The notes under the pieces: model-generated
The model's input: only the letters and a program-made list of their open reading frames with translations
Databases searched by the model: none
What the model was told of the DNA's origin: nothing
Program-made: the position numbers and the translations under genes
Source: a bacterium
GTDB lineage: Bacteria > Patescibacteriota > Minisyncoccia > Phycocordibacterales > Zambryskibacteraceae
DNA length: 64,000 nucleotides
Reading direction: 5' to 3'
NCBI GenBank assembly: GCA_030649135.1
Contig: JAUSGI010000008.1
Coordinates: 32,001-96,000, forward strand
Shown here: positions 1 through 64,000 of the stretch, one piece after another
How the letters are laid out: each line of letters starts with the position of its first letter
Numbering within the stretch: the stretch's first letter is position 1

Positions 1-52
1 ACTGTACTTGTCCTGTTAGCTTATATTACACAATAAAAAAAATTTAAAAAAA

Positions 53-3000
53 ATGACAAAACTCATGGGGGTAATTCTTAGCTTAGTGCTAATGGCCGGG
101 TCGGTCCAAGCGGCCACCTTAGATGACATAGTATTTACAGAAATAATGGCGACTCCCAATGCTGTGGCTGATGCCGACGGCGAGTGGATTGAAGTTCAGA
201 ACAATTCTTTAAGCCCAGTAGATATTGGAGGTTGGATATTAAACGATGGTTCAGATCACACTATTTCCGGACCTTATTCTATACCAGCGGGTGAGAAAGC
301 GGTAATCTGTCGCGACAATGATTCCTCTGTAAATGGAGGAGTTAAATGCCATTATCAATCAGTTATGGTCCTAACTGACATTGGTAAAACTCTGCAACTT
401 CTTGAGGGGGTGACCACTATAAACGAGGCTACATACGGAGACACTGCTGGAAATTCGGGAAAATCAGTTTATATTCCTAGTGGAAGTTTCGAGTCTGTTA
501 GTCAATTTGGAAATGGCGATTATGGAACTCCGGCTGGGAATGGTGCATCAATTGGAACTCATTCCTACGCTTCGATTCAGATTGCAATTGATGCGGCAAT
601 TTCCGGTAACACGATAGATGTTGGAGCGGGGACTTACGCGGAGAATGTTTCGCTTGACGGAAAGACAAATCTTACAATTCAAGGCGCTGGAGAGGCAACC
701 ATTATTGAACCAGCAAGCGGAATTGGTTTTGCAATTAAAAATTCAAGCGGCATAACAATAAAGAATCTTAAAATACATACCACAGGAACCAATGCCCATG
801 GTGTCTGGGTTGCGGGAACTCCGAATGGCGGAGCAACGGCGGTAACTGGTCTTACCGTACAAGATGACACCATAGTTGTTGACGGTTATTCCAGCGGCAT
901 TTACGCCGAACAAGTTGATACAACACCTCATTCTGGCTGGCTAATAACAGGGAACACTATAACTGTAAATCCTGGCGCTGGTGTTACTGGTGATGGAATG
1001 GACTTGCACGATGTGTCGGGTTCGGAGGTAAGCTACAACACAATAATTCTGAATACTCCGACTGATAGCACAAATGTTCTCTGGACAAGCGAATTGTCAA
1101 ATCTTTCTAGTCTCATATTCTCCAATAACACCATCAGTGGCTCAAGCGGTAGTGAGATAGCAATCCTAACTGATTTTCTGGATGCTCTAGCAGATACATC
1201 AATTACCACCGTAACAGTAAGTGGAAACACGTTCAGTAATTGGGGTTCTAGGGCCCTAAGAGTCGGGACGGCTAACGGAACCGGAGCGGTGACGGAAATC
1301 GCAGTAAATTCAAACATATTCCAAATGGCCGCCGACACAACAGAAGTTATCGGCGGCACGGCTGCGTCAAGTGCGACTGGTAGCGGCAATATCTTCAATG
1401 TTAGTGGGACAGCAAAAATTCAAAAAGCGGTAGACGGGGCATTTTCTGGCGACACGATAAATGTCGCAGCGGGGACTTATGACGAACAGGTCGTAATAGA
1501 TGGAGAAGACCTGATATTACAAGGTGTTGGTGATACAACTATCATCCGACCATCTGCACCCGCAACGCTTACCCAGACTTATACCTTCCCAGCCGGAACT
1601 TTTTGGTCTGGCACAACTGCATCAAGTATTATCCTAGTGGAAAATGCCAGCGCTGTTACTATAAAAGATCTTAAAGTAGACGGTATTAATGTTACCAGTT
1701 TGCCCTTAACAGGTTCGCCTGACAGACTCGTCGGAGTTCTTTTGGGAGTATCTTCAGGTACCATTGATAATGCTACGGTCACTTCCATTAAAACAGCTGG
1801 CTATGCAAACCGTACATATGGCATTGAAGTAAGTGGCGCTGATAGTGGCACTTACAGCGTTGAAGTTAAAAGTTCTCATATAACAGACTGGGCTCGTAAT
1901 GGGATTGTTGCAGATGGAACTAATCTTACGGCCAACATCAATCACAACACGCTTGTAGGTCCTGGTACTATCTCTGGGCAGGTCGCTAACGGCATTCTTT
2001 TCATTGGTGGAGCTGCTGGTAACACTACAAGTAATACTATCAGCGGAATGCACTACAACGCAGATCCAGTATCTCGCAGTGCCGGTATCTTGATTTATGG
2101 CGCAACCACGGCCGGAATCTTGATAGACCAAAATGACATTTCCGATACGGATGATGGAATAAATTTGTCGGCCAGTTCTCATAACGCGACTGTCAGCAAC
2201 AACAATCTGCATAATAATCTAGAAGTAGGTATACAACTAGAAAACGGGACAGCAAACAACGCCATAACTGGGAACACAATTGTTAATAATACAATGGCTG
2301 GTATACGTTTTGGCGGTGCAGGTGATCCGGTTCCCGCGGAAGCGGATACTCCACCTGGGGCAGGTAATGTTGCTAATGATAAAAATACGATTACTGGTAA
2401 CGCGAACGGTATAGTAAATTACGATACGGGTCTTGGACAGATATTTGATGCCGCCAACAACTGGTGGGGCAACGTGAGCGGACCGTTCAACACTACAAGC
2501 AATCCTTTGGGAACCGGTGATTCTATTTCCGACAATGTAAACTTTGTTCCGTGGTATTCCACTAGCGGAATGACGACGCTTGTTTCCGCAAACATGATTG
2601 CTTACAATACCGCCTTGGATGCCGTTAGTCAGACGGACTACACGACTGCAAGCTGGTCTGCCTACCAAGCAATTGTGACTGCCAATACGAGGACCGACCA
2701 AAACACTCAAACTGAAGTTGATGACGCGACGGCCGCAATCACTACCGCGCAACTTGATCTGATTGCTATTGCCGACCTCACTGATTACAACACCGCTTTA
2801 GACGCAGTTGTTGAAAGCGATTATACGACCGAAAGCTGGGCAACGTATCAAGCTATTGTGGACGCCAATGTGGTAACCGACCAACATACCCAAGCTGAAG
2901 TTGATACAGCAATCGATAATATTACCATCGCGCAAGATGATTTAGTGGCAACACTGGACGTAGCAAAAACAACGGCACATGAAGCTCTTACAACTGCTCG

Positions 3001-3985
3001 CGCGTTATATACAGATACAAACTACACCGCTGAAAATCTAGTGGTCTTAAACGGATTCAAGTCGGATGGCGATATCGCGATTGACTCCGCTTCAGACTTA
3101 GCCGGAGTGTCCACAGCGCAGAACACAGCTACTGCTGGAATGGCCGGTGTGTTAAAAAATACACAAACAGCTCCTGACGATGACGGAAATGCGACAATGG
3201 ACTCTGACACAACGGAAGTGGTTATCACAGACCCGGATCAACCTGTTGACATTACAATTGAAAGTGGCACAGAAAATCCGACAATTGATGTTAGTGCATT
3301 TATTACCGATGGAATAGGAATATTGCCGGAGATTACAATCAATTCCGACGTAGCGGATGTTATAATTCCGGATAGTACGACAGTGACTGGCCCGACTGAT
3401 TGGGATGGGGTCATTAGCGTACCAACGGCTACCACTACTACTGGCACTGCCCCAGCTGGGTTTAGCGTTGGCGGTACTGTTATCTCGGTCGGTTCGTCTC
3501 AAGGAACATTAACCTTCAGTAATCCCGTTACGATATTACTTGCAGGTGTTACTGGAACAGTTGGCTACAAACCAGCTGGTTCAGATACTTGGCAGACGAT
3601 AACCAATGTTTGTGCCGACCCGTATGCAACTCCAGGCAACCCTCCAGCCGGTAGCGAATGCGCAATATCAAATGGTACTGATACTAAAATTGTCACCTTC
3701 CACTTCACGGAATTTGGAGAATTAGATTCTATTCCAGCTACGCCTATCCCTCCTCGTTCAAGCAGGGCAGGAGACTTTTCTCCGGCCGCGCGCAGAGCAA
3801 TCTTGGCAGCGACACCCAATGCATCAGCAGTATCGGTTGTAGGTCAAGTCCTTGGAGCCTTCACTGAAGATGAAAGACAGGCTCAAATTGTGTCCGTCCG
3901 CGGGCAACTTATAGAGAAGATAAATCAACTAATCGGTCTCTTGCGGGTGCAACTTGCAGCGGCCATAACAGCAGGCGATCAATAA
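53..3985 (+). CDS. Large secreted surface protein: signal peptide, lamin-tail domain (LTD), right-handed parallel beta-helix (NosD-like) repeats, WWG..PWY cap module, two FIVAR-like ~55-aa tandem repeats, conserved C-terminal tail
   Basis: N-terminus MTKLMGVILSLVLMAGSVQA is signal-like. The segment IVFTEIMATPNAVADADGEWIEVQNN...GGWILND is typical of LTD. There are many GxxxxxN/T beta-helix rungs. The motif WWGNVSGPFNTTSNPLGTGDSISDNVNFVPWY is shared with the 7764-9692 protein. Repeats of form YNTALDAV..DYTT.SW..YQAIV.AN..TDQ.TQ.EVD.A are FIVAR-like. Confidence 0.85.
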   Translation: MTKLMGVILSLVLMAGSVQAATLDDIVFTEIMATPNAVADADGEWIEVQNNSLSPVDIGGWILNDGSDHTISGPYSIPAGEKAVICRDNDSSVNGGVKCHYQSVMVLTDIGKTLQLLEGVTTINEATYGDTAGNSGKSVYIPSGSFESVSQFGNGDYGTPAGNGASIGTHSYASIQIAIDAAISGNTIDVGAGTYAENVSLDGKTNLTIQGAGEATIIEPASGIGFAIKNSSGITIKNLKIHTTGTNAHGVWVAGTPNGGATAVTGLTVQDDTIVVDGYSSGIYAEQVDTTPHSGWLITGNTITVNPGAGVTGDGMDLHDVSGSEVSYNTIILNTPTDSTNVLWTSELSNLSSLIFSNNTISGSSGSEIAILTDFLDALADTSITTVTVSGNTFSNWGSRALRVGTANGTGAVTEIAVNSNIFQMAADTTEVIGGTAASSATGSGNIFNVSGTAKIQKAVDGAFSGDTINVAAGTYDEQVVIDGEDLILQGVGDTTIIRPSAPATLTQTYTFPAGTFWSGTTASSIILVENASAVTIKDLKVDGINVTSLPLTGSPDRLVGVLLGVSSGTIDNATVTSIKTAGYANRTYGIEVSGADSGTYSVEVKSSHITDWARNGIVADGTNLTANINHNTLVGPGTISGQVANGILFIGGAAGNTTSNTISGMHYNADPVSRSAGILIYGATTAGILIDQNDISDTDDGINLSASSHNATVSNNNLHNNLEVGIQLENGTANNAITGNTIVNNTMAGIRFGGAGDPVPAEADTPPGAGNVANDKNTITGNANGIVNYDTGLGQIFDAANNWWGNVSGPFNTTSNPLGTGDSISDNVNFVPWYSTSGMTTLVSANMIAYNTALDAVSQTDYTTASWSAYQAIVTANTRTDQNTQTEVDDATAAITTAQLDLIAIADLTDYNTALDAVVESDYTTESWATYQAIVDANVVTDQHTQAEVDTAIDNITIAQDDLVATLDVAKTTAHEALTTARALYTDTNYTAENLVVLNGFKSDGDIAIDSASDLAGVSTAQNTATAGMAGVLKNTQTAPDDDGNATMDSDTTEVVITDPDQPVDITIESGTENPTIDVSAFITDGIGILPEITINSDVADVIIPDSTTVTGPTDWDGVISVPTATTTTGTAPAGFSVGGTVISVGSSQGTLTFSNPVTILLAGVTGTVGYKPAGSDTWQTITNVCADPYATPGNPPAGSECAISNGTDTKIVTFHFTEFGELDSIPATPIPPRSSRAGDFSPAARRAILAATPNASAVSVVGQVLGAFTEDERQAQIVSVRGQLIEKINQLIGLLRVQLAAAITAGDQ

Positions 3986-3998
3986 CTCCCAAACGCTC

Positions 3999-4514
3999 CT
4001 ACGCGTGGTTGTATAACAGTTTAAGTTTCTCAAGCCCTCGGTGTGCTTGCACGGCCATAGCATTCTTTGATTGTCCGGTGATAAGAGCCATTTCTTTGAG
4101 TGACAGATTTTGCACGTACCGCATGCGTATCACTTTCTGGTATTTTGTCGGAAGATGTTGAATTAATAGGAGTGCCGCTTTCCCGTCTAGGGTGTTGAAA
4201 AGAAGTTCGGAATGTTCAACGCTCGGCTCGTAGCCTTTTTCAAGTAGGACATCAAGGGAAGTGGTTTTGTGCTTCCGATATTCATCAATGATAAGATTAT
4301 TGAGGACGTGGTAGAGAAAAGCTTTCATGACATCAATCTTCCCTCCTTTCACGAGGTAGGCCCATGTTTTCATGAAGGTGTCTTGTACTAAGTCTTCGCC
4401 CCTAGCATGGTCGTGTATCTTGAAAAAGGCATGTGCATTGAGTCCCTTTTCGTAGTCATTGTGTGCTAGGGTTAATACTGTCTGTTGGCGCACCTTCTGT
4501 TTGGGGGTCATCAT
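3999..4514 (-). CDS. RNA polymerase sigma factor, ECF (sigma-70 family) subfamily
   Basis: Region 2 DLVQDTFMKTW and region 4 LSLKEMALITGQSKNAMAVQAHRGLEKLK are present. Size 171 aa. Confidence 0.85.
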   Translation of the reverse strand: MMTPKQKVRQQTVLTLAHNDYEKGLNAHAFFKIHDHARGEDLVQDTFMKTWAYLVKGGKIDVMKAFLYHVLNNLIIDEYRKHKTTSLDVLLEKGYEPSVEHSELLFNTLDGKAALLLIQHLPTKYQKVIRMRYVQNLSLKEMALITGQSKNAMAVQAHRGLEKLKLLYNHA

Positions 4515-4768
4515 ATATTAAGCATTAAGCCGAATCTCGGCGTGTCTTATTACAAAATTATTACAATCTGACTGCGACAAAGAGAGAAATAACCATATCT
4601 ATAGGCCTTAAATACCGTTAGGTCTGACCCTTTTTCTCTACACAGATATTACAGTAAGTATAACATACTTGGGATATCAGTGCGTTATGTAATAAATAGA
4701 GCTTTCTAGCGGCCTTATTGGTATAGAAACGACTTAATCCCACCGTTGACATTTCTGGATTAAATATC

Positions 4769-5152
4769 ATGCAAACACCCAAAACAATACTAATCATAGA
4801 AGATGAGAAAAGTCTTCGCGATGCCATCGTGGACATTCTACGTCTCAAAAACTTCTTGTCTCTTGAGGCAAAAAATGGTAGAGAGGGGGTGGAGCTCGCG
4901 CTCTCCAAACACCCTGACCTCATTTTGCTTGACCTTATTATGCCGGAGATGGACGGTATAATTGCGCTCAAAAATATTCGAGAAGATGCTTGGGGGAAAA
5001 AAGTTCCCATTATTATTCTAACGAATTTGAGTGCGACCAATGAACAGTTTGGGGATGATAAGGCGACGCTTAAGGCAACGCATTATTTAATTAAATCGGA
5101 TTGGAAGCTGCATGATATCGCAAAGAAGATCGAAGAAATATTGGAAACTTAA
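4769..5152 (+). CDS. Stand-alone response regulator receiver (CheY-like)
   Basis: ILIIEDEKSLRD, the phospho-acceptor context DLILLDLIMPEMDG, and a Lys-containing C-terminus. 127 aa with no output domain. Confidence 0.85.
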   Translation: MQTPKTILIIEDEKSLRDAIVDILRLKNFLSLEAKNGREGVELALSKHPDLILLDLIMPEMDGIIALKNIREDAWGKKVPIIILTNLSATNEQFGDDKATLKATHYLIKSDWKLHDIAKKIEEILET

Positions 5153-5160
5153 AATACTCC

Positions 5161-7182
5161 ATGAATAAAAAAACTATCATCTCTGCGTCCGATGATATAA
5201 TCCTAAATCTCAAAGTTTCGGCTAAGGAAAAAGAAATTGTCAGGCGCAAACTTGCTGTAACAGCAGAGAGGCTTGCTGCGACGGCAGTGAAACTTGCCAT
5301 AACAGCTAAGGAAAGAGAAAGTGTGAGGATTAAGCTAGCGGTGACTGCCGAAGAAAAGGAACATGTCAGGCTTAAGTTAGTGGTGACCGCAGAGAAGCTT
5401 GCTGTAATCGCAGAGAAGCTTGCTGTGACTGCCGAGGAAAAGGAAAGTGTCAGGCGCAAACTTGCCGTGACGGCAGCCAAACTTGCAGTAACGGCAGCTA
5501 AACTCTCCGCAACTACTGAGGAAAAAGAAAGTGTGAGACGCAAGAAGCTAGTCGCGACAGCAGCTAAGCTTGCTGTAACAGCAGAGAAGCTTGCTGCGAC
5601 CGCCAAAGAAAAGGAGAGTGTCAGGCGCAAACTTGCTGTGACCGCAGCCAAACTTGCTGTGACAGCAGAGAAGCTTGCCGCGACGGCCAAGGAAAAAGAA
5701 ATTGTTAGGCGTAAACTCGTCGTGACGGCAGAAAAGCTAGTCGTGACGGCAGCCAAACTCGCCGTGACAGCAGAGAAGCTTGCCGCGACGGCAGCCAAAC
5801 TCGCAGTAACTGCTAAGGAAAAAGAAATTGTTAGGCGTAAACTTGCAGCGACTGCTAAGGAAAAAGAAAGTGTCAGGCGCAAGCTGGTAGTGACTGCTAA
5901 GGAAAAAGAAAGTGTCAGGCGTAAGCTGGTGGTGACAGCCAAGGAAAAGGAGAGCGTCAGGCGTAAGCTGGTGGTGACAGCAGCTAAACTTGCTGTAACT
6001 GCAGCGAAACTCAAAAAGTCGTACGAAACACTCGAGAAGAAAGTGCTTGAACGAACCAAGAGTCTAGAAATGTCCAGAGCAAAGGAAGAGGCGGTTTTGC
6101 TCTCGATTGGTGACGGACTTCTTGTGACTAATGAAAAAGGAAATGTTATTATTATAAATAAGACAGCTGAAAAACTACTCGGTATTAAGAGTAAAGAAGC
6201 TATGGGAAAGGTCTTTTCCGAAGCCGTTCTTTTGGTAGATGAAAAAGGGGTGCCTATTCCGTCAGAGAAACATCCCGTAAGGATGGCTCTAGTAAGCGGC
6301 ATTACTACTGCCACTACTATTGTAGGTTCCACTTACTATAATGTGCGGAAAGATAAAACGAAATTTCCTGTGGCAATTATGGTCACGCCCGTTATTCTTG
6401 ACGGGAAGGTGATTGGAACAATTGAAGTTTTTCGAGATATTACCGCCGAGCGGGAAATTGATAAAGCCAAAACCGAATTTGTTTCCCTTGCTTCACACCA
6501 GCTCCGCACCCCGCTTTCTACGGTCAATTGGTACGCGGAAATGCTTCTGGCCGGAGATGTGGGGGAGTTGAATGAAAAACAAAAGAAATATTTAGATGAG
6601 GTATATCGCAGTAATCAGCGAATGGTTGAATTGGTAAACGCCCTTTTGGATGTCGCTTCTCTTGAAATTGGTACCTTTGTGGTTGAGCCGGAACCAACCG
6701 ATATAATCGAACTAGCGCAAAGTGTCATAGACGAACAAAAACCGCAGATTGAGGCCAAAAAAATAGTATTTTCTTTTTCATTCGGGAAAAATATTTCACT
6801 TATGCAGGCCGACCCCAAACTCCTGCGAATGATAGTGCAAAATATCTTGTCAAATGCGGTAAAATATACTCATGAAGGCGGGAAAATCGATATGTCGATT
6901 TCCTTAGCGGACAAAAATAATATTCTTCTGAAAGTCGATGATACGGGCTACGGCATACCCCAAAATCAGCAAGATAAAATATTTACCAAGCTGTTTCGGG
7001 CCGATAATGTCAGAGATAAAGACACGGACGGCACGGGCCTCGGGCTCTATATTGTAAAGTCAGTCGTTGAAAATTCTGGCGGGAAAATCTGGTTTAAGTC
7101 CGTGGGCGGGGAAGAAAATAAAGGCACCACCTTTTATGTATCGCTGCCTTTGGATGGGGCGAAAAAGCCGGCTAATATATAA
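5161..7182 (+). CDS. Sensor histidine kinase with N-terminal heptad-repeat coiled coil, PAS domain, HisKA and HATPase_c, no transmembrane segment
   Basis: H-box FVSLASHQLRTPLSTVNWYAEML. ATP-lid motifs N box (NAVKYT), DDTGYGIP and GTGLGLYIVK. A PAS-like block after the repeats. The N-terminal ~270 aa are repeats of AEKLAVTAKEKESVRRKLAVT. Confidence 0.85.
   Translation: MNKKTIISASDDIILNLKVSAKEKEIVRRKLAVTAERLAATAVKLAITAKERESVRIKLAVTAEEKEHVRLKLVVTAEKLAVIAEKLAVTAEEKESVRRKLAVTAAKLAVTAAKLSATTEEKESVRRKKLVATAAKLAVTAEKLAATAKEKESVRRKLAVTAAKLAVTAEKLAATAKEKEIVRRKLVVTAEKLVVTAAKLAVTAEKLAATAAKLAVTAKEKEIVRRKLAATAKEKESVRRKLVVTAKEKESVRRKLVVTAKEKESVRRKLVVTAAKLAVTAAKLKKSYETLEKKVLERTKSLEMSRAKEEAVLLSIGDGLLVTNEKGNVIIINKTAEKLLGIKSKEAMGKVFSEAVLLVDEKGVPIPSEKHPVRMALVSGITTATTIVGSTYYNVRKDKTKFPVAIMVTPVILDGKVIGTIEVFRDITAEREIDKAKTEFVSLASHQLRTPLSTVNWYAEMLLAGDVGELNEKQKKYLDEVYRSNQRMVELVNALLDVASLEIGTFVVEPEPTDIIELAQSVIDEQKPQIEAKKIVFSFSFGKNISLMQADPKLLRMIVQNILSNAVKYTHEGGKIDMSISLADKNNILLKVDDTGYGIPQNQQDKIFTKLFRADNVRDKDTDGTGLGLYIVKSVVENSGGKIWFKSVGGEENKGTTFYVSLPLDGAKKPANI
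5209..6015 (+). repeat. Tandem array of ~63-nt (21-codon, 3x heptad) near-identical repeats inside the histidine kinase gene
   Basis: Direct reading shows the same unit recurring. One instance is gcagagaagcttgctgcgaccgccaaagaaaaggagagtgtcaggcgcaaacttgctgtgacc. There are three consecutive copies of AKEKESVRRKLVVT near the 3' end. The long ORF on the opposite strand (5091..6332) is a repeat shadow. Confidence 0.8.
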
Positions 7183-7190
7183 TTAATCAT

Positions 7191-7661
7191 ATGTCCAACA
7201 AATCTGTGAAAAAGCAAACCATTCTGGTAATAGAGGATGAGAAACCTCTGCTTGAGGCCATTAATGACAAACTTGAAAAAAGCGGTTTCGGTGTGATTGC
7301 GGCCCGTAGTGTGGAGCAAGCGTTCAACGCGAATATCGCGAAAAACGGCCTAGGTGTCATAAATGTTCGAAGCATCGAGCAAGCGCTTAATTATCTTGAA
7401 AGTTTGGAACGAGTAGACGCAATTTGGCTGGACCATCACCTTTTGGGCAAAGAAGATGGTCTTGATTTTGTAAAAAAATTTAAAGCAAATGGCGGGCGCT
7501 GGAGTAAAATTCCTGTCTTCGTAGTTTCGAATGCCGCCAGTCCCAAAACTGTCAAGTCTTATGTAGATTCCGGTGTGAGCAAGTACTATGTCAAATCCGA
7601 CCATCGACTCGATGAAATTATCAAAGACATTCAATCTTTTTTAGACCATTCGGCGAAATAA
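7191..7661 (+). CDS. Response regulator receiver with internal 17-aa tandem duplication
   Basis: ILVIEDEKPLLE and the acceptor Asp in AIWLDHHLLGKEDG. The beta2-alpha2 segment is present twice: GFGVIAARSVEQAFN and GLGVINVRSIEQALN. Confidence 0.8.
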   Translation: MSNKSVKKQTILVIEDEKPLLEAINDKLEKSGFGVIAARSVEQAFNANIAKNGLGVINVRSIEQALNYLESLERVDAIWLDHHLLGKEDGLDFVKKFKANGGRWSKIPVFVVSNAASPKTVKSYVDSGVSKYYVKSDHRLDEIIKDIQSFLDHSAK

Positions 7662-7763
7662 ACCGGTTGTAATATTTCCGTCTCTGGAACGGCATTTATG
7701 GCAAGGGTAGGTAGTAAACTCAACTATTCGCTCAAGTCATTAATTAAATAACTAGTAAAACAT

Positions 7764-9692
7764 ATGGAAAAATCTAATAAGGGTTCAATTATACTAACCG
7801 TGCTGACCGTCTCCCTTGTAATCGGTTTTCTGGGGTCAATGGTCGCGTATGCATTCGTAAGTCCAGCGACAGTCAATCTTGGAACAGCGGCTGATTTTGC
7901 GATTCTCTCGAAAGCGGGAATCACTAACGTTCCCACCTCTGTCATTACTGGGAATATCGGAACAAGTTTAGATGAAGCCAGTACTGATACTGCTTTCGCA
8001 GGTATCACGTGTGGCCAAGTGACGGGGTCAATATACTCGTTCAACTCGACAGGTCCTCTCCCTTGTGTGTTAGCTGACTCTGTATTGGCTACAACTGTAG
8101 TAAGTACGGCCGTAGGCGATATGGAAACTGCAATAACCGATGCCAACAGCCGAACACCTGATGATATCGACCTTGCATTCAATGCGGGCGTAGGATGTGC
8201 TCTTGGCACTTGTGACCTCGCGGGGCTTACTCTCGCTCCCGGCGTCTATACATTCACAGCTCCTGGCAATGTCATCATCACAAACGATGTTACCCTCTCG
8301 GGTAGCCCAAGTGATATTTGGATATTCATCATCCCGGGGACTCTTGATATCAGCTCTGCCAAGAAGGTTCTTCTAACCGGCGGCGCAGTATCTGACAATG
8401 TCTTCTGGTCAGTTGCTGGCGCGACTCAACTTCAAACATCTTCTACGTTCGAGGGAAATATCCTTGAAGCAGGAACGCCTCTTGCGATGCTCTCCGGTGC
8501 TACACTACACGGAAGAGCACTGTCGAAATTCGCAGTTACGCTCGATGCCAATACCGTTACGACTCCTTCCGCCACACCACCTCCGACAACCGGTCCGGTT
8601 TTCGTGGAAGAGGGGGTTGCGAACGGTACTCTTGATTTAGGAGAACTATTCTTCAACACCGTTCAATCAGCAATCGATGACGCAGGTACTCTTTCCGGCG
8701 ACACCATTCACGTTACCGCAGGAACTTACAACGAAAGTATCGTAGTTAACAAATCATTAACGCTCAATTCCGTGGGAGCAGTCATAAACGGCTCGGCGGG
8801 ACAAAATGGTGTTTCTATCGGGGCAAGTGATGTTACGGTTAACGGCTTCGAAGTTACTTCTAGCGGTCTTAGTGGAGTCTACGGTATCGCTGAAACAACG
8901 CCTGTCAGTAACACAGTTATTACCCACAACGTCGTTCACGGCTTTCCCGCATTGGGTATTGCGTTGGCGGCTGGTTCTGTCAATGCAGAAGTTACAACTA
9001 ACGAAGTCTACGATGTGTACGGAGGCATCTATCTTTCTACCGGCGCAATCGGTGCACTTGTAGACGGTAACGATGTTCACGACTTAGTAAGCGGTGCTGG
9101 TCCTGACCAGGGAGCCGCGGTCGCGTTTGAAGGAAACAACACAGATGTTTCGGTAACCAACAACACTCTCACAAATAACGCTTTCGGTCTCTATGTGTGG
9201 TCTGCGTTCGGTTCTGACTTTACCGGCACTGTAGTTGAGCATAACAAATTTGTAGGCAACACAGACGGTGTGGAAAATACCAATACTGGTATTATCAACG
9301 CTTCTCCGAACTGGTGGGGAGCTGTCACAGGTCCGACTCATGCCACCAACCCTAGCGGTCTAGGCGATGCGGTGAGCGACAATGTTACTTTTGACCCATG
9401 GTATGTGGACGAGGCTATGACCACGCTGTCAAATGCCCCGGCTCCAGCTCCCGCTCCAGCACCAGAACCAGAACCAGAATCAAGGGGTTCAAGGTCCGGT
9501 GACTCACGAAGAGTTTCTGCTCAAACTGCCAATGTAGTGGTGGGCGAAATCCTCGGCATCTTTACCGAAGCTGAAAGACTGGCACAGATTGCGACTGTTA
9601 AGGTTCAACTGTCCTCTCTTATCCGCCAACTGATCGGTTTATTACAGGCCCAATTGATTACGGCGCTTCAGACAGAGATTCGGAACTATTAA
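7764..9692 (+). CDS. Secreted/anchored protein: N-terminal TM or signal anchor, DUF3494 (ice-binding-protein-like) domain, right-handed beta-helix, WWG..PWY cap, PAPAPAPEPEPE linker, conserved C-terminal tail
   Basis: LGTAADFAILSKAGITNVPTSVITGNIGTS and DNVFWSVAGATQLQTSSTFEGNILEAGTPLAMLSGATLHGRAL are the canonical DUF3494 start and end. WWGAVTGPTHATNPSGLGDAVSDNVTFDPWY and the tail ILGIFTEAERLAQIATVKVQLSSLIRQLIGLLQAQL match the 53-3985 protein. Confidence 0.85.
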   Translation: MEKSNKGSIILTVLTVSLVIGFLGSMVAYAFVSPATVNLGTAADFAILSKAGITNVPTSVITGNIGTSLDEASTDTAFAGITCGQVTGSIYSFNSTGPLPCVLADSVLATTVVSTAVGDMETAITDANSRTPDDIDLAFNAGVGCALGTCDLAGLTLAPGVYTFTAPGNVIITNDVTLSGSPSDIWIFIIPGTLDISSAKKVLLTGGAVSDNVFWSVAGATQLQTSSTFEGNILEAGTPLAMLSGATLHGRALSKFAVTLDANTVTTPSATPPPTTGPVFVEEGVANGTLDLGELFFNTVQSAIDDAGTLSGDTIHVTAGTYNESIVVNKSLTLNSVGAVINGSAGQNGVSIGASDVTVNGFEVTSSGLSGVYGIAETTPVSNTVITHNVVHGFPALGIALAAGSVNAEVTTNEVYDVYGGIYLSTGAIGALVDGNDVHDLVSGAGPDQGAAVAFEGNNTDVSVTNNTLTNNAFGLYVWSAFGSDFTGTVVEHNKFVGNTDGVENTNTGIINASPNWWGAVTGPTHATNPSGLGDAVSDNVTFDPWYVDEAMTTLSNAPAPAPAPAPEPEPESRGSRSGDSRRVSAQTANVVVGEILGIFTEAERLAQIATVKVQLSSLIRQLIGLLQAQLITALQTEIRNY

Positions 9693-9732
9693 CACCGATA
9701 CTCTCACTCTGGACTGATTAAAAGAACCACCC

Positions 9733-9765
9733 CGGCATCACGCCGGGGCGGTTCTTTATCCTCAC
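9733..9765 (+). terminator. Rho-independent terminator after the beta-helix gene
   Basis: ccccggcatcacgccgggg hairpin followed by cggttcttt. Confidence 0.5.
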
Positions 9766-9783
9766 TAAATAAGGTAAAATGAC

Positions 9784-10716
9784 ATGATGCGCCGAAAACT
9801 AAAGAATACCTTTATACCGCATCGCGGTAATCACCACCACCCCCATATACTGCGGCATAAGTCTCTCTCTGCCGTCTTGACTGTCGTAGTGCTCCTCGAG
9901 TTTACGATGCTTCTAAGTCCATTCGTGTGGCCGCGTCTTGGTATAGAGCTTGCGACGGTATTGCCCTCTGTGGTTACCCTTCTTACCAATAATGCCCGCG
10001 CGGAGGGCCACATCGCGAATGTAAAAGTGAACGATATTTTGACTCTCGCCGCGCAGGCCAAAGCCGATGACATGGCCTCCAAGGGATATTTTTCCCATAT
10101 AGGTCCAGATGGTACCAAACCGTGGTACTGGTTTAAGCAGGCAGGGTATCAGTATCAGTATGCCGGTGAAAATTTGGCGGTGAACTTCGCTAATTCGGAG
10201 GGGGTAGTAAAGGCTTGGCAGAATTCTCCCATGCATAATCTTAATCTTCTTGGCCCGCGCTATACCGAGACCGGAGTAGGTATTGCCACCGGTATGTACA
10301 AGGGTAGAGAGGCTGTGTTTGTGGTGCAGTTTCTCGCTTCATCACAGAAGACAGAGGCGGGTGTAGTAAATGCTACCTCCACCTTGCCTAAAGTATCTGG
10401 TATTCCCAGCCCTCTGAATATGGTGAATCCATTGGTGCTCGGCGTATCCACGGAGGATACCGGCAACCAATCCATATGGTTGCGCATTATCTCATCGCCA
10501 CGAACCTATGGCACGTATGCACTTTTCGTACTCACCTTCCTGTTCTTACTGGTACTTCTTACCGGTTGGGGCAGGCATCGTCCTAGGGCGTTAGTGTATG
10601 GAGTAATGATGGTGGGGCTACTGGCTGGAGTAATATTTATGAACAAGTATCTGACATTTCCGCAACCGGAACTCTCGGAAGATACTCAGAATGGGGCATC
10701 ATTTAACTCGCGGTAA
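9784..10716 (+). CDS. CAP/SCP/PR-1-like domain protein with His-rich N-terminus and TM segments
   Basis: GYFSHIGPDG...AGENLA...VKAWQNSPMHNLNLLGPRYTETGVGIA fits CAP family motifs. Hydrophobic helices at the N- and C-terminus. Confidence 0.65.
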   Translation: MMRRKLKNTFIPHRGNHHHPHILRHKSLSAVLTVVVLLEFTMLLSPFVWPRLGIELATVLPSVVTLLTNNARAEGHIANVKVNDILTLAAQAKADDMASKGYFSHIGPDGTKPWYWFKQAGYQYQYAGENLAVNFANSEGVVKAWQNSPMHNLNLLGPRYTETGVGIATGMYKGREAVFVVQFLASSQKTEAGVVNATSTLPKVSGIPSPLNMVNPLVLGVSTEDTGNQSIWLRIISSPRTYGTYALFVLTFLFLLVLLTGWGRHRPRALVYGVMMVGLLAGVIFMNKYLTFPQPELSEDTQNGASFNSR

Positions 10717-10718
10717 TT

Positions 10719-11819
10719 ATGGCAAGCGGCAGGAAAGTGGATAAACAGTTTTTGCTCATCTCCGTCGTTTTGATAGTGGTCGGTTTTTTTATCTTCAGCT
10801 CGGCCTCCCTTGCTCTACTGGCCAAAGAAAGTTCGAATTATTCAAGCGTAGCTTTCTCTCAAACGGTTTTCGGGCTTTTTCTCGGTACGGTGGCCATGAT
10901 AGTGGTCTCGCGTTTGGACTCTAAAAACTGGAAGAAAATGGCTTTCTGGCTTTTATTGGGCGCTATCATTCTCAATGTTTTGGTATTGGTGCCGGGGATC
11001 GGGTTCGAGCACGCCGGCGCCAGGCGTTGGATTATACTCGGTGGTATTTCTTTCCAGACATCAGAAATATTAAAATTGGCTTTCATTATCTACTTCGCGG
11101 CCTGGGCCGCCGGAGTCAAGGAGAAGATGAAAACTTTTGCCTGGGGTTTCTTGCCCCTCCTCGTTCTTTTTGCCGTCTCGGCCATTCTGCTCTTGAAACA
11201 GCCGGATACCGATAATCTTATTCTGATTATCTTCGCGGGCATGGCTATGTTTATCGCCGCGGGAGGGAAGTGGCGATACGTTTTTATGATTATACTGGCC
11301 GGCGTGGTGGGGCTTACCCTTCTGGCTTTTATGCGGCCGTACGTGATGCAGCGCATTACCACTTTCTTTGACCCGCAGACGGATGCCCAAGGTGCCAGCT
11401 ACCAAGTCCAGCAGTCTCTCATTGCTGTCGGTTCCGGTGGCCTTTTCGGTCGCGGATTCGGTCAAAGTGTTCAGAAATTCACCTATCTTCCCGAGCCGGT
11501 CGGGGACTCGGTTTTTGCCGTGGCGGCCGAGGAGTTCGGTTTCGTGGGTTCCGTTTTCTTGTTGTTAATCTTTGTCCTTTTCGCTACCAGAGGCCTCAAG
11601 ATTGCATCCGGGACGACAAGCGTCTTTGCTAGACTCACGGTGGTTGGAATTGTTATAATGATTGTCTCCCAAGCATTCGTCAATATCGGCGCCATGCTCG
11701 GAGTGATTCCACTCTCCGGTATTACTTTGCCTTTTGTTAGCCATGGGGGCACCTCCCTTTTTGTCACTCTTGTGGAAGTGGGTATCGTGCTCTCTATCTC
11801 TAGAACTCGAGGGTCTTAA
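10719..11819 (+). CDS. ftsW: SEDS-family cell division protein FtsW/RodA
   Basis: Polytopic membrane protein with DSVFAVAAEEFGFVGSVFLL and PFVSHGGTSL motifs. Adjacent to murG. Confidence 0.85.
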   Translation: MASGRKVDKQFLLISVVLIVVGFFIFSSASLALLAKESSNYSSVAFSQTVFGLFLGTVAMIVVSRLDSKNWKKMAFWLLLGAIILNVLVLVPGIGFEHAGARRWIILGGISFQTSEILKLAFIIYFAAWAAGVKEKMKTFAWGFLPLLVLFAVSAILLLKQPDTDNLILIIFAGMAMFIAAGGKWRYVFMIILAGVVGLTLLAFMRPYVMQRITTFFDPQTDAQGASYQVQQSLIAVGSGGLFGRGFGQSVQKFTYLPEPVGDSVFAVAAEEFGFVGSVFLLLIFVLFATRGLKIASGTTSVFARLTVVGIVIMIVSQAFVNIGAMLGVIPLSGITLPFVSHGGTSLFVTLVEVGIVLSISRTRGS

Positions 11820-11829
11820 ATCCTAAATC

Positions 11830-12975
11830 ATGCGTATTCTATTTACAGGTGGTGGCTCTGGAGGACATTTCTATCCGATAGTCTCTATTGCCGAAGAACT
11901 AAACTCTCTTGCGAAGGAGAAGAAACTTCTTGGGCTTGAACTTTTTTTTATGTCTCCTACTCCTTATAACCCGGGAGTACTTTTCGAGAACGGTATTATT
12001 TATAAGAAAAATAGCGCCGGCAAATTACGTCGCTCCGCCAATTGGTGGACCTTTCTGCCTAACTTCTTGGATTTATTTAAAACAGGGTGGGGGATTATCT
12101 CTTCGCTTTATATGGTCTACATGCTCTACCCCGATGTCATCTTCGGCAAAGGTGGCTATGCGAGTTTCCCGGTACTGGTGGCGGCTCGTCTCCTGCGTAT
12201 TCCCGTGGTTATCCATGAATCGGATACTGTTCCGGGCAGAGTAAATTTGTGGGCTGGTAAATTTGCCGCCATCGTCGCCGTTTCTTATAAGGAGGCGGCG
12301 AAATATTTCCCGGCTACTATAGTGGCTCATACCGGCCAACCGGTACGCAAAGATGTGGCTTTGCCCATTACTTCCGGCGCCCGTGAATTTCTAAAAATTG
12401 AAAACGATGTGCCGGTTATCCTGGTCTTGGGCGGCTCACAAGGAGCGCAAAAGATAAATGATATCGTCCTGGAGGGTCTCAAGGAATTGGTGGAGAAGTA
12501 TGCGATTATCCACCAGACCGGTAAAAATAATATCGCAGAAGTCAGAGCCACCGGGGAGGCCGTACTACTTAGCTCTATTCATAAAGACAGATACAAAGCG
12601 TTCGATTATCTTAATGTTTTGGCGCTTCGGATGGCAGCCGGAGTCGCCTCCGTGGTTATCTCGCGCGCGGGCTCCACAATCTTTGAGATTGCGGCGTGGG
12701 GGCTGCCTTCCATCATTATTCCTATCAGCGAAAAAGTTAGTCGAGACCAGCATTCCAACGCTTTTGCCTATGACCGCGCCGGCGCTTGCGAGGTGATAGA
12801 AGAAAATAATCTCACTACCAATATTCTTGCTTCGGAGATTGCGCGTCTGGTTTCCAATGAGTCCGAGCGGGCGAAGATGAAAGCGGCGGCCAAGGCATTC
12901 TACAAACCAGACGCCGCGCGTTTGGTGGCCGAAGAAATTCTTAAAATTGCTCTAGGGCATGAAATTGAAAAATAA
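11830..12975 (+). CDS. murG: UDP-N-acetylglucosamine--N-acetylmuramyl-(pentapeptide) pyrophosphoryl-undecaprenol N-acetylglucosamine transferase
   Basis: MRILFTGGGSGGHFYP; VIHESDTVPGRVN; GT-B architecture. Confidence 0.9.
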   Translation: MRILFTGGGSGGHFYPIVSIAEELNSLAKEKKLLGLELFFMSPTPYNPGVLFENGIIYKKNSAGKLRRSANWWTFLPNFLDLFKTGWGIISSLYMVYMLYPDVIFGKGGYASFPVLVAARLLRIPVVIHESDTVPGRVNLWAGKFAAIVAVSYKEAAKYFPATIVAHTGQPVRKDVALPITSGAREFLKIENDVPVILVLGGSQGAQKINDIVLEGLKELVEKYAIIHQTGKNNIAEVRATGEAVLLSSIHKDRYKAFDYLNVLALRMAAGVASVVISRAGSTIFEIAAWGLPSIIIPISEKVSRDQHSNAFAYDRAGACEVIEENNLTTNILASEIARLVSNESERAKMKAAAKAFYKPDAARLVAEEILKIALGHEIEK

Positions 12976-14161
12976 TAATGCAGCCACCGCTAGTAGCGGG
13001 GTCCCGCCAAAGGCGGTGATAGTACGAATAGCGCCTTCACCGACAGGGAATCTACATGTCGGTACCGCTCGTACCGCGCTATTTAATTTTCTCTTCGCCA
13101 AGCACAATGGCGGTAAGTTTCTCATTCGTATAGAAGATACTGATTTAGAAAGGTCAAAAAAAGAATATGAAAAAGATATTCTGGAAGGGCTCGAATGGCT
13201 AGGTATCACATCCGATGAGCCTGTGATGCGACAAAGTGATCGGCTGGAGATTTATGGGAAATATGCTAAGCAATTGATAGCCAAAAATCTTGCCTCCGAA
13301 GTGGATGGCGCCGTAATCTTGAAAAATGCTCAAACAGAAATCTCTTTTAACGACCTTATAAGAGGAGAAATCAAATTTGAAGATGTGCCTAGTGAACTGG
13401 TTATTCTAAAGTCAGACGGTACCCCAACTTATAACTTTGCCGTTGTTATTGATGATTACGAAATGGGCATTACTCATGTCATAAGAGGGGAGGACCATAT
13501 TTCTAATACACCAAGACAAATATTGGTGATAGAGGCGCTTGGGTTTAATCGTCCGCAGTATATACATATACCGATGATTCTTGCTCCTGACCGCTCTAAA
13601 TTATCAAAAAGACATGGGGCAACTTCACTTCTGGAATATCGAGAAAAAGGATATCTCCCTCAAGCGATGTTCAACTATCTGGCTCTTCTGGGCTGGAATC
13701 CCGGCACGGAACAGGAAATATTTAGCATGGCAGAACTGATTAAAGTTTTTGATATTGCCAAAATTCACAAAGGCGGGGCGATTTTCGATGAGAAGAAACT
13801 GGAATGGGTGAATAAGCAACATATAAACCTGCTTTCTCCGGAAGAGAAGATAAAAATTATTGCCCAAGAGTTTGATGTCAAAAAGATTCCGGAACTCGAT
13901 ACAGAAAAAATTTGCTGGAAAGATACTAGCTCGGAAGAAACGCTCGAACATCTCATTGAGTCGAAAAAAATTATTGAAAATGGTGATGACCTGATGCCTT
14001 ATGCCGAGAGGGAAGGGAAGGGTAATGTGTTGTGGCCAGTACGCTATGCTCTGTCGGGCGAGGAAAAGTCTCCGGACCCGTTTACCCTCATCGCTATTCT
14101 TGGCAAAGATGAGTCAGTCAAAAGGATAGAAAAAGCTATTGAATCTTTAAGTCAAAAATGA
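12959..14161 (+). CDS. gltX: Glutamyl-tRNA synthetase (short, ~400 aa)
   Basis: Class I HIGH-like PSPTGNLHVGTARTALFN and KMSKS-like KLSKRHG. Confidence 0.85.
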   Translation: MKLKNNNAATASSGVPPKAVIVRIAPSPTGNLHVGTARTALFNFLFAKHNGGKFLIRIEDTDLERSKKEYEKDILEGLEWLGITSDEPVMRQSDRLEIYGKYAKQLIAKNLASEVDGAVILKNAQTEISFNDLIRGEIKFEDVPSELVILKSDGTPTYNFAVVIDDYEMGITHVIRGEDHISNTPRQILVIEALGFNRPQYIHIPMILAPDRSKLSKRHGATSLLEYREKGYLPQAMFNYLALLGWNPGTEQEIFSMAELIKVFDIAKIHKGGAIFDEKKLEWVNKQHINLLSPEEKIKIIAQEFDVKKIPELDTEKICWKDTSSEETLEHLIESKKIIENGDDLMPYAEREGKGNVLWPVRYALSGEEKSPDPFTLIAILGKDESVKRIEKAIESLSQK

Positions 14162-15435
14162 AGAAAGTCATTTTAGCATTCGCATTATTTTTGGCTACTA
14201 TTCCGGTGATGAGTATGGCTGCCAACACAGGCGAGTTGGAACGGCAGATTGAACAAGTGAGGAAGGAGCGGGAAGTTCTCTTAGAAGAGCAGAAGAAACT
14301 TCAGACAGAGCTCGAAGCTGTCAATAAAGAAAGCCAGACTCTGGGAAGCGCCGTTAAGTCGCTTAACGCCACGAAGTTGAAGCTAGCCAAAGACATTAGT
14401 ATTACCCAGTCGAGAATCACTTCGACCAACCTAACCATACGGTCGCTCGAAAACACCATGAGCGAGAAAGAGCGACAAATAGTCGCTCATCGCAAAGCTA
14501 TCGCGCAGACTCTCTCCACGCTTTCGGAATATGATTCCCGCCCGCTAGTACTAAACCTGCTTGCTTCCACCGAACTCTCGGACCTTTGGAAGGATAGAAG
14601 CCAACTTGAAGGATTGAACAGTCATCTGGCGGAAGAGATTCTCGCCCTGCGCGAGACTCGCAAAATGCTTAGTCAAGAAAAAGAAAAAAAGGAAAGGGTG
14701 AAGGAAGAGCAGGAGAATCTCAAGGGGCAATTAAGTGGACAAAAATCAGTAGTCGAAGAGAATAAAAAAGCCAAAGAAATTATTCTCGCGGAGACCAAAA
14801 ATAAAGAATCTGAATATCAGAAAATGCTTGCCGAAAATCTGGCCAGGCAGAAAGAGTTTGAGGAGGATTTGTTCCGGCTTGAATCTGAACTTAATATCAC
14901 TCTTGACCCCTCGCTTATTCCCGTACCGCGAAAAGGCACTCTGTCCTGGCCGGTGGAAAATGTCTTTATCACCAGTCCGTTTGGCATGCGCTCGGCGGGA
15001 TTTCATGGCGGGACAGACTTCAGAGCTTCTGTGGGTACCCCAATTTTGGCTATAGCCGGTGGCACAGTCGAGGGGGCGGCCAATTCCGATGACCAAAAAG
15101 GATGTTACTCTTTCGGTCGGTGGATTCTTATCAGACATTTCAACGGACTTTCGAGCGTTTATGCGCATCTTTCCGCTTCATTGGTTAAGGCCGGACAGAA
15201 AGTGGGGAGTGGGCAGATTATCGGATATTCTGGAGGGTATCCTAGGGCGTACGGTTCCGGTAATTCCAGAGGACCGCATCTTCATCTCGGACTCTTTTCT
15301 TCCCAAGGTGTGGAAATTCGCTCTTTCACTTCGCAAAGATACAGAGATACCGGCTCGGGGTGTCATAATGTTCCTATTCCGGTTTCCGACATCAAGGCCT
15401 ATCTTGACCCGCTTGCTTACTTACCGGTTCTTTAA
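14158..15435 (+). CDS. M23-family metallopeptidase with signal peptide and long N-terminal coiled coil (EnvC-like)
   Basis: MKKVILAFALFLATIPVMSMA. Coiled-coil heptads. GTDFRASVGTPILAIAGGTV...HLHLG is the M23 active site. Confidence 0.85.
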   Translation: MKKVILAFALFLATIPVMSMAANTGELERQIEQVRKEREVLLEEQKKLQTELEAVNKESQTLGSAVKSLNATKLKLAKDISITQSRITSTNLTIRSLENTMSEKERQIVAHRKAIAQTLSTLSEYDSRPLVLNLLASTELSDLWKDRSQLEGLNSHLAEEILALRETRKMLSQEKEKKERVKEEQENLKGQLSGQKSVVEENKKAKEIILAETKNKESEYQKMLAENLARQKEFEEDLFRLESELNITLDPSLIPVPRKGTLSWPVENVFITSPFGMRSAGFHGGTDFRASVGTPILAIAGGTVEGAANSDDQKGCYSFGRWILIRHFNGLSSVYAHLSASLVKAGQKVGSGQIIGYSGGYPRAYGSGNSRGPHLHLGLFSSQGVEIRSFTSQRYRDTGSGCHNVPIPVSDIKAYLDPLAYLPVL

Positions 15436-15485
15436 TTCACCCCGCCTCAATTGATATTAAATCAGTGGCGGGGTAAAATATAATC

Positions 15486-15710
15486 ATGAAAAAAGATAAA
15501 GGCTTTATCAGTTGGTTAGTACTGATTATTATTGCCTTAGCGTTATTGAAATATTTCTTCGGTTGGTCTATTTTTGACGCGGCCAGTACGGAACAGGGGA
15601 GAGGTACCATTGCTTATATTAAAGATGTGTTGAGTTTCGTCTGGTATTATCTCAAGGTACCCGTGCTTTTCCTCTGGCGTATCATTTTTGACCTTTTGCC
15701 TTCTCGTTAA
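15486..15710 (+). CDS. Small membrane protein, hypothetical
   Basis: 74 aa with two hydrophobic helices. Followed by a second unlisted 40-aa hydrophobic ORF at 15717..15839 (MKVLMKMIRLLAFFLLAPIYVPAYLLMTFTFKWWSSLLDK). Confidence 0.35.
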   Translation: MKKDKGFISWLVLIIIALALLKYFFGWSIFDAASTEQGRGTIAYIKDVLSFVWYYLKVPVLFLWRIIFDLLPSR

Positions 15711-15928
15711 AACTATATGAAAGTTTTGATGAAAATGATTAGACTGCTTGCTTTCTTTCTTTTGGCGCCGATTTATGTGCCGGCATATCTCTTGATGACC
15801 TTCACCTTCAAATGGTGGTCATCCCTTTTGGATAAATAGAAATTGGTTGATTTGCTACCTTTTTTCGGCTAGTATAGCCGATGGAAACGGTATTATTTCG
15901 CGAGGCATATCAACCACAGGAGGGGAAC

Positions 15929-16681
15929 ATGGGTGGTACAAAGCTATTAAAGCCAGCGGAACGACTAGTTGTTGGGGTTGAATCTAAGCCCAACCCGAAG
16001 CGTGGTCAGAACCGCGATTGGGCGGTGGGTCAAGTCATCAATCTCGCCCACAAGCTCAAGGGCACCGAGGTCTACATCAAGGTCGAATCCACACTCGTAG
16101 CTTGCGGTTATGACCTTATCGCTGTGATTCACAGTTGTGGCCTTAAGGTCTTCGCAGACACCAAGCTCTCCGGTATGCCCGAGAAGCTCTCGGCCCACGG
16201 CGTACTCCTCAATGAGTACAAACCCGAGCTCGTTACGGTGATGTGTGCCACCGGGGTTACCGGGATGAAGGCGCTTAAGGCCGAACTGCCGAACACGGAA
16301 GTGCTCGGCGTACCGGTCCTTACAAGCTTCAAGGATACCGATGCGGATGAGGTATTCGACCGTTCGGTTGATGAGGCGGTCATACGATTTGCCCGGCTGG
16401 CAGATGACGCCGCCATCGATGGCCTCATCCTGGCACCAGGAGAAGTACAGATGATTCGGAAGAACTTCGGTGAAGTGATGACCTTAAACTGTCCTGGCGT
16501 TCGTTCGGACTGGATGGTCATCCGGGACGATGACCAGAATTATGGGCGTGTTATGACACCAGCGATGGCTATCAGGGCCGGCGCCGACCGTGTCATCGTG
16601 GAACGAGCGGTGACGCAGTCACTGCATCCGTATGAGGTGGTCATGCGCCTCATCGAGGAGATCGCCTCCATCAGACCGTGA
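15929..16681 (+). CDS. pyrF: Orotidine 5'-phosphate decarboxylase (GC-rich gene)
   Basis: Key OMP decarboxylase motifs: FADTKL, NCPGVR and DQ..V.TP..A...GAD..VV.R. SD AGGAGGGG sits 4 nt before the ATG at 15929. The track ORF begins earlier at 15881. Confidence 0.75.
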   Translation: MGGTKLLKPAERLVVGVESKPNPKRGQNRDWAVGQVINLAHKLKGTEVYIKVESTLVACGYDLIAVIHSCGLKVFADTKLSGMPEKLSAHGVLLNEYKPELVTVMCATGVTGMKALKAELPNTEVLGVPVLTSFKDTDADEVFDRSVDEAVIRFARLADDAAIDGLILAPGEVQMIRKNFGEVMTLNCPGVRSDWMVIRDDDQNYGRVMTPAMAIRAGADRVIVERAVTQSLHPYEVVMRLIEEIASIRP

Positions 16682-16756
16682 GTCTGCGGTCAAAATCGCT
16701 GCCTGGCCCAGGCTCCTAACTAGAGCTCGGGCCATTTTCTTTACATACAAATAAAA

Positions 16757-16786
16757 AGGGCCCACTGCCTTGCGACAGTGGGCCCG
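16757..16786. terminator. Bidirectional rho-independent terminator between convergent pyrF and pyrE
   Basis: gggcccactgccttgcgacagtgggccc perfect hairpin with A/T flanks. Confidence 0.6.
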
Positions 16787-16795
16787 AGGGCCATC

Positions 16796-17452
16796 TTACT
16801 TGGCAAACCGATAGGCTTGAATCTCTTCATAGATGTTGAGGGGAATGGTGTCCATGTCACGGTAGAGCCGGAGGAGCTCGGAAACACTTAGCGCAGCGTG
16901 AAGCAACAGGCCATGGGCGTTGAGGTTGTTCCGGCCCCCTTCTTCGCGGTCGATGAGCACGAAGACGTCTCGCACTTTAAGTCCGTAGAGTCCGTGAGCT
17001 CTGAGCACTTTGGCAGCAGTGAGTATGCTACCTGCCCTGTTGATGACTCCATCGAACAAGAGCACACTTGCTCCTGACGACCAAACACCGTCGATGTCAC
17101 CACCACCACCGTAGCTCTTCGGTGCTTTCGGAGTGATCATTGGGAATTCGGTACGATCCGAAAGCGAAGATACGACAGGTGTAATGGCAGTGGGGACATC
17201 GGCCAGAATCTCGCAGTCGAATGGTTCTATCATTTCCTCGAAGATGTCCACGGCCGTGGCTTTGGCTCCGGTCGGGTACGACCGCAGGACTGCTAGGTCG
17301 AGATAGTAAGGGGATAGCGGGGCGTCTGGTTCTGTTAGGTGCCTGTGAAGCTGGAATCCATTTCCACCGGGTGACTTACCCCTGTCCTTAAATGCCCCGC
17401 ACTGGTACAGCTCCTCCGCGAATTGTTTCTTGAGGTTGTCTAACCTGCTCAT
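16796..17452 (-). CDS. pyrE: Orotate phosphoribosyltransferase-like (type I PRTase), GC-rich
   Basis: PRPP-binding loop VLLFDGVINRAGSILTAAKVLRAHG. Size and the pyrF pairing fit. Confidence 0.65.
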   Translation of the reverse strand: MSRLDNLKKQFAEELYQCGAFKDRGKSPGGNGFQLHRHLTEPDAPLSPYYLDLAVLRSYPTGAKATAVDIFEEMIEPFDCEILADVPTAITPVVSSLSDRTEFPMITPKAPKSYGGGGDIDGVWSSGASVLLFDGVINRAGSILTAAKVLRAHGLYGLKVRDVFVLIDREEGGRNNLNAHGLLLHAALSVSELLRLYRDMDTIPLNIYEEIQAYRFAK

Positions 17453-17755
17453 GCTGCCTCCCCTTCAGGCTATTTAATTCCCGCTGTCTGGCGTTACCTT
17501 AATACAAATATCAATAAAATCAAGTTTGGAAACTTCCCTATTATGGTCAAAAAATAGGGGAGGGGTGGGGGCGTAATTTTCAATAACATCCAATTTTGTT
17601 AAATGTTTAGTAGATAGTAGGGAAGATTGAGTGATAATTAAATTATCCAGTTATCAGAATTCTTGGTCAGTAAGAGCCTAGCCTAAGGTCGCAAAGGTAT
17701 ATTGTGCGACACACATCTAAAGCCAGAAAGTCCTCTCCCCTCCTCATGTCGCTAA

Positions 17756-18367
17756 TTATTTTTGAGCGATGACTTGTATCCAATTTGTCCTGCCGGCAGG
17801 TGAAATATTTTCGTATACCATCCTACCAAAACCCGAATCCATCAAATATTTTTTAATTTCATCAATTGTGTAATAACTGAAAAATCGCTCGTAAGGATAC
17901 CCATAGTCATTTTCTGCCACTATTTCCTCCTCTGCCCTATCGGACCGTCTCTCCTTAACTGCGATGTAAAAATAGCCACCTGATTTAAGTTTGTCTCCGA
18001 TTTTTTCAATTACTTTCTGAGCCTCGTGTTTAGGCACATGAAGTAAAACTGCCTGCATGAAAACAGCGTCGAAAACACCATCCAGCTTATCTATATCTTT
18101 AAGGTCTAGAGTTTGGAACTTTCCTTCCGGAACTTCTCGCTTTGCAATCTCTATCATCTTTTCGGAGAAATCAATACCTGTGACGTCGAATCCTTTTTGT
18201 ATCAAATATTTTGACTCTATGCCGCTGCCACAACCGACATCGAGCACCGAATCACCCGGGTTCAAAAGCGATATGAATTTATCCGTTCCCTCAACCCACC
18301 AGTCATCTGGTTTGTGGTCTTGGTGCCAATCCTCGGCAATTCTGTTGTAAGTCTCCTTTAAATCCAT
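17756..18367 (-). CDS. Class I SAM-dependent methyltransferase
   Basis: Motif I VLDVGCGSGIES. Low GC like the host backbone. Confidence 0.8.
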   Translation of the reverse strand: MDLKETYNRIAEDWHQDHKPDDWWVEGTDKFISLLNPGDSVLDVGCGSGIESKYLIQKGFDVTGIDFSEKMIEIAKREVPEGKFQTLDLKDIDKLDGVFDAVFMQAVLLHVPKHEAQKVIEKIGDKLKSGGYFYIAVKERRSDRAEEEIVAENDYGYPYERFFSYYTIDEIKKYLMDSGFGRMVYENISPAGRTNWIQVIAQK

Positions 18368-18456
18368 ATAAACCCAATTCTACAACAGTTTGACTTCTCT
18401 TATTCCCTAGAGCAGACTTGACGCCAGACACAACCAACTTCCTTGCGGAGGGCTAT

Positions 18457-19281
18457 ATGCCTAAGAAGGGCTCACTCCTGGCTGAAGGTAAGACCAAGAA
18501 GATCTGGCGCGACGCACACACGACCTCTGGAGTTCTCATCGAGAGTAAGGATGAAGTAACTGCGGGCGATGGTGTCCGGCGGAAAGAATTCGAGGGCAAA
18601 GGCGCCTACTCGACCGCCACCACCGCAAAGTGCTTCGAGCTTTTGACGGCTCACGGCATCCCCAACCACTTTCTCAGGGGCTTCGACGCAACAACCTTCT
18701 GTGCACGGAAGCTCAGGATGATCAAGAAGGAGGTAGTTGTTCGACGTGTGGCAACCGGCTCCTACCTCAACCGCCGGCCTGATGTCGAGGAGGGCACGCT
18801 ATTCAAACCAGTGGTCGTCGAGTTCTTCGCCAAGATCGATGAAGAGCACGACCCGCTGGTGATCCACGACTTTGTCAGCGAGCGCATTCTCCTCTTCCAT
18901 GCGAGGAAACCTCTGGCAGAGGGCTATCTACGTGAGGTAGCCATGGCAGATGGACGGGCCACGGAATGGTTCGCTCTGCGCGAGATGGTCTCGCTCGCTG
19001 AACAGACCTTCGCTGCTCTCGAGGCGGCGTGGGCTACACAGGACGTCATGCTCGTCGATCTCAAGATCGAGTGTGGTAGGGACGATACTGCTAGTGGTAG
19101 AATCGTCGTCGGCGACGTTATCACCAACGACGAGTGGCGTATCTGGCCTGGTGGCGACAAGTCTCGCCAGCTGGACAAGCAGGTTTTCCGGGAGACGCCG
19201 GAGGCTACCCACGAAGCGATGAAGGCTCTCAAGGCCAACTACGCTAAGGTGGCGGAGATGGTGGAGAAGTTCCCGGTCTGA
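18457..19281 (+). CDS. purC: Phosphoribosylaminoimidazole-succinocarboxamide (SAICAR) synthase, GC-rich
   Basis: LLAEGKTKKIW near the N-terminus; LVDLKIECG and DEWRIWP. SD GGAGGG lies before the ATG at 18457. Confidence 0.75.
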   Translation: MPKKGSLLAEGKTKKIWRDAHTTSGVLIESKDEVTAGDGVRRKEFEGKGAYSTATTAKCFELLTAHGIPNHFLRGFDATTFCARKLRMIKKEVVVRRVATGSYLNRRPDVEEGTLFKPVVVEFFAKIDEEHDPLVIHDFVSERILLFHARKPLAEGYLREVAMADGRATEWFALREMVSLAEQTFAALEAAWATQDVMLVDLKIECGRDDTASGRIVVGDVITNDEWRIWPGGDKSRQLDKQVFRETPEATHEAMKALKANYAKVAEMVEKFPV

Positions 19282-19287
19282 CAGCAA

Positions 19288-19325
19288 CGCGCGGGCTCCC
19301 CTTCTGGGAGCCCGCGCTTTTCGTT
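19288..19325 (+). terminator. Rho-independent terminator after purC
   Basis: gcgcgggctccccttctgggagcccgcgc then ttttcgtttg. A second hairpin, aaacccgcccctaaccggcgcgggttt, follows at ~19340-19372. Confidence 0.55.
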
Positions 19326-19379
19326 TGTTAAATATTAAACAACAAACCCGCCCCTAACCGGCGCGGGTTTGTCTAAGAG

Positions 19380-19787
19380 TTACCTCTTAGCGATTTCAGA
19401 TTTGCTGAATTTTGCCCAACAAGCCGAAGAGGACATCCACGGCTTAGCGCCCTGCTTCTCGTAGAGGTAACGCGCGTAAGCAACGTTGTCATCGAGGTCA
19501 TGGACGTCTAAACCGAGCTTGTCCGCGGTTTGGGCGTGATAGAAGAGGTTAATCTGCATCACTCCTGTGTCACGGCGGTCCCTTCTCCCTTTTAACACGT
19601 TCCCTTCTGAATTGAATTGGCGGTAACGTGATTCACACTTGGCAATTTCGGCGAGAATAGGAATGTCGGCAAAGTAGTCGTTGATGAATTTCTCAACATT
19701 CTTCGAGTCTGTAATCGGTTGATAGTCTTCGGCTCGCACTTCTTTAGGCATTGGTTCTACCGTTGCCCTCATTTCCCCGGTTGGCAT
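19380..19787 (-). CDS. Lysozyme-like/SLT-type lytic transglycosylase domain protein (small)
   Basis: CESRYRQF...DTGVMQINLFYH resembles the SLT catalytic-Glu block E-S...G-[LV]-M-Q-I. No signal peptide at the annotated ATG. Confidence 0.45.
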   Translation of the reverse strand: MPTGEMRATVEPMPKEVRAEDYQPITDSKNVEKFINDYFADIPILAEIAKCESRYRQFNSEGNVLKGRRDRRDTGVMQINLFYHAQTADKLGLDVHDLDDNVAYARYLYEKQGAKPWMSSSACWAKFSKSEIAKR

Positions 19788-20008
19788 TATAAGCGATGGT
19801 ATCGCAGGTAATACGGCAACGGCGGAAGTTGAGAAGCTAAGGAGAAGACTAATGGTTGTGAGCTGTAAGATAACAGTAGGATAAACTTCTAATTTTAGGT
19901 GTCCGTATCCGTAAGGGCTCCCCTAAATGAAAAAGCCAGCTCTTGCTGACTTACCTACATACTATCACATTCAGCTATTGCTGTCAAGCAATTTAAATGG
20001 TGAAATAT

Positions 20009-20623
20009 TTATGAAGTGGCTCTGTTGAGCCATGGAATTGGATACTGCTTAAAGTCATCCAGACCCGGTTTGTTATAGATTAAACGATAGAGGGCCTCAT
20101 ACTCCCAAATAGCGCCGTTTAGGGCAATATGCGGCTTCGGTTCCGGTGGAATTCCCACGTATATCATAATGGCATCTGAATCTAATGCACTCCTTCTGTC
20201 TTTTACCGGCGGAATGATTCCCCTCTTGAGCATGTGGAATACAGCGATAGAGTGCTGGTCAAAGATACGTCTTTGTAGTTTCTCCTTACTTCTCGCTCGT
20301 CTAGCAGCCGCTTCTACGAATTGGACATCTACATAACAATTTTGGCCGGCTACTGTAATGTCAATCTTGTTACGTAACCAATCAAAAAATTTTAAGGTAA
20401 CTTCTGCCTCGGACTTCTTGCCCGGGTCTCTTATATCCTCTTCCGTATAGCCGTTTCTTAGGAGGGCTTCCGGTTTGACTTCAGCGCCATCCCAAATACG
20501 GCACTCTTCATAGAATCTGTCTTGGGGATTGGAGAAATCAAGGGCTCCTATGGAGACTAAAGAATTTTTCTCCGGATTAAGCCCAGTTGTTTCTACATCA
20601 AGTACAATCATTTTGGCGAGCAA
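20009..20623 (-). CDS. DEDD-family 3'-5' exonuclease (DnaQ/epsilon-like)
   Basis: Exo I motif VLDVETTGLNP. Conserved acidic residues later in the protein. Confidence 0.8.
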   Translation of the reverse strand: MLAKMIVLDVETTGLNPEKNSLVSIGALDFSNPQDRFYEECRIWDGAEVKPEALLRNGYTEEDIRDPGKKSEAEVTLKFFDWLRNKIDITVAGQNCYVDVQFVEAAARRARSKEKLQRRIFDQHSIAVFHMLKRGIIPPVKDRRSALDSDAIMIYVGIPPEPKPHIALNGAIWEYEALYRLIYNKPGLDDFKQYPIPWLNRATS

Positions 20624-21006
20624 TTAGCTGCCAGGGTGTAGCCTGCGGCTAGGGCGTCAGCGGCTGTCGGGAAAACAATTTTATTGCCCTCTTTTATCTG
20701 TTTGGCACCCGAACAATAAAGGTAGTGGTAGCGAGTACCGTTCTTGGATACTACCACCCCGCCGTCGCTACTACTTGGCGGGGCAAGCTTCCCTACTGCG
20801 TTCATAACAGATGCGGTTTCTTCTACAAGACTCTGGTCATATTCAATTCGTATCGGTTCCCTATTCCCTACCACGCTAAGTCTACCGATACCGAAAGAAA
20901 GCAAAGCAACCAAGATAATAGTGAGGGAAAGAAATAATTTCTGGAACAGAGGAAAGCGCTCAATTTTACCCTCCTTGTCATAAGAGACCACTTCTGTTAT
21001 ATTCAT
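20608..21006 (-). CDS. Membrane-anchored protein with C-terminal Ada-like metal-binding motif (degenerate)
   Basis: TM helix LFLSLTIILVALLSFGIG. C-terminus YHYLYCSGAKQIKEGNKIVFPTAADALAAGYTLAANC resembles the Ada_Zn_binding pattern (C..NvvF.s..A.aaG[FY]..C). The start is probably MNITEVV, which avoids overlap with rpmA. Confidence 0.35.
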   Translation of the reverse strand: MNITEVVSYDKEGKIERFPLFQKLFLSLTIILVALLSFGIGRLSVVGNREPIRIEYDQSLVEETASVMNAVGKLAPPSSSDGGVVVSKNGTRYHYLYCSGAKQIKEGNKIVFPTAADALAAGYTLAANCSPK

Positions 21007-21047
21007 AACCGTAATTATACGGTTCGACAAGCTCACCGTAAACAGCC

Positions 21048-21326
21048 ATGGCAACGAAAAAAGCAGGAGGTGCATCCAAAAACGGTCGGGATTCCAACCC
21101 GAAACATCTTGGTATTAAGGTCTCTCCGGGCGGTTCTGCCCGGGTAGGCTCTGTCCTCGTACGCCAGCGCGGCTCCGATGTGTTGGCTGGTAAAAATGTC
21201 TCAATGGGTAAAGACCATACTCTCTTTGCCATCAAAGATGGCGTAGTCTCTATTAGTTACAAACGCCTAGTTCACTTTGATAACTCTGTTATAAAAAAGA
21301 AAGTTATGAGTGTTGTGCCTTCCTAA
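21048..21326 (+). CDS. rpmA: 50S ribosomal protein L27
   Basis: [25 protein letters not shown]...[15 protein letters not shown] matches the L27 consensus. Confidence 0.9.
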
Positions 21327-21570
21327 ATTTTTCAAGCGCTTCGTGCTTTTCTTGACGTTTGGCTAACTTTTCATTCACCTCTTTCTCTTCTATTGCTCTA
21401 CTTTTCTCACTCTGTTCTTTCATTTGTCTTATCATATTTAAAGAAGTCGGATTTACAGGCATTGCTAGATTTTTGGGAATTAAGAAATTATTTGCGTAGC
21501 CGTCAGAGATATTTTTTTCTTCAAACTTCTTCCCCACCCCTTTGATATCTGTGAGTAAAATAACTTTCAT
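21304..21570 (-). CDS. rplI: 50S ribosomal protein L9, N-terminal domain only (truncated form)
   Basis: [38 protein letters not shown] is the L9 N-domain. Only 88 aa; the C-terminal domain is absent. Confidence 0.8.
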
Positions 21571-21573
21571 ATC

Positions 21574-22794
21574 CTATTGTGTTAGAATTTCAACAGCTTT
21601 TTGTAGTTGTGGGTCACGGCCCGCTTCCCTATCGGCTGTACTATATTTAACGAGAAATTGTGGCTCGATACCGTCTTGGGAAATAGAAAGGCCATTGGGG
21701 GTTAGCCAGCGGGCTATGGTAATCTTCAGAGAAGTTTCCGAAGTGATGTCCACTAATTCTTGGACGGACCCCTTACCGAAAGTCTTGTCCCCTACCAGAA
21801 TTGCTCTGCCGTGTTCCGCAAGAGCTCCAGCCAATATCTCGGATGCCGAAGCGGAGCCTCTGTCTACCAAAATCACAAATTTCAGCGCCTCGTTGAAGAT
21901 GTCGTAGCCCTTACTTCGATAAACTTTCTCTTCTCTTGATGGGCCGAAATCTTCTCTGACTACGACCTTGCTCGGAGGCAGAAACCAACTGGCCATGTCT
22001 ATCGCGGCCTCAAGGTACCCACCGGGATTGCCCCGTAGGTCAAGGAGAAGCTTATCGCTGTCAGAGAGGATAAATTCTCGCAGGGCAGCCCGGAAGAAGT
22101 TCGGAGATTGAGCCGAGAAGCTATAAAGTTCTATGACGAAAACACCCCCGGGCAATTCTCGGGTACTGAGGGTAGGAATATTTATTACTTCCCGAACCAC
22201 CTTAATATCAAGCGGCTCTTTGGCGCCGTTTCTGATAATAGTGAGCGCCACACTAGTGCCCTTTGGTCCGCGGATAATCTGGACGGCCTTCTCGGTAGAG
22301 AGGTTGGCTGTATCTTTGTTGTTGATTTTGACGATTCTGTCACCGGCCATGATACCGGCTCTCGAAGCTGGTGAGTCCTTGAGTGGTGCAATCACGATGA
22401 TGGCGCCATCTTTGGCGACTACTTCCATACCCACCCCTTCAAAGTTCCCTCGGATGTCGGATTCAAAAAGTGCAGATTCTACGGGGGGAAAAAATACTGT
22501 ATAAGGGTCGCCGAGTGATACCGTCAATCCTTGGATGGCTCCCCAAACTCTTTCCTGGTTGTCCACCTTCTGGGCGGTAGTACTGGCAGATACATACTTT
22601 TCATCGATGAGATTCCAAGCTTTCCAAAAGGGTGCGAAGTCCACATCAACTGGCTTGCCTTCGGTTTGGTTTTCTATTCCGGCCACTGTCGTGGACGGAC
22701 TGTTTTCTCCAGAGTTGAAGCCAAGGTTAAAAGAGCCGACAGCGATAATCACTCCGAGGACCAAGAGTGCGGCATGTCTCTTTAAAAATTCCAT
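21574..22794 (-). CDS. ctpA: C-terminal processing (tail-specific) peptidase, S41 family, with PDZ domain
   Basis: LDLRGNPGGYLEAAIDMASWFL and GSASASEILAGALAEHGRAILVG. TM anchor MEFLKRHAALLVLGVIIAVG. The start is probably M at 22794. Confidence 0.85.
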   Translation of the reverse strand: MEFLKRHAALLVLGVIIAVGSFNLGFNSGENSPSTTVAGIENQTEGKPVDVDFAPFWKAWNLIDEKYVSASTTAQKVDNQERVWGAIQGLTVSLGDPYTVFFPPVESALFESDIRGNFEGVGMEVVAKDGAIIVIAPLKDSPASRAGIMAGDRIVKINNKDTANLSTEKAVQIIRGPKGTSVALTIIRNGAKEPLDIKVVREVINIPTLSTRELPGGVFVIELYSFSAQSPNFFRAALREFILSDSDKLLLDLRGNPGGYLEAAIDMASWFLPPSKVVVREDFGPSREEKVYRSKGYDIFNEALKFVILVDRGSASASEILAGALAEHGRAILVGDKTFGKGSVQELVDITSETSLKITIARWLTPNGLSISQDGIEPQFLVKYSTADREAGRDPQLQKAVEILTQ

Positions 22795-22822
22795 TTTAGG
22801 TATTCTATCATATAATACAGAC

Positions 22823-24004
22823 GTGGCTATAAAACTACACAATACTCTGACAGGTTCGCTTGAGGCATTTGAGCCTCTCAAATCCGGTAAGGTCGGGATG
22901 TTTGTCTGTGGACCGACTGTCTACGATTTCTCACACTTAGGCCATGCGAAGACATACATTCAGTTTGACTTCCTCGCCCGTTATCTGGGTTACATGGGCT
23001 ATGAAGTGACGTATGTGCAAAATATTACTGATATAGACGACAAGATAATAGAGCGTGCTCGTGAAAAAAATGTCGAACCAAACATGTTGGCAGAGGAGTA
23101 TGAGAGATATTATCTCGAAGATATGGCGGCGCTCAATAATATTAGTGTCGATAAATACGCAAGGGCCCATGATTATATTCCGCAAATTGTCGACCAAGTG
23201 AAACGCCTATTGGCGAAGGATATGGCGTATCGCATTTCCGATGGATATTATTTTGATATCAAACAGTTCGAAGATTACGGAAGGTTATCGGGACGTTTAT
23301 CGTTGGAGCCCGGCGATGCGGTATCTAGAATTGATGAAAACCAGGAGAAAAGAAACCCCGGCGATTTTTGTCTCTGGAAGTTTCGAAAGGAAGATGACCC
23401 ATATTGGTCAACAGAACTTGGTGAAGGTCGCCCGGGCTGGCATATAGAAGATACGGCTATTACCGAAAGCGAACTTGGTCCCCAATACGATATCCACGGC
23501 GGCTCAATGGATTTAATTTTTCCGCACCATGAAGCGGAGATCGCTCAAATGGAATCGGCGTCGGGTCTGAAACCCATGGTTAAGTACTGGTTACATACAG
23601 GATTTCTGAATGTTAAAACCGAAAAAATGTCCAAAAGTTTGGGTAACTTCATTACCATTAGAGCGGTAACAGAGAAAGGTGTTTCCCCGTTGGCACTAAG
23701 ATATCTCTTTCTGCTATCTCACTACCGCACTCCGACCAACTTCAGCTTCGAAGCACTTGAAGCGGCGGAAAATGCCTATAACAGATTAAAGAAATTTGTA
23801 GCCGGCTTGTTGGGCACAGGAGTTGTAGACGAAAGTTACAAACAAAAATTTACGGAAAAGTTGGAAAACGATCTCAATACACCGCAGGCCTTGGCTGTAG
23901 TTTGGGGTCTAATTAAAGATAAAGACATCTCACCGGAGGATAAACTGGCCACTATTTTGGATTTCGATAAAGTACTTGGGCTGGGACTTGAATATAAAAA
24001 ATGA
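22823..24004 (+). CDS. cysS: Cysteinyl-tRNA synthetase
   Basis: MFVCGPTVYDFSHLGHAKTY (HIGH) and KMSKSLGN. The conserved N-terminus KLHNTLTGS.EAFEP places the start near an in-frame GTG at 22823. The track ORF extends further 5' and would overlap divergent ctpA. Confidence 0.8.
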   Translation: MAIKLHNTLTGSLEAFEPLKSGKVGMFVCGPTVYDFSHLGHAKTYIQFDFLARYLGYMGYEVTYVQNITDIDDKIIERAREKNVEPNMLAEEYERYYLEDMAALNNISVDKYARAHDYIPQIVDQVKRLLAKDMAYRISDGYYFDIKQFEDYGRLSGRLSLEPGDAVSRIDENQEKRNPGDFCLWKFRKEDDPYWSTELGEGRPGWHIEDTAITESELGPQYDIHGGSMDLIFPHHEAEIAQMESASGLKPMVKYWLHTGFLNVKTEKMSKSLGNFITIRAVTEKGVSPLALRYLFLLSHYRTPTNFSFEALEAAENAYNRLKKFVAGLLGTGVVDESYKQKFTEKLENDLNTPQALAVVWGLIKDKDISPEDKLATILDFDKVLGLGLEYKK

Positions 24005-24038
24005 CCCTCGGTTCGCATGAGCGCAACCGAGGGTCCAA
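24005..24038 (+). terminator. Rho-independent terminator after cysS
   Basis: accctcggttcgcatgagcgcaaccgagggt hairpin followed by a T-rich tract. Confidence 0.6.
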
Positions 24039-24065
24039 ATTCTTCTTCATTGTTGAGAATGGTTG

Positions 24066-24242
24066 CTACTTCTCGGGTGTGCTGAAGATAACCGCTCGAG
24101 CGATGCCGTTGCTATACGACGTGTCGGTGACCGAGTGAATTTCCACATTGGTGCCAAGATCTTCCTCAACCATCCTGTCGAGAATGGTGAGTGCTCGCGA
24201 CTCCCCATCGAATCGCCCCGCCCAGTATGTTTTTACTCGCAT
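24066..24242 (-). CDS. Small hypothetical protein (58 aa), GC-rich
   Basis: MRVKTYWAGRFDGESRALTILDRMVEEDLGTNVEIHSVTDTSYSNGIARAVIFSTPEK. No family recognised. Divergent from dnaB. Confidence 0.3.
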   Translation of the reverse strand: MRVKTYWAGRFDGESRALTILDRMVEEDLGTNVEIHSVTDTSYSNGIARAVIFSTPEK

Positions 24243-24396
24243 GGTCTGTCCCCCTAGGAGAAGTGCGTTGCATCTGGTAGAGTCATACGCCCAAAGCAGG
24301 TTTGTGTCAAGAATGCGGGTTCTCCACAACTTACACACCAACTTTTACACCTTTGTCAGCTTGCCCCGCCATGGCGGGGGTTGCTACCATTGTGGT

Positions 24397-25815
24397 ATGC
24401 AGGTACTAACTCTCGACGACAAAACTGGTTTGCGGATTCCGCCACACAGCATGGAGGCGGAGATGGCGTTACTTGGTTCTATCATGCTTCGTCCTGACGC
24501 TATTTATGACGTGCTCGATATTGTTACGCCAGCTTCGTTTTATTTCGAGAAACACAAAACCATTTTTGAGACTATGCTTGAATTGTTCGGCAAGCACAAT
24601 CCGATAGACATTCTTTCTCTTTCTTCGAGACTCAAAGAAAAGGATTTGCTCGAACGCCTTGGTGGGACTACATACTTAACCGAACTTTCTTCTGCGGTGC
24701 CATCTTCGGCAAACGCTAAACATTACGCCGAAATCGTGATGAAAAAGTTTATGATGCGCCAGCTCATAGAGGCTTCCGAGCATCTTTCCCATCTCGGCTT
24801 CGATGAATCCGGCGACTTGGAGGAAATCCTCGACCAAGCGGAGAAAAAAGTTTTTGACATTACCGAACGCTTCGCCGGTTCTGCCCGTTTCAGAGATCTC
24901 GTGCCACTCTTGGCCGAAGCATTTGAACGCTTCGAAAAACTCTCTTCGGCGGAGCACGAACTACGTGGCGTGCCGACGGGTTTCAAGTCGCTTGATGACA
25001 TCTTGGGTGGTTTCCAGAACTCCGACCTTATCATTATCGCCGCCCGTCCCTCTGTCGGTAAGACGGCCTTGGCTCTTGATATTGCCAGGCGTACGGCCAG
25101 TCTCCACCAAACCCCTGTAGGCATTTTTTCTCTTGAGATGAGCTCTGACCAGCTTGTTGACCGTATTGTGGCGGCTCAATCACGCACAGACTCTTCTGTC
25201 ATTAGGAAAGGTATACGTACTCAAACCGGCACTTGGCGTGATGATGTTTTCAAAAATATTCGTGACGCGCTCGATGAACTCTCGCGCACGCCTATCTACA
25301 TTGATGACCAACCGGGTAACACCATTATGAAAATGCGTTCGGCGGCTCGTAAGCTGAAAATTGAAAAAGGGCTCAAACTTCTGGTCGTTGATTATCTCCA
25401 ACTCATGGCACCTTCCACAGCGCGCATGAATGACTCAATGGTCCAGCAAGTCACGGAGATTTCCCGCTCGCTGAAACATCTTGCTCGTGAACTCAATATC
25501 CCGGTAGTAGCACTTTCTCAGCTTTCCCGCGCAGTGGAAACTCGCGGCGGCAAGCCCAAGCTCTCCGACCTGCGGGATTCCGGGTCCATTGAACAGGATG
25601 CTGACTTGGTGATGTTCATTCATTCCAATGAGGATGATATTCGCGACGAGAATGGCAAGATGAAAGAGGTTCAAAGGAAGGAACTCATCATCGCCAAGCA
25701 TAGAAATGGCCCTCTAGGTGTTGCCACACTCGACTATCACACCCGCTTCAATACTTTCGTTGAAATAGATTACTCAAATTACGGTAAAGCCGAAGAAGAA
25801 TTTAATAATTTATAA
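24397..25815 (+). CDS. dnaB: Replicative DNA helicase
   Basis: N-domain LRIPPHSMEAEMALLGSIML. Walker A ARPSVGKTALALDIA. RecA-like core. ATG at 24397 (MQVLTLDD); the track ORF starts upstream at 24148. Confidence 0.9.
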   Translation: MQVLTLDDKTGLRIPPHSMEAEMALLGSIMLRPDAIYDVLDIVTPASFYFEKHKTIFETMLELFGKHNPIDILSLSSRLKEKDLLERLGGTTYLTELSSAVPSSANAKHYAEIVMKKFMMRQLIEASEHLSHLGFDESGDLEEILDQAEKKVFDITERFAGSARFRDLVPLLAEAFERFEKLSSAEHELRGVPTGFKSLDDILGGFQNSDLIIIAARPSVGKTALALDIARRTASLHQTPVGIFSLEMSSDQLVDRIVAAQSRTDSSVIRKGIRTQTGTWRDDVFKNIRDALDELSRTPIYIDDQPGNTIMKMRSAARKLKIEKGLKLLVVDYLQLMAPSTARMNDSMVQQVTEISRSLKHLARELNIPVVALSQLSRAVETRGGKPKLSDLRDSGSIEQDADLVMFIHSNEDDIRDENGKMKEVQRKELIIAKHRNGPLGVATLDYHTRFNTFVEIDYSNYGKAEEEFNNL

Positions 25816-25820
25816 ACCGG

Positions 25821-26423
25821 ATGAATTCGATAGATAAACTGTCAGAAATATTCGCCCGTTTTCCCGGTATCGGACCGAGACAGGCTAAACGCTTTGTTTA
25901 CTTTCTGCTTTCCAGAAATGGTGACTACAGTAGTGAATTGGTGAAAGCGGTCCAAAGTCTCAAGAAGGAAATTATCCAGTGCGAGGGATGCATGAGGTTC
26001 TTTGCAGGGAATGGTCAAGTCTCGAAGCTCTGCTCAATCTGCGCGGATGATGCCAGGGACAGTTCAATGCTTATGATTGTGCCGCGAGATATTGATTTTG
26101 AAGCGATCGAGCGGAGCGGCAGTTATAAGGGCTACTATTTTATTTTAGGCGGTGTTGTTCCCATACTTGAAAAAGAACCGGAGAAAAGAATCAGGATTAA
26201 GGAACTTGAAAAAAGAATCAAAAGCAGTGAAAACCTTAAGGAAATTATTTTAGCGATGAATGCTAATCTGGATGGCGAGAATACCGCCGAATTTATCAAA
26301 CAAAAATACCAAGGCATTGTCTTGGTATTTTCCACTTTGGGGAAGGGCCTTTCGACCGGTGCCGAGCTCGAGTATGCCGACCCCGAGACTCTCAAAAACG
26401 CCTTTTTGCATAGGACCAAGTAG
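25821..26423 (+). CDS. recR: Recombination protein RecR
   Basis: HhH FPGIGPRQAKRFVYFLL. C4 zinc finger CEGC...CSIC. Toprim with DGENTAEFI. Confidence 0.9.
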   Translation: MNSIDKLSEIFARFPGIGPRQAKRFVYFLLSRNGDYSSELVKAVQSLKKEIIQCEGCMRFFAGNGQVSKLCSICADDARDSSMLMIVPRDIDFEAIERSGSYKGYYFILGGVVPILEKEPEKRIRIKELEKRIKSSENLKEIILAMNANLDGENTAEFIKQKYQGIVLVFSTLGKGLSTGAELEYADPETLKNAFLHRTK

Positions 26424-26500
26424 ACTGTTGACTTTTCTTCAAAAAGAGAGTATTATTCAGATAGACGAAATGCATCTCCCCACTGACTGAGGAGACTCCG

Positions 26501-26944
26501 ATGACAGAGAGATTCTCTCCCCACTTTCACCCCTGTGGTGGTCACCACGTCCACCTTGTCACGGGGCCAGGTTTTGGTGCCTCGGCGCCCTTCGCTTCTA
26601 TCCCGGCAGGAGAGTGCGTCATCGAAGGGGCCACCGACCGGAACGACCCTCAAGATGTTGAAGATGCAGCTCGACTCAAGAAGGAGCTTGGTGGTCTTAA
26701 GCTCCGCGCCGAAAGAGGACGAGCCAGAGGACTCTACTCTCATGCCAAGTGGCCCGACCAACTCGTTCCATACTGGACGGACTTCATCAACAACAAGCTG
26801 GCACCTAGGGAGTCCGCCGTTTTTGGTACATTTGCCTGCGATTTCGTGGGCAGGTGCGTGCGGGAAACGGATGGTGGTGACCCGCAGGGAGTTCTGCGGG
26901 TCAAAAAGGTCAGTGAGGTGCTAAGGCCAAAGGTTTCGGTCTAG
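26501..26944 (+). CDS. Hypothetical protein in GC-rich islet
   Basis: SD GAGGAG before the ATG. A + strand terminator follows. No recognisable domain. Confidence 0.4.
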   Translation: MTERFSPHFHPCGGHHVHLVTGPGFGASAPFASIPAGECVIEGATDRNDPQDVEDAARLKKELGGLKLRAERGRARGLYSHAKWPDQLVPYWTDFINNKLAPRESAVFGTFACDFVGRCVRETDGGDPQGVLRVKKVSEVLRPKVSV

Positions 26945-26949
26945 CATCT

Positions 26950-26995
26950 CGCAGGCGAGCGAGCCCCGACAGAGCCCCGTGCAATCTGCACGACC
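26950..26995 (+). terminator. Rho-independent terminator
   Basis: gagccccgtgcaatctgcacgacctttgcgcggggctc then ttttattt. Confidence 0.5.
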
Positions 26996-27011
26996 TTTGC
27001 GCGGGGCTCTT

Positions 27012-27404
27012 TTATTTAATCGAATCTATTTTAATTTCGAAGTAGGGTTGGCGGTGGCCGTATTTTTTGTAGTAGCGCGACTTCTGTTTGTATTTGATAA
27101 CGTCAATAGTTTTATATCTGGCTATTTTAGCTAAAGTAGCTTTTACTTCCGCACCCTTAATAAATGGTGTACCAATAGTGGCCTCGCTTGCGCCATCATC
27201 CACCAACAGCACTTTATCAAAGACGAGTTTGTCCCCTTCTTTATACTCATCACCAAGTTTCTCAATTTTGACCTTATCCCCCACTACCACGCGATATTGT
27301 TTGCCACCGGTAGTAAAGACGGCATAAAGAGCCTTGGTAGGCTTTTGGGGAGCCTTAGGGGTGGTTTTCTTAACTGCTTTTATAGGCGTTTTACTCTCTT
27401 CCAT
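27012..27404 (-). CDS. rplU: 50S ribosomal protein L21 with N-terminal Lys/Pro-rich extension
   Basis: YAVFTTGGKQYRVVVGDKVKIEKL...KYKQKSRYYKKYGHRQPYFEIKI matches L21. Confidence 0.9.
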   Translation of the reverse strand: MEESKTPIKAVKKTTPKAPQKPTKALYAVFTTGGKQYRVVVGDKVKIEKLGDEYKEGDKLVFDKVLLVDDGASEATIGTPFIKGAEVKATLAKIARYKTIDVIKYKQKSRYYKKYGHRQPYFEIKIDSIK

Positions 27405-27411
27405 AAGAAGC

Positions 27412-28461
27412 TTATTCTACTGAAGGTTTGTCCAATGTCAATGTTTCTAATCCTATTCCCTCACCAGAAATTCTTACTATATCCTTATCTATATTTCTGA
27501 ACTCTTTGTGAGAGGTATTGTAATGATTTACTACGACTCCTAAAGCATTTCCTAGCTTTCCATGCGCTTCTTGATAGGCGGCAAGGTGTCTCTGTAAATT
27601 CCCCACATTCTTTATGACGTCCTTTACGGTTTCCTCTATATGCAGAGCCTTTAAGCCTTGTAGTACAGTCTGGAGGTAAGCCAAGAAAGAGGTTGGTGAG
27701 ACGATGAGAACGTGGTGTTTGGAAGCGGCGCGCTGGATGAGCGACTCAGTATCTTCTTTGAGCATTCCAATTTTATTGACGATAAGGTCGTAATAAATTG
27801 CCTCGTGCGGAATGAACATAAAGGCAAAATCCATAGTCCCCTGCCCAGGCTGGATATATTTCGAAGTCTCGGTGATCCGGTTTTTGAGATCATTGACGAA
27901 TGATTTTTCCCGTTTTTCTTTTTCTATCGGGTCTTTCTCTTCTACGAGGCGGTTGTAGTTCTCGAGTGAGAATTTGGAATCGATTGGGATGATTTTATCT
28001 TTCACAAAAACCGCAGCATCGACGATTGTGCCGTCTGGAAAGGCGTATTGCATCTGGTAGCTGCCAGCAGGTAAAACGTTCTTAAGGAGCGTTTCGAGAT
28101 AATACTCACCAAGAACACCTCGCTGCTTAGGGTTCTTTAAGATTTCCTGGAGGCTTTGGAGCTGGTCGGCAAATGATACTACCTGCTTGTTTGTCTCATC
28201 GAGCTTGGTCAGTCCCTGAGTTACTTCTTTAATGAGCTTAGCGGATTCACCGAACTGGGCCCTAACAGAGTCATTCATTAGGCGGGTACTTTCGGACATC
28301 TTGTTATCTACCGTCCGGGAGAGTTCATTGAGCTGAGTCAGTAAAAGATTAAGTCCTTCACTTCCCTCCTTCTTTTTCTTGAGCTCTCGATAGAAGAAGA
28401 AAAGGGCTGTCGCATTCACCAAAACTAGAATAATGCCTGTGATTAGAGTGGAAGTGGTCAT
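27412..28461 (-). CDS. rmuC: DNA recombination protein RmuC
   Basis: N-terminal TM; coiled coil; GEYYLETLL, FIPHEAIYY and TSFLAYLQTV are the RmuC conserved blocks. Confidence 0.85.
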   Translation of the reverse strand: MTTSTLITGIILVLVNATALFFFYRELKKKKEGSEGLNLLLTQLNELSRTVDNKMSESTRLMNDSVRAQFGESAKLIKEVTQGLTKLDETNKQVVSFADQLQSLQEILKNPKQRGVLGEYYLETLLKNVLPAGSYQMQYAFPDGTIVDAAVFVKDKIIPIDSKFSLENYNRLVEEKDPIEKEKREKSFVNDLKNRITETSKYIQPGQGTMDFAFMFIPHEAIYYDLIVNKIGMLKEDTESLIQRAASKHHVLIVSPTSFLAYLQTVLQGLKALHIEETVKDVIKNVGNLQRHLAAYQEAHGKLGNALGVVVNHYNTSHKEFRNIDKDIVRISGEGIGLETLTLDKPSVE

Positions 28462-28735
28462 TTATAGTTTTTTAATTCTTTAATAAGTACGATACAGACT
28501 GCCAGGGCTATGATTAGCCCAATAACATAAGCCATATTTAACTTTGGTTAATTTCTCGTTATTAATCCCTCTCTCAAGGAAAATCGGCCTAAAACTTCGA
28601 TTGAGAGTATCACCCTTTCGCTTCTCGTACCCGGGTGCTCTCGTTCTTGGAGTTAATTTCAGCAGATTGTTGAGATTATGTTTACGGTATCATCAGACAG
28701 TTTCTTTTGCAAGTGGAAAAGGATAGAATGGAATC

Positions 28736-29194
28736 ATGTCACTGCACCAAGATATCAGAGAGCAAATGAAAGAGGCCATGAAAGCTCGCGACGCCTTACG
28801 TCTGAATGTTATTCGCGGTCTCTTGGCCTCCTTTACCAACGAGGCTGTTTCCAAGAAAAGGAAGCCCGACGAAGAACTTTCGGATGAGGAGGTTTTAACT
28901 GTCATAGGAAGGGCGGTCAAGCAGAGAAAAGATTCAATAGAACAATTTGAAAAAGGTGGCCGAACGGATTTGGCCGAAGTGGAGAAATCAGAACTCTCTA
29001 TTCTCGAGACTTATCTACCACAGCAAATGTCCAAGGATGAAATTGTGGCGTATGTGAAATCAAAACAGGCAGAACTTGGTATGACCGACCCTGCCAAAAA
29101 GAATCAATTCATGGGTACCATCATGAAAGAGTTGAAAGGCAAAGCTGACGGCACTTTGGTTAAAGAAGTGATTGACACTGTGATTGTTTCGTGA
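28736..29194 (+). CDS. yqeY: GatB/YqeY domain protein
   Basis: Size 152 aa. YqeY-like pattern ...MKAMKARDALRLNVIRGLLASF...ELKGKADG. Confidence 0.75.
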   Translation: MSLHQDIREQMKEAMKARDALRLNVIRGLLASFTNEAVSKKRKPDEELSDEEVLTVIGRAVKQRKDSIEQFEKGGRTDLAEVEKSELSILETYLPQQMSKDEIVAYVKSKQAELGMTDPAKKNQFMGTIMKELKGKADGTLVKEVIDTVIVS

Positions 29195-29221
29195 TACTGT
29201 CGAATAAGAAGGAGGTGCTCC

Positions 29222-29377
29222 CATGAGTCGTCTCCCGAAGAAAGCGAAGAAGGATGCTTCTACTACTCCCCCCGAGCAGGTCGATGACTACCTAACGAGG
29301 GGGGAAGATTACGCGGACGAGCTCGAGGAGTTCTTCCGCGAGCAAAGGAAGCGTAAGGAGGCGCTTCCCAAGAACTA
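29222..29377 (+). CDS. Small highly charged hypothetical protein (51 aa)
   Basis: Strong SD AAGGAGG 8 nt upstream. Followed by hairpin gagggcgggcgccccaagcgctcgccctc. MSRLPKKAKKDASTTPPEQVDDYLTRGEDYADELEEFFREQRKRKEALPKN. Confidence 0.4.
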
Positions 29378-29424
29378 GTTCACGTTATCGAGGGCGGGCG
29401 CCCCAAGCGCTCGCCCTCATCTGT

Positions 29425-29685
29425 CTATTTTAAATATCCTTCCTTTCTCAATCTCTCAATTTTAAAGACTGTCCCGTCTCTGTATCCGCCAATTTTCCCA
29501 TCCGAGCGTATCACCCTGTGGCACGGCACTTTGGGGTCCACATTTTTATTCAAAATATTCCCCACCGCCCGGTATGCCCTTGGCCTCCCTGCCCTCTTGG
29601 CCACGTCCTTATAAGTGAGCACTTTTCCTTTGGGAATAGTTTTGACTACAGTATAAACTTTCTCTTTTAAATTCATCATTAACAT
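29425..29685 (-). CDS. MGMT-family (Ogt-like) methylated-DNA--protein-cysteine methyltransferase DNA-binding domain protein
   Basis: VVKTIPKGKVLTYKDVAKRAG...PCHRVIRSDGKIGGY carries the PCHRV active-site motif. The true start is at the MLMMNLKEK methionines, so the ORF does not overlap the guaA 3' end. Confidence 0.75.
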   Translation of the reverse strand: MLMMNLKEKVYTVVKTIPKGKVLTYKDVAKRAGRPRAYRAVGNILNKNVDPKVPCHRVIRSDGKIGGYRDGTVFKIERLRKEGYLK

Positions 29686-29755
29686 ATTACGTGTTGGTAT
29701 TGTAAAAGAAAAGGTCGGTCGCCCACGAAGGACGACCGACCACGACCGAATCCGA

Positions 29756-31417
29756 CTAGCCCCACTCGATAGTCGAGAATGGCTTGTCGGAAGTACGATA
29801 AACCATGGCGCCGATTCCTGGTACTTCGTTTCCGGCGCGACGAACGAAACGCTTGTGGAACTCAAACGGAAGCTCCATTGCCTGCGCAGTGAACCCGTTC
29901 ACGCTAGAGACTGCCCAGTAGGCGATTACTGGGCCACTGCCAGCATCATCGCCCTTGGTGGTAGTGTGCACTGACTGGGTGACAACGGCACCAGCCTGCC
30001 ACACCAATGGATAGAGTCCGGTGCTCCGGAGCTCTTCGATATAAATGCCGTCCAACTGGCTCTCCATGGCAAGTTTCTCACGAGTCACTTCCCCTTCGAT
30101 ACGTACAGCAAGCCCTGGACCAGGAAATGGATGACGGGTAAGAAGTTCTTCCGGGACACCAATTTGTCGCCCGATATCCCTTCCTCCGTCCTTGACGCAG
30201 TCGGCGAGTGGTGTCAGTTCCTGAAAACGGAAGTTAAGGTTTGTGTTGTGATGGATCTTTATCGTAGCTTTCCGCGCCCCGCTTGCGTATCCTCCTCCGC
30301 TCTCGGAGATGTCAGTGTTGAGTGTTCCTTGTGCGATGAGTACCTGGTACTTACCATTCTCGCTCAAGCGCTCGGCTTCTTCCTCGAGCACGGGTTTGTA
30401 AACACCACGCATTACTAAGCGCTTGGCGCGCATAGCAGTCGGTGCCTTGTTGATACCCAGCAAACGTTGCCACCATGACCGCCTGGGTGAGAGTGCCCCA
30501 AGAAACCTATCAGTGGCATCGACGATTATGAGGGTGATCCACGGTTGGTTCTCAAAGTAACGACGTACGAAAGCCTTATCGTCAGGCCGATCGAGACCAC
30601 CAAGGTAGACACCATAGAATTGCTCGCGCCCGCTTGTAGCCTCCTTGATCAGGTATGCAGAAGTGGCAGAGTCTGACCCACCGGAGAGGGCCAGTACAAC
30701 CCTCTTGTCACCGATTTGTTCACGTAGCTCTGCGATCTTGCGCTTCGCGATGTCTCCCGCCGGAAAGCGATCTCTCGCTTTGCAGATCAGGAAACAGAAG
30801 TTCTCCAATATTCGTGGACCATCTGTGGTTTCAGAAACTTCCGGGTGAAACTGCACTCCATGGAGATGTCTCCACGAAGCAGCTGCCAAAGCATTTTCGG
30901 TAAAGCCGTAGACCGTGTCGAAGCTTACTGGTCCGTTCCCTTGGATCTGGTCTCCATGACTTTGGAGCACTAGCATTTCCTTCGAACATCCGCGAAATAG
31001 TTTCTCGAAGGTACGGAGCTTTAACTCATGGGTGCTGAACTCTTTACGAGTGGCAGCAGAAACCTGGATACCGATGTGCTTGGCCCACATCTGGAAACCC
31101 AAACAGATACCGAGCACCGATATGCCGAGATCGAAAATTCTCGAGTCGAAGGGTGGTGGTTCCATATGAACGGAAGCTGGTCCACCCGACAAGACGATGC
31201 CGGTCGGTGAAAGTATGGTGACATCTTCAGCCGTGACTGATGCCGGGTCAGCGACCAGACAGTAGACGCCGAGTTTGGCGAGCGCCTGGAAGATGAGGTG
31301 ATCGAACTGACTGCCCATGGCAAAGAGTAGAAAGACTTCTCTAGTGTGGCGAATCAGCATCTCTTCGTGGACAGCATCCAGTGATTCTGAAGTTGCCCTC
31401 CGGAAAGTGTCGAGCAT
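29756..31417 (-). CDS. guaA: GMP synthase (glutamine-hydrolysing), GC-rich
   Basis: GATase LGICLGFQ. ATP-PPase SGGSDSATSAYL. C-terminal ...TIEWG. Confidence 0.9.
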   Translation of the reverse strand: MLDTFRRATSESLDAVHEEMLIRHTREVFLLFAMGSQFDHLIFQALAKLGVYCLVADPASVTAEDVTILSPTGIVLSGGPASVHMEPPPFDSRIFDLGISVLGICLGFQMWAKHIGIQVSAATRKEFSTHELKLRTFEKLFRGCSKEMLVLQSHGDQIQGNGPVSFDTVYGFTENALAAASWRHLHGVQFHPEVSETTDGPRILENFCFLICKARDRFPAGDIAKRKIAELREQIGDKRVVLALSGGSDSATSAYLIKEATSGREQFYGVYLGGLDRPDDKAFVRRYFENQPWITLIIVDATDRFLGALSPRRSWWQRLLGINKAPTAMRAKRLVMRGVYKPVLEEEAERLSENGKYQVLIAQGTLNTDISESGGGYASGARKATIKIHHNTNLNFRFQELTPLADCVKDGGRDIGRQIGVPEELLTRHPFPGPGLAVRIEGEVTREKLAMESQLDGIYIEELRSTGLYPLVWQAGAVVTQSVHTTTKGDDAGSGPVIAYWAVSSVNGFTAQAMELPFEFHKRFVRRAGNEVPGIGAMVYRTSDKPFSTIEWG

Positions 31418-31625
31418 TTGCTACCTCCTTGGTTGGTTGTTAGCCCTAGAACATACGGCTTGAGCTGCTCTCTAAATAGACTACACATTATTAAAAACTA
31501 AAGCCATACCCTTGCAAAATGGTCTTTTTTGTTTCGAGACTCGCTCTCCACAACTTTTTTCTTACCCAAAGAGGTTTGTCTGTACTATAATGTATCGACT
31601 ATTAAAAACATAACAGACCCACGCC

Positions 31626-33941
31626 ATGAAAAAACCCGTCTCTCGCGCTAAACGCACACAAATTCTTTCCATCATCAAACGAGACGGTTCAGTAGTACCT
31701 TTTGATACTGGCAAAATTGCCCGCGCGGTAGAAAAAGCCATGCGCGCCGCCGGAGAGTTGGTAAATGGCGCGCCGGAGAGAATTGCGGAGGCCGTTTTCC
31801 AGAAAGTGCGCATGCCGAAAGAGGATAAGTCACTACCAACCCCAACTGTTGAGGGTGTGCAGGACTTGGTAGAAGCAGAACTCATGCTTCAGAAGTTTCT
31901 GGCCACCGCCAAGGCCTACATTCTCTACCGTGAAGAACGAACCAAGCTTCGTTACAAAGGTGTGGAAGTGCCGCAAAAAGTTAAAAAGCTTGCCACCGAC
32001 AGTAAAAAGTATTTTAAAAACCAACTCGGTGAATTTATTTATTATCGCACTTATTCCAAATGGATTGAGGATGAGAATCGCAGAGAAACTTGGATAGAGA
32101 CTGTCGATAGGTACATGGATTTTATGAAAGAGAATCTTGGACAGAAATTAAAAGATGCCGAATACGCAGAGGTGAGAGAATCTATTTTAAAACAAGAAGC
32201 TATGCCGTCTATGCGACTCTTGCAATTTGCGGGCAAGGCCGCTCGGGTAAATAATGTATGCGCGTACAACTGCTCTTATATCGCGCCGGAAGTTTTTCGT
32301 GATTTTTCCGAGATTATGTATATCTCGATGTCCGGTACTGGCGCAGGTTGGTCGGTAGAAAGCGAAAATATTCAGAAGTTGCCGCAAATTAAACGTCAGA
32401 CCGGTAAGAAACTGCCGACCTTCGTGGTGCCTGATAGTAAAGAAGGGTGGTGCGATGCACTCACGCTAGGTATGGAAACATGGGCAAACGGTTTGGATAT
32501 TGATTTTGATTTTTCCCAACTTCGTCCCGCCGGCGCCCGGCTGAAAACTATGGGAGGCAAGTCCTCGGGACCAGAGCCGTTGCGCGAACTCCTGACCTTT
32601 ACCAGGAGAAAGATGCTTGCCCGACAAGGCAAGCGGCTGGAAAACATTGATGCCCACGATATTATCTGTGAAATAGGCAATATCGTGGTGGCCGGAGGCG
32701 TGCGCCGTAGCGCCATGATTTCCCTCTCCGACCTCGAAGATAGCGCCATTCGTGATGCCAAGAAAGGACAATTTTGGAATACAGACCCGCAGAGAATGCT
32801 CGCCAATAACTCTGCCGTGTACGAGACCAAACCGACCAACACCGAATTTGTTGACGAGTGGCTGGCGCTGATGAAGTCCAATTCCGGGGAACGTGGCATT
32901 TATAATCGCGGCGGGTTACAGTTTACTTTGCCCAAACGTCGTCTGTCCCAGTTTACTTCCGAGACCATGCCGCGTTGGGGAGGCAATCCGTGCGGAGAAA
33001 TTATTCTGCAGTCAAAACAATTTTGTAATTTATCAGAAATTGTGGCGCGAGCGGAAGATACGGAAGCCACTTTACTGCGCAAACTAAAAGTTGCCACTAT
33101 TCTCGGGACGTATCAGGCATCGCTCACCAATTTTCCGTATCTCTCGAAAGAGTGGCAGGAAAATTGTGAGAAGGAAGCTCTGCTCGGTGTTTCTATCACC
33201 GGTCAGTGGGATTGTCCGGCCGTGCGCAAACCGGCAGTCATGCGAAAATTGCGCGATGAAGCTGTCAAAATAAATAAAGTGTATGCCAAGCGTTTCAGTA
33301 TCAATCAATCTACCTGCGTGACCTGCGTTAAGCCGTCCGGCAATCTTTCTCAAACAGTTGATTCCTCTTCCGGCATTCACCCGCGACATTCCGCATTCTA
33401 CATTCGACGTGTTCGCATTTCCAATACCGATTCACTTTTCAAAATGTTGCGTGACCAAGGTGTACCCTTCCATCCGGAAGTGGGACAAACTATGGAGAAT
33501 GCCACCACCTTCGTTTTGGATTTTCCGGTGAAAGCACCCGACCGCTCGGTCTTTAAAAATGACCAAAGTGCGATTGACCAGCTGGAATACTGGAAAATGG
33601 TGAAAGAAAATTTTACGGAGCATAATCCTTCCACCACTATTTCTATCGGTGATGACGAATGGATAGAAGTGGCAAACTGGATTTATAAAAATTGGGATAT
33701 TGTCGGGGGGCTGGCCTTCCTACCGCGCGAGAGCCATGTCTATAAACTCGCGCCCTATGAGGCCATTGATGAAAAGACATATACCGAGATGAATAAGCGC
33801 TTCGGGAACATTGATTTCTCCAAAATTGTGACCTACGAAGTGACTAACGAGCTTGACCAGAAGGCGGAACTTGCCTGTGTCAGCGGTGTTTGTGATGTTG
33901 ATGCCGTGGGGACATCGGCTGAACCCGGTTCCGTCAAATAG
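31626..33941 (+). CDS. nrdJ: Class II (adenosylcobalamin-dependent) ribonucleotide reductase with N-terminal ATP-cone
   Basis: ATP-cone VVPFDTGKIARAVEKA. Active-site block GGNPCGEIILQSKQFCNLSEI. 771 aa monomeric. Confidence 0.8.
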   Translation: MKKPVSRAKRTQILSIIKRDGSVVPFDTGKIARAVEKAMRAAGELVNGAPERIAEAVFQKVRMPKEDKSLPTPTVEGVQDLVEAELMLQKFLATAKAYILYREERTKLRYKGVEVPQKVKKLATDSKKYFKNQLGEFIYYRTYSKWIEDENRRETWIETVDRYMDFMKENLGQKLKDAEYAEVRESILKQEAMPSMRLLQFAGKAARVNNVCAYNCSYIAPEVFRDFSEIMYISMSGTGAGWSVESENIQKLPQIKRQTGKKLPTFVVPDSKEGWCDALTLGMETWANGLDIDFDFSQLRPAGARLKTMGGKSSGPEPLRELLTFTRRKMLARQGKRLENIDAHDIICEIGNIVVAGGVRRSAMISLSDLEDSAIRDAKKGQFWNTDPQRMLANNSAVYETKPTNTEFVDEWLALMKSNSGERGIYNRGGLQFTLPKRRLSQFTSETMPRWGGNPCGEIILQSKQFCNLSEIVARAEDTEATLLRKLKVATILGTYQASLTNFPYLSKEWQENCEKEALLGVSITGQWDCPAVRKPAVMRKLRDEAVKINKVYAKRFSINQSTCVTCVKPSGNLSQTVDSSSGIHPRHSAFYIRRVRISNTDSLFKMLRDQGVPFHPEVGQTMENATTFVLDFPVKAPDRSVFKNDQSAIDQLEYWKMVKENFTEHNPSTTISIGDDEWIEVANWIYKNWDIVGGLAFLPRESHVYKLAPYEAIDEKTYTEMNKRFGNIDFSKIVTYEVTNELDQKAELACVSGVCDVDAVGTSAEPGSVK

Positions 33942-33944
33942 GTA

Positions 33945-34487
33945 ATGCTCTATACTCGCAAGGGGGATAGTGGGACATCGGGGCTTTTCGGCACTAAGGA
34001 GCGTTTCTCGAAGGATAGCCCAATCTATGAAGCGCTCGGTACTCTAGACGAACTTAATTCCCTACTGGGTGTATGTCATGCGTATACCTTGCGTGAGAAA
34101 GAAGGGGGGGTTATGGCCGACGTGATCAGAAATGTTCAGGAACGTCTTTTTGTCGTTCAGGCAGAATTGGCGGGGGCGGATAAATGCATTACACAGACTC
34201 AAGTGGACGAGTTGGAGAAGACGGTAGACCGATATGAGGCGCAGATAGAAAATCCTCATGCCTTTATTATTCCCGGCGCAACAGGGTTGTCGGCTCTGCT
34301 CGACTATGCTCGAGCTGTGTCTCGCAGAGCGGAACGAGTAGTTATTGGAGCACATGCTCCCCACGAAGCGTCGGCTCCCACTAGAGCGTATCTTAATCGT
34401 CTTTCGAGTTTGCTGTATGCCCTGGCTCGGCATGTGGCGGGAAAAGCCGGTGCGCAAGAACCCGCCCCAACGTATAAGGAAGTCTGA
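33945..34487 (+). CDS. ATP:cob(I)alamin adenosyltransferase, PduO type
   Basis: MLYTRKGDSGTSGLFGTKERFSKDSPIYEALGTLDELNS matches the PduO-type N-terminus. 180 aa. Confidence 0.85.
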   Translation: MLYTRKGDSGTSGLFGTKERFSKDSPIYEALGTLDELNSLLGVCHAYTLREKEGGVMADVIRNVQERLFVVQAELAGADKCITQTQVDELEKTVDRYEAQIENPHAFIIPGATGLSALLDYARAVSRRAERVVIGAHAPHEASAPTRAYLNRLSSLLYALARHVAGKAGAQEPAPTYKEV

Positions 34488-34535
34488 TATTTTCTTGATT
34501 CCTCGTCCCTTTTTCGTTATTGTTTCTTTGTTAAA

Positions 34536-34607
34536 GGCCTCATCGTCTAGCGGCTAGGACACAGCCTTCTCAAGGCTGGAACCGGGGTTCGATTCCCCGT
34601 GAGGTCA
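34536..34607 (+). tRNA. tRNA-Glu (anticodon CTC)
   Basis: GGCCTCATCGTCTAGCGGCTAGGACACAGCCTTCTCAAGGCTGGAACCGGGGTTCGATTCCCCGTGAGGTCA. Cloverleaf with 7-nt anticodon loop TTCTCAA, U33 and A37. CCA is not encoded. Confidence 0.85.
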
Positions 34608-34744
34608 TACGAGCGGAAAGCACATGAACTGCTTCATGTGCGGGCGAAGTATGAAGACGGAAGCATATTTTTCTATCAAGAAAAATAGCTGAGTCCGGGG
34701 CTGGAAAATCTGCGAGTGGCGACGAGCAGATTATTGTGGCTCAC

Positions 34745-34767
34745 ATAGATTTGCATGCGAAGCATAC
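34745..34767 (+). repeat. 23-bp direct repeat, copy 1 (atagatttgcatgcgaagcatac)
   Basis: Second copy at 35493-35515 with 1 mismatch. Both are followed by atacaattt-like sequence. It contains a TTGCAT/TTGAAT -35-like hexamer. Confidence 0.6.
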
Positions 34768-34791
34768 GTTATTGGTATACAATTTGTACAT

Positions 34792-35199
34792 ATGACCTAC
34801 CTAAGCTACTTAATGGGAGCAGACAATATTGAGGATAAAGAGCTTACTGATTTGGGTATTAGTATTGAGGAGAAAAAGGCTGATGGAGACAGAACACTAA
34901 AGGTTCCAGATGAAAAGTTGAACGGGTACATTGAGTTAATGAAAACCAAGCTGAATAATGGCTTTTGGAATGAGATGGTTGGAGAAAGGGAGATCATCTT
35001 TGTTTTCAAGCTAAAAGATGGCTCAATCAAAGAATATAGGCTTTCACCTGAAAATGAGCAAGAAATTGATAACTTGTGTGCTGAACTGAATAACGAGCTA
35101 CCAGAGAAAACAGTAAATGTTTACAAGTACATTTCAGACAATAAGTTCTACCGTGATTTCATGATGGAACACTATGCTGATTTAATTAATAGAAAATGA
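34792..35199 (+). CDS. Hypothetical protein (135 aa), low GC
   Basis: Open frame with ATGA stop/start overlap to the next ORF. No recognised domain. Confidence 0.5.
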   Translation: MTYLSYLMGADNIEDKELTDLGISIEEKKADGDRTLKVPDEKLNGYIELMKTKLNNGFWNEMVGEREIIFVFKLKDGSIKEYRLSPENEQEIDNLCAELNNELPEKTVNVYKYISDNKFYRDFMMEHYADLINRK

Positions 35200-35405
35200 A
35201 ATTCCCACCAGAACCAAAAACTCCTTATATTTTGGATAAAGAACAGGATAAACGCATTTTTGAAAAACTCTCCAAATTCAAGAATAAAAAGCTAACTAAA
35301 GGACAGGAGGAGCTGATTGCTTTTCTTTACACACAACTTGAGGACGACTGGAGAACACCCCTTGAGGAGTTCATAGACAAGCTACTCGGAAGCACTCAAG
35401 CCTAA
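35196..35405 (+). CDS. Hypothetical protein (69 aa), translationally coupled to upstream ORF
   Basis: ATGA overlap. Charged helical protein. A hairpin gcaggcaaactgctttgcctgc lies downstream at ~35464-35485. Confidence 0.45.
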   Translation: MKFPPEPKTPYILDKEQDKRIFEKLSKFKNKKLTKGQEELIAFLYTQLEDDWRTPLEEFIDKLLGSTQA

Positions 35406-35492
35406 CAAAGAACTCTACAAAGGGTTTTGAATCTGATATCGTTAGGGTCACAAAATGTGTAAAGCAGGCAAACTGCTTTGCCTGCGGACATT

Positions 35493-35515
35493 ATAGATTT
35501 GAATGCGAAGCATAC
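35493..35515 (+). repeat. 23-bp direct repeat, copy 2 (atagatttgaatgcgaagcatac)
   Basis: See copy 1. Followed ~40 nt later by a strong terminator hairpin. Confidence 0.6.
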
Positions 35516-35552
35516 AATTTTTACCTAAAATAATTCCTTATTTATCAATACA

Positions 35553-35590
35553 CAAAAAGCCCGATTGCTCGGGCTTTTTGTGTATTCGAG
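35553..35590. terminator. Bidirectional rho-independent terminator
   Basis: aaaaagcccgattgctcgggcttttt is a hairpin flanked by A-tract and T-tract. Confidence 0.6.
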
Positions 35591-35603
35591 TGGCTCACAA
35601 TTA

Positions 35604-35693
35604 CTTCTTCCCCTCCTCACATCCACAGGCACAAGTACCATTTTCGGTGGTGTGAACATGGTCGCACTTGGAACATTTAGTTTCTTCTGGCAT
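35604..35693 (-). CDS. Tiny Cys/His-rich peptide (30 aa)
   Basis: Hand translation of the minus strand gives MPEETKCSKCDHVHTTENGTCACGCEEGKK. The terminator lies immediately downstream. It is below the ORF-track size cutoff. Confidence 0.3.
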
Positions 35694-35974
35694 AGTATAG
35701 TTGTTTAGTATTCTAATATATTCGCCGACCTTTTAAGTATAATATTTTATAGAGAGCAAAGCAATCCGTTTTTTAGTTGTGTATACCTGTATTTTTAAAA
35801 AATTCTTCCGGCGAAAAAGAGAAAACATGGAAAGGCGGAACGGGGCGAGGGCGGGGCGCCTAGTCCACGCGTGCGAAGTGGGTTCGCGCATGGGTTAGAA
35901 TATCCTCACAACTTGATTTTTATATAAAATCGTGTTATTTTGTGTTTAGATAAGTCAAGAGGGGGAAATCTTCC

Positions 35975-36529
35975 ATGAAATCAACTTCCGCTCCAATTCG
36001 TATCACCCAGGCAACCCCAGAAGACGTACTAGGTATGCAGGAAGTCTTCTACAAGACTTGGCTCGCAACTTACCCAAATGTCGAGTACGGTATCACCGTC
36101 GAGGACATCAGGGAGCGTTGGAAAAATCGGCTCGATGATGAGTACCTTGCCAAACGGCGTGAGCAGATGGCCAATCCCCCAATCGGTGAGTTGACTTTAG
36201 CCGCTCGGGATGGAAATCTGGTGGTTGGTGTTTGCCGGGTCATCAATCTTCCCAACAAGAACCAGCTGCAGGCACTTTACGTTCTTCCCGAATATCAAGG
36301 AAGAGGTGTCGGTACCACTTTGTGGGAAGAGGGTCGTAAATTCCTTGACGCTACACGAGACATCGAGGTTTGGGTCGCAACCTACAACACCAAGGCTATC
36401 GCATTTTACCAGCATCTTGGCTTTAGAGAAACGGGAGAGACCGACCTCGACGAACACTTCAAAATGCCTATAAGTGGTAACGTTATCCCGGAGATTGGGA
36501 TGGTGTTGAAGGCAGAACCGGCATCTTAA
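35975..36529 (+). CDS. GNAT-family N-acetyltransferase
   Basis: Motif A QGRGVGTTL. AIAFYQHLGF. SD AGAGGGGG. Confidence 0.85.
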   Translation: MKSTSAPIRITQATPEDVLGMQEVFYKTWLATYPNVEYGITVEDIRERWKNRLDDEYLAKRREQMANPPIGELTLAARDGNLVVGVCRVINLPNKNQLQALYVLPEYQGRGVGTTLWEEGRKFLDATRDIEVWVATYNTKAIAFYQHLGFRETGETDLDEHFKMPISGNVIPEIGMVLKAEPAS

Positions 36530-36570
36530 TGGGTGCCGTTTTTCTTTTATTGTATAATATAGAAAATAAT

Positions 36571-36771
36571 ATGAGCCACTTGTTTCGTAGCGATAAATGT
36601 AAAAAATGCGGTGGGGATGCACCCAACTGGAAGTGTCCAAAGTGCGCTAGCACGTCGAGTGTTTTTGACCCATTACATTGGCAGAAATGTCGTTTCGGAG
36701 CAAAATATCAAGCGCAGTGCCAGAAGTGCGGTGAAGCCGAAGATAATTGCACTTGCACAATAGTTTCCTAG
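36571..36771 (+). CDS. Small Cys-rich zinc-ribbon-like protein (66 aa, 10 Cys)
   Basis: MSHLFRSDKCKKCGGDAPNWKCPKCAS...CRFGAKYQAQCQKCGEAEDNCTC. TATAAT at ~36551. Confidence 0.45.
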   Translation: MSHLFRSDKCKKCGGDAPNWKCPKCASTSSVFDPLHWQKCRFGAKYQAQCQKCGEAEDNCTCTIVS

Positions 36772-36782
36772 TTTTTAAATTT

Positions 36783-38534
36783 TTACGGTCGTGCCGGCGG
36801 AGGGGCTTCCCTATCCGGCTGGATATCATAGTAGTTGATGAGAAACTTGGCGGTATTAACAAAGGTGTCTGTTAAGGTTTCCGAGGCGTATTGAACATTC
36901 TTGGGATAATAAGTATAGAGAAACACTAGGAATTCCGGGTCATAGGATGGGAAATAGCCGAAGAATGAGTGAAGGTAACGGTCATCATAATATCCTCCTA
37001 CCTCTGGTCTTGCGATTTGGGCGGTGCCTGTTTTGGCGGCAATATTGTAGTTCTCAAGTCGAACTTGACCATAGTGGAGAGAACGGTCCACCACTTCCGT
37101 GAGCATGCGCGATATTTCCGCCGAAGTATCGGGAGAAAGGACGCGTGCTCTCTCTTCCTCCGGGGGATAGAGAATATTTTTGGTGGGCCCAAGTTCATAT
37201 CTAATTCCCTTGACCAAGTGGGGGGTGATGAGCGTGCCACCATTGGCCAGAGCCGAGAGCGCGCGTACGGTAATGATGGGGGTGAGCGCAATACCTTGGC
37301 CGAAAGAGGCCTGCGCCAGTTCAAGGTCGCGGCCGGTTTTGAGATTGGAGACCAGGGATTTACCCTCGTTTGGCAGGTCAATGCCGGTAGTAGTTTCGAG
37401 GCCGAAGCGAAGCATGTAGTCGCTGAATTTTGCGTTACCCATACGAGAGACTACGAAGGCGGCACCGGTATTGAGAGAGTTATTAAGTACTGCCTGCATG
37501 GAAAGACCGGAGCCATGAGATTTGCCGTCATAGTTGCAGAAAGTTCTGGTATTGAGTGTCATACAGCCCGGGTCGTTATAAGTGCTTCTAGCTGTGATGG
37601 CGCCAGAGTCGATGCCAGCCGACATAGTCAGCGCTTTCAGGATTGAACCCATTTCGTACCTATCTTCTATCAATCTGTTACTAAAAATAGCCGCATAACG
37701 CTCGCTTTGTGGGGAATTTGGGTCGAAGGAGGGAGTTAATGCCATGGCGTATATTTCTCCCGTTTTGGGATTAATCACTATGCCGCCGGTAAAGTCGGAG
37801 GAATATTTCTCGGTTACTTTTTTTATCTCGCTCTCGAGATATGCTTCGACCGATGGTTCGATGGTGGTGACTATATCTCCTTCGAAACTCTCATCTTCGC
37901 TGACAGCTTTCTTTATACTGGAAAAAATCTCGGCGAAAAAATTGACGAAAACATCGTCACCGCTTCTCTTTAGTACAGACTCATAGAAACGTTCCAATCC
38001 GTAGCGCCCGGCAAGTTCGTCTCCGCTATAACCAATGAGTCCTACGGTATGGGCCGCTATGGTTTGGCCTGGATAGGTACGCCATCTTTCCTTAGCGACG
38101 GAGAGGCCGGAAATTTTAAGCGCTTGGATTTTATCCGCTTGTTCTGTCGGTAGGCGTTTCGCCAGCTCCTCGTATGGGTCATTTTTTTTACCGACTTTGG
38201 CAAAGAAGTCTTCTTTGACAACTGGCGTAATGGTGTTGACGGTTTCGTAAATATTTTCTAAGTCGGTACGCTGACTCAGCATACTCGGGTTGATATAAAG
38301 AATAAACCCGGTCTTAATACCGGCCGCCGGTACGAGCGTACCATCTTTAGCGGTGAAAAAGATTAGTCCCCGGTCAAAGTAATTTATTCCGGCAACGTAC
38401 TGATGCTCCGCTTTGGCTTCGAAATCTTCCCCCGATATTATCTGGATAAAATAAAGTTTGCTAACAAGCAGAAGAGCGCTTAACAGTACGAAAAGCGACA
38501 GGAGTCGTAATCTGTTCTGAAGCCCATGCATCAA
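36783..38534 (-). CDS. ftsI: Penicillin-binding protein 2/FtsI-type transpeptidase
   Basis: N-terminal TM. SxxK (GSILKAL), SxN (NNSLNTG) and KTG (AAKTGTAQI). Position after ftsL in the mraZ-rsmH-ftsL cluster. Confidence 0.9.
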   Translation of the reverse strand: MMHGLQNRLRLLSLFVLLSALLLVSKLYFIQIISGEDFEAKAEHQYVAGINYFDRGLIFFTAKDGTLVPAAGIKTGFILYINPSMLSQRTDLENIYETVNTITPVVKEDFFAKVGKKNDPYEELAKRLPTEQADKIQALKISGLSVAKERWRTYPGQTIAAHTVGLIGYSGDELAGRYGLERFYESVLKRSGDDVFVNFFAEIFSSIKKAVSEDESFEGDIVTTIEPSVEAYLESEIKKVTEKYSSDFTGGIVINPKTGEIYAMALTPSFDPNSPQSERYAAIFSNRLIEDRYEMGSILKALTMSAGIDSGAITARSTYNDPGCMTLNTRTFCNYDGKSHGSGLSMQAVLNNSLNTGAAFVVSRMGNAKFSDYMLRFGLETTTGIDLPNEGKSLVSNLKTGRDLELAQASFGQGIALTPIITVRALSALANGGTLITPHLVKGIRYELGPTKNILYPPEEERARVLSPDTSAEISRMLTEVVDRSLHYGQVRLENYNIAAKTGTAQIARPEVGGYYDDRYLHSFFGYFPSYDPEFLVFLYTYYPKNVQYASETLTDTFVNTAKFLINYYDIQPDREAPPPARP

Positions 38535-38536
38535 TT

Positions 38537-38860
38537 TTAGCGACTAAGTGTGTTGAACGAAAGGGATGTCACGCTCGTACGGGAAACATAAAGTGGCTTC
38601 TTAGCTTCTCGAAAGCCGTGCTGATACGCGAGCTCAAGGGAGACGTTATTCTTAAGTTCGATGTAGTCAAACTCGAGCGAACCAAGATTAGCCGAGATTT
38701 TAGCCATCTGCCTCTCCAGGTTTTGTCTGGTGGCAATATTTCTTGCGGTGGCATGTATGGCGTAGATATAGGCAAAGAGAGATAGTATCGATATAGCTAC
38801 TAAAATCCAGAAAACACGGGCTCGGTGGTCGTAGGAAATTGTTTTTGTCTTGTGTATCAT
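38537..38860 (-). CDS. ftsL: Cell division protein FtsL-like (bitopic, coiled coil)
   Basis: Single TM VFWILVAISILSLFAYIYAI then a helical region. Location between rsmH and ftsI. Confidence 0.65.
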   Translation of the reverse strand: MIHKTKTISYDHRARVFWILVAISILSLFAYIYAIHATARNIATRQNLERQMAKISANLGSLEFDYIELKNNVSLELAYQHGFREAKKPLYVSRTSVTSLSFNTLSR

Positions 38861-39717
38861 ATTTTCTCTATAACTCGTAACTTGGCACTGCGCGAACGTG
38901 GGTTGTTCATCGTCTCTTCTTCGCTTGCTGTTATCGGTTTTTTGGTTATTTGCCTGGCGGATTTTTCCTTTATTTTTTCCCGGAAGAAATTCTTGACTAT
39001 TCGGTCTTCTAAGCTATGGAAGGAGATAACCACCAATCTGCCTTGATGTCCGAGAGCTTCAAACCCTTTCTCCAGTCCGACCTCTAGACTGGAAAGCTCT
39101 TCGTTCGTCGCGATTCGGAGAGCTTGGAAAGTCTTGGTGGCGGGGTGAATTTTGTCCCGAAAGCTTCTGTGTTTTACCGTCTCCACCACCCTAACAAGGT
39201 CGAATGTGGTTTGAAACGGTTTGACCTTTCTTTGTTCCACAATGGCTCTTGCAATTTTTCCGGATAACCTCTCTTCTCCGAAGCCGCGCAGGATGAGTTC
39301 AATGGCGTGCTCATCCCAGGAGTTTAAAATGTCGGCGGCTCGGATGCCTGTGTTAGACATTCTCATGTCCAGAGGTTCGTCTCTAAGAAAAGAGAATCCT
39401 CTGCCGGAGCGCTCGAGCTGGTCGGTGGAAATACCGAGGTCAAAGAGGATGGCGTCAACCTTTTGGGTTACGACTTTGTCCAAGTCTCTGAAGTTTGCTC
39501 GGGTTACATCTACCTTCGGGTCTTGGTCGATGGCGATTACCTTTACTGTCGGGAATCGCCTTCTCACTTCCTTGCTATGTCCCCCGCCGCCATAAGTGGC
39601 GTCGAGGAATATTTCCCCAGACTTGAGGTCGAGAGCATTAATGCTTTCGTGTAAAAGAACAGGTTTATGCATATTCTGACTCGAGTCGTTTTCTATAGGC
39701 CGACCAGCTTGAGGCAT
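38857..39717 (-). CDS. rsmH: 16S rRNA (cytosine1402-N4)-methyltransferase
   Basis: HKPVLLHESINAL...FLDATYGGGGHS. SAM-MTase fold. Confidence 0.9.
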   Translation of the reverse strand: MPQAGRPIENDSSQNMHKPVLLHESINALDLKSGEIFLDATYGGGGHSKEVRRRFPTVKVIAIDQDPKVDVTRANFRDLDKVVTQKVDAILFDLGISTDQLERSGRGFSFLRDEPLDMRMSNTGIRAADILNSWDEHAIELILRGFGEERLSGKIARAIVEQRKVKPFQTTFDLVRVVETVKHRSFRDKIHPATKTFQALRIATNEELSSLEVGLEKGFEALGHQGRLVVISFHSLEDRIVKNFFREKIKEKSARQITKKPITASEEETMNNPRSRSAKLRVIEKI

Positions 39718-40060
39718 TCCAGATTTCCACCCTGTCGTGAACGCCGGTAATAACGACTGGGTTTTTCAGGTCCGCAAACTCCCGCAAAAATTCGGGGACC
39801 AGAATTCTGCCTATAGAATCGATCTCAACTTCAGATGCACCGGAGAAAGTGAATCGTGCATAGCGATGGTCACTTTCTACATGCCCAAGTTTCCCCACCT
39901 CTTCGGAGATTTGAACCCAGGTTTTGTGGGGGTAGAGAAAAAGACAATGATCTTTGCCTCGAGTAACAACGACTTTGCTACCGAGAGCTTTTCGGAATTT
40001 GGCAGGCAAAGAGAAGCGATTCTTCTCGTCAACTGTATGTGTGTACTCGCCGATAAACAT
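39665..40060 (-). CDS. mraZ: Transcriptional regulator MraZ
   Basis: MFIGEYTHTVDEKNRFSLPAKFR; two MraZ repeats. Confidence 0.9.
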   Translation of the reverse strand: MFIGEYTHTVDEKNRFSLPAKFRKALGSKVVVTRGKDHCLFLYPHKTWVQISEEVGKLGHVESDHRYARFTFSGASEVEIDSIGRILVPEFLREFADLKNPVVITGVHDRVEIWNASSWSAYRKRLESEYA

Positions 40061-40069
40061 TGTTTTTTC

Positions 40070-40125
40070 ATATTACCACTATTTCCCACTAACAAACATT
40101 CTATACCACCACATTCCACAACACT
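40070..40125 (-). promoter_or_regulatory. Candidate MraZ operator: direct GTGG(G) repeats at ~10-bp spacing upstream of mraZ
   Basis: Minus strand reads ...GTGGAATGTGGTGGTATAGAATGTTTGTTAGTGGGAAATAGTGGTAATATG...ATG. GTGGG-type repeats are the known MraZ box. Confidence 0.4.
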
Positions 40126-40174
40126 ACTAAAGTTATCCCCTTTTTATCCCCTCCTTATCCCCAATACTAAAAAT

Positions 40175-40195
40175 GTCAAACACCAGGTGTTTGAC
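40175..40195. promoter_or_regulatory. Perfect 21-bp palindrome GTCAAACACCAGGTGTTTGAC upstream of mraZ
   Basis: 10-bp arms are exact reverse complements. Could be an operator or a hairpin terminator of the upstream (minus-strand) gene. Confidence 0.45.
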
Positions 40196-40282
40196 ACAAT
40201 ATAATTCTGAAATAGAGAAAGCCTCACACAGAGAAGCCATGCTTGGCTTTTTCTATGCGAGGCCTACCGCTCGTGGTGGTCG

Positions 40283-40513
40283 TTAGAGCGACCAGTCCAT
40301 GCCTGGCATCCTCTGGTCCCGATCGTCCTCCGTGACCGCCTGAGCATTGGCAGGGACGAGATCCCATTCCCTCGGGACATCGTCGCCGATGCCGAGACCA
40401 GGGCAGTCGGGTTTCGTCACGAAGATGTAGGTTTCTCCTACCTTCCTGGCAAGTCCTCCCCCCTGCGTTCCGTAAATACCGAAGTTGTAGGTACAACCTT
40501 TCTTGGTATTCAT
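40283..40513 (-). CDS. Small hypothetical protein (76 aa), GC-rich insert
   Basis: SD GGGAGA 4-5 nt upstream of the ATG. GC far above the flanks. No recognised domain. Confidence 0.4.
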   Translation of the reverse strand: MNTKKGCTYNFGIYGTQGGGLARKVGETYIFVTKPDCPGLGIGDDVPREWDLVPANAQAVTEDDRDQRMPGMDWSL

Positions 40514-40574
40514 TGGTCTCCCTTCTTCCGAAGTTATCTACCGCTATCTTATCATACTACTACTTATATGTCAA

Positions 40575-40620
40575 GGATAGCTTTTTTAGCGTTGGATTGG
40601 ATAAAGGATTTACGGTAGTA
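40575..40620 (-). pseudogene. Duplicated fragment of gyrB 3' end (encodes ...RKSFIQSNAKKAILDI*)
   Basis: The minus-strand translation matches the last 16 aa of gyrB (RKSFIQSNAKKAVLDV*) at 41604-41651. About 85% nt identity over ~45 nt; not part of any longer ORF. Confidence 0.5.
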
Positions 40621-40727
40621 ATAATTCTTGGTTTACTTTATTCATTAGTAGGTCTTGAGTGACTCGTTACTTTTGTGTTGGCAGTCATATTAGCTAAACA
40701 GATAGAGATACTTAACAAGTTGGACAG

Positions 40728-40916
40728 ATGATTAGTCATGTTCTACAAAATATCATTCTATTTTTTAGTTTAGTTGGTATATGGCACCTTATACTTTTAA
40801 TTCTTAGCAACACACAAAACAAAGAAACATTTAAAGTTGACGTTAAACCAGAATTAGCAGGAATTTTATTATTGTTGTTTGTGATTGTGCTTCTATCTTT
40901 ATCTGGAGAGTTATAG
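40728..40916 (+). CDS. Small two-TM membrane protein, hypothetical
   Basis: 62 aa with two hydrophobic helices; low GC. Confidence 0.3.
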   Translation: MISHVLQNIILFFSLVGIWHLILLILSNTQNKETFKVDVKPELAGILLLLFVIVLLSLSGEL

Positions 40917-41047
40917 TGATTAGGTTATCCACACCTATCCCCTAAAAATTGGCTATTTGCTCTCCATATTACTTTCATAGTATAGTATGGGTGTGTCTGC
41001 GGGACGTCAGTCCTATCTAGCCAAATATTGCGCTGGAGACAGGCACA

Positions 41048-41422
41048 CTAAAGGATGTCGCTTATGGCGGCATTTTTTAGTGTCTCATCGTCATCGGAAG
41101 ATCGTAGCCCTTTTCCAGTAGATGTTTGTATCATTTTTATATCCCTATATTGTTTAGTGAACCATGCTGGTACAACACTTAGGAATTCAATAGCACCGTT
41201 ACCTTCTTGTGTTACTACGACTTTTACACGGAATTTCTGCACTATGGCTACAAAACCCCAACAACGGATAACGACATTCATTGGCACCCAAAGTCCTCTC
41301 CGATTTACTTTCTTGTAAACGATTTCCTCATCGTATTCTTGAAATGTAGTAGACGTCTCAAGTATGAATTTCGCCTTCTCAAGCATGTCAAAACGAAGTA
41401 TTTGCGCTCTTTTATCTCTCAT
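41048..41422 (-). CDS. Hypothetical protein (124 aa) within insert between gyrB copies
   Basis: Open frame; no recognised domain. Confidence 0.35.
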   Translation of the reverse strand: MRDKRAQILRFDMLEKAKFILETSTTFQEYDEEIVYKKVNRRGLWVPMNVVIRCWGFVAIVQKFRVKVVVTQEGNGAIEFLSVVPAWFTKQYRDIKMIQTSTGKGLRSSDDDETLKNAAISDIL

Positions 41423-41603
41423 TTTCTTTGGCGCTCCATAAACAAGGTGGTTAAACCCCTCTGATGTAAAACGAATTTCCTGACCAAGTGCAGGACAGTT
41501 TACAGAAATAAATGTTTTTTAAAGTGCTGCGGCTTCCCGTTTTATCTGTTCATAGTCTGCAACACGCTCTTCTATTGATTTTTTGTCTGTCATTTTATAA
41601 AAA

Positions 41604-43559
41604 TCACACGTCTAAAACGGCTTTTTTAGCGTTTGATTGGATGAAAGATTTGCGGGAAGGGACGTCGGTGCCCATGAGAATGTCGAAAATACGGTCCGCT
41701 TCTCTCGCATCCACAACAGTTACTTGTTTAAGAATTCTCGCTTTTGGATCCATGGTTGTTTCCCAAAGTTCTTCCGAGTTCATTTCCCCGAGACCTTTAT
41801 AACGTTGGATGTCGGCGCCTTCGATAGTCTTCTCGTTTTTTTCTTCGTCGGAATAGACATAAATAATTTCTTTCCCTTTTTTGATTTTATAGAGCGGCGG
41901 TTGAGCGATGTAGACATAGCCGGCATCGATGAGCGGTCTGAAAAATCTATAAAGTAATGTCAAGAGTAGAGTACGGATATGCGCGCCATCAACATCGGCA
42001 TCGGTGGCAATAATAATTTTGTGATAACGGAGTTTAGTGATATCAAAAGTATCCCCTATTGCCGTGCCGAAGGCGATGACTAGGTTTTTAATCTGTTCGC
42101 TCGCGAGCATCTTATCTAGACGCGCGCGCTCAATATTGAGAATCTTACCGCGCAAAGGGAGTATGGCTTGGATGCGTCTGTCTCTTCCCATCTTGGCGGT
42201 ACCGCCAGCCGAATCTCCCTCAACGATAAAGAGCTCTGCTTCTTCTGGGGTAGTGCCAGACTGGCAATCAGAGAGTTTGCCAGGCAGAGTCATGCCCTCA
42301 AGCGCTCCTTTGCGCAGGACTGAGTCCTTGGCCGCCTTGGCGGCTTTGCGCGCCTTGAGCGCGAGTACCACCTTCTGAATCATACTTCTGGCATCATCGG
42401 GATTTTCCTCAAGATAGGCAGAGAATGCGTCACCGAAGACGGTATTAACCATGCTCTGGGCCTCCACGCTACCGAGTTTTGATTTGGTCTGTCCCTCAAA
42501 TTGAATCTCACGCAATTTAATCGAAATGACAGCAGTCAGACCCTCGAGCGCGTCATCTCCGGTGAAGTTATCCTCCTTTTCACTCACCATATTATTCTTG
42601 CGGGCGTATGAATTTAGACTTCTGGTCAGGGCAGTCTTGAAACCGGTAACGTGAGTACCGCCTTCAGTAGTGTAAATATTATTGGCGAAAGGCAGGATGC
42701 GGGAAGAGATATCATCGACATATTGCAGGGCCACCTCCACTGTCTCGTAGTCGTTACCGTTCGCCTTCTTCTCAACATAGAAAATATTTTTATGTATCGG
42801 TTTGTTTCGCTCATTTTCGAATCGTACGAGAGATACCAGTCCCCCTTCGAAATAAAAAGACATGGAAGGTGTTTCCAGTCCCAACTCTCGTAGATAAAAG
42901 ACTTCGCTATCGGCAACTTTTGCTATCCCTCGGGCATCCAGGACCGATATGCGGAGACCCTTGACGAGATATGCCTGCTGGCGCAAATGATCGGCAATCC
43001 GTTCGAAGTTGAAGTTGGTATCCGGGAAAATAGCGGGGTCCGGTTGAAAGGTAATGACGGTACCATGGAGTTTTGAGGCGCCAATTTTCTTGACTGCACT
43101 TTTTCTTTTGCCCTGGCTGTACTCTTGAGCATAAACTCCCCCATCTCGGTGCACTTCGGCCCGGCAATAAATAGAGAGAGCATTGACTACCGAGCCACCG
43201 ACGCCGTGTAGTCCTCCGGAGATTTTGTATCCCTCTCCGCCGAACTTGCCGCCGGCATGCAGGGTAGTCATGATGGTCTCGAGTGCCGAGACTTTGGTTT
43301 GTTTGTGCGTATCAACCGGAATACCCCGGCCGTTATCAACCACGCGGACACGATTGTTGGGCAAGAGCACAACCTCTATATCGTCGGCAAATCCCCCCAT
43401 GGCCTCATCCCGAGAGTTGTCGAAAATCTCCGTCACAAGGTGGTGGAGGCCGTCGGGACCGGTGGTACCGATATACATGCCTGGACGTTTGCGCACCGGC
43501 TCGAGACCCTCTAAGACCGTAATTGATTCAGCGCTGTAATTGCTCTCTTTTTTCGGCAT
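41604..43559 (-). CDS. gyrB: DNA gyrase subunit B
   Basis: GHKL ATPase LHAGGKFGGEGYKISGGLHGVG. Toprim EGDSAGG. C-terminal tail. Confidence 0.9.
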   Translation of the reverse strand: MPKKESNYSAESITVLEGLEPVRKRPGMYIGTTGPDGLHHLVTEIFDNSRDEAMGGFADDIEVVLLPNNRVRVVDNGRGIPVDTHKQTKVSALETIMTTLHAGGKFGGEGYKISGGLHGVGGSVVNALSIYCRAEVHRDGGVYAQEYSQGKRKSAVKKIGASKLHGTVITFQPDPAIFPDTNFNFERIADHLRQQAYLVKGLRISVLDARGIAKVADSEVFYLRELGLETPSMSFYFEGGLVSLVRFENERNKPIHKNIFYVEKKANGNDYETVEVALQYVDDISSRILPFANNIYTTEGGTHVTGFKTALTRSLNSYARKNNMVSEKEDNFTGDDALEGLTAVISIKLREIQFEGQTKSKLGSVEAQSMVNTVFGDAFSAYLEENPDDARSMIQKVVLALKARKAAKAAKDSVLRKGALEGMTLPGKLSDCQSGTTPEEAELFIVEGDSAGGTAKMGRDRRIQAILPLRGKILNIERARLDKMLASEQIKNLVIAFGTAIGDTFDITKLRYHKIIIATDADVDGAHIRTLLLTLLYRFFRPLIDAGYVYIAQPPLYKIKKGKEIIYVYSDEEKNEKTIEGADIQRYKGLGEMNSEELWETTMDPKARILKQVTVVDAREADRIFDILMGTDVPSRKSFIQSNAKKAVLDV

Positions 43560-43642
43560 TTAAGTTTCCCCTATTCTAGCATAAATAGAGCTAGAAAGAA
43601 AGAGAAAATGTGTCAAAAACCCATATATAGGTTATAATTTAA

Positions 43643-44125
43643 GTGATGGTTATTTCAGAAGACAAGATTAGACGAGCAATAGAAGAAAAAGAGATAAGTA
43701 TACAGCCATTCAATGGGTCTTTACTTAAAGATGTTAGTTACACTTTCACTCTAAGTAACAAGTTTTGTCTGCCAAAAGTTACTACCGAATTCATTGACGC
43801 AAGAGATTCTATAGAGTTTGAAGAAAAAGTGATGCCTGATGAAGGATACTTACTTAGGCCTGGAGAATTTATTGTCTGTTATACCAAAGAAAAAGTCACT
43901 TTAAATAACAAATTCGTTTGTTTAATAAGTACAAGAGCATCGTTAGCTCAAATGGGATTAAATGTTACTCAAGGTTCCTTCCTGACAGGATCTGATACGG
44001 ATAACATCTTTGCGCTAGAGACAAGTAATAATGGAAACCTGCCCATTAAATTATTCCCTGGAATGAAGATAGCGAAAGGGGTTTTCCTAAGAGTAGACTC
44101 GGATTCTAGTTCTAACATTGGGTGA
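43643..44125 (+). CDS. dcd: dCTP deaminase-like (dUTPase superfamily)
   Basis: VSYTFTLSNKF; LRPGEFIV; ISTRASLAQMGLNV; LFPGMKIAKGVFL. These align to the dCTP deaminase blocks. Confidence 0.65.
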   Translation: MMVISEDKIRRAIEEKEISIQPFNGSLLKDVSYTFTLSNKFCLPKVTTEFIDARDSIEFEEKVMPDEGYLLRPGEFIVCYTKEKVTLNNKFVCLISTRASLAQMGLNVTQGSFLTGSDTDNIFALETSNNGNLPIKLFPGMKIAKGVFLRVDSDSSSNIG

Positions 44126-44257
44126 TGTTTTGTATATACAATAAAATTATATTATGCTATAATCACAAGTGGATTATACGCCTGTTTTAAGGCCAGCCAT
44201 GCACTCTCCAGGCATTTCGGGACTTGAGCCCGTTCAGCCTAGAAAGGAGGGATGTGC

Positions 44258-44434
44258 ATGCTAAATGTGATTTCGCTGGATCAACCCGTCCGGTTCGTGG
44301 ATAGGTCGGGCCAGCCCTGCGAGGGGAAACCTCTATTTCTCTCGCGGGACACGTATGGTAACTGGGGTCTCTCTGTTCAATACAGTGAAACAGGGATTTC
44401 CTGGGTTGCTTTCGACCAAATCAAGCAGTAGTAC
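44258..44434 (+). CDS. Small hypothetical protein (58 aa) in GC-rich islet
   Basis: SD AAAGGAGGG immediately before ATGTGCATG. MLNVISLDQPVRFVDRSGQPCEGKPLFLSRDTYGNWGLSVQYSETGISWVAFDQIKQ. Below the track cutoff. Confidence 0.35.
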
Positions 44435-44910
44435 TGCTGGTCAAAAGCAATTGCCCGTCTAGAACAGACGTGAGCGGAAATCCACATGAAGTCCCTAAAT
44501 GGCAAGGGTATAAGTGTGGGCGAGACCGCAGACTCGGCATCCCTCTTGCCGTCTTCCAATGAGGCACGCATCTACTGTGGGCTGAGGAAGAGAAAAGAGA
44601 CAAGGCGATTGGTTCCCAATCGTCTTCCGTCCAAAGTTTGTTTATGAAAATAGATTTTGGACGGAGGAGGTATCCCAATATATCCATGACCTAACTAGGC
44701 CATTATTTTAGAGCGTATTTAATACCATCAATCATGATTGACTTATCTATTTACATATGCTATCATTAACAGCAGATTAGATCGCAAGGCTTCCGTTCCC
44801 CGCCAGTTAAAGGGGATTACAAACCGGCATCGACTCACAAGATGAGTCATGCCAATGAAGTTCCTTCAAGAGTCTCAGTCACACAAGTGACTAGACGCGG
44901 GAGAAGTAAA

Positions 44911-45258
44911 ATGTGGTATCAGTACGGATGGGGAGAAGAGAAGGACATGCAGCGCTCAGCAGAGCGTTGGATGTGCAAGGGGTTTCAAGTTCGGGCCAAC
45001 CTCCAGCAGGGGACGGCTTGGGCCCTCGTGTCGGATTTCACCTTCCCTGGTGCGATCCCACATGAGACTTGCCCGGATTGTAGGGGAACCGGCTGGTGCT
45101 CGCACCATATCCCGGACTGCCCTGGCGAGCAGGTCTGCGACGGGAAGTGCTACACGTGCGTCGAGAGCGGGACGATCTGCCTCCAGCCCACCTGGGCGGA
45201 GGGTCGGGTCGTAACGCTCGAGGAAGCGGTGGCCTACCTGAAGCAGGGCCATCACTAA
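44911..45258 (+). CDS. Cys-rich protein with DnaJ-type CxxCxGxG zinc-finger-like motifs, GC-rich
   Basis: CPDCRGTGWCSHHIPDCPGEQVCDGKCYTCVESGTIC. Strong terminator downstream. The start is probably MWYQYGWG, after a GGAGAAG SD. Confidence 0.45.
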   Translation: MWYQYGWGEEKDMQRSAERWMCKGFQVRANLQQGTAWALVSDFTFPGAIPHETCPDCRGTGWCSHHIPDCPGEQVCDGKCYTCVESGTICLQPTWAEGRVVTLEEAVAYLKQGHH

Positions 45259-45275
45259 GATCACAACGTGTCACC

Positions 45276-45318
45276 AAGGCCCTGCGCGACTAGCAATCGC
45301 GCAGGGCCACTTCTTTTT
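45276..45318 (+). terminator. Rho-independent terminator
   Basis: ggccctgcgcgactagcaatcgcgcagggcc then acttcttttt. Confidence 0.6.
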
Positions 45319-45436
45319 ACACTCCTTCTTCTATTCTCGTTCTTACATTTATAATACGCTGTAGCGTAAATTAAGTGTATACGTTATAAAGTGTCTATAG
45401 GTAGAAGATAACGTGTGTATATATCTTCTTAAAAAC

Positions 45437-46579
45437 TCAAACCCTGCGAATTTCGGCTTTGAAGTCTGTTTCAGTTTTATTCTCGAGTTCGGCGTGGAGT
45501 TTATTGACCTCCTCGTTAGTTAATGTTCTTTCTAGGCTACGGTAAGTAATGCGGAAAGTGTAACTTAACTTCCCAACGCCAAATTTCTCCGTGTTCTCGT
45601 ATTTGTCCAAAAGTTCTACTTGCTCAATCAAATTTCCTCCTATATCTCGGATGACATCGAAATAATCATTGGGCACGAAGTCCTTGTCTACCACGAAGGA
45701 AATGTCCCGTATCACCGGTGGAAATTTAGAGACTTCTTTAAATTTAGTGCCAAGTGTTAATTGTGATTTCACTCTCTCGTCTGTAGACCAAAGCAGGCGA
45801 ATATCAGGCAAGTCCATGGCCATCATGGCGAGACGTTCAAGGCCGAAACCGAATGCCCAGCCGTGATACTCGGTTAAGCCGAAATTGGAAAGCACACTCT
45901 TTTTAGGCATACCGGAGCCGAGCATCTCAACCCACTTTCCCTTCACTTCCGCTTCCATCTCAAAACTTGGGTCAGTATAAGGAAAGTTATGGTCATAAAA
46001 GCGGAAGTTTGTACCTTTGTCAAAAATGTTTTCAGCAACTTCCGTAAGAACGTTTTTGAGGTCTTCCGGTTTAACGGTCATCTTGGCATCGGGCACGAGA
46101 TATAGTCCGCCTATCTGGTGAAATACATTCATATGAGTACGGTCTATCTCATCCTTGCGGTATACCTTGCCGAAACAAATTACTCTCAAAGTTTCTCCCC
46201 TTTTTATTTTTTCCTTGATAGACGGATGGTTCAAGTAGTAATACCAGAATACCGTGTCGTGAGTACGTAACACATGATTTTCGTCCACATAATATGTGTC
46301 TGATTTACTTCTGGCCGGGTGTCCGGGAGGCATGTTAAACAAGTCAAACAAAATCTCGGTAGAAATAATTTCCGGTATTTGAATTATGTCAAAACCTTCA
46401 AGACTCCGGACTTTGAGAGTTCGGTCCACCACCTCCTTTAATGGGCTGCCGGTAGCGCGAGAAAGGTCCGGTAGGGAAAGAAAGCGTTTCAGGCGCTCCG
46501 ATTCCGGGTCGTTTTTCGTCTCTAGGTCCTTGCGTAATTTCTGCTCTTCCTCTGATTGAATTACTATATTTTCTGCCAT
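45437..46579 (-). CDS. pheS: Phenylalanyl-tRNA synthetase alpha subunit
   Basis: HPARSKSDTYY; GKVYRKDEIDRTHMNVFHQIGG; FGFGLERLAMM. Confidence 0.9.
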   Translation of the reverse strand: MAENIVIQSEEEQKLRKDLETKNDPESERLKRFLSLPDLSRATGSPLKEVVDRTLKVRSLEGFDIIQIPEIISTEILFDLFNMPPGHPARSKSDTYYVDENHVLRTHDTVFWYYYLNHPSIKEKIKRGETLRVICFGKVYRKDEIDRTHMNVFHQIGGLYLVPDAKMTVKPEDLKNVLTEVAENIFDKGTNFRFYDHNFPYTDPSFEMEAEVKGKWVEMLGSGMPKKSVLSNFGLTEYHGWAFGFGLERLAMMAMDLPDIRLLWSTDERVKSQLTLGTKFKEVSKFPPVIRDISFVVDKDFVPNDYFDVIRDIGGNLIEQVELLDKYENTEKFGVGKLSYTFRITYRSLERTLTNEEVNKLHAELENKTETDFKAEIRRV

Positions 46580-46616
46580 TATCTTATATGGTATGGTATA
46601 GTGGTTTTTATCGCAA

Positions 46617-47864
46617 ATGGTTGAGATTCAAACCCTTTTCTTGTATGGTTCCATTTTCGTCTCGCTTTATTTCGAGGTATTTCTGCTTATCACCTATCTG
46701 GAAGTACAAGCAGAATTAATTCTCGAAGGGGAACATCTTGCCAAGCCCATCACCCGGTTTCCAACTGTGACCATCGTCGTCCCCTGTTTTAACGAGGCAT
46801 ATACGGTCAATAAAACCGTCCGCTCACTTTTAAATTTGGATTATCCCAAAGATAAACTTTCTGTCATTCTCGTGAATGACGGCTCGACCGACGGGACAGG
46901 CCGTGAACTTGCCAAGTTTAAGAAGCATCCTCAAATTAGTATTCTCTCCAAGGAGAACGGTGGCAAATATACGGCGCTTAATCTCGCTTTGGCGAAAGTC
47001 CAAAGTGACTTGGTGGGCGGCCTTGATGCCGATTCCTTTGTCGACCCACTTGCTTTGAGGAAAATTGTGCCATTTTTTGACGATGCCAATATTCAAGCGG
47101 TAATCCCTTCGATTAAAGTCTTTGAACCCAAAAGTGTCTTACAGCATGTTCAGAAGATTGAGTACAGCTGGGGTATCTTCCTGCGCCGAATGCTTTCCTC
47201 TATAGGCGCGCTTTACGTCACGCCCGGACCATTTTCCATCTTTCGCACGCGGGTGTTTACGGAACTGGGCGGCTATGTCCGCGGGCACCATACCGAGGAC
47301 TTGGAAATGGCGCTACGCATGCAGAAGCATCATTATAAAATCGTCAATTCCTATGGAGCGCATGTTTATACCGTCACGCCGGCAAATTTACCGGCACTTT
47401 ACAAACAGAGGGTGCGCTGGACTTACGGTTTTCTTAATAATGTTCTGGACTACCGTGGGATGTTCTTCAATAAAAAATACGGTCACATTGGAATGTTTGT
47501 CTTGCCTGTCGCCACTTCCTCAATTTTTTCCACTCTCTTTATTGTCGGTAGCACTCTCTGGAATAATTTATCCGGAGTGCTTGACCTTTTGGCCAGATTC
47601 CGGACGGTAGGTTTCAGCTGGAAGTTGTTGCTTCCCTCTTTCGACTGGTTTTTTATCAGTACTGGTGTGACACCCTTTCTTACCATAGGCGCACTAACTC
47701 TTACCCTCGTTATTCTGTATCTGTCTATTAAAATGGCTGACGGCAAGGTGAATCTTACGAGGGGTATTTTCTACTACCTCGTACTCTACATTTTCATCGT
47801 GCCCTTGTGGTTAACCAAGGCGTTATTCAATACTGTCTTTAGGAGACAAATTAGTTGGAGATGA
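46617..47864 (+). CDS. Processive family-2 glycosyltransferase (PgaC/cellulose-synthase-like) with flanking TM helices
   Basis: VTIVVPCFNEAYTV...VILVNDGSTDGT; DAD motif; QRVRW (QxxRW) motif. N-terminal TM and C-terminal multi-TM. Confidence 0.85.
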   Translation: MVEIQTLFLYGSIFVSLYFEVFLLITYLEVQAELILEGEHLAKPITRFPTVTIVVPCFNEAYTVNKTVRSLLNLDYPKDKLSVILVNDGSTDGTGRELAKFKKHPQISILSKENGGKYTALNLALAKVQSDLVGGLDADSFVDPLALRKIVPFFDDANIQAVIPSIKVFEPKSVLQHVQKIEYSWGIFLRRMLSSIGALYVTPGPFSIFRTRVFTELGGYVRGHHTEDLEMALRMQKHHYKIVNSYGAHVYTVTPANLPALYKQRVRWTYGFLNNVLDYRGMFFNKKYGHIGMFVLPVATSSIFSTLFIVGSTLWNNLSGVLDLLARFRTVGFSWKLLLPSFDWFFISTGVTPFLTIGALTLTLVILYLSIKMADGKVNLTRGIFYYLVLYIFIVPLWLTKALFNTVFRRQISWR

Positions 47865-48556
47865 TAGACTTTAAAAAATATATTGTTGCGTTTATCATTA
47901 CTGCTTTTATCTTTGGCACGGCAATTTTCGTATCCAATCTGATAGGACAAAAGAAGCTCGAGGATGTTCGCGCCATCGAGAATCGGGTGGCGCTCGATAT
48001 TCTCTCATCGGAAACCCAATTTGCCTTACTTGAAGAAACTTCCTGCAAAGACATTGGCCCGGGTTTTCTTTCTAAAGAACTCGGCTCTCTCGGAGAGAAG
48101 CTCGCTTATGCGGAAAACCAGACCGAATTTAACGCCGGTGACCTTGAGTATCTGAAACGTTCGTATTTCTTGCTTGAAATCAAGGACTATCTCTTGATGA
48201 AACGGCTGACGGAGAAATGTGGTATCCGGCCAACCTTCATTCTATATTTCTACTCTACCCAGGAGAAGTGTGAAGACTGCGAAAGGATGGGCTATGTTCT
48301 GACAGCGTTACGGGATAAGTATCAAGACTTGCGAGTATACTCATTTGATTATCACTTCGATGTCGGGGCAGTTGGCACCCTCATTTCTATTTATAAAGTT
48401 AAATCGGACCTACCGGCTATGATTATCAACGGTCTTACCTATTACGGCTTTCGCTCCGTCGAAGACTTGGAGAAGACCGTGCCCGCTCTCAAAGAGCTTG
48501 CGGCCAAGGTCAAAGCCGCCGAAAAAGCCACCACTTCAACTCCGAAAATCAATTAG
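47855..48556 (+). CDS. Membrane-anchored thioredoxin-like (CxxC) protein, overlapping GT2 stop
   Basis: N-terminal TM IVAFIITAFIFGTAIFV. ILYFYSTQEKCEDCERMGYVL resembles a thioredoxin-fold CxxC. Confidence 0.45.
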   Translation: MEMIDFKKYIVAFIITAFIFGTAIFVSNLIGQKKLEDVRAIENRVALDILSSETQFALLEETSCKDIGPGFLSKELGSLGEKLAYAENQTEFNAGDLEYLKRSYFLLEIKDYLLMKRLTEKCGIRPTFILYFYSTQEKCEDCERMGYVLTALRDKYQDLRVYSFDYHFDVGAVGTLISIYKVKSDLPAMIINGLTYYGFRSVEDLEKTVPALKELAAKVKAAEKATTSTPKIN

Positions 48557-48589
48557 GTATCTGTATCGAGACGGGAAGAGAATTTAGAG

Positions 48590-48946
48590 TTAGGTCTTGA
48601 GTGACCACGGCGGCTGGAGTTTCCCGATGTAGGTCTTTGGCCCGCCGTACTGATCTGCTGTGATGTCGACGATCGTCCCGTCGTCCATCTGAAAGAACGT
48701 GTGGTTTTCCTCGCCGTACCTCCCTTGGATGATTGCGCCTAAACCGAGTCGGTGGCGCAGGTAGATAGTTGCCGCACCACAGGCAAGGTGCGGGAACGAG
48801 CCGAGTATTTGCTTCACGAAGAGTGCGGTATCACCGACATCGGCATACGCGCCATAGAGTTCGGCAAGTAACGCCTCGTCGACACTCTTCGTCTCGAACG
48901 CTCTCCGGACATCTCCCACGATGCTTTGTAGTTCGGCTTCGTACAT
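48590..48946 (-). CDS. Hypothetical protein (118 aa), GC-rich islet
   Basis: SD AGGGGG before the ATG. No recognised domain. Confidence 0.45.
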   Translation of the reverse strand: MYEAELQSIVGDVRRAFETKSVDEALLAELYGAYADVGDTALFVKQILGSFPHLACGAATIYLRHRLGLGAIIQGRYGEENHTFFQMDDGTIVDITADQYGGPKTYIGKLQPPWSLKT

Positions 48947-48989
48947 ACTGCACCACCCCCTTACACTTCTAGTATACCACTTCGGCGCG

Positions 48990-49181
48990 TTAGGTACGTT
49001 TTACAAGTAGAAACCGATCAAGCACGAGCGCATCGAGGTTCATCCGCAGGAACGTTCGCACTGCATCCTGTGGCGTCTCGACGATCGGCTCATCCTTGGA
49101 GTTGAAGGAAGTATTCACCACGACTGGGATACTGGTGATCGAGGCAAACTCGCTGATAGCTACCTCAACTCCGAAAACCAA
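48990..49181 (-). pseudogene. Remnant of NodU/CmcH-family carbamoyltransferase (C-terminal ~60 aa only)
   Basis: PVVVNTSFNSKDEPIVETPQDAVRTFLRMNLDALVLDRFLL matches the conserved carbamoyltransferase C-terminal block. Nothing upstream encodes the remaining ~500 aa. Confidence 0.55.
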
Positions 49182-49505
49182 ATGAATGTGTTATAGAGGC
49201 GGTCACTTATTAGAAGAGACATTGGTTGATTAAGGGATAAAAATTGGTTAGACTAACGTTAGACTAATAATCGTCAGTAGACGAGGAGAGAGAGGGCATA
49301 CCATGAGCTGGGAAGATGTTCCAGTAAGAATTATTATTTCACCAATGCGGGAGGTGCCAGCCAAGGAAGCAACGTCTCTGTTCAAGATCATCATGCGGAC
49401 CCAACAGACTAAGCCTATTCCTCTAGTGGATAAGGCCCCAGGTCACGCGAGCACCGACTAAAGAAAATAGTCGTGTGTCTTCGCTGGCCTTTTTAATTTT
49501 CAAAC

Positions 49506-49581
49506 TGGAGCCGGGAAGAGGACTCGAACCTCCGACCTGAGCTTTACAAAAGCCCTGCTCTACCAACTGAGCTATCCCGGC
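49506..49581 (-). tRNA. tRNA-Thr (anticodon TGT), CCA encoded
   Basis: The reverse complement is GCCGGGATAGCTCAGTTGGTAGAGCAGGGCTTTTGTAAAGCTCAGGTCGGAGGTTCGAGTCCTCTTCCCGGCTCCA. Anticodon loop TTTGTAA. Confidence 0.85.
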
Positions 49582-49588
49582 ATTTACA

Positions 49589-50029
49589 CTACCTTACCTC
49601 TTTTTTGTCGTCTTGAGAACCGTCTTCGCAGACATCATGTATTTCCCCGTTTCCTTTCTCAATGTCGGATATGTTTTTAAAGAATTCCGAGATGCCGTCT
49701 GATTTTTTTAATAACCTTGAGTCGCGCATATTGTTGGCGTACTGTTCCCTTTTTTCTCCAAGGTAAACAAGTAATTTGTTGAAAGAATTTCTGGAATGAA
49801 TGGGGATTTGTTTGTGGAAAAGAAAAGAAGTTTTCTCCTTACCTTCTGAATACAAGTGAACTACCTTGTGATAAATAGCGCGTACGCGAATATCACCCCT
49901 CGAGATGATGCTTAATAAGAAGAACGGTTTTTTTTGTTTTTCCCCAAACTTTTTGGCCGCTATAAGCAGCACAACCGCCAGACCGGAGACGGCAAAAGAG
50001 ATTATAAATATCAAATCTAGAGCTGGCAT
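49589..50029 (-). CDS. Hypothetical membrane protein (N-terminal TM)
   Basis: ALDLIFIISFAVSGLAVVLLIAA, then a charged soluble region. Confidence 0.45.
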   Translation of the reverse strand: MPALDLIFIISFAVSGLAVVLLIAAKKFGEKQKKPFFLLSIISRGDIRVRAIYHKVVHLYSEGKEKTSFLFHKQIPIHSRNSFNKLLVYLGEKREQYANNMRDSRLLKKSDGISEFFKNISDIEKGNGEIHDVCEDGSQDDKKEVR

Positions 50030-50032
50030 GCG

Positions 50033-50485
50033 CTAATTAACGGAAAACCGCACAAAATGTCCTATTTCAGCACGCTCGCCGAATTTCTGTACGGTATTGT
50101 TTATAAGGTCGCTGATTTTTTGTCCGGGGTCTTTGATAAATGGTTGCTCGAGCAGTTCGGCAGTATCGGTTGGATTCATGGCAGCTATGTGCATGCAAAT
50201 ATCGCGGGCGATAGATTTGAATTCGGGATTTTTGGCGACAAAGTCCGTCTCGCAAAGGAACTCAATCATCACCCCGACCGTCTCACCGGTATGAATGTAA
50301 GAGACTACTGTGCCGGCTCCGAGAGTGCGGCCGCCTTTCTTAGCGGCGATTTCGGCCCCTTTTTCCTTGAGAAGGATTATGGCCTTGTCTTTATCCCCCT
50401 CCGCCGCTTCCAAAGCCTTCTGACATTCCATGATGGAGAGGCCGGTTTCTTCGCGCAGAGCTTTGATTTCAGCTGTGGTAATCAT
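50033..50485 (-). CDS. tsf: Elongation factor Ts (short form)
   Basis: MITTAEIKALREETGLSIMECQKALEAAEGDKDKAI is the UBA-like N-terminus. IAAKKGGRTLGAGTV. Confidence 0.85.
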   Translation of the reverse strand: MITTAEIKALREETGLSIMECQKALEAAEGDKDKAIILLKEKGAEIAAKKGGRTLGAGTVVSYIHTGETVGVMIEFLCETDFVAKNPEFKSIARDICMHIAAMNPTDTAELLEQPFIKDPGQKISDLINNTVQKFGERAEIGHFVRFSVN

Positions 50486-50487
50486 CT

Positions 50488-51216
50488 TTAAACCTTTGGT
50501 TCTGCTGGTTCCGCTGGTACTGTTTCCCTGCCTTTCTTATATGCAGTCACCAACGTTTCTAGGATAAAGGCAATGCTTTGTCTCGAGGAGTCGTTACCGG
50601 GGACGGCATAGTCAATTTCGTAGAGGTTAGAATCAGAGCCAGCCAGGGCTACCACCGGAATGTGCATTTTGCGTGCCTCAGCGACGGCTATGGATTCTTT
50701 TTTAGGGTCAATGACTACCAAAAACTTCGGTAAAGATTTAAGTTGAGCCAGTCCTCCGAAATAAATAGTAAGTCTCTCAATCTCACGGTCGAAAAGCAGG
50801 CGTTCTTTTTTGGTGTATTTGCCTAGCTCACCTTTTTCTCTTTGTTCGACAAGCTCTGCCAGCCTGGCAATACGTTTCTTGATTTCAGAAAAATTGGAGA
50901 GAGTGCCCCCAATCCACCGACCGGCGACATAAGGCATATCAAGTTCCCTACCGGCTTTCTTGATAGCTTCTCTTGCTTCACTTTTGCCTCCGACCCAAAG
51001 GGCCACGGCCTTTTCCTTGCCTTTCTCTTCCACAAAAGCTTGTGCCTTCTCCAGTTCCTTACTGGTTTTCTCCAGGTTGAATATTTCGAGATTATTTTTG
51101 GAGCCGAAAATAAAGGGTTTGGCAGACGGGTGTCTGCGAGATTTTACGAAACCGAAGTGAGCTCCAACAGCAAAAAGAGCATTCACCGCCGAAGCTTTGT
51201 TGATTTTCTCCATGGT
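50488..51216 (-). CDS. rpsB: 30S ribosomal protein S2
   Basis: FAVGAHFG...; VVIDPKKESIAVAEARKMHIPVVAL. The start is probably MEKINK. Confidence 0.9.
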   Translation of the reverse strand, partial: TMEKINKASAVNALFAVGAHFGFVKSRRHPSAKPFIFGSKNNLEIFNLEKTSKELEKAQAFVEEKGKEKAVALWVGGKSEAREAIKKAGRELDMPYVAGRWIGGTLSNFSEIKKRIARLAELVEQREKGELGKYTKKERLLFDREIERLTIYFGGLAQLKSLPKFLVVIDPKKESIAVAEARKMHIPVVALAGSDSNLYEIDYAVPGNDSSRQSIAFILETLVTAYKKGRETVPAEPAEPKV

Positions 51217-51322
51217 CGATAAGTTTAGCAGAAAAGCCCGTCTCTTACAAGGATAGAAAAACACCCTCGACTGTTGCCAGCCGAGGGTGTGGTGACTGTT
51301 GGGTCTGCGGGAGCGCGGACGC

Positions 51323-51580
51323 TTAGCTGGGCGTTTCCTGTTTTCTTACCTTCCTTTTCTTGCGAAAAGGAGAGTCACGGTGTAAGACGGTACACCACGC
51401 CTTACCGTCGCTTCCAGCCTCGGCGCTACCAGATATATAGCCCCGGTAGTCTACGAGGATGTCCTCAGAGCCGGACATGCCAGGCGTGTGGTTTTCGCAC
51501 CACTTGATCTCCAGCATTTCCTTCGTGGAGTCGGCATCTCCTTCACACCCTGGGCAGTAGGGGCGCGCCGTCTCGCTCAT
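51323..51580 (-). CDS. Small Cys-containing hypothetical protein, GC-rich
   Basis: MSETARPYCPGCEGDADSTKEMLEIKWCENH... The ATG overlaps the upstream stop (ATGA). Confidence 0.35.
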   Translation of the reverse strand: MSETARPYCPGCEGDADSTKEMLEIKWCENHTPGMSGSEDILVDYRGYISGSAEAGSDGKAWCTVLHRDSPFRKKRKVRKQETPS

Positions 51581-51834
51581 AGCGCCCTCCCTGCAGTCCA
51601 CAGACCAAGGTCGTAGAGACGGCGTTTGTCGAGGTTCGCGTCGTACCTACAACGACTGCACTGTACCCTGATAGACTCGCCTTTCACGAGCCCCATGATG
51701 ACCATCTCGGCCTTGCAGACGAAGTGTATGGCCTGGTTGTTCTCGATGGTGATGGTTCTCGGGTTCTTCGTCTGGTCAATCCGTAGGATAGGGGGTAGGT
51801 CATCCTTATCACTCAAAAATGCTAGGAGATTCAA
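51577..51834 (-). CDS. Small hypothetical protein with CSRC motif, GC-rich, TTG or internal start
   Basis: ...VQCSRCRYDANLDKRRLYDLGLW. No ATG at the ORF start (TTG); the start is uncertain. Confidence 0.3.
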   Translation of the reverse strand: MNLLAFLSDKDDLPPILRIDQTKNPRTITIENNQAIHFVCKAEMVIMGLVKGESIRVQCSRCRYDANLDKRRLYDLGLWTAGRAL

Positions 51835-51894
51835 ATAGTTCGGAGCGGCCTAACCCCACCTTACCTAGAAATATAGAAAAATCAACCGGGGTGT

Positions 51895-52680
51895 ATGATT
51901 AGTTTTATGTTGAATAAAGAGACCCCAAAAGGCAGGGATTATAGCCAAGATATCCGTTGGCTACTCGAAGAAAAGTATCATGGTCAAATGAGTGAGGCGG
52001 CCCAGACGGACATAGAAAGAATTAAACAGGGTGAGCCCGTAGCCTATGTTATTGGCTTTGTGGATTTTCTGGGGTGTAAAATTGACCTCTCGCAAAAGAC
52101 TTTGATTCCTCGAGCAGAGACGGAATTTTGGGTGGAACAAGCAATCAGAAGCATCAAGAAGGATGTTCCTACAGGGGTAAGGTGTCTTGATATGTTTGCC
52201 GGGTCTGGATGTATTGGGGTTGCCGTGCTTAAGAACATCCCTTTTTCGACAGTAGATTTTGTGGATTGTGACGCTACAGCGATTACACAAATTGCCATCA
52301 ACTGTAAACTAAATGGTATCGAAGCGTCTCGTTGGAAGGTCATAAAATCGGATGGGTTTCAACGTGTAGACGACTCGTATGATTATATTTTTGCCAATCC
52401 GCCATATATTGCCAAAAACAGAAGGAGTGATGTGGCAGAATCTGTCTTAACCCATGAACCGCGCGGAGCACTTTGGGGTGGTACCGACGGCCTCCTCTAC
52501 ATTAAAACTTTTCTCGACCAAGTAAAAGAATATTTGAATGAAGGGGGCACGGTCTATATGGAATTCGATACTCACCAGAAAGACGAGATAGAAAAGATTT
52601 TAATGACTAAAAGTTTTAATAAAATTGATTTTTGCCAAGATCAATTTGGTAAATGGCGATATCTCGTTTTAATTGCCTAA
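51895..52680 (+). CDS. prmC: Release factor glutamine N5-methyltransferase
   Basis: [12 protein letters not shown]; NPPY motif (IFANPPYIA). Confidence 0.85.
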
Positions 52681-53562
52681 ATTGGCCGCTGTGGCTTCGA
52701 GAATCGGTCCCATCTCCCCTTTCATGATTCTTTCTATGTTATGCCACGACTCCTTGAGACGGTGGTCGGTAATGCGGTCCTGGAGAATATTATAGGTACG
52801 AATCTTCTCCGAGCGGTCCGCGGTACCAATTTGAGATTTCCTGTCTGCGGAATACTTGGCCTCTTCCTCCTCCTCTTTCTTAGCTTCAAGCTTGGCAATG
52901 AGAATGCTCATAGCTTTCTCACGATTCTTTAATTGGCTTCTCTCGGCAGTAGAGCGCACATCAATGCCGGTTGGTTTATGGATAATCCTGACCGCAGTTT
53001 CGATCTTATTAACATTTTGACCCCCGGCACCTCCCGACCTGGAAGTTTCTATCTCTAAGTCGGAAGGTTTGATTTCAATGGTAGTTTTTTTGCGTAACGG
53101 CAGAATAGCCACAGAAGCAGTCGAGGTGTGGACCCTGCCCATCTTTTCCGTCGCGGGTACTCGTTGGATGCGATGTACCCCAGTCTCGAAGCGTAGTTTC
53201 TTATAAACATCCCGTCCGCGTATTTCAAACGCCGCTTCCTTATAGCCCCCCAGCGATGTATCAGAACTGTAGAGCGGGGAGACCCCCCAGCCTTGGAGAG
53301 CGGCGTAGAGGGTATACATTTCGGAGAGTTCTCTGGCAAAGAGAGCCGCCTCCTCCCCTCCGGCACCGGCACGCACTTCCAGGATAATTTCATTTGGGAA
53401 CTCATCGTCTTCTCCTGTAATTTTTTCTGCCGAAAGAATTCTGTCCATCTCCTCAAGCATCATTTGTTTCGACTCCTCGTCTTCGGGAGGCAGGCGTAAA
53501 AGAGCCTTGGCTAAATAGGCAGTCTTGGGATTATTTTTATATTTTTCTATATCAAAACTCAC
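52669..53562 (-). CDS. prfA: Peptide chain release factor 1 (short)
   Basis: GGQ motif ([18 protein letters not shown]). [14 protein letters not shown] is the RF1-type PxT tripeptide. Confidence 0.8.
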
Positions 53563-53864
53563 TTCTTCTTGCTACGACTTGTCCCGAGCTTCGTCGAGGG
53601 AACCTTTCTAGGAGTAGCTTGCGCCTGTCTTTGTTTGAAGCGTTCGACTCGACCTGCGATATCGAGCGTGCGCACCTCTCCGGTATAGAAAGGGTGGGTA
53701 GCGGAAGATATTTCTACCCGAAAAACAGGATACTCTTTCTTGTCTACTTTGGCTTTGGCGGTTTCCTTGGTCACAACCGTGGAAGGAATGATAAATTCTG
53801 TGCCATCAGAGTTATCGATAAAAAGTACCGGTCGATAATTGGCGGGGTGAATTTCTTTTCTCAT
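53559..53864 (-). CDS. rpmE: 50S ribosomal protein L31 (type B, no Cys)
   Basis: [13 protein letters not shown]...[21 protein letters not shown]. Confidence 0.85.
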
Positions 53865-53887
53865 TGGAACTCTATTATATCAGCAAA

Positions 53888-55324
53888 TTAGAGGTTCTGC
53901 AACGGGTTAATCATGGTCAGCTGGATGTTCGAGGCCCTGTTCATCACCTGATTTCCATAGCTTAGACCGACATTTGCTCTACCTCTGGTGTAGCAAGTTT
54001 TACCGGAGTAATATCGACAAGCGGCACTACGCTCATCGGTAAAGTCTTGGGAGCCGGCACCAAGATTTCCAAGTAGAATAGCCGAAGCCATAATGGCATC
54101 GGCCGGGTTCCAGGGGTCAGGATTCGTCTTGCCAACCGCCGAGGCAATCTGACTTTCGATAAGGTTCCAGGTCGAAGGAATAAACTGGGCCGGCCCCATA
54201 GCGCCACCGTATCCCGGGACACCCGCAATAGGACACGAAACTCTAGTCCCCAAAGCGTCTCGTCCCAGATTTTTTAAAATAGTTTGCAAGAGCGGCAGGT
54301 CACGTGTCGGGTGAATACCGTTTAAAAACATTCTGCCTGTGTTGACCCCCTTGGTCTCACCGGTGGCAAGGTTCGTGATTACACAAGAACCGACATTTGC
54401 CCCGAGGTTTGACTCTTGTTGGAGGATTGCCAAAATAAATGCCGGTCGCACTCCCGTTTTGACGCTTGCCGTTTCGGCATATTGGAGGGCCGTACCGAAG
54501 GGAATCGCTCCGGCATCTCTTAGTGGAAAGAGTACGGCTTTAATCTGTGCTGCCTTAGCTTGTCTGTCTGCCAAGACTTGTTCGTAAGTTTTTTCTTTGG
54601 TCTGGTTAATAGCCAGGAGGGTCTTTTTCTCGGTCTGGTCTATTTCCACTTCTTTCTTGGATGCTTCCATGGCGGCGCGGGCAGCCGCCTCGGCTTCCCT
54701 TTTTTTATTCAGAATTGCTTTCTCCGTTTCGGTCAGGGTTCTGGTGGTTCTTAATTCGGTAAATAGGTCAGCCAGCGCCTGCTCGGTGGAAGCATAGGTA
54801 TCTATGTCTATAAAAAATTCAGAAAGATTCTTGTCGCTTAACATGGCCTCGACTAATGAATAAGAATTGATATCGTTTGTCTTACGCAAAATATCAGCAA
54901 TGGCGTTTTTACCCTTCGTGATGCGGGTATCAAGTACTACAATTTCTTTTTGCTTGACCGCGATATCTTTTGTCAGGTTAGCTATAGCAATATTTTTCCC
55001 CTTGATATTAGCTTGGGCGGCCTTTATTTTGGCAGTAAGAGCTGCAATGTCTCTAGTAAATGAGGCGCTGTCCTGTTTAGTTTTATTGAGCGTTACCGTC
55101 CATTCAGCAATCTCTTTATTACAGGCTTCAAGCTCTTGTTCAAGTTGGGCCCGACTCTTATTGGCGATTTGGTCGGTACAGGCATCTTGAGCGAGAGCGG
55201 AGTGATAATTGGGAACAATCAAAAAGCCGATAACGAGTATCGAGACGGAAATTATTTGGAGTGGATTAAACTGGAGGTGTTTCTTTTTTGACTTCACTTT
55301 CATTGGTTTCAATAGTTTCCTCAC
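53888..55324 (-). CDS. Membrane-anchored coiled-coil protein with C-terminal MltB-like lytic transglycosylase domain
   Basis: TM ISVSILVIGFLIV. Long coiled coil. ILQQESNLGANVGS...GAMGPAQFIPSTW matches the MltB family. Confidence 0.7.
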   Translation of the reverse strand: MRKLLKPMKVKSKKKHLQFNPLQIISVSILVIGFLIVPNYHSALAQDACTDQIANKSRAQLEQELEACNKEIAEWTVTLNKTKQDSASFTRDIAALTAKIKAAQANIKGKNIAIANLTKDIAVKQKEIVVLDTRITKGKNAIADILRKTNDINSYSLVEAMLSDKNLSEFFIDIDTYASTEQALADLFTELRTTRTLTETEKAILNKKREAEAAARAAMEASKKEVEIDQTEKKTLLAINQTKEKTYEQVLADRQAKAAQIKAVLFPLRDAGAIPFGTALQYAETASVKTGVRPAFILAILQQESNLGANVGSCVITNLATGETKGVNTGRMFLNGIHPTRDLPLLQTILKNLGRDALGTRVSCPIAGVPGYGGAMGPAQFIPSTWNLIESQIASAVGKTNPDPWNPADAIMASAILLGNLGAGSQDFTDERSAACRYYSGKTCYTRGRANVGLSYGNQVMNRASNIQLTMINPLQNL

Positions 55325-55937
55325 CTTCTTTGCCCTTCTTTTCCACTTCTATTTCCGAAAGGTCAACCGGTAGAACCTCTTCCTCCTTCTCTTCTCGTGG
55401 AGCCGATACCAAAGCCACCACTTCCTCCGGATTTTCTTTAAGCTCAACACCCGATGAAAGTATAATGTCTTTAGCTAGAATCTGGTCACCGAAATTGGCT
55501 AGAGGGCTTATGTCTATATTGATGCTATGGGGTAAATCTTTTGGCATCGCTTCTATTTTGAGTTTGTAGAGCACTTTTACGAGCATTCCGCCCAAATCTT
55601 TGACTGCCGGTGAAACCCCGATAAATTCGAGAGGTAATTCCACTTCTACTTTGTGGCCTTTTTCAAAGACATAGAAATCCGCATGACGAGGCACGCCGGT
55701 AATGGGGTCGAGGTCCACATCTTGGATTAGGCTTTCCTTAATACCTTCTGGTGTCTCTAGGGTCACTACGCTTGATTCCCCTGCTTCCTTCCAAACCTTT
55801 ATAAAGTCAATCTTGGGAACAGAAATCGAGGTAGATGCTTCCTTTTTACCATAAAAGACTGCGGGAACCTTTCCCGCTTTTCTGATTTGATCCAATTTAT
55901 CGGCCTTATTCCGTGCCTCTGCCTTCAAGGTAAGCAT
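55266..55937 (-). CDS. rplY: 50S ribosomal protein L25/general stress protein Ctc
   Basis: MLTLKAEARNKADKLDQIRKAGKVPAVFYGK; acidic C-terminal extension. Confidence 0.85.
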   Translation of the reverse strand: MLTLKAEARNKADKLDQIRKAGKVPAVFYGKKEASTSISVPKIDFIKVWKEAGESSVVTLETPEGIKESLIQDVDLDPITGVPRHADFYVFEKGHKVEVELPLEFIGVSPAVKDLGGMLVKVLYKLKIEAMPKDLPHSINIDISPLANFGDQILAKDIILSSGVELKENPEEVVALVSAPREEKEEEVLPVDLSEIEVEKKGKEGEETIETNESEVKKETPPV

Positions 55938-55946
55938 ATCTCCATC

Positions 55947-57590
55947 TTACTCGATTGCGATGTGAGATTCAAGATACTCCAAAGTGCCGTTCACCTTCTT
56001 GCCGGGGTTGAAGATATTTTGTGGGTCGAAAATTTCTTTGGTTTGTTTGAAGAGTCCCAGTACCTTCGGCGAATACATTTTATTTAAATACGGAGTGCGG
56101 ACGATGCCGTCATTATGTTCAGCAGTAGTCGTTCCCTTATACTCCGCTACTAAGTCATAAAACTTATCAGCAACAATTGGAATCTTTTTTCGCTCACTTT
56201 CTTTTCTCAAATCCATAAGCGGAATGATGTGGAAATTGCCGTTACCCGCGTGTCCGGCGATATTAGCCTCTATACCCGCCTCTTCAAGAATTTTGAGCGC
56301 CCGCGGCAGAAATTCCGGAACTTTCTCAGCCGAGATACAGAAATCATCCACGAAGGGGGCCGTTCTTTTACCCTTGACATGTTTTCTCAATAGATTAAAC
56401 GACTCTCTGCGCATGACCCAGAATTTTTCTTCTTCAGAATCCTTTTCTATCACTCTTGACCAGACATTAAACGACTTGAGAGCTTCCATAACTTTTTTAA
56501 CCTTTTCTTTTACTTCTCCTTCTGCTTGTTCAGCTATCTCTACCAAAATGATGAGTTTGGGTAAACCAAGCATTCTTAATCCAATAAGAATTTCTGGAAT
56601 AAATTGCGCGGCAAATGATACGAGTCCGGTTCCGGCTTTTCTGGCAATTTCTGGCATGAAGCGGATACCTAGCTTGAGCGTATCTTCATCAAAGGTCTCG
56701 AGACTCTCTGGGTCATGGGGCAAGATAGCATTGACCACTTGCGGAAGCTCATCCCATGATTTTAAGAAAAGTGCGACCATGTCGTGATACTTTTTTTCAG
56801 GCACTAACTTTAGTTTCATTTCCGTGACGATGCCAAGTGTCCCCTGCGAACCCACCAAAAGCTTATTTATGTCAAACACCTGGTGTTCGACATCCCAGAC
56901 ATTCCAAAGGTAATATCCGGCAGAGTTTTTTGATACTTTAGGTTTTGCTTGTGCCAGAGCTTCTTTATTATCTTCCACCAGACTGAATATCTTTTGGTAA
57001 ATACTGCCCTCGAAATCTCCTTGTGCCATCTTGACATCAAGTTCGGTTCTGGAGAGAGGCTTGACTACATACTCATTGCCATCAGCGAAAATCACTTTTG
57101 ATTCCAGAATAAAGTTTTCCATTTTGCCGTAGCGTAAACTTCTCTCCCCCGCACAATTATTGCCAAACATACCACCGAGAGCGCACAAATTTTTTGAAGC
57201 CGTAAAGCAAGGCAAGATGAGTCCTTTTTCTTGCGTCCTTTGCTCAAAATCACGATAGAACATTCCCGGCTCTACCAACACAGAGGTTAAACCTTTGTGC
57301 TCGGAGATCTCAGCCATTTTATTAAGATATCTTGTCACGTCGGCGACTACCGACTCGCCGAGTGGTCCACCGGTCATATCCGAACCGGCTGCTCTGACGG
57401 TGACAGAATTACCAGGATTCTCCCCTACCCATTTGACAAGATTCTTCAAGTCTTCGGTATCTTTCGGGAATACCACAAGCTTAGGCTTCACTTCAAACAA
57501 TGAGGCATCGTGCGAATATGTCTTGAGGGTCGCTTCGTCATCCGAAATATCGCCTTTAAAAAATTTCCTGACTTCTTCCGCTAAGGTCAT
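55947..57590 (-). CDS. FAD-linked oxidase (GlcD/D-lactate dehydrogenase-like)
   Basis: FAD_binding_4-type N-domain ...VTVRAAGSDMTGG... and a C-terminal FAD-oxidase domain. 547 aa. Confidence 0.8.
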   Translation of the reverse strand: MTLAEEVRKFFKGDISDDEATLKTYSHDASLFEVKPKLVVFPKDTEDLKNLVKWVGENPGNSVTVRAAGSDMTGGPLGESVVADVTRYLNKMAEISEHKGLTSVLVEPGMFYRDFEQRTQEKGLILPCFTASKNLCALGGMFGNNCAGERSLRYGKMENFILESKVIFADGNEYVVKPLSRTELDVKMAQGDFEGSIYQKIFSLVEDNKEALAQAKPKVSKNSAGYYLWNVWDVEHQVFDINKLLVGSQGTLGIVTEMKLKLVPEKKYHDMVALFLKSWDELPQVVNAILPHDPESLETFDEDTLKLGIRFMPEIARKAGTGLVSFAAQFIPEILIGLRMLGLPKLIILVEIAEQAEGEVKEKVKKVMEALKSFNVWSRVIEKDSEEEKFWVMRRESFNLLRKHVKGKRTAPFVDDFCISAEKVPEFLPRALKILEEAGIEANIAGHAGNGNFHIIPLMDLRKESERKKIPIVADKFYDLVAEYKGTTTAEHNDGIVRTPYLNKMYSPKVLGLFKQTKEIFDPQNIFNPGKKVNGTLEYLESHIAIE

Positions 57591-58435
57591 AGCATATTAA
57601 ATATTTTCAGCCGGCCGAGAACCACTTTTTTCATTTCCTCCACTCCTTCGGCCAAGAATTTATAAGGTGCTATTTCACCCGACTTAAGACCTTCCTCGAT
57701 TCCCTCTTTGTAAGCAACCCTTAATTCGGTATTGATATGAATAATTCTGATACCGGCCTTGATTGCCTCCCGAAATTCCTCTTCTTGATTTCCGGAGCCG
57801 CCGTGCAGCACCAACGGTATGCCGACAGTTTCCGCAATAGCCTGAATGCGTTCGATATTAAGCTTGGGCTCACCTGTTTTCACTATGCCGTGAACGTTAC
57901 CGACGGATGGCGCAAGCATGGCCACACCGGTAGCTCTCACAAACTCAAGTGCCTCTTCAGGCTTGGTTTGTGTTTCAAGCGAAACACCTTCAGGCAGGGC
58001 ATCAAGCAGTTTGGATGATTTGCCTATAAAACCAAGTTCCCCCTCTACTATTATTTCCGTATTTTTAGAACGAGCATATTCCACGACCTCTCTGGTCATT
58101 TTAACGTTTTCCTCAAGTGTTTTATCTGCAGCATCGATGATAACGCTATCGACTCCTGCATCAATGGCCAACTTTGCCTTTTCCACGGAATAAGTATGGT
58201 CGGCGTTAATAAAAACCGGTAGACCGTTTGCCCTTGCGGTTTTTACCAAAGAAATCACCTCCTCAAGTCCGATGAAGTCCCGCTCCCCTTCGGAAACCCC
58301 GATGATGACCGGGACACCCAGCTCCTTAGCTGTCTCAACTACCGCCTTGAACCCTTCCGAGTCTGAAATATTGAAATGGCCTATAGCCACTTGTTTCTCT
58401 TTCGCCCAAGCTAGGTATTCCCTTAAAGTTTTCAT
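57587..58435 (-). CDS. fba: Class II fructose-bisphosphate/tagatose-bisphosphate aldolase
   Basis: GHFNISDSEG; INADHTYS; HGGSG. Start at MKTLREYL; the track ORF extends 5' to 58699. Confidence 0.85.
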   Translation of the reverse strand: MKTLREYLAWAKEKQVAIGHFNISDSEGFKAVVETAKELGVPVIIGVSEGERDFIGLEEVISLVKTARANGLPVFINADHTYSVEKAKLAIDAGVDSVIIDAADKTLEENVKMTREVVEYARSKNTEIIVEGELGFIGKSSKLLDALPEGVSLETQTKPEEALEFVRATGVAMLAPSVGNVHGIVKTGEPKLNIERIQAIAETVGIPLVLHGGSGNQEEEFREAIKAGIRIIHINTELRVAYKEGIEEGLKSGEIAPYKFLAEGVEEMKKVVLGRLKIFNML

Positions 58436-58466
58436 TCTTACAATTCTATCATGATATACTTTCTGT

Positions 58467-59453
58467 ATGCATGACTTCGTAGCCATAGGCGAGACTACTA
58501 TTGACGCGTTTATAAAGCTTGAGAATGCGAGTGTCAATTGCGATGTAGATAAGGAGAATTGCAAAATCTGTCTGCCTTTTGCGGCCAAAGTGCCGTATGA
58601 GTTCGTGGTCGAGGTACCGGCGGTCGGTAATGCGGGCAATGCCTCCGTGTCTGCTAGTCGCTTGGGCTTGAAGTCCGCCCTCGTTGCCAATATCGGCAAA
58701 GATAGCGATGGAGAAAAGTGTTTGCGCGCACTGGAGGCAGACGGAGTCTCGACCGAATATATCGGTATCCAGGAGGGTGAGAAAACTAATTACCACTACG
58801 TGCTCTGGTACGAAAGTGATAGAACTATTCTCCAGAAACATAGTAAATTTATATACAAACTACCGGATATTGGAGAGCCAAGCTGGGTATATCTGACTTC
58901 TCTTGGGAAAGATTCGGATAAATATCATACCGAGATTGTCGAGTATCTTAAAGGCCATCCCAACATCAAACTTGCCTTCCAACCTGGCATATTTCAAATT
59001 GGTCTCGGTAAAGATAAGCTCAAAGATATCTATGGGAGAACAGATATATTTTTTTGTAACGTTGGAGAAGCAGAAAAAATTCTGGGCATCGATACTTTGG
59101 GCATAAACGAGCTTTTAAAACGTATGCAGGCTCTCGGACCCAAAATTGTGGTTATCACAGATGGACCGAATGGAGCATATGTCTTTGACGGTAAGGATAT
59201 CTTGTTCCAGCCACCCTACCCCGATCCCAAGCCCCCTTACGAACGCACCGGAGCGGGCGATGCCTTTGCTTCGACGACGGTGGCCGCTCTGGCGCTTGGT
59301 AATGACCTCCCTACCGCTCTCTCATGGGGTGCAGTCAATTCAATGTCCGTGGTTCAACAAGTCGGCGCCCAAAAAGGTTTGCTCACCCGCCCTCAAATCG
59401 AAGAATATTTGAAAACTGCCCCTCCCGATTTCAAAGCCAAGCAAGTAAAATAA
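58467..59453 (+). CDS. PfkB-family carbohydrate kinase
   Basis: GNAGNASVSASRLGL; GAGDAFASTTVAALALG. Confidence 0.85.
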   Translation: MHDFVAIGETTIDAFIKLENASVNCDVDKENCKICLPFAAKVPYEFVVEVPAVGNAGNASVSASRLGLKSALVANIGKDSDGEKCLRALEADGVSTEYIGIQEGEKTNYHYVLWYESDRTILQKHSKFIYKLPDIGEPSWVYLTSLGKDSDKYHTEIVEYLKGHPNIKLAFQPGIFQIGLGKDKLKDIYGRTDIFFCNVGEAEKILGIDTLGINELLKRMQALGPKIVVITDGPNGAYVFDGKDILFQPPYPDPKPPYERTGAGDAFASTTVAALALGNDLPTALSWGAVNSMSVVQQVGAQKGLLTRPQIEEYLKTAPPDFKAKQVK

Positions 59454-59455
59454 TA

Positions 59456-60442
59456 TTACCGCTTTATAATTTTGTTGACTGCTCCGATAATACTTTTGGT
59501 GCCCATACCGTAGTGTTCTATGAGTTCATCTGGAGTTCCGGATTGGCCAAATTGGTCGTCTACGCCCAGAAACTCCATGGGCACCGGGAAATTTTTAGCT
59601 AAACATTCCGCCACGGCAGAACCCATACCACCACGAATTTGATGTTCTTCCAGAGTTATTATCCTGCCAACTTTCTTGGCAAATTTTACAATACTTTCTT
59701 CGTCTAAAGGTTTAATGGTCGCAAGGTTCACTACTTCTACTTCAATCCCCTGCTCCTCAAGCTCTTTAGCTGCTAGGAGTGCTCTGTGAAGAAGCGCCCC
59801 GGTAGCAATGATACCCGCTTGGGGCTTTTCGCTAGTCCAGTAAGTTTCTGCTTTACCAATCTTGAAGGGTGTTTGTTCTGTTGTTATAATAGGCGTCTTT
59901 TCACGGGCGAGGCGTATATAAACCGGCGTGCCTGTATCCACGCTTGCCAAAGTGGCTTTCTTGGCTTCTATGGCGTCGCAAGGAGAAAGTACCATCATGC
60001 GAGGAATAACGCGAGTGATAGCGATGTCTTCTATGGCCTGATGCGTCCCGCCATCAGGACCGACAGAGATGCCGGCATGGGAGCCGATAATCTTAACTGG
60101 CCTATCGTTATAACAAATATTGGTGCGAATCTGCTCCCAATTCCTACCGGGAGAAAACATGGCGTAAGAGCTGATGAAAGGAATCTTGCCCATCGCCGCT
60201 AAACCGCTGGCTACTCCGGCAAGGTTTTGTTCGGCCACTCCAACTTGAATAAATCGGTTCGGAAATTTCTCGGCAAACAGATTCATCTTGGTAGACTCTG
60301 TCAAATCAGCGCAGAGCCCCACTACCTGCATGTTTTTCTCCCCTGCCGCCAAAAGTCCTTCGCCGAATCCTTGCCGAATCGGTATTTGTTCTACATCCTT
60401 ATCAAATATCTTCGTATTCAGTTTTAAGTCAGGGTTTAGCAT
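59456..60442 (-). CDS. Transketolase, C-terminal subunit (pyrimidine-binding + C-terminal domains)
   Basis: VGVAEQNLAGVASGLA...GPDGGTHQAIEDIA. Confidence 0.9.
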   Translation of the reverse strand: MLNPDLKLNTKIFDKDVEQIPIRQGFGEGLLAAGEKNMQVVGLCADLTESTKMNLFAEKFPNRFIQVGVAEQNLAGVASGLAAMGKIPFISSYAMFSPGRNWEQIRTNICYNDRPVKIIGSHAGISVGPDGGTHQAIEDIAITRVIPRMMVLSPCDAIEAKKATLASVDTGTPVYIRLAREKTPIITTEQTPFKIGKAETYWTSEKPQAGIIATGALLHRALLAAKELEEQGIEVEVVNLATIKPLDEESIVKFAKKVGRIITLEEHQIRGGMGSAVAECLAKNFPVPMEFLGVDDQFGQSGTPDELIEHYGMGTKSIIGAVNKIIKR

Positions 60443-60465
60443 TATTTATAGTGAGTTTATCGAAC

Positions 60466-61077
60466 CTACCTATTTTTATTAGTCCATAAATTATCCCACC
60501 AACTTGACGGGTCCTCGCTTAAAGCTATTTTAGCCAGGGCCTTGCCACTTTTTGTCTTGAATCTTTCCAAGTATTTGTCCTTCTCGCCCCCTTCACCCGG
60601 TTTTCCTTCTAACCAAATCAAAGCTTCTTTATTGCCTTGCCAAACGTACTCTCGTAAGAGAAAAAGTTGGTCAATCAGGTCAGCCTCTTTGGCTATTATA
60701 GCCTCCACGCTTTCCCGCTTGTCATACTCGTCGGCGATTTCCTTCAAATCTCCGAAGGGCAAAGTGCCGAGTTGTTCAGCTTTAATCTCCTCGTCGAAGA
60801 TTTTGACATATTTTTTGTGAATCCAGTTGTGGTCCCCCGTTCTGACTTCGCCCATATCATGAGTAAGGCACATCATCACAACCTTATAAGGATCCGCTTT
60901 CTCCATTTTGGCCAAAAACCAGCCTATTAATGTTGCCCGATAGGAGTGAGTGGCAATATTGTCTGACATGTCATCCGTCAGAAGAGTTTGGCGGTGCATG
61001 CGCGGTAATTTGCGCATGGTACCCATTTCAAAAAGGAACCTGACTATCTTTTGTTCGTTTGAATCACTCATGTTCAC
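60466..61077 (-). CDS. HD-domain phosphohydrolase (YfbR-like)
   Basis: HSYRATLIGWFLA...CLTHDMGEVRTGD. Confidence 0.8.
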   Translation of the reverse strand: MNMSDSNEQKIVRFLFEMGTMRKLPRMHRQTLLTDDMSDNIATHSYRATLIGWFLAKMEKADPYKVVMMCLTHDMGEVRTGDHNWIHKKYVKIFDEEIKAEQLGTLPFGDLKEIADEYDKRESVEAIIAKEADLIDQLFLLREYVWQGNKEALIWLEGKPGEGGEKDKYLERFKTKSGKALAKIALSEDPSSWWDNLWTNKNR

Positions 61078-61957
61078 TTCTTATTTTACCGCCCAGAGTC
61101 CGTAATTCGGACAAAGCCACATCACCCTGTTTATCAGCCGGCACTTTATCGGTCGGACCTTTGCCGGGAGGACTGCCGTGCCAGCGGTAATCACGTTCAA
61201 ATTCCGGAACTCCCTTACCTGCGATAGTATGAGCAATAATTACGGTTGGTTTGCCGAATATCCCCTTAGCCGCCTCGAAGGCATCAGCAATTTCTTCGAT
61301 ATTGTGCCCATCTATTTCAATCACGTGCCAATTCCAAGCGCACCATTTATCGGAAAGTGATTCAAGTGGCATAATATTTTCGGTATACCCCTCTATCTGG
61401 ATATTATTTCTGTCTATTACGGCAGTCAGGTTGTGTAGCTTCTCTTTGCCCGCAAGCATGGCTGCCTCCCAAGTCTGCCCGCAATCCTGCTCCCCGTCGG
61501 AGAGGAGCGCGTAGATGCGTCGCTCACTTGTCAGACCGTAGTCAATCTTATCGGCAAGCGCCATACCAACTGCTTGGGAAAGCCCGGAGCCAAGTGGTCC
61601 GGAACTGGACTCTAACATTGGCAAAAAATCTCGGTGCGGATGTCCCTGCAGGCGTGAGCCGAACTTTCGGAGAGTCTTGAGCTCTTCGACCGGAAAATAA
61701 CCGGCATGAGCCATGGTCGAGTAGAGCACCGGACAAATATGGCCATTCGAGAGTACCAACCTGTCCCGTTCCGGCCAGTCTGGTTTCTGGGGATTATGCT
61801 TCAGGGTATGAAAGTATAGTACGGTAAAGATATCGGCCATATCTAAAGGTCCCGCGGTATGCCCGGAGCCGGCGGTAATAAGCGCTTCAATAAGCGAGAT
61901 GCGAATGTTATTCGCCTTCTCTTTAAGTTCGGTTAATTTTTCGTCAGTGATTTCCAT
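61064..61957 (-). CDS. Transketolase, N-terminal subunit (TPP-binding)
   Basis: GSGHTAGPLDMADIFTVLYF; GHPH; DGEQDCGQTWEAAMLAG. Confidence 0.9.
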   Translation of the reverse strand: MEITDEKLTELKEKANNIRISLIEALITAGSGHTAGPLDMADIFTVLYFHTLKHNPQKPDWPERDRLVLSNGHICPVLYSTMAHAGYFPVEELKTLRKFGSRLQGHPHRDFLPMLESSSGPLGSGLSQAVGMALADKIDYGLTSERRIYALLSDGEQDCGQTWEAAMLAGKEKLHNLTAVIDRNNIQIEGYTENIMPLESLSDKWCAWNWHVIEIDGHNIEEIADAFEAAKGIFGKPTVIIAHTIAGKGVPEFERDYRWHGSPPGKGPTDKVPADKQGDVALSELRTLGGKIRSEHE

Positions 61958-62493
61958 AATTCTTGAAAGCCCGACCCGACCACCAACCTATCTGCGCCGG
62001 CATTTTGGAGCGCCTGATAGTTGGTAATATTGATTCCCCCATCAATGCTCATCGGCACTTGGGGAAACTTTTCTTTAACCTTTTTTATTCTATCAAAAAT
62101 CTGTTCATCTAGCGGATGTCCTTGCGCGCCAATCTGGGCGATAGACATGAGATGGATAAAATCTATTTGAGGTACAAGCGGGGAAACTTCTTCTAACGGT
62201 GTTTCGAGTTCTACTGCCAAGCCAATCTCCACTTTGCCTTTAAACTTACTAATCTTTTCTTCGAGAGTATGAACGATAATTCTCTTGGCTCCCCTCTTCA
62301 CCCAGCGCTCTACAATTTCTCCTGGTTGCTTTACCATCAAGTGCACTTCAAAGTTGATGCCCAGAGGCTCTATCCAGATATCTGCCTCGAGCGTATCAAG
62401 GTGCACCAATCTTACCTCCTTTGGTATCTGGGAGAGCTTAAAATCTAAATCGGCAATGTTGGTAGGTAAAATAGCCGGGATAATTTCACTCAT
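61933..62493 (-). CDS. rpe: Ribulose-phosphate 3-epimerase (short)
   Basis: IIPAILPTNIADL; VHLMV; MSIDGGIN; AGADRLVVGSG. Confidence 0.75.
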   Translation of the reverse strand: MSEIIPAILPTNIADLDFKLSQIPKEVRLVHLDTLEADIWIEPLGINFEVHLMVKQPGEIVERWVKRGAKRIIVHTLEEKISKFKGKVEIGLAVELETPLEEVSPLVPQIDFIHLMSIAQIGAQGHPLDEQIFDRIKKVKEKFPQVPMSIDGGINITNYQALQNAGADRLVVGSGFQELWKSLTKN

Positions 62494-62962
62494 GAATACG
62501 ATTCATTTTAGTAATACGCCTCGCATATTTTTCCGTATTCTTAAATGGAGTATCGAGCCATTCTTTGACCACCTCTTTCATCTCTTCTTCGGTGATAAAT
62601 CTCGCTCCTAAAGAAAGTACGTTGGCATCGTTGTCAGCTCGGGAGATCTTGATGATTGACTCGTGCTCTTCTTGCACTACGCATTGTCCCTGTCCATAAT
62701 AAACCGTAGCCCGGACGTTATTAAATTTGTTGGCCGCCATGCCTTCTCCCTGGCCGGAACCGCCCAGGACAATCCCTCTCACTTCATTGGGGTGCATTGA
62801 GACTTCGCGGGCTACTGGAATGATGAAATCGGGATAGTCGTCTTCCTCGTTGTATTCAAAGGCACCCTTATCCCCCACTTCGTAACCAAGCCCCTGGAGA
62901 AAAGGAACTAGTTTTTCCTTAAGTCCGAATCCGGCATGGTCAGAACCTACGAAAATTTTCAT
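62486..62962 (-). CDS. rpiB: Ribose-5-phosphate isomerase B
   Basis: MKIFVGSDHAGFGLKEKL...GIVLGGSGQGEGMAANK. Confidence 0.9.
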   Translation of the reverse strand: MKIFVGSDHAGFGLKEKLVPFLQGLGYEVGDKGAFEYNEEDDYPDFIIPVAREVSMHPNEVRGIVLGGSGQGEGMAANKFNNVRATVYYGQGQCVVQEEHESIIKISRADNDANVLSLGARFITEEEMKEVVKEWLDTPFKNTEKYARRITKMNRIHE

Positions 62963-62963
62963 A

Positions 62964-63953
62964 TCATTTGATGTGCGAGCCTAACTTAATAACATGCTCT
63001 AAGAGCGTGTAGCAGTACCCCATTTCGTTGTCATACCAAGCGAGCACTTTCACCAAGTTACCGCCGACCACGCGAGTGAAGTTAAGGTCGGCAATCGAGC
63101 CGTAGGGACTACTTAAAATATCCGAGGAGACCAGTTCTTCTTCAGTAACAGTGAAGATTCTTTTCCACCTCTCCTCGCCCGATGCTTTCTTCAAAATGTT
63201 GTTTACCTCCTCGACGGTAGTTGCCCTTTTGGATACAAAGGTGATGTCTACAATAGAACCAGCCACAACCGGTACCCGCATAGCGATGCCATCGAACAAT
63301 CCGTTAAGCTTGGTAAATGCTTTAGTCACAGCAATAGCGGCACCTGTGGAGGATGGCACTATATTTTGCGCTGCAGCGCGTCCCTCCCGGAAGCCTCTCT
63401 GGGAAGGACCATCCACTAAAGACTGTGAAGCTGTATAGCCGTGGGTAGTGTTCAAAACCGCTTTCTCTATACCGATGGCTTCATCGAGAATAGCAATTAA
63501 AGGACTGCCGGCATTGGTGGTACAGGAAGCATTGGAAGTAATAAGGCAAGTAGAAAGTTTTTCTTCATTTACCCCCATGAGTACTGTGGCTCCCTCAATA
63601 CCCCCAATCGGTTCATCTTTCATCGGAGCAGTTACCACTACCCTCTTAGCTCCGGCATCAAGATGCGCCTTCGAGCCGGCGTAGCTTGCAAAAAATCCCG
63701 TGGATTCAATAACTACATCTATATTGAGTTCTTTCCATGGCAGGTTACTTGGGTCTTTCTCCTGGAAAAATTTAACATCAAATTTGCCGTTCCAGTTGCC
63801 GTAAACGGTGTCATGCTTTAATAGATACTCAATGTTCTCCCGGTCACCCAAGTCGTTAACAGCCACCACCTCGACCTCCGGTCGCTCGACAGCCAATTTA
63901 TAAAAAGCCCTGCCGATTCTACCCGCCCCATTGATTGCCACTCGTATTGCCAT
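62964..63953 (-). CDS. gap: Glyceraldehyde-3-phosphate dehydrogenase
   Basis: MAIRVAINGAGRIGR; SNASCTTN active site. Confidence 0.9.
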   Translation of the reverse strand: MAIRVAINGAGRIGRAFYKLAVERPEVEVVAVNDLGDRENIEYLLKHDTVYGNWNGKFDVKFFQEKDPSNLPWKELNIDVVIESTGFFASYAGSKAHLDAGAKRVVVTAPMKDEPIGGIEGATVLMGVNEEKLSTCLITSNASCTTNAGSPLIAILDEAIGIEKAVLNTTHGYTASQSLVDGPSQRGFREGRAAAQNIVPSSTGAAIAVTKAFTKLNGLFDGIAMRVPVVAGSIVDITFVSKRATTVEEVNNILKKASGEERWKRIFTVTEEELVSSDILSSPYGSIADLNFTRVVGGNLVKVLAWYDNEMGYCYTLLEHVIKLGSHIK

Positions 63954-64000
63954 CCTAGAATTGTACCATAGCGCCTATATCAATAAAGTGTCGAGCGCTA

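What the first reader, a model, noticed from the sequence alone, without database searches (positions are those of the whole stretch)
15881..19330. GC-rich (~55-60%) islets carrying nucleotide-biosynthesis genes (pyrF, pyrE-like, purC here; guaA at 29756-31417) in a ~42% GC host
Composition shifts abruptly at the gene borders. The SAM-methyltransferase between pyrE and purC keeps host-like low GC. CPR bacteria typically lack de novo nucleotide synthesis. Isolated terminal-step enzymes (orotate to UMP, SAICAR synthase, XMP to GMP) with foreign composition look like horizontally acquired salvage or partial-pathway patches. pyrF and pyrE are convergent and share a bidirectional terminator.
Basis: partly seen in the sequence, partly recalled or inferred. 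Interest (0 to 1): 0.5.

Follow-up and report, generated by a model that had tools for sequence, protein, structure and literature searches.

The report
GC-rich nucleotide-synthesis genes, Parcubacteria-wide pattern
The GC-rich patches are real and hold divergent pyrF, pyrE-like, purC and guaA genes, but these belong to the organism's own bacterial group (Parcubacteria), where the same genes stand out as GC-rich in almost every genome and, in related genomes, pyrE-pyrF moves between genomes as a small cassette, so this is exchange inside the group rather than import from outside.

Summary
The window is 46.7% GC, not 42%. pyrF (55.6%), pyrE-like (54.3%), purC (57.8%) and guaA (53.5%) are the four GC-richest ORFs of at least 200 aa, with sharp borders. 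The methyltransferase between them is 41%.

The nearest homologues of all four genes are Parcubacteria (Zambryski-, Yanofsky-, Sungbacteria). They are not foreign to the CPR. Sister genomes share the flanking backbone and carry GC-rich copies in the same variable slot, but with different gene content. One sister has an integrase there, and one has a different pyrE lineage.

In 49 metagenome loci carrying this pyrF clade, pyrF is GC-richer than its flanks in 48 (mean +10 points). pyrC, pyrD and pyrE show the same offset.

Many of those loci share only a roughly 1.5-kb promoter-leader-pyrE-pyrF-terminator unit at 79-90% nucleotide identity, inside otherwise unrelated contexts. This indicates lateral spread within Parcubacteria.

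The window's copies are old and rearranged. They have lost otherwise conserved catalytic or PRPP-motif residues, which suggests decay or changed function.

A side finding is a covarying, unannotated RNA leader upstream of pyrE and pyrD in relatives. It is absent from the window.

The parts
15929..16681 (+). pyrF-like gene (OMP decarboxylase family, 250 aa). The mechanical ORF starts at 15881.
   Evidence: PF00215 scores 64 bits. NCBIfam PRK00230 scores 122 bits, below its cutoff of 193. GGAGGGG precedes the ATG at 15929, and the independent gene call is also 250 aa. GC is 55.6%. DxKxxD reads D-T-K-L-S-G, AADF reads GVES and VGRP reads VERA.
16704..16745 (+). pyrF terminator: imperfect hairpin followed by AUUUUCUUU
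   Evidence: Fold energy is -23.9 kcal/mol, z -3.9. The consensus scanner did not call it.
16748..16785 (-). pyrE-like terminator: 12-bp GC-rich hairpin followed by UUUUUAUUU
   Evidence: There is no T-run on the + strand side, so it works in one direction only.
16796..17452 (-). pyrE-like phosphoribosyltransferase (218 aa), convergent with pyrF
   Evidence: No Pfam hit. NCBIfam PyrE models score far below cutoff. The best solved structures are human and Leishmania OPRT, at 68 and 59 bits. It belongs to a small family of about 20 clusters. The PRPP motif reads LLFDGVINRAGS where the family has LLFDDLVTEAHS. GC is 54.3%.
17756..18367 (-). class I SAM methyltransferase (203 aa), low GC, absent from the sister genomes
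   Evidence: Methyltransf_23/25/11 hits. GC is 41.0%. No counterpart exists in the L003, L088 or L089 slot.
18457..19281 (+). purC (SAICAR synthase, 274 aa). The mechanical ORF starts at TTG 18418.
   Evidence: PF01259 scores 169 bits. TIGR00081 scores 107 bits against a cutoff of 190. It is 100% identical to the 274-aa P0001. It keeps all 49 invariant columns of the CPR-type family. GC is 57.8% and GC3 is .71.
19289..19327 (+). purC intrinsic terminator
   Evidence: 12-bp stem with 11 GC pairs, followed by TTTTCGTTTG.
29756..31417 (-). guaA (glutamine-hydrolysing GMP synthase, 553 aa), an insertion/deletion relative to sister L003
   Evidence: NF000848 scores 366 bits against a cutoff of 400. 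The catalytic Cys/His/Glu and the SGGxDS P-loop align with E. coli GuaA. L003 has only 134 bp between the MGMT-like gene and RNR at this place. GC is 53.5%.
15486..15710 (+). 74-aa membrane ORF marking the left, conserved edge of the variable slot
   Evidence: 73% identical to the 80-aa ORF at the same place in L003. A 74-aa ORF sits at the same place next to the M23 gene in L088, but its similarity to the window's ORF was not computed.

Best explanation
The islets are long-resident, Parcubacteria-lineage nucleotide-biosynthesis genes. They comprise a rearranged remnant of a pyrE-pyrF unit (orotate + PRPP -> OMP -> UMP), plus purC (CAIR -> SAICAR) and guaA (XMP -> GMP).

Their GC-richness is not a scar of import from outside the CPR. 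It is a property this gene set shows in nearly every Parcubacteria genome that has it.

The most likely cause (inferred) is lateral circulation within Parcubacteria as small self-contained units. For pyrE-pyrF the unit is shown: promoter, structured leader, two genes, terminator, about 1.5-1.7 kb. Its composition (about 53-60% GC in the window's sub-clade) is more uniform than that of its hosts (31-60%) and adjusts to the host only partly.

In the window's family the genes entered a variable slot of a conserved backbone before the sister genomes split. This is supported by synteny and by synonymous divergence like the backbone's.

Since then several changes have occurred (shown unless marked otherwise).
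- The leader was lost or is absent.
- pyrF and pyrE became convergent.
- One sister carries a different pyrE lineage.
- A low-GC methyltransferase was inserted.
- Some sisters keep only pyrF or only pyrE-like.
- The window's PyrF and PyrE-like have lost otherwise conserved catalytic or PRPP-binding residues.

The orotate-to-UMP pair is therefore probably decaying or has changed function (inferred). PurC and GuaA look catalytically intact.
For: Lineage.
- The best PurC homologues are Zambryskibacteria (72%), Sungbacteria (64%) and other Parcubacteria, Saccharibacteria and Peregrinibacteria. An NJ tree nests the window inside a Parcubacteria clade, apart from Chloroflexota/DPANN and far from E. 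coli.
- The PyrF clade is about 30 clusters. Every member that carries a taxon name is Parcubacteria (four of about 30). Scores then drop sharply to canonical PyrF.
- The best named GuaA relative is from Sungbacteria.

Shared anomaly in sister genomes.
- L003: pyrF 59.3%, pyrE 55.2%, purC 55.9% against a 47.8% background.
- L088: pyrE-like 59.1% against 44.1%. L089: pyrF 56.9% against 47.8%.

Variable slot.
- Gene content differs among the window, L003, L088 (with an integrase), L089 and L094, while backbone DnaB is 93-96% identical among the four compared.

Generality.
- pyrF is GC-richer than its flanks in 48/49 loci, mean +10.4 points. It is the GC-richest ORF in 35/49 loci.
- The result holds for 17 representatives clustered at 70% identity.
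- Offsets against the locus median ORF are +8.0 for pyrE, +7.9 for pyrD and +7.6 for pyrC-like. The other 419 ORFs average -0.8 +/- 4.4.
- All three codon positions and the amino-acid composition are shifted.

Mobility.
- L096 (flank GC .51) and L099 (.41) share only 1,488 nt at 88% identity.
- Dozens of pairs at 79-90% identity show no other homology in up to 16 kb of flank.
- The homology ends just upstream of the promoter and just after the terminator.
- The contexts differ: defence genes in L096, housekeeping genes in L099.

Partial adjustment to the host.
- Within the window's sub-clade, the slope of pyrF GC on host GC is 0.51.
- The nearest out-of-family PurC and GuaA sit in genomes of about 56% GC, where their composition matches the background.

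Erosion of conserved residues.

Literature: most transfers detected in Patescibacteria are within the phylum, and some involve nucleotide metabolism (PMC12455944).
Against: - No close mobile partner was found for the window's own genes. The best nucleotide match for pyrF is 72%, to the syntenic sister L094. Lateral movement is demonstrated in relatives, not in this copy.
- No recent purC cassette was seen among the 33 purC loci compared, most of them GTDB species representatives.
- A 'home' genome for pyrF, where its GC would be ordinary, was hardly sampled. Only L140 comes close, at +3 points. A pure source-sink picture therefore lacks an identified source.
- Window and L003 have diverged close to synonymous saturation, yet both keep a +8 to +11 point offset. 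Simple decay towards host composition would require a very GC-rich ancestor.
- In the window the excess lies mainly at two-fold codon sites. Across all 49 loci, pyrF GC follows host GC with a slope of .84 and a nearly constant offset. These observations fit a gene-specific bias equally well.
- The taxonomy of the metagenome loci is inferred from named homologues, not determined.
Confidence: 0.55

Rival explanations
1. The genes are inherited vertically, and a gene-specific fixation bias keeps them about 10 GC points above whatever genome they sit in. The bias could be selection for G/C-ending codons or GC-rich mRNA, or GC-biased gene conversion at a recombination-prone locus. Under this reading the islets say nothing about transfer.
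For: - The offset is present in 48/49 loci. Its slope against host GC is .84 overall and 1.15 for 17 representatives, and the lines do not cross.
- The same offset is seen for the different proteins PyrC, PyrD, PyrE, PyrF and PurC, and for a PurN-like ORF.
- Sister genomes keep the offset after near-saturating synonymous divergence, and per-gene GC3 correlates between the two genomes (r=.85).
- In the window the excess is at two-fold sites, for example AAG .76 against .39 and ATC .72 against .29, while four-fold sites resemble the host.
- pyr genes lie 9 points above the general GC12-GC3 trend.
Against: - Translational selection should not shift GC1, GC2 and amino-acid composition, but all three are shifted.
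- Ribosomal proteins, EF-Ts and glycolytic genes in the window are not shifted.
- The genes are patchy and dispensable, and they evolve faster than the backbone (55-72% against 80-95% identity). That fits poorly with unusually strong selection.
- Near-identical cassettes in unrelated contexts show that transfer does occur.
- Within the closest sub-clade, gene GC tracks host GC only weakly, with a slope of .51.
Confidence: 0.3
2. The islets are recently acquired patches from non-CPR, higher-GC donors, and they give a nucleotide-auxotrophic CPR cell terminal-step salvage enzymes.
For: - The composition is atypical, with sharp borders.
- The genes are isolated terminal-step enzymes.
- guaA is present here but absent at the same place in sister L003.
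Against: - All nearest homologues are CPR, and canonical bacterial versions are far more distant.
- pyrF and purC are syntenic and equally GC-rich in sister genomes, with synonymous divergence like the backbone's.
- The window has no integrase, tRNA or flanking repeat at the slot.
- PyrF and PyrE-like carry substitutions at conserved catalytic positions, which is not expected of a recently selected acquisition.
Confidence: 0.04
3. The islets are an assembly or binning artefact, in which GC-rich fragments of another organism were joined into a lower-GC contig.
For: None beyond the composition itself.
Against: - An independent assembly (Logan contig L001) is identical across M23-pyrF-pyrE-methyltransferase-purC-RNase T.
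- Three further assemblies of a sister genome show the same arrangement.
- The junctions fall in ordinary intergenic spacers that carry terminators.
Confidence: 0.01

Closest known systems
Horizontally transferred genes and genomic islands in Patescibacteria/CPR (mSystems 2025, PMC12455944)
   Same: - Accessory metabolic genes, including nucleotide-metabolism genes, are exchanged mostly between Patescibacteria.
- The composition is atypical.
- The genes lie in variable regions.
- An integrase is present in one sister genome.
   Different: - The unit here is one or two genes, not a multi-gene island.
- The window has no mobility gene, tRNA or repeat at the slot.
- The same gene set is compositionally offset in nearly all hosts, which is not what a one-off island predicts.
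Canonical bacterial pyrE/pyrF (OPRTase and OMP decarboxylase), the last two steps of UMP synthesis
   Same: - The folds and families match (PF00215; OPRT-like PRTase).
- Relatives keep the usual pyrE-pyrF or pyrD-pyrC-pyrE-pyrF operon order.
   Different: - The sequences are very divergent, below all NCBIfam equivalog cutoffs.
- In the window the two genes are convergent.
- PyrF has Gly for the last Asp of DxKxxD and Glu for the first-strand Asp.
- PyrE-like has D-G instead of D-D in the PRPP motif.
Amelioration of transferred genes (Lawrence and Ochman model; own knowledge)
   Same: - The gene's GC lies between a presumed higher-GC source and the host.
- Copies in lower-GC hosts are themselves lower in GC.
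   Different: - The offset persists across divergences that are close to synonymous saturation.
- In the window it is concentrated at two-fold sites.
- The simple model alone does not fit comfortably.
CPR/Chloroflexota/DPANN-type PurC, including PurC-PurE fusions in Saccharibacteria
   Same: The window's PurC keeps all invariant residues of this type and nests within its CPR branch.
   Different: - It stands alone, with no purE or purB nearby (Sungbacteria have purB-purC).
- It is GC-enriched by 11 points, compared with a median of about +2 in other CPR loci.
Known pyrimidine-operon RNA regulators (PyrR-binding attenuators, UTP-sensitive leaders; own knowledge)
   Same: The leader found in relatives sits directly upstream of pyr genes, in two copies per locus when pyrD is present.
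   Different: - It has no Rfam match.
- Its architecture is a hairpin plus an H-type pseudoknot of about 65 nt.
- No pyrR gene was identified in the ORFs annotated in these loci.
- It is absent from the window.

Membership tests
Horizontally acquired genomic island (from a foreign donor) | Composition atypical for the host, with sharp borders | tested here: met
   GC is 54-58% against 46.7%, with steps at the gene borders.
Horizontally acquired genomic island (from a foreign donor) | Mobility gene, tRNA target or flanking direct repeats | tested here: not met
   There is no tRNA within 15 kb. Only short chance-level repeats were found. The window has no integrase. Sister L088 does have an integrase in the slot.
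Horizontally acquired genomic island (from a foreign donor) | Presence/absence polymorphism among close relatives | tested here: met
   The slot content differs in the window, L003, L088, L089 and L094, and guaA is an indel.
Horizontally acquired genomic island (from a foreign donor) | Nearest homologues in a different lineage from the host | tested here: not met
   The nearest homologues are Parcubacteria/CPR for all four genes.
Horizontally acquired genomic island (from a foreign donor) | Anomaly specific to this host (orthologues elsewhere match their own genomes) | tested here: not met
   pyrF exceeds its flanks in 48/49 loci, and the sister genomes share the anomaly.
Orotidine-5'-phosphate decarboxylase (PyrF) | Family profile match | tested here: inconclusive
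   Pfam PF00215 is passed (64 bits against 27). All NCBIfam equivalog cutoffs are missed (122 against 193; 79 against 92).
Orotidine-5'-phosphate decarboxylase (PyrF) | Catalytic Lys / Asp-x-Lys-x-x-Asp charged network, plus first-strand Asp and the Gly-Arg phosphate grip | tested here: not met
   The Lys and the D-x-K are present. The last Asp is Gly (ADTKLSG), the first-strand Asp is Glu (GVES) and GR is ER. The clade consensus keeps all of these. The same Asp->Gly change recurs in L089, L094 and P0149.
Orotate phosphoribosyltransferase (PyrE) | Family profile match | tested here: inconclusive
   There is no PF00156 hit. NCBIfam PyrE models score 42-64 bits against cutoffs of 107-656. The best solved-structure hits are all OPRTases, at 6e-18.
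Orotate phosphoribosyltransferase (PyrE) | PRPP-binding motif with two acidic residues followed by a T/S-rich loop | tested here: not met
   The window has LLFDGVINRAGS. Its own sub-family has LLFDDLVTEAHS, in which D135 and T138 are at least 90% conserved.
SAICAR synthase (PurC) | Family profile match and conserved residues of its sub-type | tested here: met
   PF01259 scores 169 bits. All 49 invariant columns of a 25-member CPR-type alignment are present. TIGR00081 is below its cutoff (107 against 190), which reflects the divergent sub-type.
Glutamine-hydrolysing GMP synthase (GuaA) | GATase Cys-His-Glu triad, ATP-pyrophosphatase SGGxDS loop, C-terminal dimerisation domain | tested here: met
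   GICLGFQ, GVQFHPEV and LSGGSDSA align with E. coli GuaA over 524 residues. PF00117 and PF00958 are both hit. NF000848 scores 366 against a cutoff of 400.
Intrinsic bidirectional terminator shared by convergent genes | One hairpin flanked by an A-tract on one side and a T-tract on the other | tested here: not met
   There are two separate hairpins, each with a U-run on its own strand only.

The most novel reading that the evidence does not exclude
In Parcubacteria, pyrimidine (and perhaps purine) biosynthesis is an accessory, laterally circulating trait. It is carried by compact, self-regulated cassettes (promoter, a previously undescribed hairpin-plus-pseudoknot leader RNA, pyrE-pyrF, terminator) that keep a characteristic GC-rich composition. 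As a result they appear as GC islets in almost every host. The window shows a late stage of this process: an old, rearranged, leaderless copy with eroding active sites.
Probability: 0.45. Interest if true: 0.65.

Novelty: new variant of a known kind. Interest (0 to 1): 0.5.

Why it matters
CPR bacteria are thought to depend on hosts for nucleotides. Which of them keep, lose or regain biosynthetic steps shapes how we read their lifestyle.

This work shows three things.
- A GC islet in one genome is weak evidence for foreign origin. The same gene set is offset by about 10 GC points in 48 of 49 related loci.
- Within Parcubacteria the pyrE-pyrF pair does move as a tiny, self-contained unit.
- Annotated 'pyrF' and 'pyrE' genes in this family can lack catalytic residues, so pathway reconstructions from annotation alone may overstate capacity.

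The consistent offset of one functional gene class is also an unusually clean case for separating transfer history from GC-biased fixation in bacteria. The leader RNA is a candidate new regulator of pyrimidine genes.

Tried and rejected
- **Polarising GC->AT against AT->GC synonymous changes by three-taxon parsimony**, to test for ongoing decay of GC. The direction flipped with the GC of the outgroup, so the test is inconclusive because sites are near saturation.
- **Comparing backbone distances between the window and Sungbacteria-like genomes**, to test whether PurC or GuaA are 'too similar'. The release factors turned out to be RF1/RF2 paralogues. GuaA at 59% against MraW at 45% and PBP at 46% is uninformative without rate calibration.
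- **att-like direct repeats around the slot and around guaA.** Only short chance-level matches were found.
- **A remnant of guaA in sister L003.** None was found.
- **Recent single-gene purC cassettes among 33 purC loci, most of them GTDB species representatives.** None were found.
- **The leader RNA in the window.** It is absent even with filters off.
- **High expression or translational selection as the cause.** Rejected as the sole cause, because ribosomal, EF-Ts and glycolytic genes are not shifted, and because amino-acid composition is shifted too.
- **Protein class (soluble enzymes) as the cause.** Rejected, because GAPDH, aldolase, transketolase, tRNA synthetases and RNR sit at the genome mean.
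- **Rfam.** The whole window gave only two tRNAs.

Full report
**1. What is in the window**

The 64-kb window is 46.7% GC. It encodes a typical small-genome CPR-like set:
- FtsW, MurG, GltX, an M23 peptidase, CysS, DnaB, RecR, L21, L27, L9, RmuC and a class II ribonucleotide reductase;
- PBP, MraW, GyrB, S2, EF-Ts, RF1, pentose-phosphate and lower-glycolysis enzymes;
- large LTD, beta-helix and ice-binding-like surface proteins.

Exact or closest protein matches are labelled 'bacterium', Zambryskibacteria, Yanofskybacteria or Parcubacteria group.

The finding covers four genes.

| Gene | Coordinates | Size | GC |
|---|---|---|---|
| pyrF-like | 15929-16681 (+) | 250 aa | 55.6% |
| pyrE-like phosphoribosyltransferase | 16796-17452 (-) | 218 aa | 54.3% |
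| SAM methyltransferase | 17756-18367 (-) | 203 aa | 41.0% |
| purC | 18457-19281 (+) | 274 aa | 57.8% |

guaA lies at 29756-31417 (-) and is 53.5% GC.

**2. The observation**

A 150-nt profile shows steps at the gene borders. GC is about 40% before 15900, 52-62% to 17400, 35-47% to 18400 and 55-61% to 19350.

The four nucleotide genes are the four GC-richest ORFs of at least 200 aa in the window.

About three points of the excess follow from amino-acid composition. The rest is codon choice: GC3 observed minus expected is +.12 to +.21 for pyrF, pyrE-like and purC, and +.07 for guaA.

In the window the codon shift lies mainly at two-fold codons, Ile and Leu. Examples are AAG .76 against .39, AAC .81 against .39 and ATC .72 against .29. 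Four-fold sites are close to the host.

- The host is 46.7% GC, not 42%.
- guaA's contrast is modest.
- pyrF and pyrE-like each have their own terminator, back to back, rather than one bidirectional terminator.

Independent assemblies reproduce the arrangement.

**3. Whose genes are they?**

All four proteins score well below NCBI's curated equivalog cutoffs. They are therefore divergent versions, not typical bacterial genes recently imported.

- **PurC.** The best hits are Zambryskibacteria (72%) and Sungbacteria (64%), then Parcubacteria, Saccharibacteria, Woesebacteria and Peregrinibacteria at 45-55%. Chloroflexota and DPANN archaea follow at 43-47%. An NJ tree places the window with L003 inside a Parcubacteria clade. 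That clade is sister to a Sungbacteria group, lies within a CPR-wide branch and is separate from the Chloroflexota/DPANN branch.
- **PyrF.** It belongs to a clade of about 30 clusters. The four members that carry a taxon name are all Parcubacteria. Below 156 bits there is a drop to canonical PyrF at no more than 67 bits.
- **PyrE-like.** It belongs to an even smaller family with no Pfam hit. The best solved structures are eukaryotic OPRT domains.
- **GuaA.** About 15 clusters match at 44-58% identity, and the best named one is Sungbacteria. There is then a drop to canonical GuaA at no more than 40%.

**4. Sister genomes**

A Zambryski/Yanofsky-type relative (L002-L004) is collinear with the window from FtsW to RNR. 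It has pyrF, a convergent pyrE and purC at the same place, and all three are GC-rich there too: 59.3, 55.2 and 55.9% against 47.8%.

Fourfold-site identity between the window and L003 is .37-.44 for pyrF and purC, against .28-.30 expected by chance. Backbone genes show the same range of .30-.48. Per-gene GC3 correlates between the two genomes (r=.85).

Three more sisters share the backbone. Among the four genomes compared, DnaB is 93-96% identical in a star-like pattern. L094 was recognised as a sister by gene order only. The slot content differs in each.

| Genome | Slot content | Source |
|---|---|---|
| L088 | CYTH, a phage-type integrase, and only pyrE-like (60% to the window; 59.1% GC against 44.1%) | |
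| L089 | only pyrF (56.9% against 47.8%), plus a Mur ligase | |
| L094 | only pyrF | |

Further points:
- L003's pyrE is only 31% identical to the window's, so it is a different lineage at the same position.
- The low-GC methyltransferase is unique to the window.
- guaA is an indel. L003 has 134 bp between the MGMT-like gene and RNR.

The nucleotide genes therefore occupy a variable slot in a conserved backbone. pyrF and purC were there before the sisters split.

**5. Is the GC excess special to this family?**

It is not. More distant members of the pyrF clade sit in other contexts, as pyrE-pyrF or pyrD-pyrC-like-pyrE-pyrF operons. They are again the GC-richest genes around (52-59% against 43-45%).

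A metagenome scan with a clade alignment returned 80 loci. Of these, 49 have at least 3 kb of flank.
- pyrF exceeds its flanks in 48, with a mean of +10.4 points.
- It is the GC-richest ORF in 35 and among the top two in 42.
- Its GC follows host GC (31-60%) with slope .84 and r=.71.
- With 17 representatives clustered at 70% identity, the mean offset is +7.4 points and 16/17 are positive.

Offsets against the median ORF of each locus:

| Gene class | Offset (points) |
|---|---|
| pyrF | +9.2 |
| pyrE | +8.0 |
| pyrD | +7.9 |
| pyrC-like | +7.6 |
| purC | +6.8 |
| 419 other ORFs | -0.8 +/- 4.4 |

One of the few other outliers looks like PurN, judging by its sequence motifs alone.

All three codon positions and the amino-acid composition are shifted (GC1 +9.8, GC2 +5.0, GC3 +12.6). 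GC3 lies 9 points above what the general GC12-GC3 trend predicts.

For purC across other CPR the effect is weaker. It is positive in 19 of 26 loci, with a median of about +2 points. In Chloroflexota it is absent.

**6. Evidence for movement**

Within the scan, pyrF proteins that are 80-98% identical occur in loci sharing nothing else.

At the DNA level, L096 (a 336-kb contig, 50.8% GC) and L099 (a 96-kb contig, 40.6% GC) share one 1,488-nt block at 88.4% identity and no other homology over 16 kb of flank. Dozens of pairs behave the same way at 79-90% identity.

The block starts about 750-890 nt upstream of pyrF and ends 0-90 nt after its stop. Alignments show a -35/-10 promoter, a conserved leader, pyrE, pyrF and a terminator hairpin, after which similarity stops.

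Contexts differ. L096 has PilM, an Abi-like protein, GmrSD and an MvaI/BcnI nuclease. L099 has FtsA, HisRS, pyrD, pyrC-like and ribosomal protein S1.

This is good evidence that a self-contained pyrE-pyrF unit spreads laterally among Parcubacteria of different base composition.

Within the window's sub-clade, pyrF GC is .554 +/- .033 while hosts span .37-.50 (slope .51). This is the pattern expected for a circulating unit that adjusts only partly to each host.

The nearest out-of-family PurC and GuaA lie in genomes of about 56% GC, where they match the background.

Published work reports that most detected transfers in Patescibacteria are within the phylum and include nucleotide-metabolism genes (PMC12455944). 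I found no paper describing the GC offset.

**7. State of the window's genes**

PurC keeps all 49 invariant columns of its sub-type. GuaA keeps the amidotransferase triad and the SGGxDS loop.

PyrF does not keep its conserved sites. The clade consensus has AADF...K...FADLKLxDI...VGRP, while the window has GVES...K...FADTKLSGM...VERA.
- The last Asp of the D-x-K-x-x-D network is Gly.
- The first-strand Asp is Glu.
- The Gly of the Gly-Arg phosphate grip is Glu.

From established enzymology of OMP decarboxylase (own knowledge), each member of the Lys-Asp-Lys-Asp network contributes several orders of magnitude to catalysis.

The Asp->Gly change recurs in L089, L094 and P0149. In L089 and L094 the slot holds no pyrE partner, and P0149's context was not examined.

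PyrE-like has D-G-V-I-N where its own family has D-D-L-V-T.

Taken together with the sisters that retain only one of the two genes, the missing leader and the convergent arrangement, the orotate-to-UMP pair in this family looks like a unit in decay or diverted to another role. This step is inferred, not shown.

**8. Weighing the explanations**

Recent import from outside the CPR is excluded by sections 3-5. An assembly artefact is excluded by section 2. Two explanations remain.

(a) Lateral circulation within Parcubacteria of GC-rich units that adjust slowly to each host. In its favour:
- transfer is demonstrated in relatives;
- the slot is variable and one sister has an integrase there;
- a different pyrE lineage sits at the same position in L003;
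- guaA is an indel;
- all codon positions are shifted;
- tracking of host GC is weak within the sub-clade;
- the nearest PurC and GuaA relatives match their own roughly 56% GC genomes.

(b) A gene-specific fixation bias. In its favour:
- the offset is nearly constant across hosts;
- a high-GC home for pyrF was hardly sampled;
- the offset persists after near-saturating divergence;
- the window shows a two-fold-site pattern.

I favour (a) at about 0.55 and (b) at about 0.3. The two are not exclusive. Attempts to decide between them by polarising substitutions failed, because the result depended on the outgroup's GC.

**9. Side finding**

The cassette leader is a candidate new regulatory RNA. 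After the promoter (TTTACA, 17 nt, TAATGT) come four elements:
- TTAGAG;
- a 5-bp hairpin;
- ACA;
- an H-type pseudoknot (GGC...GCGC...GCC...GCGU).

These are followed by TGAACCTTGAAAGGA and the start codon.

A covariance model finds 26 copies in 21 loci, all in the gene's orientation. Most copies lie just upstream of pyrE. In four loci there is a second copy just upstream of pyrD.

On those 26 sequences:
- 94.9% of cells pair;
- 11 of 12 pairs show compensatory changes;
- 33 compensatory cells are seen, against 5.8 +/- 2.4 in shuffles;
- slid controls pair at 23-47%.

Two of the three helices were fitted by the model. The pseudoknot helix was not. Rfam has no match. The window lacks the leader.

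**10. Verdict**

The compositional observation is real. The 'foreign patch' reading is only partly right. These are Parcubacteria-lineage genes whose GC-richness is a group-wide feature, linked at least for pyrE-pyrF to lateral circulation of small cassettes. The window holds an old, rearranged and partly eroded copy.

The finding is of moderate interest in itself. The general pattern and the leader RNA deserve follow-up.

Noticed in passing
L099:7162-7240, L098:4700-4779, L092:5076-5152 and 7208-7286, and 22 further sites; none in the window: A conserved leader of about 65 nt (hairpin plus H-type pseudoknot, then the Shine-Dalgarno sequence) lies directly upstream of pyrE, and in four loci also of pyrD, in Parcubacteria metagenome loci. 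Covariation is strong: 11 of 12 pairs have compensatory changes and 94.9% of cells pair. It has no Rfam match. It is a candidate new pyrimidine-gene riboswitch or attenuator.
   Followed up: partly
L096:7245-8730 vs L099:7245-8730; also L098, L101, L103, L104, L105, L109, L110, L118, L121, L133: A pyrE-pyrF unit of about 1.5-1.7 kb, with its own promoter and terminator, is shared at 79-90% nucleotide identity between loci whose flanks (up to 16 kb) show no other homology. Flank GC in these loci ranges from .39 to .51.
   Followed up: yes
window 26501-26944 (+): A 147-aa ORF with no family hit and 57.7% GC sits in a second variable slot after recR. It is 48% identical to an ORF at the same place in L089. 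L003 has an AAA_33 kinase-like gene (55% GC) there, and L088 has nothing.
   Followed up: partly
window 44842-45258 (+), 48590-48946 (-), 51323-51601 (-), 51577-51834 (-): Small ORFs of 85-138 aa, several of them Cys-rich, with 53-59% GC and GC3 of .68-.69. They have no Pfam or NCBIfam match. They are as GC-rich as the nucleotide genes, and this is unexplained.
   Followed up: no
window 22535-24004 (cysS), 27412-28461 (rmuC), 12959-14161 (gltX) compared with L003, L088, L089: Where DnaB is 93-96% identical among the sister genomes, some neighbours differ sharply by pair. RmuC is 72% between window and L003 but 30% between window and L088. CysS is 70% against 48-52%. GltX is 61% against 88% (L003-L088). 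This suggests allele replacement inside the 'conserved' backbone.
   Followed up: partly
L118:5741-6412 (-): An ORF that looks like PurN (GAR formyltransferase) by its motifs lies 11 GC points above its locus median. It would be another nucleotide-biosynthesis gene showing the offset. No family search was run on it.
   Followed up: no
PurC homologues; L085:8649-10867: The window's PurC type is shared by the CPR, Chloroflexota and DPANN archaea (43-47% identity). Some Saccharibacteria carry PurC-PurE fusions. Sungbacteria have a Lyase_1 gene (presumably purB) directly upstream of purC.
   Followed up: partly
window 59456-61957 (-): Transketolase is split into N- and C-terminal genes, with an HD-domain (YfbR-like 5'-deoxynucleotidase) gene between them. 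It lies next to rpe, rpiB and GAPDH.
   Followed up: no
window 31626-34487 (+): A B12-dependent class II ribonucleotide reductase with an ATP-cone is followed directly by a Cob_adeno_trans-family (PF01923) cobalamin adenosyltransferase, adjacent to guaA. These are nucleotide-related genes that are not GC-shifted (48.0% and 52.3%).
   Followed up: no
window 24148-25815 (+) and 12959-14161 (+): The mechanical DnaB ORF (555 aa, TTG start) is 83 aa longer than the 472-aa sister proteins, so the real start is probably near 24397. GltX is 400 aa here against 295 aa as called in L003 and L088.
   Followed up: no

What the first reader, a model, noticed from the sequence alone, without database searches (positions are those of the whole stretch)
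34610..35700. tRNA-Glu-adjacent low-GC islet: two translationally coupled unknown genes bracketed by 23-bp direct repeats, then a promoter-like repeat/terminator unit and a 30-aa Cys-rich peptide gene
atagatttgcatgcgaagcatac (34745-34767) and atagatttgaatgcgaagcatac (35493-35515) flank only the ORF pair 34792-35405 (135 aa + 69 aa, ATGA overlap). Each repeat contains a -35-like TTG(C/A)AT and an internal GCAT(G/A)C-GAA-GCATAC direct repeat suggestive of a regulator binding site. The second copy is followed within ~40 nt by a strong bidirectional terminator. That arrangement fits a short sRNA or an attR-like scar. It is candidate small mobile or toxin-antitoxin-like cassette at a tRNA hotspot. 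Neither protein resembles a known family by eye.
Basis: seen in the sequence. Interest (0 to 1): 0.55.

Follow-up and report, generated by a model that had tools for sequence, protein, structure and literature searches.

The report
Duplicated tRNA-Glu tail RNA flanks islet
One copy is intact and one is decayed, and they bracket two conserved genes of unknown function sitting in a recombination hot spot, not a toxin-antitoxin pair or a pair of promoters.

Summary
In detail: tRNA-Glu, the 23-mers, the ATGA-coupled ORFs, the low-GC stretch and the perfect hairpin are all at the stated coordinates.

The interpretation needs revision. The 23-mer is the near-invariant 3' end of a roughly 165-nt multi-helix element. 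This element starts at the last bases of tRNA-Glu (CTC or TTC) in many Parcubacteria metagenome contigs. Across 25 copies, 98% of cells pair and 36 of 46 pairs show compensatory changes. No Rfam family matches.

- **Copy 1 (34603-34767)** is intact.
- **Copy 2 (35446-35515)** is a pseudo-copy with a clean internal deletion of about 99 nt, preceded by a degenerate tRNA-3'-like stretch.

Sequence similarity between relatives collapses right after the 23-mer. The genes between tRNA-Glu and ftsI differ in every close relative. The repeats are therefore best read as attL/attR-like scars at a tRNA-linked hot spot, although no recombinase was seen.

- **ORF1** belongs to a small uncharacterised family with a ferredoxin-like fold. 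The same domain occurs as an insert in LeuRS, MetRS and a class II synthetase. Its downstream partner gene varies.
- **ORF2** is a three-helix protein that elsewhere occurs without ORF1.

A toxin-antitoxin reading and a promoter/operator reading are not supported. The 30-aa peptide has no support.

The parts
34495..34523 (+). Promoter-like site for tRNA-Glu: TTGATT, 17-nt spacer, TATTGT, ending 12 nt before the tRNA
   Evidence: Read from the sequence. The same TTGA(t/a)(t/a)-16/17-TAT(t/c)(c/g)T arrangement lies upstream of tRNA-Glu in L036, L120 and L134. Function is inferred, not tested.
34536..34607 (+). tRNA-Glu (anticodon CTC); no CCA encoded
   Evidence: ARAGORN; Rfam tRNA 58.5 bits.
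34603..34767 (+). Intact copy of the tRNA-Glu-appended structured element. It comprises a long H1 hairpin whose base pairs the tRNA's last TCA with a conserved TGA, helices P2/P2a/P2b, helices P3/P3a, and the terminal AUGC-GAA-GCAU hairpin.
   Evidence: Covariance model R1 scores 174.9 bits over the full length. Fold z-score is -4.3. Covariation is shown.
34745..34767 (+). 23-mer copy 1: the near-invariant 3' end of the element, including the terminal hairpin
   Evidence: Mean pairwise identity among 26 copies is 0.90-0.97 here and drops to 0.40 and then 0.25-0.29 immediately downstream.
34773..34781 (+). Extended -10-like box TGgTATACA, 10 nt before the ORF1 ATG. There is no Shine-Dalgarno sequence, so the ORF1-ORF2 mRNA is probably leaderless or nearly so.
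   Evidence: Sequence. Relatives have TATAAT 6-9 nt before the ORF1 start (L036, L040). Inferred, not tested.
34792..35199 (+). ORF1, 135 aa: uncharacterised conserved family with a ferredoxin-like fold. It occurs free-standing or as an insert or fusion in aminoacyl-tRNA synthetases.
35196..35405 (+). ORF2, 69 aa: a small conserved three-helix protein, translationally coupled to ORF1 by ATGA
35399..35451 (+). Degenerate tRNA-3'-like remnant (..GGGTTTTGAATCTGATATCGTTAGGGTCA). It follows the ORF1 operon in the five related loci that carry the remnant and is truncated here by the end of ORF2.
   Evidence: 88-92% identical to L036, L040, L041 and L134. The full ~150-nt version is visible. On the - strand it reads as a 44-aa ORF that is interrupted in the window and in L134.
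35446..35515 (+). Decayed second copy of the element: the 5' half of H1 joined to the 23-mer, with about 99 nt missing
   Evidence: R1 scores 37.1 bits. Positions 35448-35492 are 45/45 identical to the 5' part of the L114 element. Positions 35495-35530 are 92% identical to its 3' part and flank.
35493..35515 (+). 23-mer copy 2
35547..35586 (.). Bidirectional intrinsic-terminator-like hairpin (18-bp perfect stem, loop TTGC, A-run and T-run). It lies between the ORF1-ORF2 unit and the convergent 30-aa ORF.
   Evidence: I3; sequence.
35601..35693 (-). 30-aa Cys-rich ORF: unsupported as a gene
   Evidence: No family hit. No tblastn match in any related locus. Not called as a gene in the independent assembly. 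Too short for the homology search.
35793..35869 (+). GC-rich fragment homologous to DNA that lies directly upstream of the element in L114, L078 and L089. It is a further sign of rearrangement in this spot.
   Evidence: 86% identical over 77 nt to L114; alignment.

Best explanation
The 23-bp repeats are the conserved 3' terminus of a structured element of about 165 nt. In a clade of Parcubacteria this element is fused to the 3' end of the tRNA-Glu gene.

**Shown**
- The element begins within the last bases of tRNA-Glu.
- It folds into H1, P2/P2a/P2b, P3/P3a and a terminal AUGC-GAA-GCAU hairpin, with abundant compensatory changes.
- It matches no Rfam family.
- The window holds one intact copy next to the tRNA. 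It also holds one pseudo-copy with an internal deletion of about 99 nt, preceded by a degenerate tRNA-3'-like stretch.
- Similarity between relatives ends at the 23-mer.
- The genes between tRNA-Glu and ftsI differ in every close relative.
- The two copies are not recent duplicates of each other. Their H1 stems differ by compensatory changes, and copy 2 is identical over 45 nt to the element of another lineage.

**Inferred**
1. The tRNA promoter drives a tRNA-element co-transcript. tRNA processing then releases a stable RNA of about 160 nt, ending at the terminal hairpin, which is often followed by a T-run.
2. As with tRNA and tmRNA genes, the 3' end of this RNA gene serves as the crossover point for incoming DNA that carries its own copy of the tRNA-3'/element segment. 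This leaves attL-like (intact) and attR-like (decaying) direct repeats around the cargo.
3. The cargo here is ORF1-ORF2. It is transcribed from an extended -10 box just after copy 1 as a nearly leaderless mRNA, coupled through ATGA, and ended by the bidirectional hairpin at 35547-35586.
4. ORF1 is an accessory or adaptor-type domain linked to aminoacyl-tRNA synthetases rather than a toxin, antitoxin or mobility protein.
For: **The element**
- Metagenome hits to the 23-mer core share upstream blocks with visibly covarying stems.
- RNAalifold on 10 copies gives 46 pairs, 26 of them with compensatory changes.
- On 25 model-aligned copies, 98.3% of cells pair against 72.7% in shuffles and 36-44% when partners are slid. 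36 of 46 pairs change on both sides, and 0 of 500 shuffles reach the observed value.
- G-U occupies pair 122:213 in 14 of 25 copies, which places the fold on the tRNA strand.
- ARAGORN finds tRNA-Glu (CTC or TTC) abutting the element in 16 of 30 loci. Four loci (L050, L078, L089, L114) have sequence upstream of the element in which ARAGORN calls no tRNA; one (L054) carries only a tRNA 3'-end fragment upstream. In five more (L057, L061, L062, L126, L160) the contig ends close upstream of the element, and several of these retain only the 3' end of a tRNA.
- No Rfam match at gathering or E-value thresholds.

**The boundary**
- Mean pairwise identity is 0.97 in the last 10 nt of the 23-mer. It falls to 0.40 and then 0.25-0.29 just after it.
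- L036 and L038 carry identical ORF1 and diverge exactly after GCGAAGCATAC.

**The hot spot**
- Cargo differs completely in L134, L120, L040, L041, L036/L069, L114 and L119, although ftsI and the RNR gene are conserved nearby.
- A second element copy flanking small gene sets also occurs in L041, L038/L069, L050 and L161.

**Copy 2 as a decayed foreign-type copy:**

**Not an assembly artefact:**

**ORF1 and ORF2**
- Partner variability.
- ORF1 domain in LeuRS, MetRS and a class II aaRS.

**Transcript end**
- A T-run occurs within 20 nt after the 23-mer in 14 of 25 copies, against 22% background.
Against: - No expression data exist, so the RNA, its ends and its co-transcription with the tRNA are inferred.
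- No integrase or other recombinase was found in the window islet or among about 30 proteins next to elements in other loci.
- The att-type mechanism therefore lacks its enzyme. Homologous recombination between element copies could produce the same pattern.
- The tRNA-like remnant is too degenerate to score as a tRNA. It can also be read as a short minus-strand ORF.
- Part of the diversity downstream of the element reflects ordinary lack of synteny between distant lineages. Housekeeping genes such as tsaD and lexA follow it in some.
- The model-fitted alignment leans towards the structure. However, the independent MAFFT/RNAalifold run gave the same helices.
- Only one 64-kb window of this genome was available, so copy number per genome is unknown.
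Confidence: 0.68

Rival explanations
1. First reader's regulatory reading. The 23-mers are duplicated promoters or operator sites (-35-like TTGCAT/TTGAAT plus a GCAT..GAA..GCAT binding repeat). Copy 1 drives ORF1-ORF2 and copy 2 drives a short sRNA ending at the hairpin.
For: - TTGCAT (34751-34756) lies upstream of a -10-like TATACA (34776-34781) before ORF1.
- Copy 2 is followed 31 nt later by a strong hairpin.
Against: - Spacing is 19 nt for copy 1. For copy 2 the only -10-like hexamer is 21 nt away.
- The promoter scan reports neither site.
- The 23-mer is conserved as the end of a covarying structure next to tRNA-Glu, whatever follows. The downstream gene can be of any family, on either strand, or preceded by a T-run.
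- The internal 'repeat' is simply the two arms of the terminal hairpin, which keeps pairing when it varies (L041: CTGC-GTA-GCAG).
Confidence: 0.06
2. ORF1-ORF2 is a type II toxin-antitoxin-like or otherwise self-contained selfish two-gene cassette.
For: - Two small, translationally coupled genes lie in a low-GC islet.
- In another locus the cassette between two element copies does carry a RelE/ParE-like ORF, judged by eye from its sequence (L161).
Against: - No toxin, antitoxin or defence family hit in Pfam, PHROG, NCBIfam or PADLOC.
- ORF1 pairs with at least ten unrelated second genes.
- ORF1 also occurs as an in-frame domain of essential synthetases.
- ORF2 occurs alone beside housekeeping genes.
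Confidence: 0.04
3. The element acts only at the DNA level, as a folded single-stranded recombination site in the manner of integron attC sites, and is not a functional RNA.
For: - Element copies flank small gene sets in several loci.
- Similarity ends sharply at its 3' end.
- The terminal GCGAAGC sequence is, from general knowledge, an unusually stable DNA mini-hairpin.
- G-T wobbles are tolerated in folded DNA.
Against: - The master copy is always fused in register to the tRNA-Glu 3' end on the tRNA strand, with no intervening promoter or terminator. It must therefore be transcribed with the tRNA.
- It is a multi-branch structure, not an imperfect palindrome.
- No IntI-like or other recombinase is nearby.
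- Cargo genes lie in both orientations.
Confidence: 0.12
4. There was no site-specific event. An ordinary segmental duplication or homologous recombination between strains duplicated the tRNA-Glu/element region, and one copy is decaying. The variability is just the fast gene turnover typical of these genomes.
For: - No recombinase was found.
- The copies are long enough (57-165 nt, about 90% identical in the 3' third) to serve as substrates for homologous recombination.
- Scrambled fragments of related DNA lie nearby (35793-35869).
Against: - The H1 stems of the two copies differ at most positions with compensation. Copy 2 is identical to the L114 lineage over 45 nt, so it is not an in-situ duplication.
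- Breakpoints recur precisely at the tRNA 3' end or at the end of the 23-mer in different lineages. This is more typical of site-specific exchange.
Confidence: 0.18

Closest known systems
Genomic islands integrated at the 3' ends of tRNA or tmRNA genes (tyrosine-integrase att sites)
   Same: - A stable-RNA gene marks the left border.
- A partial, degenerate copy of its 3' part marks the right border.
- Cargo is variable and low in GC, and the breakpoint is sharp at the end of the RNA gene.
   Different: - No integrase was found in the islet or in related loci.
- The duplicated segment includes a whole extra structured element, not just the tRNA 3' end.
- The islet is only about 725 bp.
sRNAs processed from tRNA 3' external transcribed spacers (for example 3'ETS-leuZ of E. 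coli; from general knowledge)
   Same: A functional RNA would be released from the trailer of a tRNA precursor by tRNA processing enzymes.
   Different: - This element is much longer (117-255 nt) and multi-helical.
- It is conserved with covariation across many lineages.
- Its first helix pairs with the tRNA's own 3' end.
- No target or function is known.
Integron attC sites and gene cassettes
   Same: Repeated structured sites separate small, variable gene sets, and conservation is concentrated at the site's 3' end.
   Different: - The element is not an imperfect palindrome with R/L boxes.
- No IntI or attI is present.
- Cargo lies in both orientations, sometimes with its own promoters.
- The site is tied to a tRNA gene.
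Appended or inserted accessory domains of aminoacyl-tRNA synthetases (for example the Trbp111/EMAPII-type tRNA_bind domain)
   Same: - The ORF1 domain occurs both free-standing and fused within LeuRS, MetRS and a class II synthetase.
- In L016 the free ORF1 is coupled to a free tRNA_bind gene. This mirrors the ORF1-like + tRNA_bind tail of the L026 MetRS.
   Different: - There is no sequence family and no solved structure.
- The fold match is only the generic ferredoxin-like type (Cas2, CutA, EF-G domains, ACT-like).
- tRNA or ligand binding has not been shown.

Membership tests
Any Rfam 15 RNA family | Covariance-model score at or above the family's gathering threshold | tested here: not met
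   Only tRNA hits at gathering threshold in the window and 12 related loci, plus one group I intron in L016. In E-value mode on 34520-34800 and 35400-36000, nothing but tRNA-like or chance matches appeared.
Conserved structured RNA (generic criterion) | Base pairs maintained by compensatory substitutions beyond shuffled and slid controls | tested here: met
   98.3% of cells pair against 72.7% in shuffles and 36-44% when slid. 36 of 46 pairs change on both sides, and 0 of 500 shuffles reach the observed covariation score.
Conserved structured RNA (generic criterion) | Evidence of transcription and defined ends | not testable with these tools
   No expression data are available. Co-transcription with tRNA-Glu is inferred from the 0-5 nt junction and from the promoter-like site upstream of the tRNA.
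tRNA-targeting integrative island | Direct repeats made of the 3' part of the target RNA gene at both borders | tested here: met
   An intact tRNA-Glu plus element lies on the left. A degenerate tRNA-3'-like stretch plus a deleted element lies on the right. The remnant does not score as a tRNA.
tRNA-targeting integrative island | Integrase or recombinase gene adjacent to an att site | tested here: not met
   The islet holds only ORF1 and ORF2. 20 proteins flanking elements in other loci were scanned against Pfam and none is a recombinase; 10 further flanking ORFs were extracted but not scanned.
tRNA-targeting integrative island | Occupied and empty or different states of the same site in close relatives | tested here: met
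   L134, L120, L040, L041, L036/L069, L114 and L119 carry different genes between tRNA-Glu/element and ftsI or the RNR gene.
Integron (attC cassette array) | IntI tyrosine recombinase with attI, and attC imperfect palindromes with R''-L''/L'-R' boxes | tested here: not met
   No recombinase was found. The structure is a multi-branch fold tied to a tRNA, not a palindrome.
Type II toxin-antitoxin pair | Conserved pairing of the two genes | tested here: not met
   ORF2 follows ORF1 only in the window, L001 and L040, and ORF1 has many other partners. ORF2 occurs alone.
Type II toxin-antitoxin pair | Match to a known toxin or antitoxin family or fold | tested here: not met
Sigma-70-type promoter (reading of the 23-mer) | -35 and -10 hexamers 16-18 nt apart | tested here: not met
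   The scan finds no site at either 23-mer. By eye the spacers are 19 nt and 21 nt or more.
Intrinsic terminator (35547-35586) | GC-containing stem-loop followed by a T-run, here on both strands | tested here: met
   18-bp perfect inverted repeat AATACACAAAAAGCCCGA/TCGGGCTTTTTGTGTATT. The consensus scan did not list it because the T-run lies within the extended stem. Function has not been tested.

The most novel reading that the evidence does not exclude
The tRNA-Glu-appended element is a new class of functional RNA in Parcubacteria. It would be released from the tRNA-Glu precursor, and its gene end would also serve as a dedicated exchange site for small gene cassettes in these reduced genomes, using a recombinase encoded elsewhere. 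In parallel, ORF1 would define a new adaptor domain that docks varied enzymes (NUDIX, kinases, deaminases, methyltransferases) to aminoacyl-tRNA synthetases or tRNA, acting either in cis as an insert or in trans as a free protein.
Probability: 0.25. Interest if true: 0.8.

Novelty: new variant of a known kind. Interest (0 to 1): 0.6.

Why it matters
Parcubacteria and other candidate-phyla bacteria are uncultivated and have tiny genomes, and few of their non-coding RNAs have been described.

- **A new RNA candidate.** A covariation-supported element of about 165 nt, welded to tRNA-Glu and absent from Rfam, is a concrete and testable new RNA. Its fusion to a tRNA hints at a role in tRNA processing or in regulation from a tRNA trailer.
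- **A tractable case of gene turnover.** The same element marks the edge of a hypervariable spot next to the cell-division cluster. This gives a defined example of how such genomes gain and lose genes without obvious mobile-element machinery.
- **A new synthetase-linked domain.** The ORF1 family is free-standing here but inserted at several positions in LeuRS, MetRS and a class II synthetase elsewhere, often beside NUDIX or hydrolase inserts. This points to an undescribed accessory module of the translation apparatus.

None of this has been shown experimentally.

Tried and rejected
**Searches that returned nothing useful**
- Pfam, PHROG, NCBIfam and PADLOC scans of ORF1, ORF2, the 30-aa ORF and the 80-aa ORF: nothing significant.
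- PDB sequence profile search with ORF1: nothing, best E 0.3.
- Foldseek against PDB with the ORF1 model: no hit below E 0.1.
- The AFDB50 fold library was unavailable.
- Viral contig scan for the 23-mer core: no match.
- About two thirds of the metagenome hits to the 18-base pattern were chance matches in unrelated DNA. They were discarded by their flanks.
- Literature searches found no description of a tRNA-Glu-appended RNA or of this synthetase insert.

**Identities considered for the element and rejected by eye**
- SRP RNA: no conserved GNRA-capped domain IV.
- 6S RNA: the ends are not paired.
- RNase P RNA: the AGUCCGGGGCU resemblance to CR-I is not conserved across classes.
- Hammerhead ribozyme: the CUGAGUC sequence does not fit CUGANGA.
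- T-box, tmRNA and 5S rRNA.

**Other ideas tested**
- That ORF1 is generally tRNA-adjacent. It lies within 1 kb of a tRNA in only 4 of 35 species-level loci, next to Asn or Gln tRNAs and without the element.
- That the remnant after ORF2 is a real minus-strand 44-aa gene. It is interrupted by a stop in L134 and replaced in the window, so it is treated as a remnant, though the question remains ambiguous.
Full report
**Checking the observation**

- tRNA-Glu(CTC) is at 34536-34607.
- The two 23-mers are at 34745-34767 and 35493-35515. They differ at one base, are unique in the window, and none is expected by chance.
- ORF1 (34792-35199, 135 aa) and ORF2 (35196-35405, 69 aa) overlap by ATGA.
- GC drops to 0.30-0.39 over the pair, against about 0.5 in the flanks.
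- A perfect 18-bp hairpin with A- and T-runs lies at 35547-35586.
- A 30-aa Cys-rich ORF lies on the minus strand at 35601-35693.
- An independent assembly (L167) is identical across both repeat copies.

Each 23-mer is preceded by a second repeat, a hairpin with the same loop (CTGC) and flanks but with stems that differ by compensatory changes (34617-34643 and 35461-35487, D2).

**What the 23-mer is**

A scan of metagenome contigs for the 23-mer core returned 120 stretches. About a third of them share long conserved blocks upstream of the match. The rest are chance hits in unrelated DNA.

In the true hits, the sequence from the 23-mer back to a tRNA-Glu gene is a single unit of 117-255 nt, typically about 165 nt. 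It has five parts.
- **H1.** A long hairpin whose base pairs the tRNA's last three bases (TCA) with the TGA of a conserved TGAAG.
- **P2.** A three-pair helix, GNC/GN'C, in which the middle pair takes all four Watson-Crick combinations. It closes P2a and the hairpin P2b.
- **P3.** GGGC/GCUC in one class and GGUC/GACC in another. It closes a variable hairpin, P3a.
- **A conserved single-stranded stretch.**
- **The terminal AUGC-GAA-GCAU hairpin**, which is the core of the 23-mer.

The covariation evidence is strong.
- RNAalifold on ten copies predicted 46 pairs, 26 with compensatory changes.
- On 25 copies aligned with a covariance model built from that alignment, 98.3% of cells pair. This compares with 72.7% in column shuffles and 36-44% when partners are slid by 1-3 columns.
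- 36 of 46 pairs change on both sides, and no shuffle reaches the observed covariation score.
- A G-U at one P3 pair in 14 of 25 copies puts the fold on the tRNA strand.

ARAGORN places tRNA-Glu, with either CTC or TTC anticodon, directly against the element in 16 of 30 loci. In four loci (L050, L078, L089, L114) sequence is available upstream of the element and no tRNA is called there, and L054 has only a fragment of the tRNA 3' end. In five more (L057, L061, L062, L126, L160) the contig ends close upstream. No Rfam family matches at gathering or permissive thresholds. The papers I could search do not describe such an element.

In the window the intact copy spans 34603-34767 (174.9 bits) and folds better than all 200 shuffles (z = -4.3).

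**The second copy**

The model also hits 35446-35515, at 37 bits.
- Positions 35448-35492 are identical (45/45) to the 5' part of the element in locus L114.
- Positions 35495-35530 are 92% identical to its 3' part and flank.

Copy 2 is therefore an L114-type element that lost about 99 nt internally. Its H1 stem (CAGGCAAA) differs from that of copy 1 (CACATGAA) at most positions, so the two copies are not a recent local duplication.

Copy 2 is preceded by ..GGGTTTTGAATCTGATATCGTTAGGGTCA. This resembles the T-arm and acceptor end of tRNA-Glu with a short insertion. The same stretch, within a conserved segment of about 150 nt, follows the ORF1 operon in L036/L038, L040, L041 and L134. It does not score as a tRNA. 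On the minus strand it can be read as a 44-aa ORF, but that ORF is interrupted in L134 and replaced in the window. I treat it as a remnant.

**A boundary and a hot spot**

Among 26 distinct copies, mean pairwise identity is 0.90-0.97 across the last 20 nt of the element. It falls to 0.40 in the next ten bases and to 0.25-0.29, the random level, beyond that. L036 and L038 encode identical ORF1 proteins yet diverge exactly after GCGAAGCATAC.

Close relatives were recognised by 80-91% identical ftsI and ribonucleotide reductase genes. In them, the DNA between tRNA-Glu/element and those conserved genes is different each time.

| Locus | Cargo between tRNA-Glu/element and the conserved genes |
|---|---|
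| L134 | two unknown ~240-aa proteins |
| L120 | one 261-aa protein |
| L040 | two unknown proteins, then ORF1-ORF2 |
| L041 | membrane protein, ORF1-methyltransferase, a second element, then three more small genes |
| L036/L069 | a 184-aa protein, ORF1-RibD_C, an element, then other genes |

A second element or pseudo-element flanking small gene sets also occurs in L041, L038/L069, L050 and L161. In L036 the left junction is at the very end of the tRNA, with the element on the right side only. In the window the left junction is at the end of the 23-mer.

This is the pattern left by integration at the 3' end of stable-RNA genes, namely an intact target on one side and a decaying partial copy on the other. 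However, none of the 20 proteins scanned next to elements is a recombinase. Homologous recombination between element copies therefore remains a live alternative.

Part of the diversity downstream of the element in distant lineages is just lack of synteny. Housekeeping genes such as tsaD and lexA follow it in some.

**The two proteins**

The family is not syntenic. Across 35 species-level loci it shares no neighbours with the window. The gene that follows it, often through an ATGA overlap, differs each time. Partners seen are:
- ORF2
- RibD_C
- SAM methyltransferases
- uridine kinase
- a deaminase
- SET
- ASCH
- a nucleotidyltransferase
- a free tRNA_bind domain

The same domain also occurs in frame inside other proteins.
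- In leucyl-tRNA synthetases, at three or more different positions.
- In a methionyl-tRNA synthetase, between the anticodon-binding and tRNA_bind domains.
- In a class II synthetase. Several of these synthetase inserts lie beside a NUDIX or serine-hydrolase insert.
- Fused to NUDIX, NYN or DMP19-like domains in two-domain proteins.

ORF2 has 45 homologues and is predicted to be a three-helix protein (pLDDT 74.5), with only generic structural matches. Elsewhere it sits without ORF1, next to infB-rbfA, between hicAB and dnaG, or after rpsA. The pair is therefore not an obligate couple. Neither protein looks like a toxin, an antitoxin or a mobility protein.

**Expression signals (inferred)**

- A TTGATT-17-TATTGT site lies 12 nt upstream of the tRNA and recurs in relatives.
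- Nothing separates the tRNA from the element, so co-transcription is the simplest reading.
- After the 23-mer, 14 of 25 copies have a T-run within 20 nt, against 22% background. This suits a transcript end at the terminal hairpin.
- ORF1 has no Shine-Dalgarno sequence. An extended -10-like TGgTATACA (34773-34781) ends 10 nt before its ATG. Relatives have TATAAT 6-9 nt before theirs. This points to a leaderless mRNA.
- The -35-like TTGCAT inside copy 1 is 19 nt from that -10. Copy 2 has no usable -10, and the promoter scan reports neither site.

**The peptide and other pieces**

- The 30-aa ORF has no family hit, no tblastn match in any related locus, and was not called in the independent assembly. 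It is unsupported.
- The 80-aa Cys-rich ORF at 36529-36771 is real. 84% identical copies lie about 1.1 kb downstream of the element in L079, L090 and L138.
- A GC-rich fragment at 35793-35869 matches DNA that sits directly upstream of the element in L114, L078 and L089. This is another sign that the region has been reshuffled.

**Verdict**

It is partly wrong: the repeats are not promoters or operators, and the genes are not a toxin-antitoxin pair.

The two most interesting results were not in the original finding.
- A small domain family shared between free proteins and aminoacyl-tRNA synthetase inserts.

Both need expression and biochemical data before any function can be claimed.

Noticed in passing
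window 34792-35199; loci L026-L031; proteins P0174-P0215: The ORF1 domain is an in-frame insert in leucyl-tRNA synthetases at three or more positions, in a methionyl-tRNA synthetase before its tRNA_bind tail, and in a class II synthetase. It often lies beside NUDIX or serine-hydrolase inserts. It is also fused to NUDIX, NYN and DMP19-like domains. Only 124 clusters exist in 1.84 billion representatives.
   Followed up: partly
L016:483-980: An element-like hit (38 bits) follows a tRNA that carries a group I intron (Rfam RF00028). Its first helix pairs the tRNA 3' strand CCCCCGCAACA, and CCCCCGCAACAAG is repeated at the element's 3' end. The element family may therefore extend to other tRNAs and may insert with a target duplication.
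   Followed up: no
window 35793-35869: This GC-rich stretch is 86% identical to DNA lying immediately upstream of the element in L114 (and in L078 and L089), where it ends in ...CATCA joined to helix H1. It may be a further pseudo-tRNA or another structured RNA. No Rfam match.
   Followed up: partly
window 36529-36771: The 80-aa Cys-rich ORF (several CxxC pairs), coupled to the end of the GNAT gene, has 84% identical homologues about 1.1 kb downstream of the element in L079, L090 and L138. It is a real small gene of unknown function.
   Followed up: partly
window 34773-34794; L036:3962-3982; L040:1629-1648: ORF1 genes lack a Shine-Dalgarno sequence and start 6-10 nt after a -10-like box in several relatives, which suggests leaderless translation.
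   Followed up: no
L161:7264-7530 (minus strand): The small cassette between two element copies in L161/L153 encodes an 88-aa protein that looks RelE/ParE-like by eye. It was not scanned against any family library.
   Followed up: no
L047:79-406; L054; L119:8876-9054: These loci carry tandem or partial element copies and divergent variants: two adjacent hits in L047, an element fragment joined to a 15-nt tRNA 3' end before a full copy in L054, and a divergent 25-bit form in L119. This points to repeated rearrangement at the site.
   Followed up: no
L036/L040/L041/L134 remnant; window 35398-35451 (minus strand): The conserved ~150-nt stretch after the ORF1 operon reads on the minus strand as a 44-aa ORF (MTLTIxDSKPFxEFFVxL...). 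The ORF is intact in three loci, interrupted by a stop in L134 and replaced in the window. Whether it is a gene or a remnant is unsettled.
   Followed up: partly
L048, L070, L077, L079, L098, L132, L153/L161: tRNA-Glu with the element often lies near tRNA-Ser(CGA) and tRNA-Val(GAC). Only tRNA-Glu carries the appended element.
   Followed up: no

Follow-up and report, generated by a model that had tools for sequence, protein, structure and literature searches.

A displaced gyrB end next to a protein and small-RNA cassette of Patescibacteria: probable import of the cassette by gyrB-anchored recombination

The analyzed window, a 64,000-nucleotide stretch of a patescibacterial contig (JAUSGI010000008.1, positions 32,001 to 96,000 of the forward strand), carries gyrB on its minus strand, and the 3′ end of this gene recurs approximately 1 kb downstream. 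Both occurrences (referred to as copy A and copy B) and the features around them are as follows, with positions counted from the first letter of the window:

40283–40513, minus strand: GC-rich gene of 76 aa, located in the interval from copy B to 40164, where the conserved region upstream of mraZ sets in again
40564–40615, minus strand: copy B, a displaced and untranslatable gyrB end (16 codons plus TAA), of another lineage than copy A
40609–40616, no strand: breakpoint between the putatively imported block and copy B, with partial microhomology (donor TGCAAAC, window CGTAAAT)
40615–40731, plus strand: remnant of a 48-aa transmembrane (TM) ORF, with its first ca. 10 codons replaced by copy B and a TGG-to-TGA change at 40660–40662
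40728–40916, plus strand: intact 62-aa ORF with two TM segments, 79% identical to the 62-aa ORF of a cassette-bearing relative (L065)
40957–40986, plus strand: putative small-RNA promoter, with –35 box TTGCTC (40957–40962), 18-nt spacer and –10 box TATAGT (40981–40986)
40990–41083, plus strand: small-RNA gene of ca. 94 nt, convergent with the LPD3-family gene, with a predicted three-way junction (P1, P2, P3), an ACUAAAG linker and an intrinsic terminator
41048–41593, minus strand: LPD3-family gene of 181 codons, a pseudogene with an in-frame TAA at 41519–41521
41604–41655, minus strand: copy A, i.e., the last 16 codons and TGA of gyrB, a functional gene end, with TTTTTATAAA between it and the ATG of the cassette gene
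41604–43559, minus strand: gyrB (651 aa), identified by its ORF and Pfam domains

The gyrB product is 100% identical to an NCBI MAG protein (P0121). A preliminary description of this DNA, made from the letters alone, had pointed to the recurring gyrB end and to a low-GC segment between both copies, and the GC content there indeed amounts to 29–43% versus 44–57% in gyrB. It had listed two ORFs as the content of the segment, among which the 62-aa ORF stands, whereas the supposed 124-aa ORF turned out to be the tail of the 181-codon gene split by the TAA; moreover, the small-RNA gene on the opposite strand had been missed.

Copies A and B are direct repeats with a spacing of 1040 nt, and are identical at 40 of 52 nt without gaps. 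This match lies far above chance (the expected number of matches to copy A at 40 or more of 52 nt being 9e-10), and the runner-up ungapped match to copy A on both strands of the 64-kb window reaches only 28/52. The copies translate as RKSFIQSNAKKAVLDV and RKSFIQSNAKKAILDI, respectively, each followed by a stop codon. Their longest identical core consists of 14 nt (GCTTTTTTAGCGTT, at 40580–40593 and 41620–41633), which is weak evidence for an integrase att site since such a core is also expected from the conserved NAKKA codons. The 12 differences, eight of which lie in the last 16 nt and four in the first 21 nt, consist of five codons changed synonymously at the third position only, one Leu codon with two synonymous changes, two Val-to-Ile replacements, and the stop codon (TGA versus TAA). 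The probability that 12 random substitutions would retain the frame and the stop with at most two amino-acid changes is 5e-6. Because the divergence is synonymous or conservative, both copies must have evolved as working gyrB ends in different lineages, rather than arising as a fresh target duplication. In its present position, however, copy B is preceded by in-frame stops and is devoid of a start codon. It differs at 10–12 of 51 nt from every gyrB end sampled, and the arrangement that contains it is known from one assembled contig, with no further instances of copy B and its downstream junction in the metagenome scan.

In the nearest cassette-free relative (L061; gyrB 94% identical at the amino-acid level), gyrB is followed by 163 nt and then mraZ with nothing in between, in agreement with the earlier suggestion that the segment is DNA acquired at the gyrB terminus. 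The block was found directly 3′ of gyrB in at least 11 related contigs (L065–L068, L071–L074, L076, L077, and L095), none of which carries a second gyrB end, and no gyrB-end repeat was present between gyrB and mraZ in any of the four cassette-bearing relatives checked in detail. The left junction (i.e., stop codon, TTTTT[A/T]TAAA, and ATG) is shared with L065, L066, and L068, being the same as that of the window in L068 and showing small differences in L065 and L066. Homology to the cassette-bearing relatives is unbroken from gyrB through the block, ends at 40609–40615 in all six relatives that reach that far, and resumes at 40164. This breakpoint falls inside the 48-aa ORF, which is intact in the relatives reaching that far, so the inner edge of copy B is not the end of an element. 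Likewise, the 76-aa gene, which had been proposed to belong to the same acquired block, lies beyond the breakpoint, is missing from the cassette-bearing relatives, and has homologues in unrelated contexts. The segment is indeed decaying, as had been suspected, given the nonsense codon in the LPD3-family gene and the truncation and TGG-to-TGA change of the 48-aa ORF.

These comparisons speak against the site-specific integration that the preliminary description had read into the repeat, and which, by its own terms, relatives carrying the 1-kb segment without the duplicated fragment would refute. A site-specific element, for which the gyrB 3′ end acted as attB and which carried a gyrB-like attP and an integrase since lost, would account for the direct repeat of a gene 3′ end with a 14-nt identical core, for the low GC content, and for copies of different lineages, as attP-borne gene ends would be. 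Nevertheless, a recombinase turned up neither in the block (ORFs at 40000–42000; Pfam, PHROGs, PADLOC, and NCBIfam) nor in any of ca. 140 related loci, which upholds the earlier remark that the segment lacks an integrase; neither were there any tRNA or tmRNA genes near the gyrB-end repeat that could serve as integration target. Moreover, the right-hand edge cuts an ORF, and the block occurs after gyrB without a second gyrB end in the at least 11 contigs mentioned above (four of which were checked for repeats). We therefore give hardly any credence to such an element, and of the two options originally offered, i.e., an integrative element or a rearrangement scar, the scar comes closer.

The gene that follows gyrB is dead in the window, since its TAA sits at codon 25 in place of a near-invariant Tyr25. 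Programmed read-through of this TAA was considered and rejected, because the other entries of 124 aa represent a contig-end truncation (L151) and a 5′-deleted copy (L152), and do not share the same stop. A family member that is 92% identical to the window ORF (P0001) matches the Pfam LPD3 domain (PF18798) with 27.2 bits (cut-off 27), the interrupted window ORF itself scoring 19.7 bits, and the domain was matched by 35 of 80 diverse family members with a best E-value of 8e-8. Family proteins are 130–181 aa long with invariant His49 and Arg59, and one of them gave a weak PBECR4 match. None of the 80 members had a Pfam match to LAGLIDADG, GIY-YIG, HNH, or PD-(D/E)xK nuclease domains, and PHROGs, NCBIfam, and PADLOC returned nothing beyond a weak PDC-M04B match. 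An AF2 model (mean pLDDT of 79) predicts a soluble alpha/beta fold, the core of which is tentatively modelled like the toxin RNases RelE, CdiA-CT, and BrnT, and not like DNA nucleases or recombinases; a sequence-profile search of the PDB yielded nothing and Foldseek against the PDB was not significant. The best viral structure matches were LPD3 polyvalent proteins. The proposed search for relatives of the 124-aa protein did retrieve homologues from metagenomes and assemblies, but none on viral contigs, so a phage vector is not supported.

The small-RNA gene faces this gene from the other side. Its promoter in the window is a reading of the sequence that a simple promoter scan did not list, and it aligns with a TTGACx box, a spacer of ca. 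17 nt, and a TATAAT box conserved in 38 loci. The terminator (arms at 41045–41061 and 41067–41083) overlaps with the final 36 nt of the LPD3 CDS; such a 36-nt overlap characterizes the close group, whereas the two genes of distant members are separated by a shared terminator only. The predicted fold amounts to –44.6 kcal/mol, with a z-score of –6.3 for the plus strand versus –3.4 for the minus strand. The structure is based on multi-locus alignments, RNAalifold analysis, and a covariance model. In the covariation counts, 98.3% of cells were paired versus 85.5% in shuffles and 27–53% in slid controls, and 18 of the 22 pairs had both sides changed, while G-U pairs fixed the strand. The window RNA scored 95.8 bits with the covariance model and looks intact. 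With the same model, the small RNA was found adjoining the LPD3 gene, always convergently, in 56 of 57 genome-collection loci and in all 40 metagenome and assembly loci tested, and in none of four cassette-free loci. Rfam 15 holds no family for it at the gathering score or at permissive E-values, the best sub-threshold match being Atu_C8 (21.5 bits vs. a threshold of 50). The small RNA is a well-supported new RNA family. In the window as a whole, the Rfam matches consisted of two tRNAs only.

Two possible modes of action of the RNA were tried and rejected. Antisense control of the translation start was not borne out, as the duplex energies of the small RNA with the start of translation of the cognate gene did not differ from those of non-cognate pairs (P = 0.35). 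For an RNA guide, the longest match of the P3 arm averaged 6.97 nt in its own flanks versus 7.05 nt in those of other loci.

The LPD3-family gene and its convergent small-RNA gene constitute a previously undescribed cassette that is widespread in Patescibacteria, the protein having 163 close homologues and 906 cluster representatives. Its distribution is patchy, spans multiple contexts, and sometimes involves multiple copies. The 62-aa ORF accompanies the cassette only in the gyrB-linked lineage and lies outside the conserved cassette; DNA homology to unrelated cassette loci stops near 40980, whereas that to gyrB-linked relatives runs on to 40609.

Bracketing direct repeats were found at 22 of 96 non-redundant cassette loci versus 8 of 253 control positions (Fisher P = 5e-8), after L082, L097, and L134 had been left out as artefacts of genes cut by contig ends. 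Since the controls were random positions, and not other accessory genes, this scar may be general to insertions in these compact genomes and not specific to the cassette. The repeats elsewhere involve the ends of murA, gatA, PNPase, sigma factor, rarA, and other genes, and coding-type divergence as in gyrB is clear for the sigma-factor and murA repeats and borderline for PNPase. The duplicated stretches stem from different genes, from 5′ or 3′ ends, and measure 18–190 nt, so that they share no common att site, which again speaks against a site-specific element. A self-mobilizing protein-RNA element, in which the LPD3 protein and its RNA would cut or target DNA at gene ends and insert themselves in a homing-like manner with the duplications as footprint, could draw on the tight linkage between protein and RNA, on repeats bracketing the cassette far more often than control positions, and on the closeness of the repeats to the small-RNA promoter in several loci. 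We nonetheless deem it very improbable, as the predicted fold seems to resemble RNase toxins rather than DNA nucleases or recombinases and no nuclease or recombinase domain was found, the P3 arm is not complementary to its own flanks in excess, the repeats are gene ends of different lineages instead of fresh target duplications, and ca. 77% of the loci have no detectable repeat.

Within gyrB itself, third-codon identity between the window and L061 drops from 0.70 (codons 1–300) to 0.60 (codons 301–651), and that to cassette-bearing relatives rises from 0.42–0.53 to 0.50–0.57 over the same intervals, although this mosaic signal is modest, near synonymous-site saturation, and resolves no sharp breakpoint. 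The 3′ two-thirds of gyrB may thus, on these identities, have been imported along with the cassette. For both the 5′ third of gyrB and the mraZ-rsmH region, the closest match is cassette-free L061 (87% and 86%, respectively, vs. 74–81% for cassette-bearing relatives), as would be expected if the resident had lacked the cassette and acquired it later. Genomes of a donor or recipient near enough to display the event directly were not found. At a second insertion, located upstream of gyrB, neither duplicated pheS ends nor duplicated gyrB ends were found.

The reading that we favor, with somewhat better than even confidence, is that a cassette encoding a toxin and its RNA antidote was imported by homology-facilitated illegitimate recombination (HFIR) anchored in gyrB. 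A fragment reaching from within gyrB across the cassette and the 62-aa ORF into the 48-aa ORF would have entered the lineage from a cassette-bearing relative. One end of the fragment would have recombined through homology within gyrB, and the other would have been attached by an illegitimate join, with a short microhomology, at a point 52 nt before the stop codon of the resident gyrB, with no part for an integrase or att site. Because this join fell before the resident stop, gyrB would now end in donor sequence (copy A), and the last 16 codons of the resident gene would have been displaced 1 kb downstream as a dead relic, i.e., copy B, which is probably the resident gyrB end.

The direction of the event is less firm, since copy B is no nearer to L061 (11/51 differences) than to other lineages (10–12/51), and copy A is nearer to it (7/51). 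In the reverse case, a lineage with gyrB, the cassette, the 62-, 48-, and 186-aa ORFs, and mraZ would have received a fragment from a cassette-free relative (i.e., a gyrB 3′ end, the 76-aa gene, and the mraZ upstream region), anchored at mraZ and joined illegitimately in the 48-aa ORF, so that the 186-aa gene was replaced and copy B is the foreign one. The mirrored junction logic would be identical, copy A is indeed the one nearer to the gyrB end of the sister (7 vs. 11 differences), and the 76-aa family is patchy and occurs in several contexts. The closeness of both the gyrB 5′ third and mraZ-rsmH to L061 argues against it, however, and makes it quite unlikely in our view.

Alternatively, a Campbell-type insertion could have taken place, in which a circularized donor fragment of 1,040 nt (starting at codon Arg636 of gyrB and ending midway in the 48-aa ORF) entered by a single crossover in the ca. 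52-nt gyrB end, leaving both copies as donor/resident hybrids around the 14-nt core. This would predict the exact topology of repeat, 1040 nt, and repeat, would agree with an identical core in the middle of the repeat and differences clustering 3′ of it, and would account for the short bracketing repeats at other cassette loci. On the other hand, the shared stretch (52 nt, 77% identical, with a core of 14 nt) is very short by the standards of RecA-type recombination, closure of the circle would still require illegitimate end-joining, and the drop in similarity between the window and L061 across the 3′ two-thirds of gyrB is not predicted; we regard this scenario as unlikely.

HFIR is an established mechanism, known from naturally transformable bacteria and from conjugation in E. 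coli (PMC3240628). The import favored above resembles it in that homology between block and recipient is uninterrupted on one side (gyrB), that on the opposite side a new junction with a few bases of microhomology cuts short the donor 48-aa ORF, and that a dedicated recombinase is absent. It differs from the described cases in that we infer the event from comparative genomics of an uncultivated patescibacterium instead of observing it directly; moreover, the joint would lie upstream of the resident stop, so that the outcome was the duplication of a gene end and not a deletion, and one cassette family shows this type of scar at about a quarter of its loci. With integrative elements at the 3′ ends of tRNA or protein genes (attL/attR), the locus shares a direct repeat of a gene 3′ end that brackets acquired DNA, copies of different lineages, and a target gene that stays intact because the incoming DNA brings a new end. 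It differs from them by the lack of an integrase and of an att core conserved across loci, by relatives that have the insert without the repeat, and by one edge that is an arbitrary breakpoint in an ORF.

As for the cassette itself, its protein would be a RelE/BECR-like ribonuclease toxin and its small RNA the antidote, acting through protein binding and/or through the 3′ overlap of both transcripts. This toxin/RNA-antitoxin function is putative, and binding and neutralization of the LPD3 protein by the RNA are suggested by the strict association of both genes and by the conservation of the RNA structure. By its model, the protein may come close to the BECR-fold toxin ribonucleases RelE/ParE, BrnT, CdiA-CT, and colicin D. 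Similar to toxin-antitoxin systems with an RNA antitoxin (type III ToxIN, CptIN, TenpIN, and AvcID, and type I), the cassette strictly couples a small-RNA gene to a small protein of predicted toxin-like fold, and it is patchy, found in multiple contexts, and sometimes multi-copy, with the toxin gene inactivated here and the RNA seemingly intact. Convergent transcripts overlapping at their 3′ ends are also known from some type I systems, such as bsrG/SR4 and txpA/RatA of B. subtilis. In contrast to type III, in which the RNA is an upstream tandem-repeat array on the same strand, the cassette RNA is single-copy, has its own promoter, and is located downstream and convergently; in contrast to type I, the partner is an LPD3/BECR-like protein of 130–181 aa that is predicted to be soluble, and not a short hydrophobic peptide. 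The LPD3 domain was described in polyvalent proteins of phages and conjugative elements without an assigned function (PF18798; Iyer et al. 2017, PMC5512222), whereas the protein studied here is a stand-alone chromosomal protein of Patescibacteria with a dedicated small-RNA partner, and viral contigs yielded no instance of it. If addictive or defensive, such a module would be kept once it has landed, and this retention would account for the many sites of the cassette and for the duplicated neighboring-gene ends that often flank it. More tentatively, the cassette might represent an RNA-antitoxin or abortive-infection module of a new class that is confined to Patescibacteria, and LPD3 would thereby gain its first function.

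Since LPD3 has been a domain without assigned function since 2017, a strictly linked RNA partner supported by covariation, together with a predicted fold like that of toxin RNases, makes its role directly testable. The small-RNA family, absent from Rfam 15, belongs to a phylum in which almost no regulatory RNAs are known. For genome annotation, relatives should be consulted before duplicated gene termini in genomes of this kind are taken for att sites. Finally, the displaced gene ends of other lineages at about a quarter of the cassette loci document, at the level of sequence, the entry of accessory DNA into the compact genomes of uncultivated Patescibacteria, and they point to recombination anchored in conserved housekeeping genes rather than to dedicated integrases.

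The preliminary description of this region had stated that the 3′ end of gyrB recurs 1 kb downstream of the gene, and alignment of the two copies bore this out: without gaps, 40 of their 52 bases are identical, the runner-up ungapped match to the 52-mer in the entire window (both strands) reaches 28/52, and chance alone would give ~1e-9 matches of 40/52 or better there. The elements concerned are located as follows.

41604-43559, minus strand: gyrB
41604-41655: copy A, the last 16 codons and stop of gyrB, in place
40564-40615: copy B, a direct repeat of copy A, 1040 nt away

At the protein level, the copies read RKSFIQSNAKKAVLDV and RKSFIQSNAKKAILDI, and each of the 12 nucleotide differences between them is synonymous, Val-to-Ile or stop-to-stop (P = 5e-6 that 12 random substitutions would leave the frame, the stop and the protein sequence so well preserved). 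In-frame stop codons ahead of copy B make it untranslatable. It follows that both copies evolved as functional gyrB termini, in separate lineages, through most of their divergence. Such a history rules out both a fresh target-site duplication and a decaying local duplicate.

The window gyrB product is identical to the protein of an NCBI MAG, its top named relatives being Zambryskibacteria. In the closest relative (contig L061; 94% amino acid identity in GyrB), the order is pheS, 59 nt, gyrB, 163 nt and mraZ-rsmH-ftsL-ftsI, i.e., an empty site with an uninterrupted gyrB downstream region. At least 11 other contigs (L065-L068, L071-L074, L076, L077 and L095) carry an LPD3-family gene directly 3′ of gyrB, with the same junction as the window (stop, TTTTT[A/T]TAAA, ATG) where it was read, i.e., in L065, L066 and L068. 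A second gyrB end is absent from all of these contigs, and the gyrB-mraZ interval of the four examined in detail holds no such repeat. The segment shared with these relatives (referred to as the block) contains the following.

40615-40731, plus strand: remnant of a 48-aa membrane ORF, its first ~10 codons lost to copy B
40728-40916, plus strand: 62-aa ORF, with a 79% identical counterpart in gyrB-linked relatives
40957-40986, plus strand: small-RNA promoter (38-locus alignment)
40990-41083, plus strand: small RNA (38-locus alignment and fold)
41048-41593, minus strand: LPD3-family gene of 181 codons, interrupted by an in-frame TAA at 41519-41521

The 48-aa ORF remnant also carries a TGG-to-TGA change at 40660-40662, the second nonsense lesion of the imported block after the TAA of the LPD3 gene. 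The preliminary description had read the repeat as site-specific integration into the gyrB terminus, or else as a rearrangement scar. At least 11 relatives have the segment but lack the duplicated fragment, an outcome that the preliminary description had itself named as refuting its reading. Hence, an element of the integrase type is very unlikely; what stands is an acquired, now decaying block, marked by a gyrB repeat that is a recombination scar and not an att duplication.

In the six relatives reaching that far, homology to the window continues without a break from gyrB as far as 40609-40615 and picks up again at 40164, upstream of mraZ. Over the interval between these points, L065, L066 and L067 have the complete 48-aa ORF plus a 186-aa ORF; the window instead has copy B and a GC-rich (57–59%) 76-aa ORF (40283-40513, minus strand). 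The latter represents a genuine small protein family (18 database proteins, 52–72% identical), without a domain match, whose members occupy unrelated genomic contexts. On the other side of gyrB, the pheS-gyrB spacer measures 1.88 kb in the window (43560-45436) vs. 59 nt in L061, so that strain-specific insertions lie on either side of the gene. Duplicated gene ends were looked for in this spacer and not found; it contains the following.

43643-44125, plus strand: dCTP-deaminase-like gene of low GC
44252-44431: 59-aa ORF
44842-45258, plus strand: 138-aa ORF of 58–66% GC, without family match

On its inner side, copy B ends at an arbitrary breakpoint that falls within an ORF, where there is a patch of partial microhomology, and at the opposite edge of the block homology is continuous through gyrB. 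A chimeric assembly at the copy B joint is possible, although no long k-mer is common to its two sides. In homology-facilitated illegitimate recombination, as outlined in PMC3240628, an incoming fragment undergoes homologous exchange at one end and forms an illegitimate joint at the other, and the gyrB-homologous edge and arbitrary microhomology joint of the block match this arrangement. The duplication most likely arose in this way: a cassette-free resident would have received the 3′ part of gyrB plus the block, through homologous exchange in gyrB and an illegitimate joint at the far end. As this joint would lie 52 nt ahead of the stop codon of the resident gene, the resident gyrB end would have been displaced and not deleted. 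A circularised fragment that integrated through one crossover is an unlikely source of the same layout.

The composition of gyrB fits such a cassette-free recipient, without being decisive. Specifically, the 5′ third of gyrB and the mraZ side are clearly closest to cassette-free L061 (87% and 86% nucleotide identity), whereas the 3′ two-thirds of the gene are roughly equidistant from L061 and cassette-bearing relatives; third-codon identity from the 5′ third to the rest goes from 0.70 to 0.60 for L061, and from 0.42–0.53 to 0.50–0.57 for cassette-bearing relatives. These L061-like flanks speak against a mirror-image event anchored at mraZ, which we regard as quite improbable, even though it would agree with copy A, not copy B, being nearer to the L061 gyrB end (7/51 differences). 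Because copy B is equally far from every sampled gyrB end (10–12/51 differences), these distances do not settle the direction of the event.

The preliminary description had listed a 124-aa ORF within the block. This is the tail of the TAA-interrupted 181-codon LPD3 frame. Full-length homologues of ~181 aa abound in Patescibacteria/Paceibacterota (163 matches, at most 92% identical), and a profile search yielded 906 cluster representatives, mostly of 130–180 aa. Since homologues have a near-invariant Tyr at the position of the TAA, the window copy is a pseudogene, or possibly reflects a sequencing error. A second decayed LPD3 gene was seen in L152 (1-170), with unrelated stop-containing sequence in place of its first ~40 codons. 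The family can be assigned to Pfam LPD3 by profile similarity: P0001, a database homologue 92% identical to the window ORF, scored 27.2 bits (cut-off 27), and 35/80 diverse members matched. LPD3 is a domain of unknown function from "polyvalent proteins" of phages and conjugative elements (PMC5512222). His49 and Arg59 are invariant among the 80 diverse members. The AlphaFold2 model, of modest scores (mean pLDDT 79, pTM 0.74), predicts a long helix at the N terminus, a small hairpin, three further helices and an antiparallel sheet of four strands; Foldseek returned no significant match in the PDB, and the top viral structure matches were LPD3 polyvalent proteins.

Between the window and unrelated family loci, DNA similarity runs from the LPD3 start codon to ~60 nt past the stop, and this stretch is conserved even between loci with <30% protein identity. 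On the strand opposite the LPD3 gene, a 38-locus alignment revealed, in order, a conserved sigma-70 promoter (TTGACx, ~17 nt, TATAAT), a ~57-nt three-way junction, a linker ACUAAAG and an intrinsic terminator. The plus strand folds at –44.6 kcal/mol (z = –6.3, vs. –3.4 for the minus strand). Across 90 distinct sequences, 98.3% of cells pair, vs. 85.5% in shuffles and 27–53% in slid controls, with both-side changes at 18/22 pairs; the transcribed strand is fixed by the many G-U pairs. With a covariance model trained on 32 sequences, the RNA was placed next to the LPD3 gene, convergent without exception, in 56/57 genome-collection loci and detected in 40/40 metagenome and assembly loci tested, with no match in four cassette-free loci. 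No matching family was found in Rfam 15. Within a close group of the family, 36 nt of the LPD3 coding region coincide with the terminator, an overlap that imposes a conserved C-terminal "LKNA" motif on the protein. In the window (41048-41083) and alignment A2 of small-RNA loci, the codons for this motif, (E/D)(V/T)LKNA, lie on the complement of the terminator stem and U-tract, so that a single DNA stretch serves both genes.

Scars of this kind recur at other loci of the cassette (i.e., the LPD3 and small-RNA genes). When 600 nt upstream were compared with ~700 nt downstream at non-redundant loci, with three artefacts removed, direct repeats bracketed the cassette at 22/96 loci vs. 8/253 same-contig control positions (Fisher P = 5e-8); because these controls were random positions and not other accessory genes, the scar is not assignable to the cassette alone. 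The repeats comprise either the 3′ end of the upstream gene (murA, gatA, PNPase, sigma factor) or the 5′ end of the downstream gene (rarA, EamA-type transporter, large protein). Several have diverged in coding fashion, as the two gyrB ends have: 16 differences and one amino acid change separate the copies of the sigma-factor repeat (P < 5e-6), and the murA (P = 0.01) and, borderline, PNPase (P = 0.04) repeats follow. In addition, locus L020 has the cassette duplicated in tandem, and locus L048 has two copies inverted with respect to each other. The repeated unit of L020 (3847-5921) comprises the protein gene and small RNA plus a spacer containing an 87-aa ORF, with a period of ~1145 nt and ~82–84% identity. 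L048 (1217-4078) has its cassettes at 1727-2265 and 3513-4078, with a HFHLIL-motif ORF between them (2459-3166) that by eye is Y1/REP-associated transposase-like, and an adjoining ORF (1217-1489) that by eye is RelE/ParE toxin-like. The L020 contig is labelled Odoribacter, probably through a binning error; several cassette contigs among L004-L060, labelled Gammaproteobacteria, Syntrophobacteraceae, Thiocapsa or Odoribacter, have patescibacterial-looking neighbours and cassettes, and are probably mis-binned or contaminating.

Judged by its organization, the cassette shows features expected of a toxin and RNA antidote, its putative function: a toxin-like protein is strictly paired with a structured small RNA, the distribution is patchy and multi-site, and the protein gene is sometimes decayed with the RNA gene intact (the window and L152). 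It differs in its defining layout from type III toxin-antitoxin systems, which have an upstream tandem-repeat array, and from type I systems, which have a short hydrophobic toxin. Complementarity of the small RNA to its own flanks gave no sign of an insertion guide, and no pairing with the translation start of the cognate LPD3 gene was seen. Searches of a literature library found no description of such a cassette, which is widespread in Patescibacteria and apparently undescribed. More interesting than the repeat is the cargo of the block, i.e., the LPD3-protein and small-RNA cassette of Patescibacteria.
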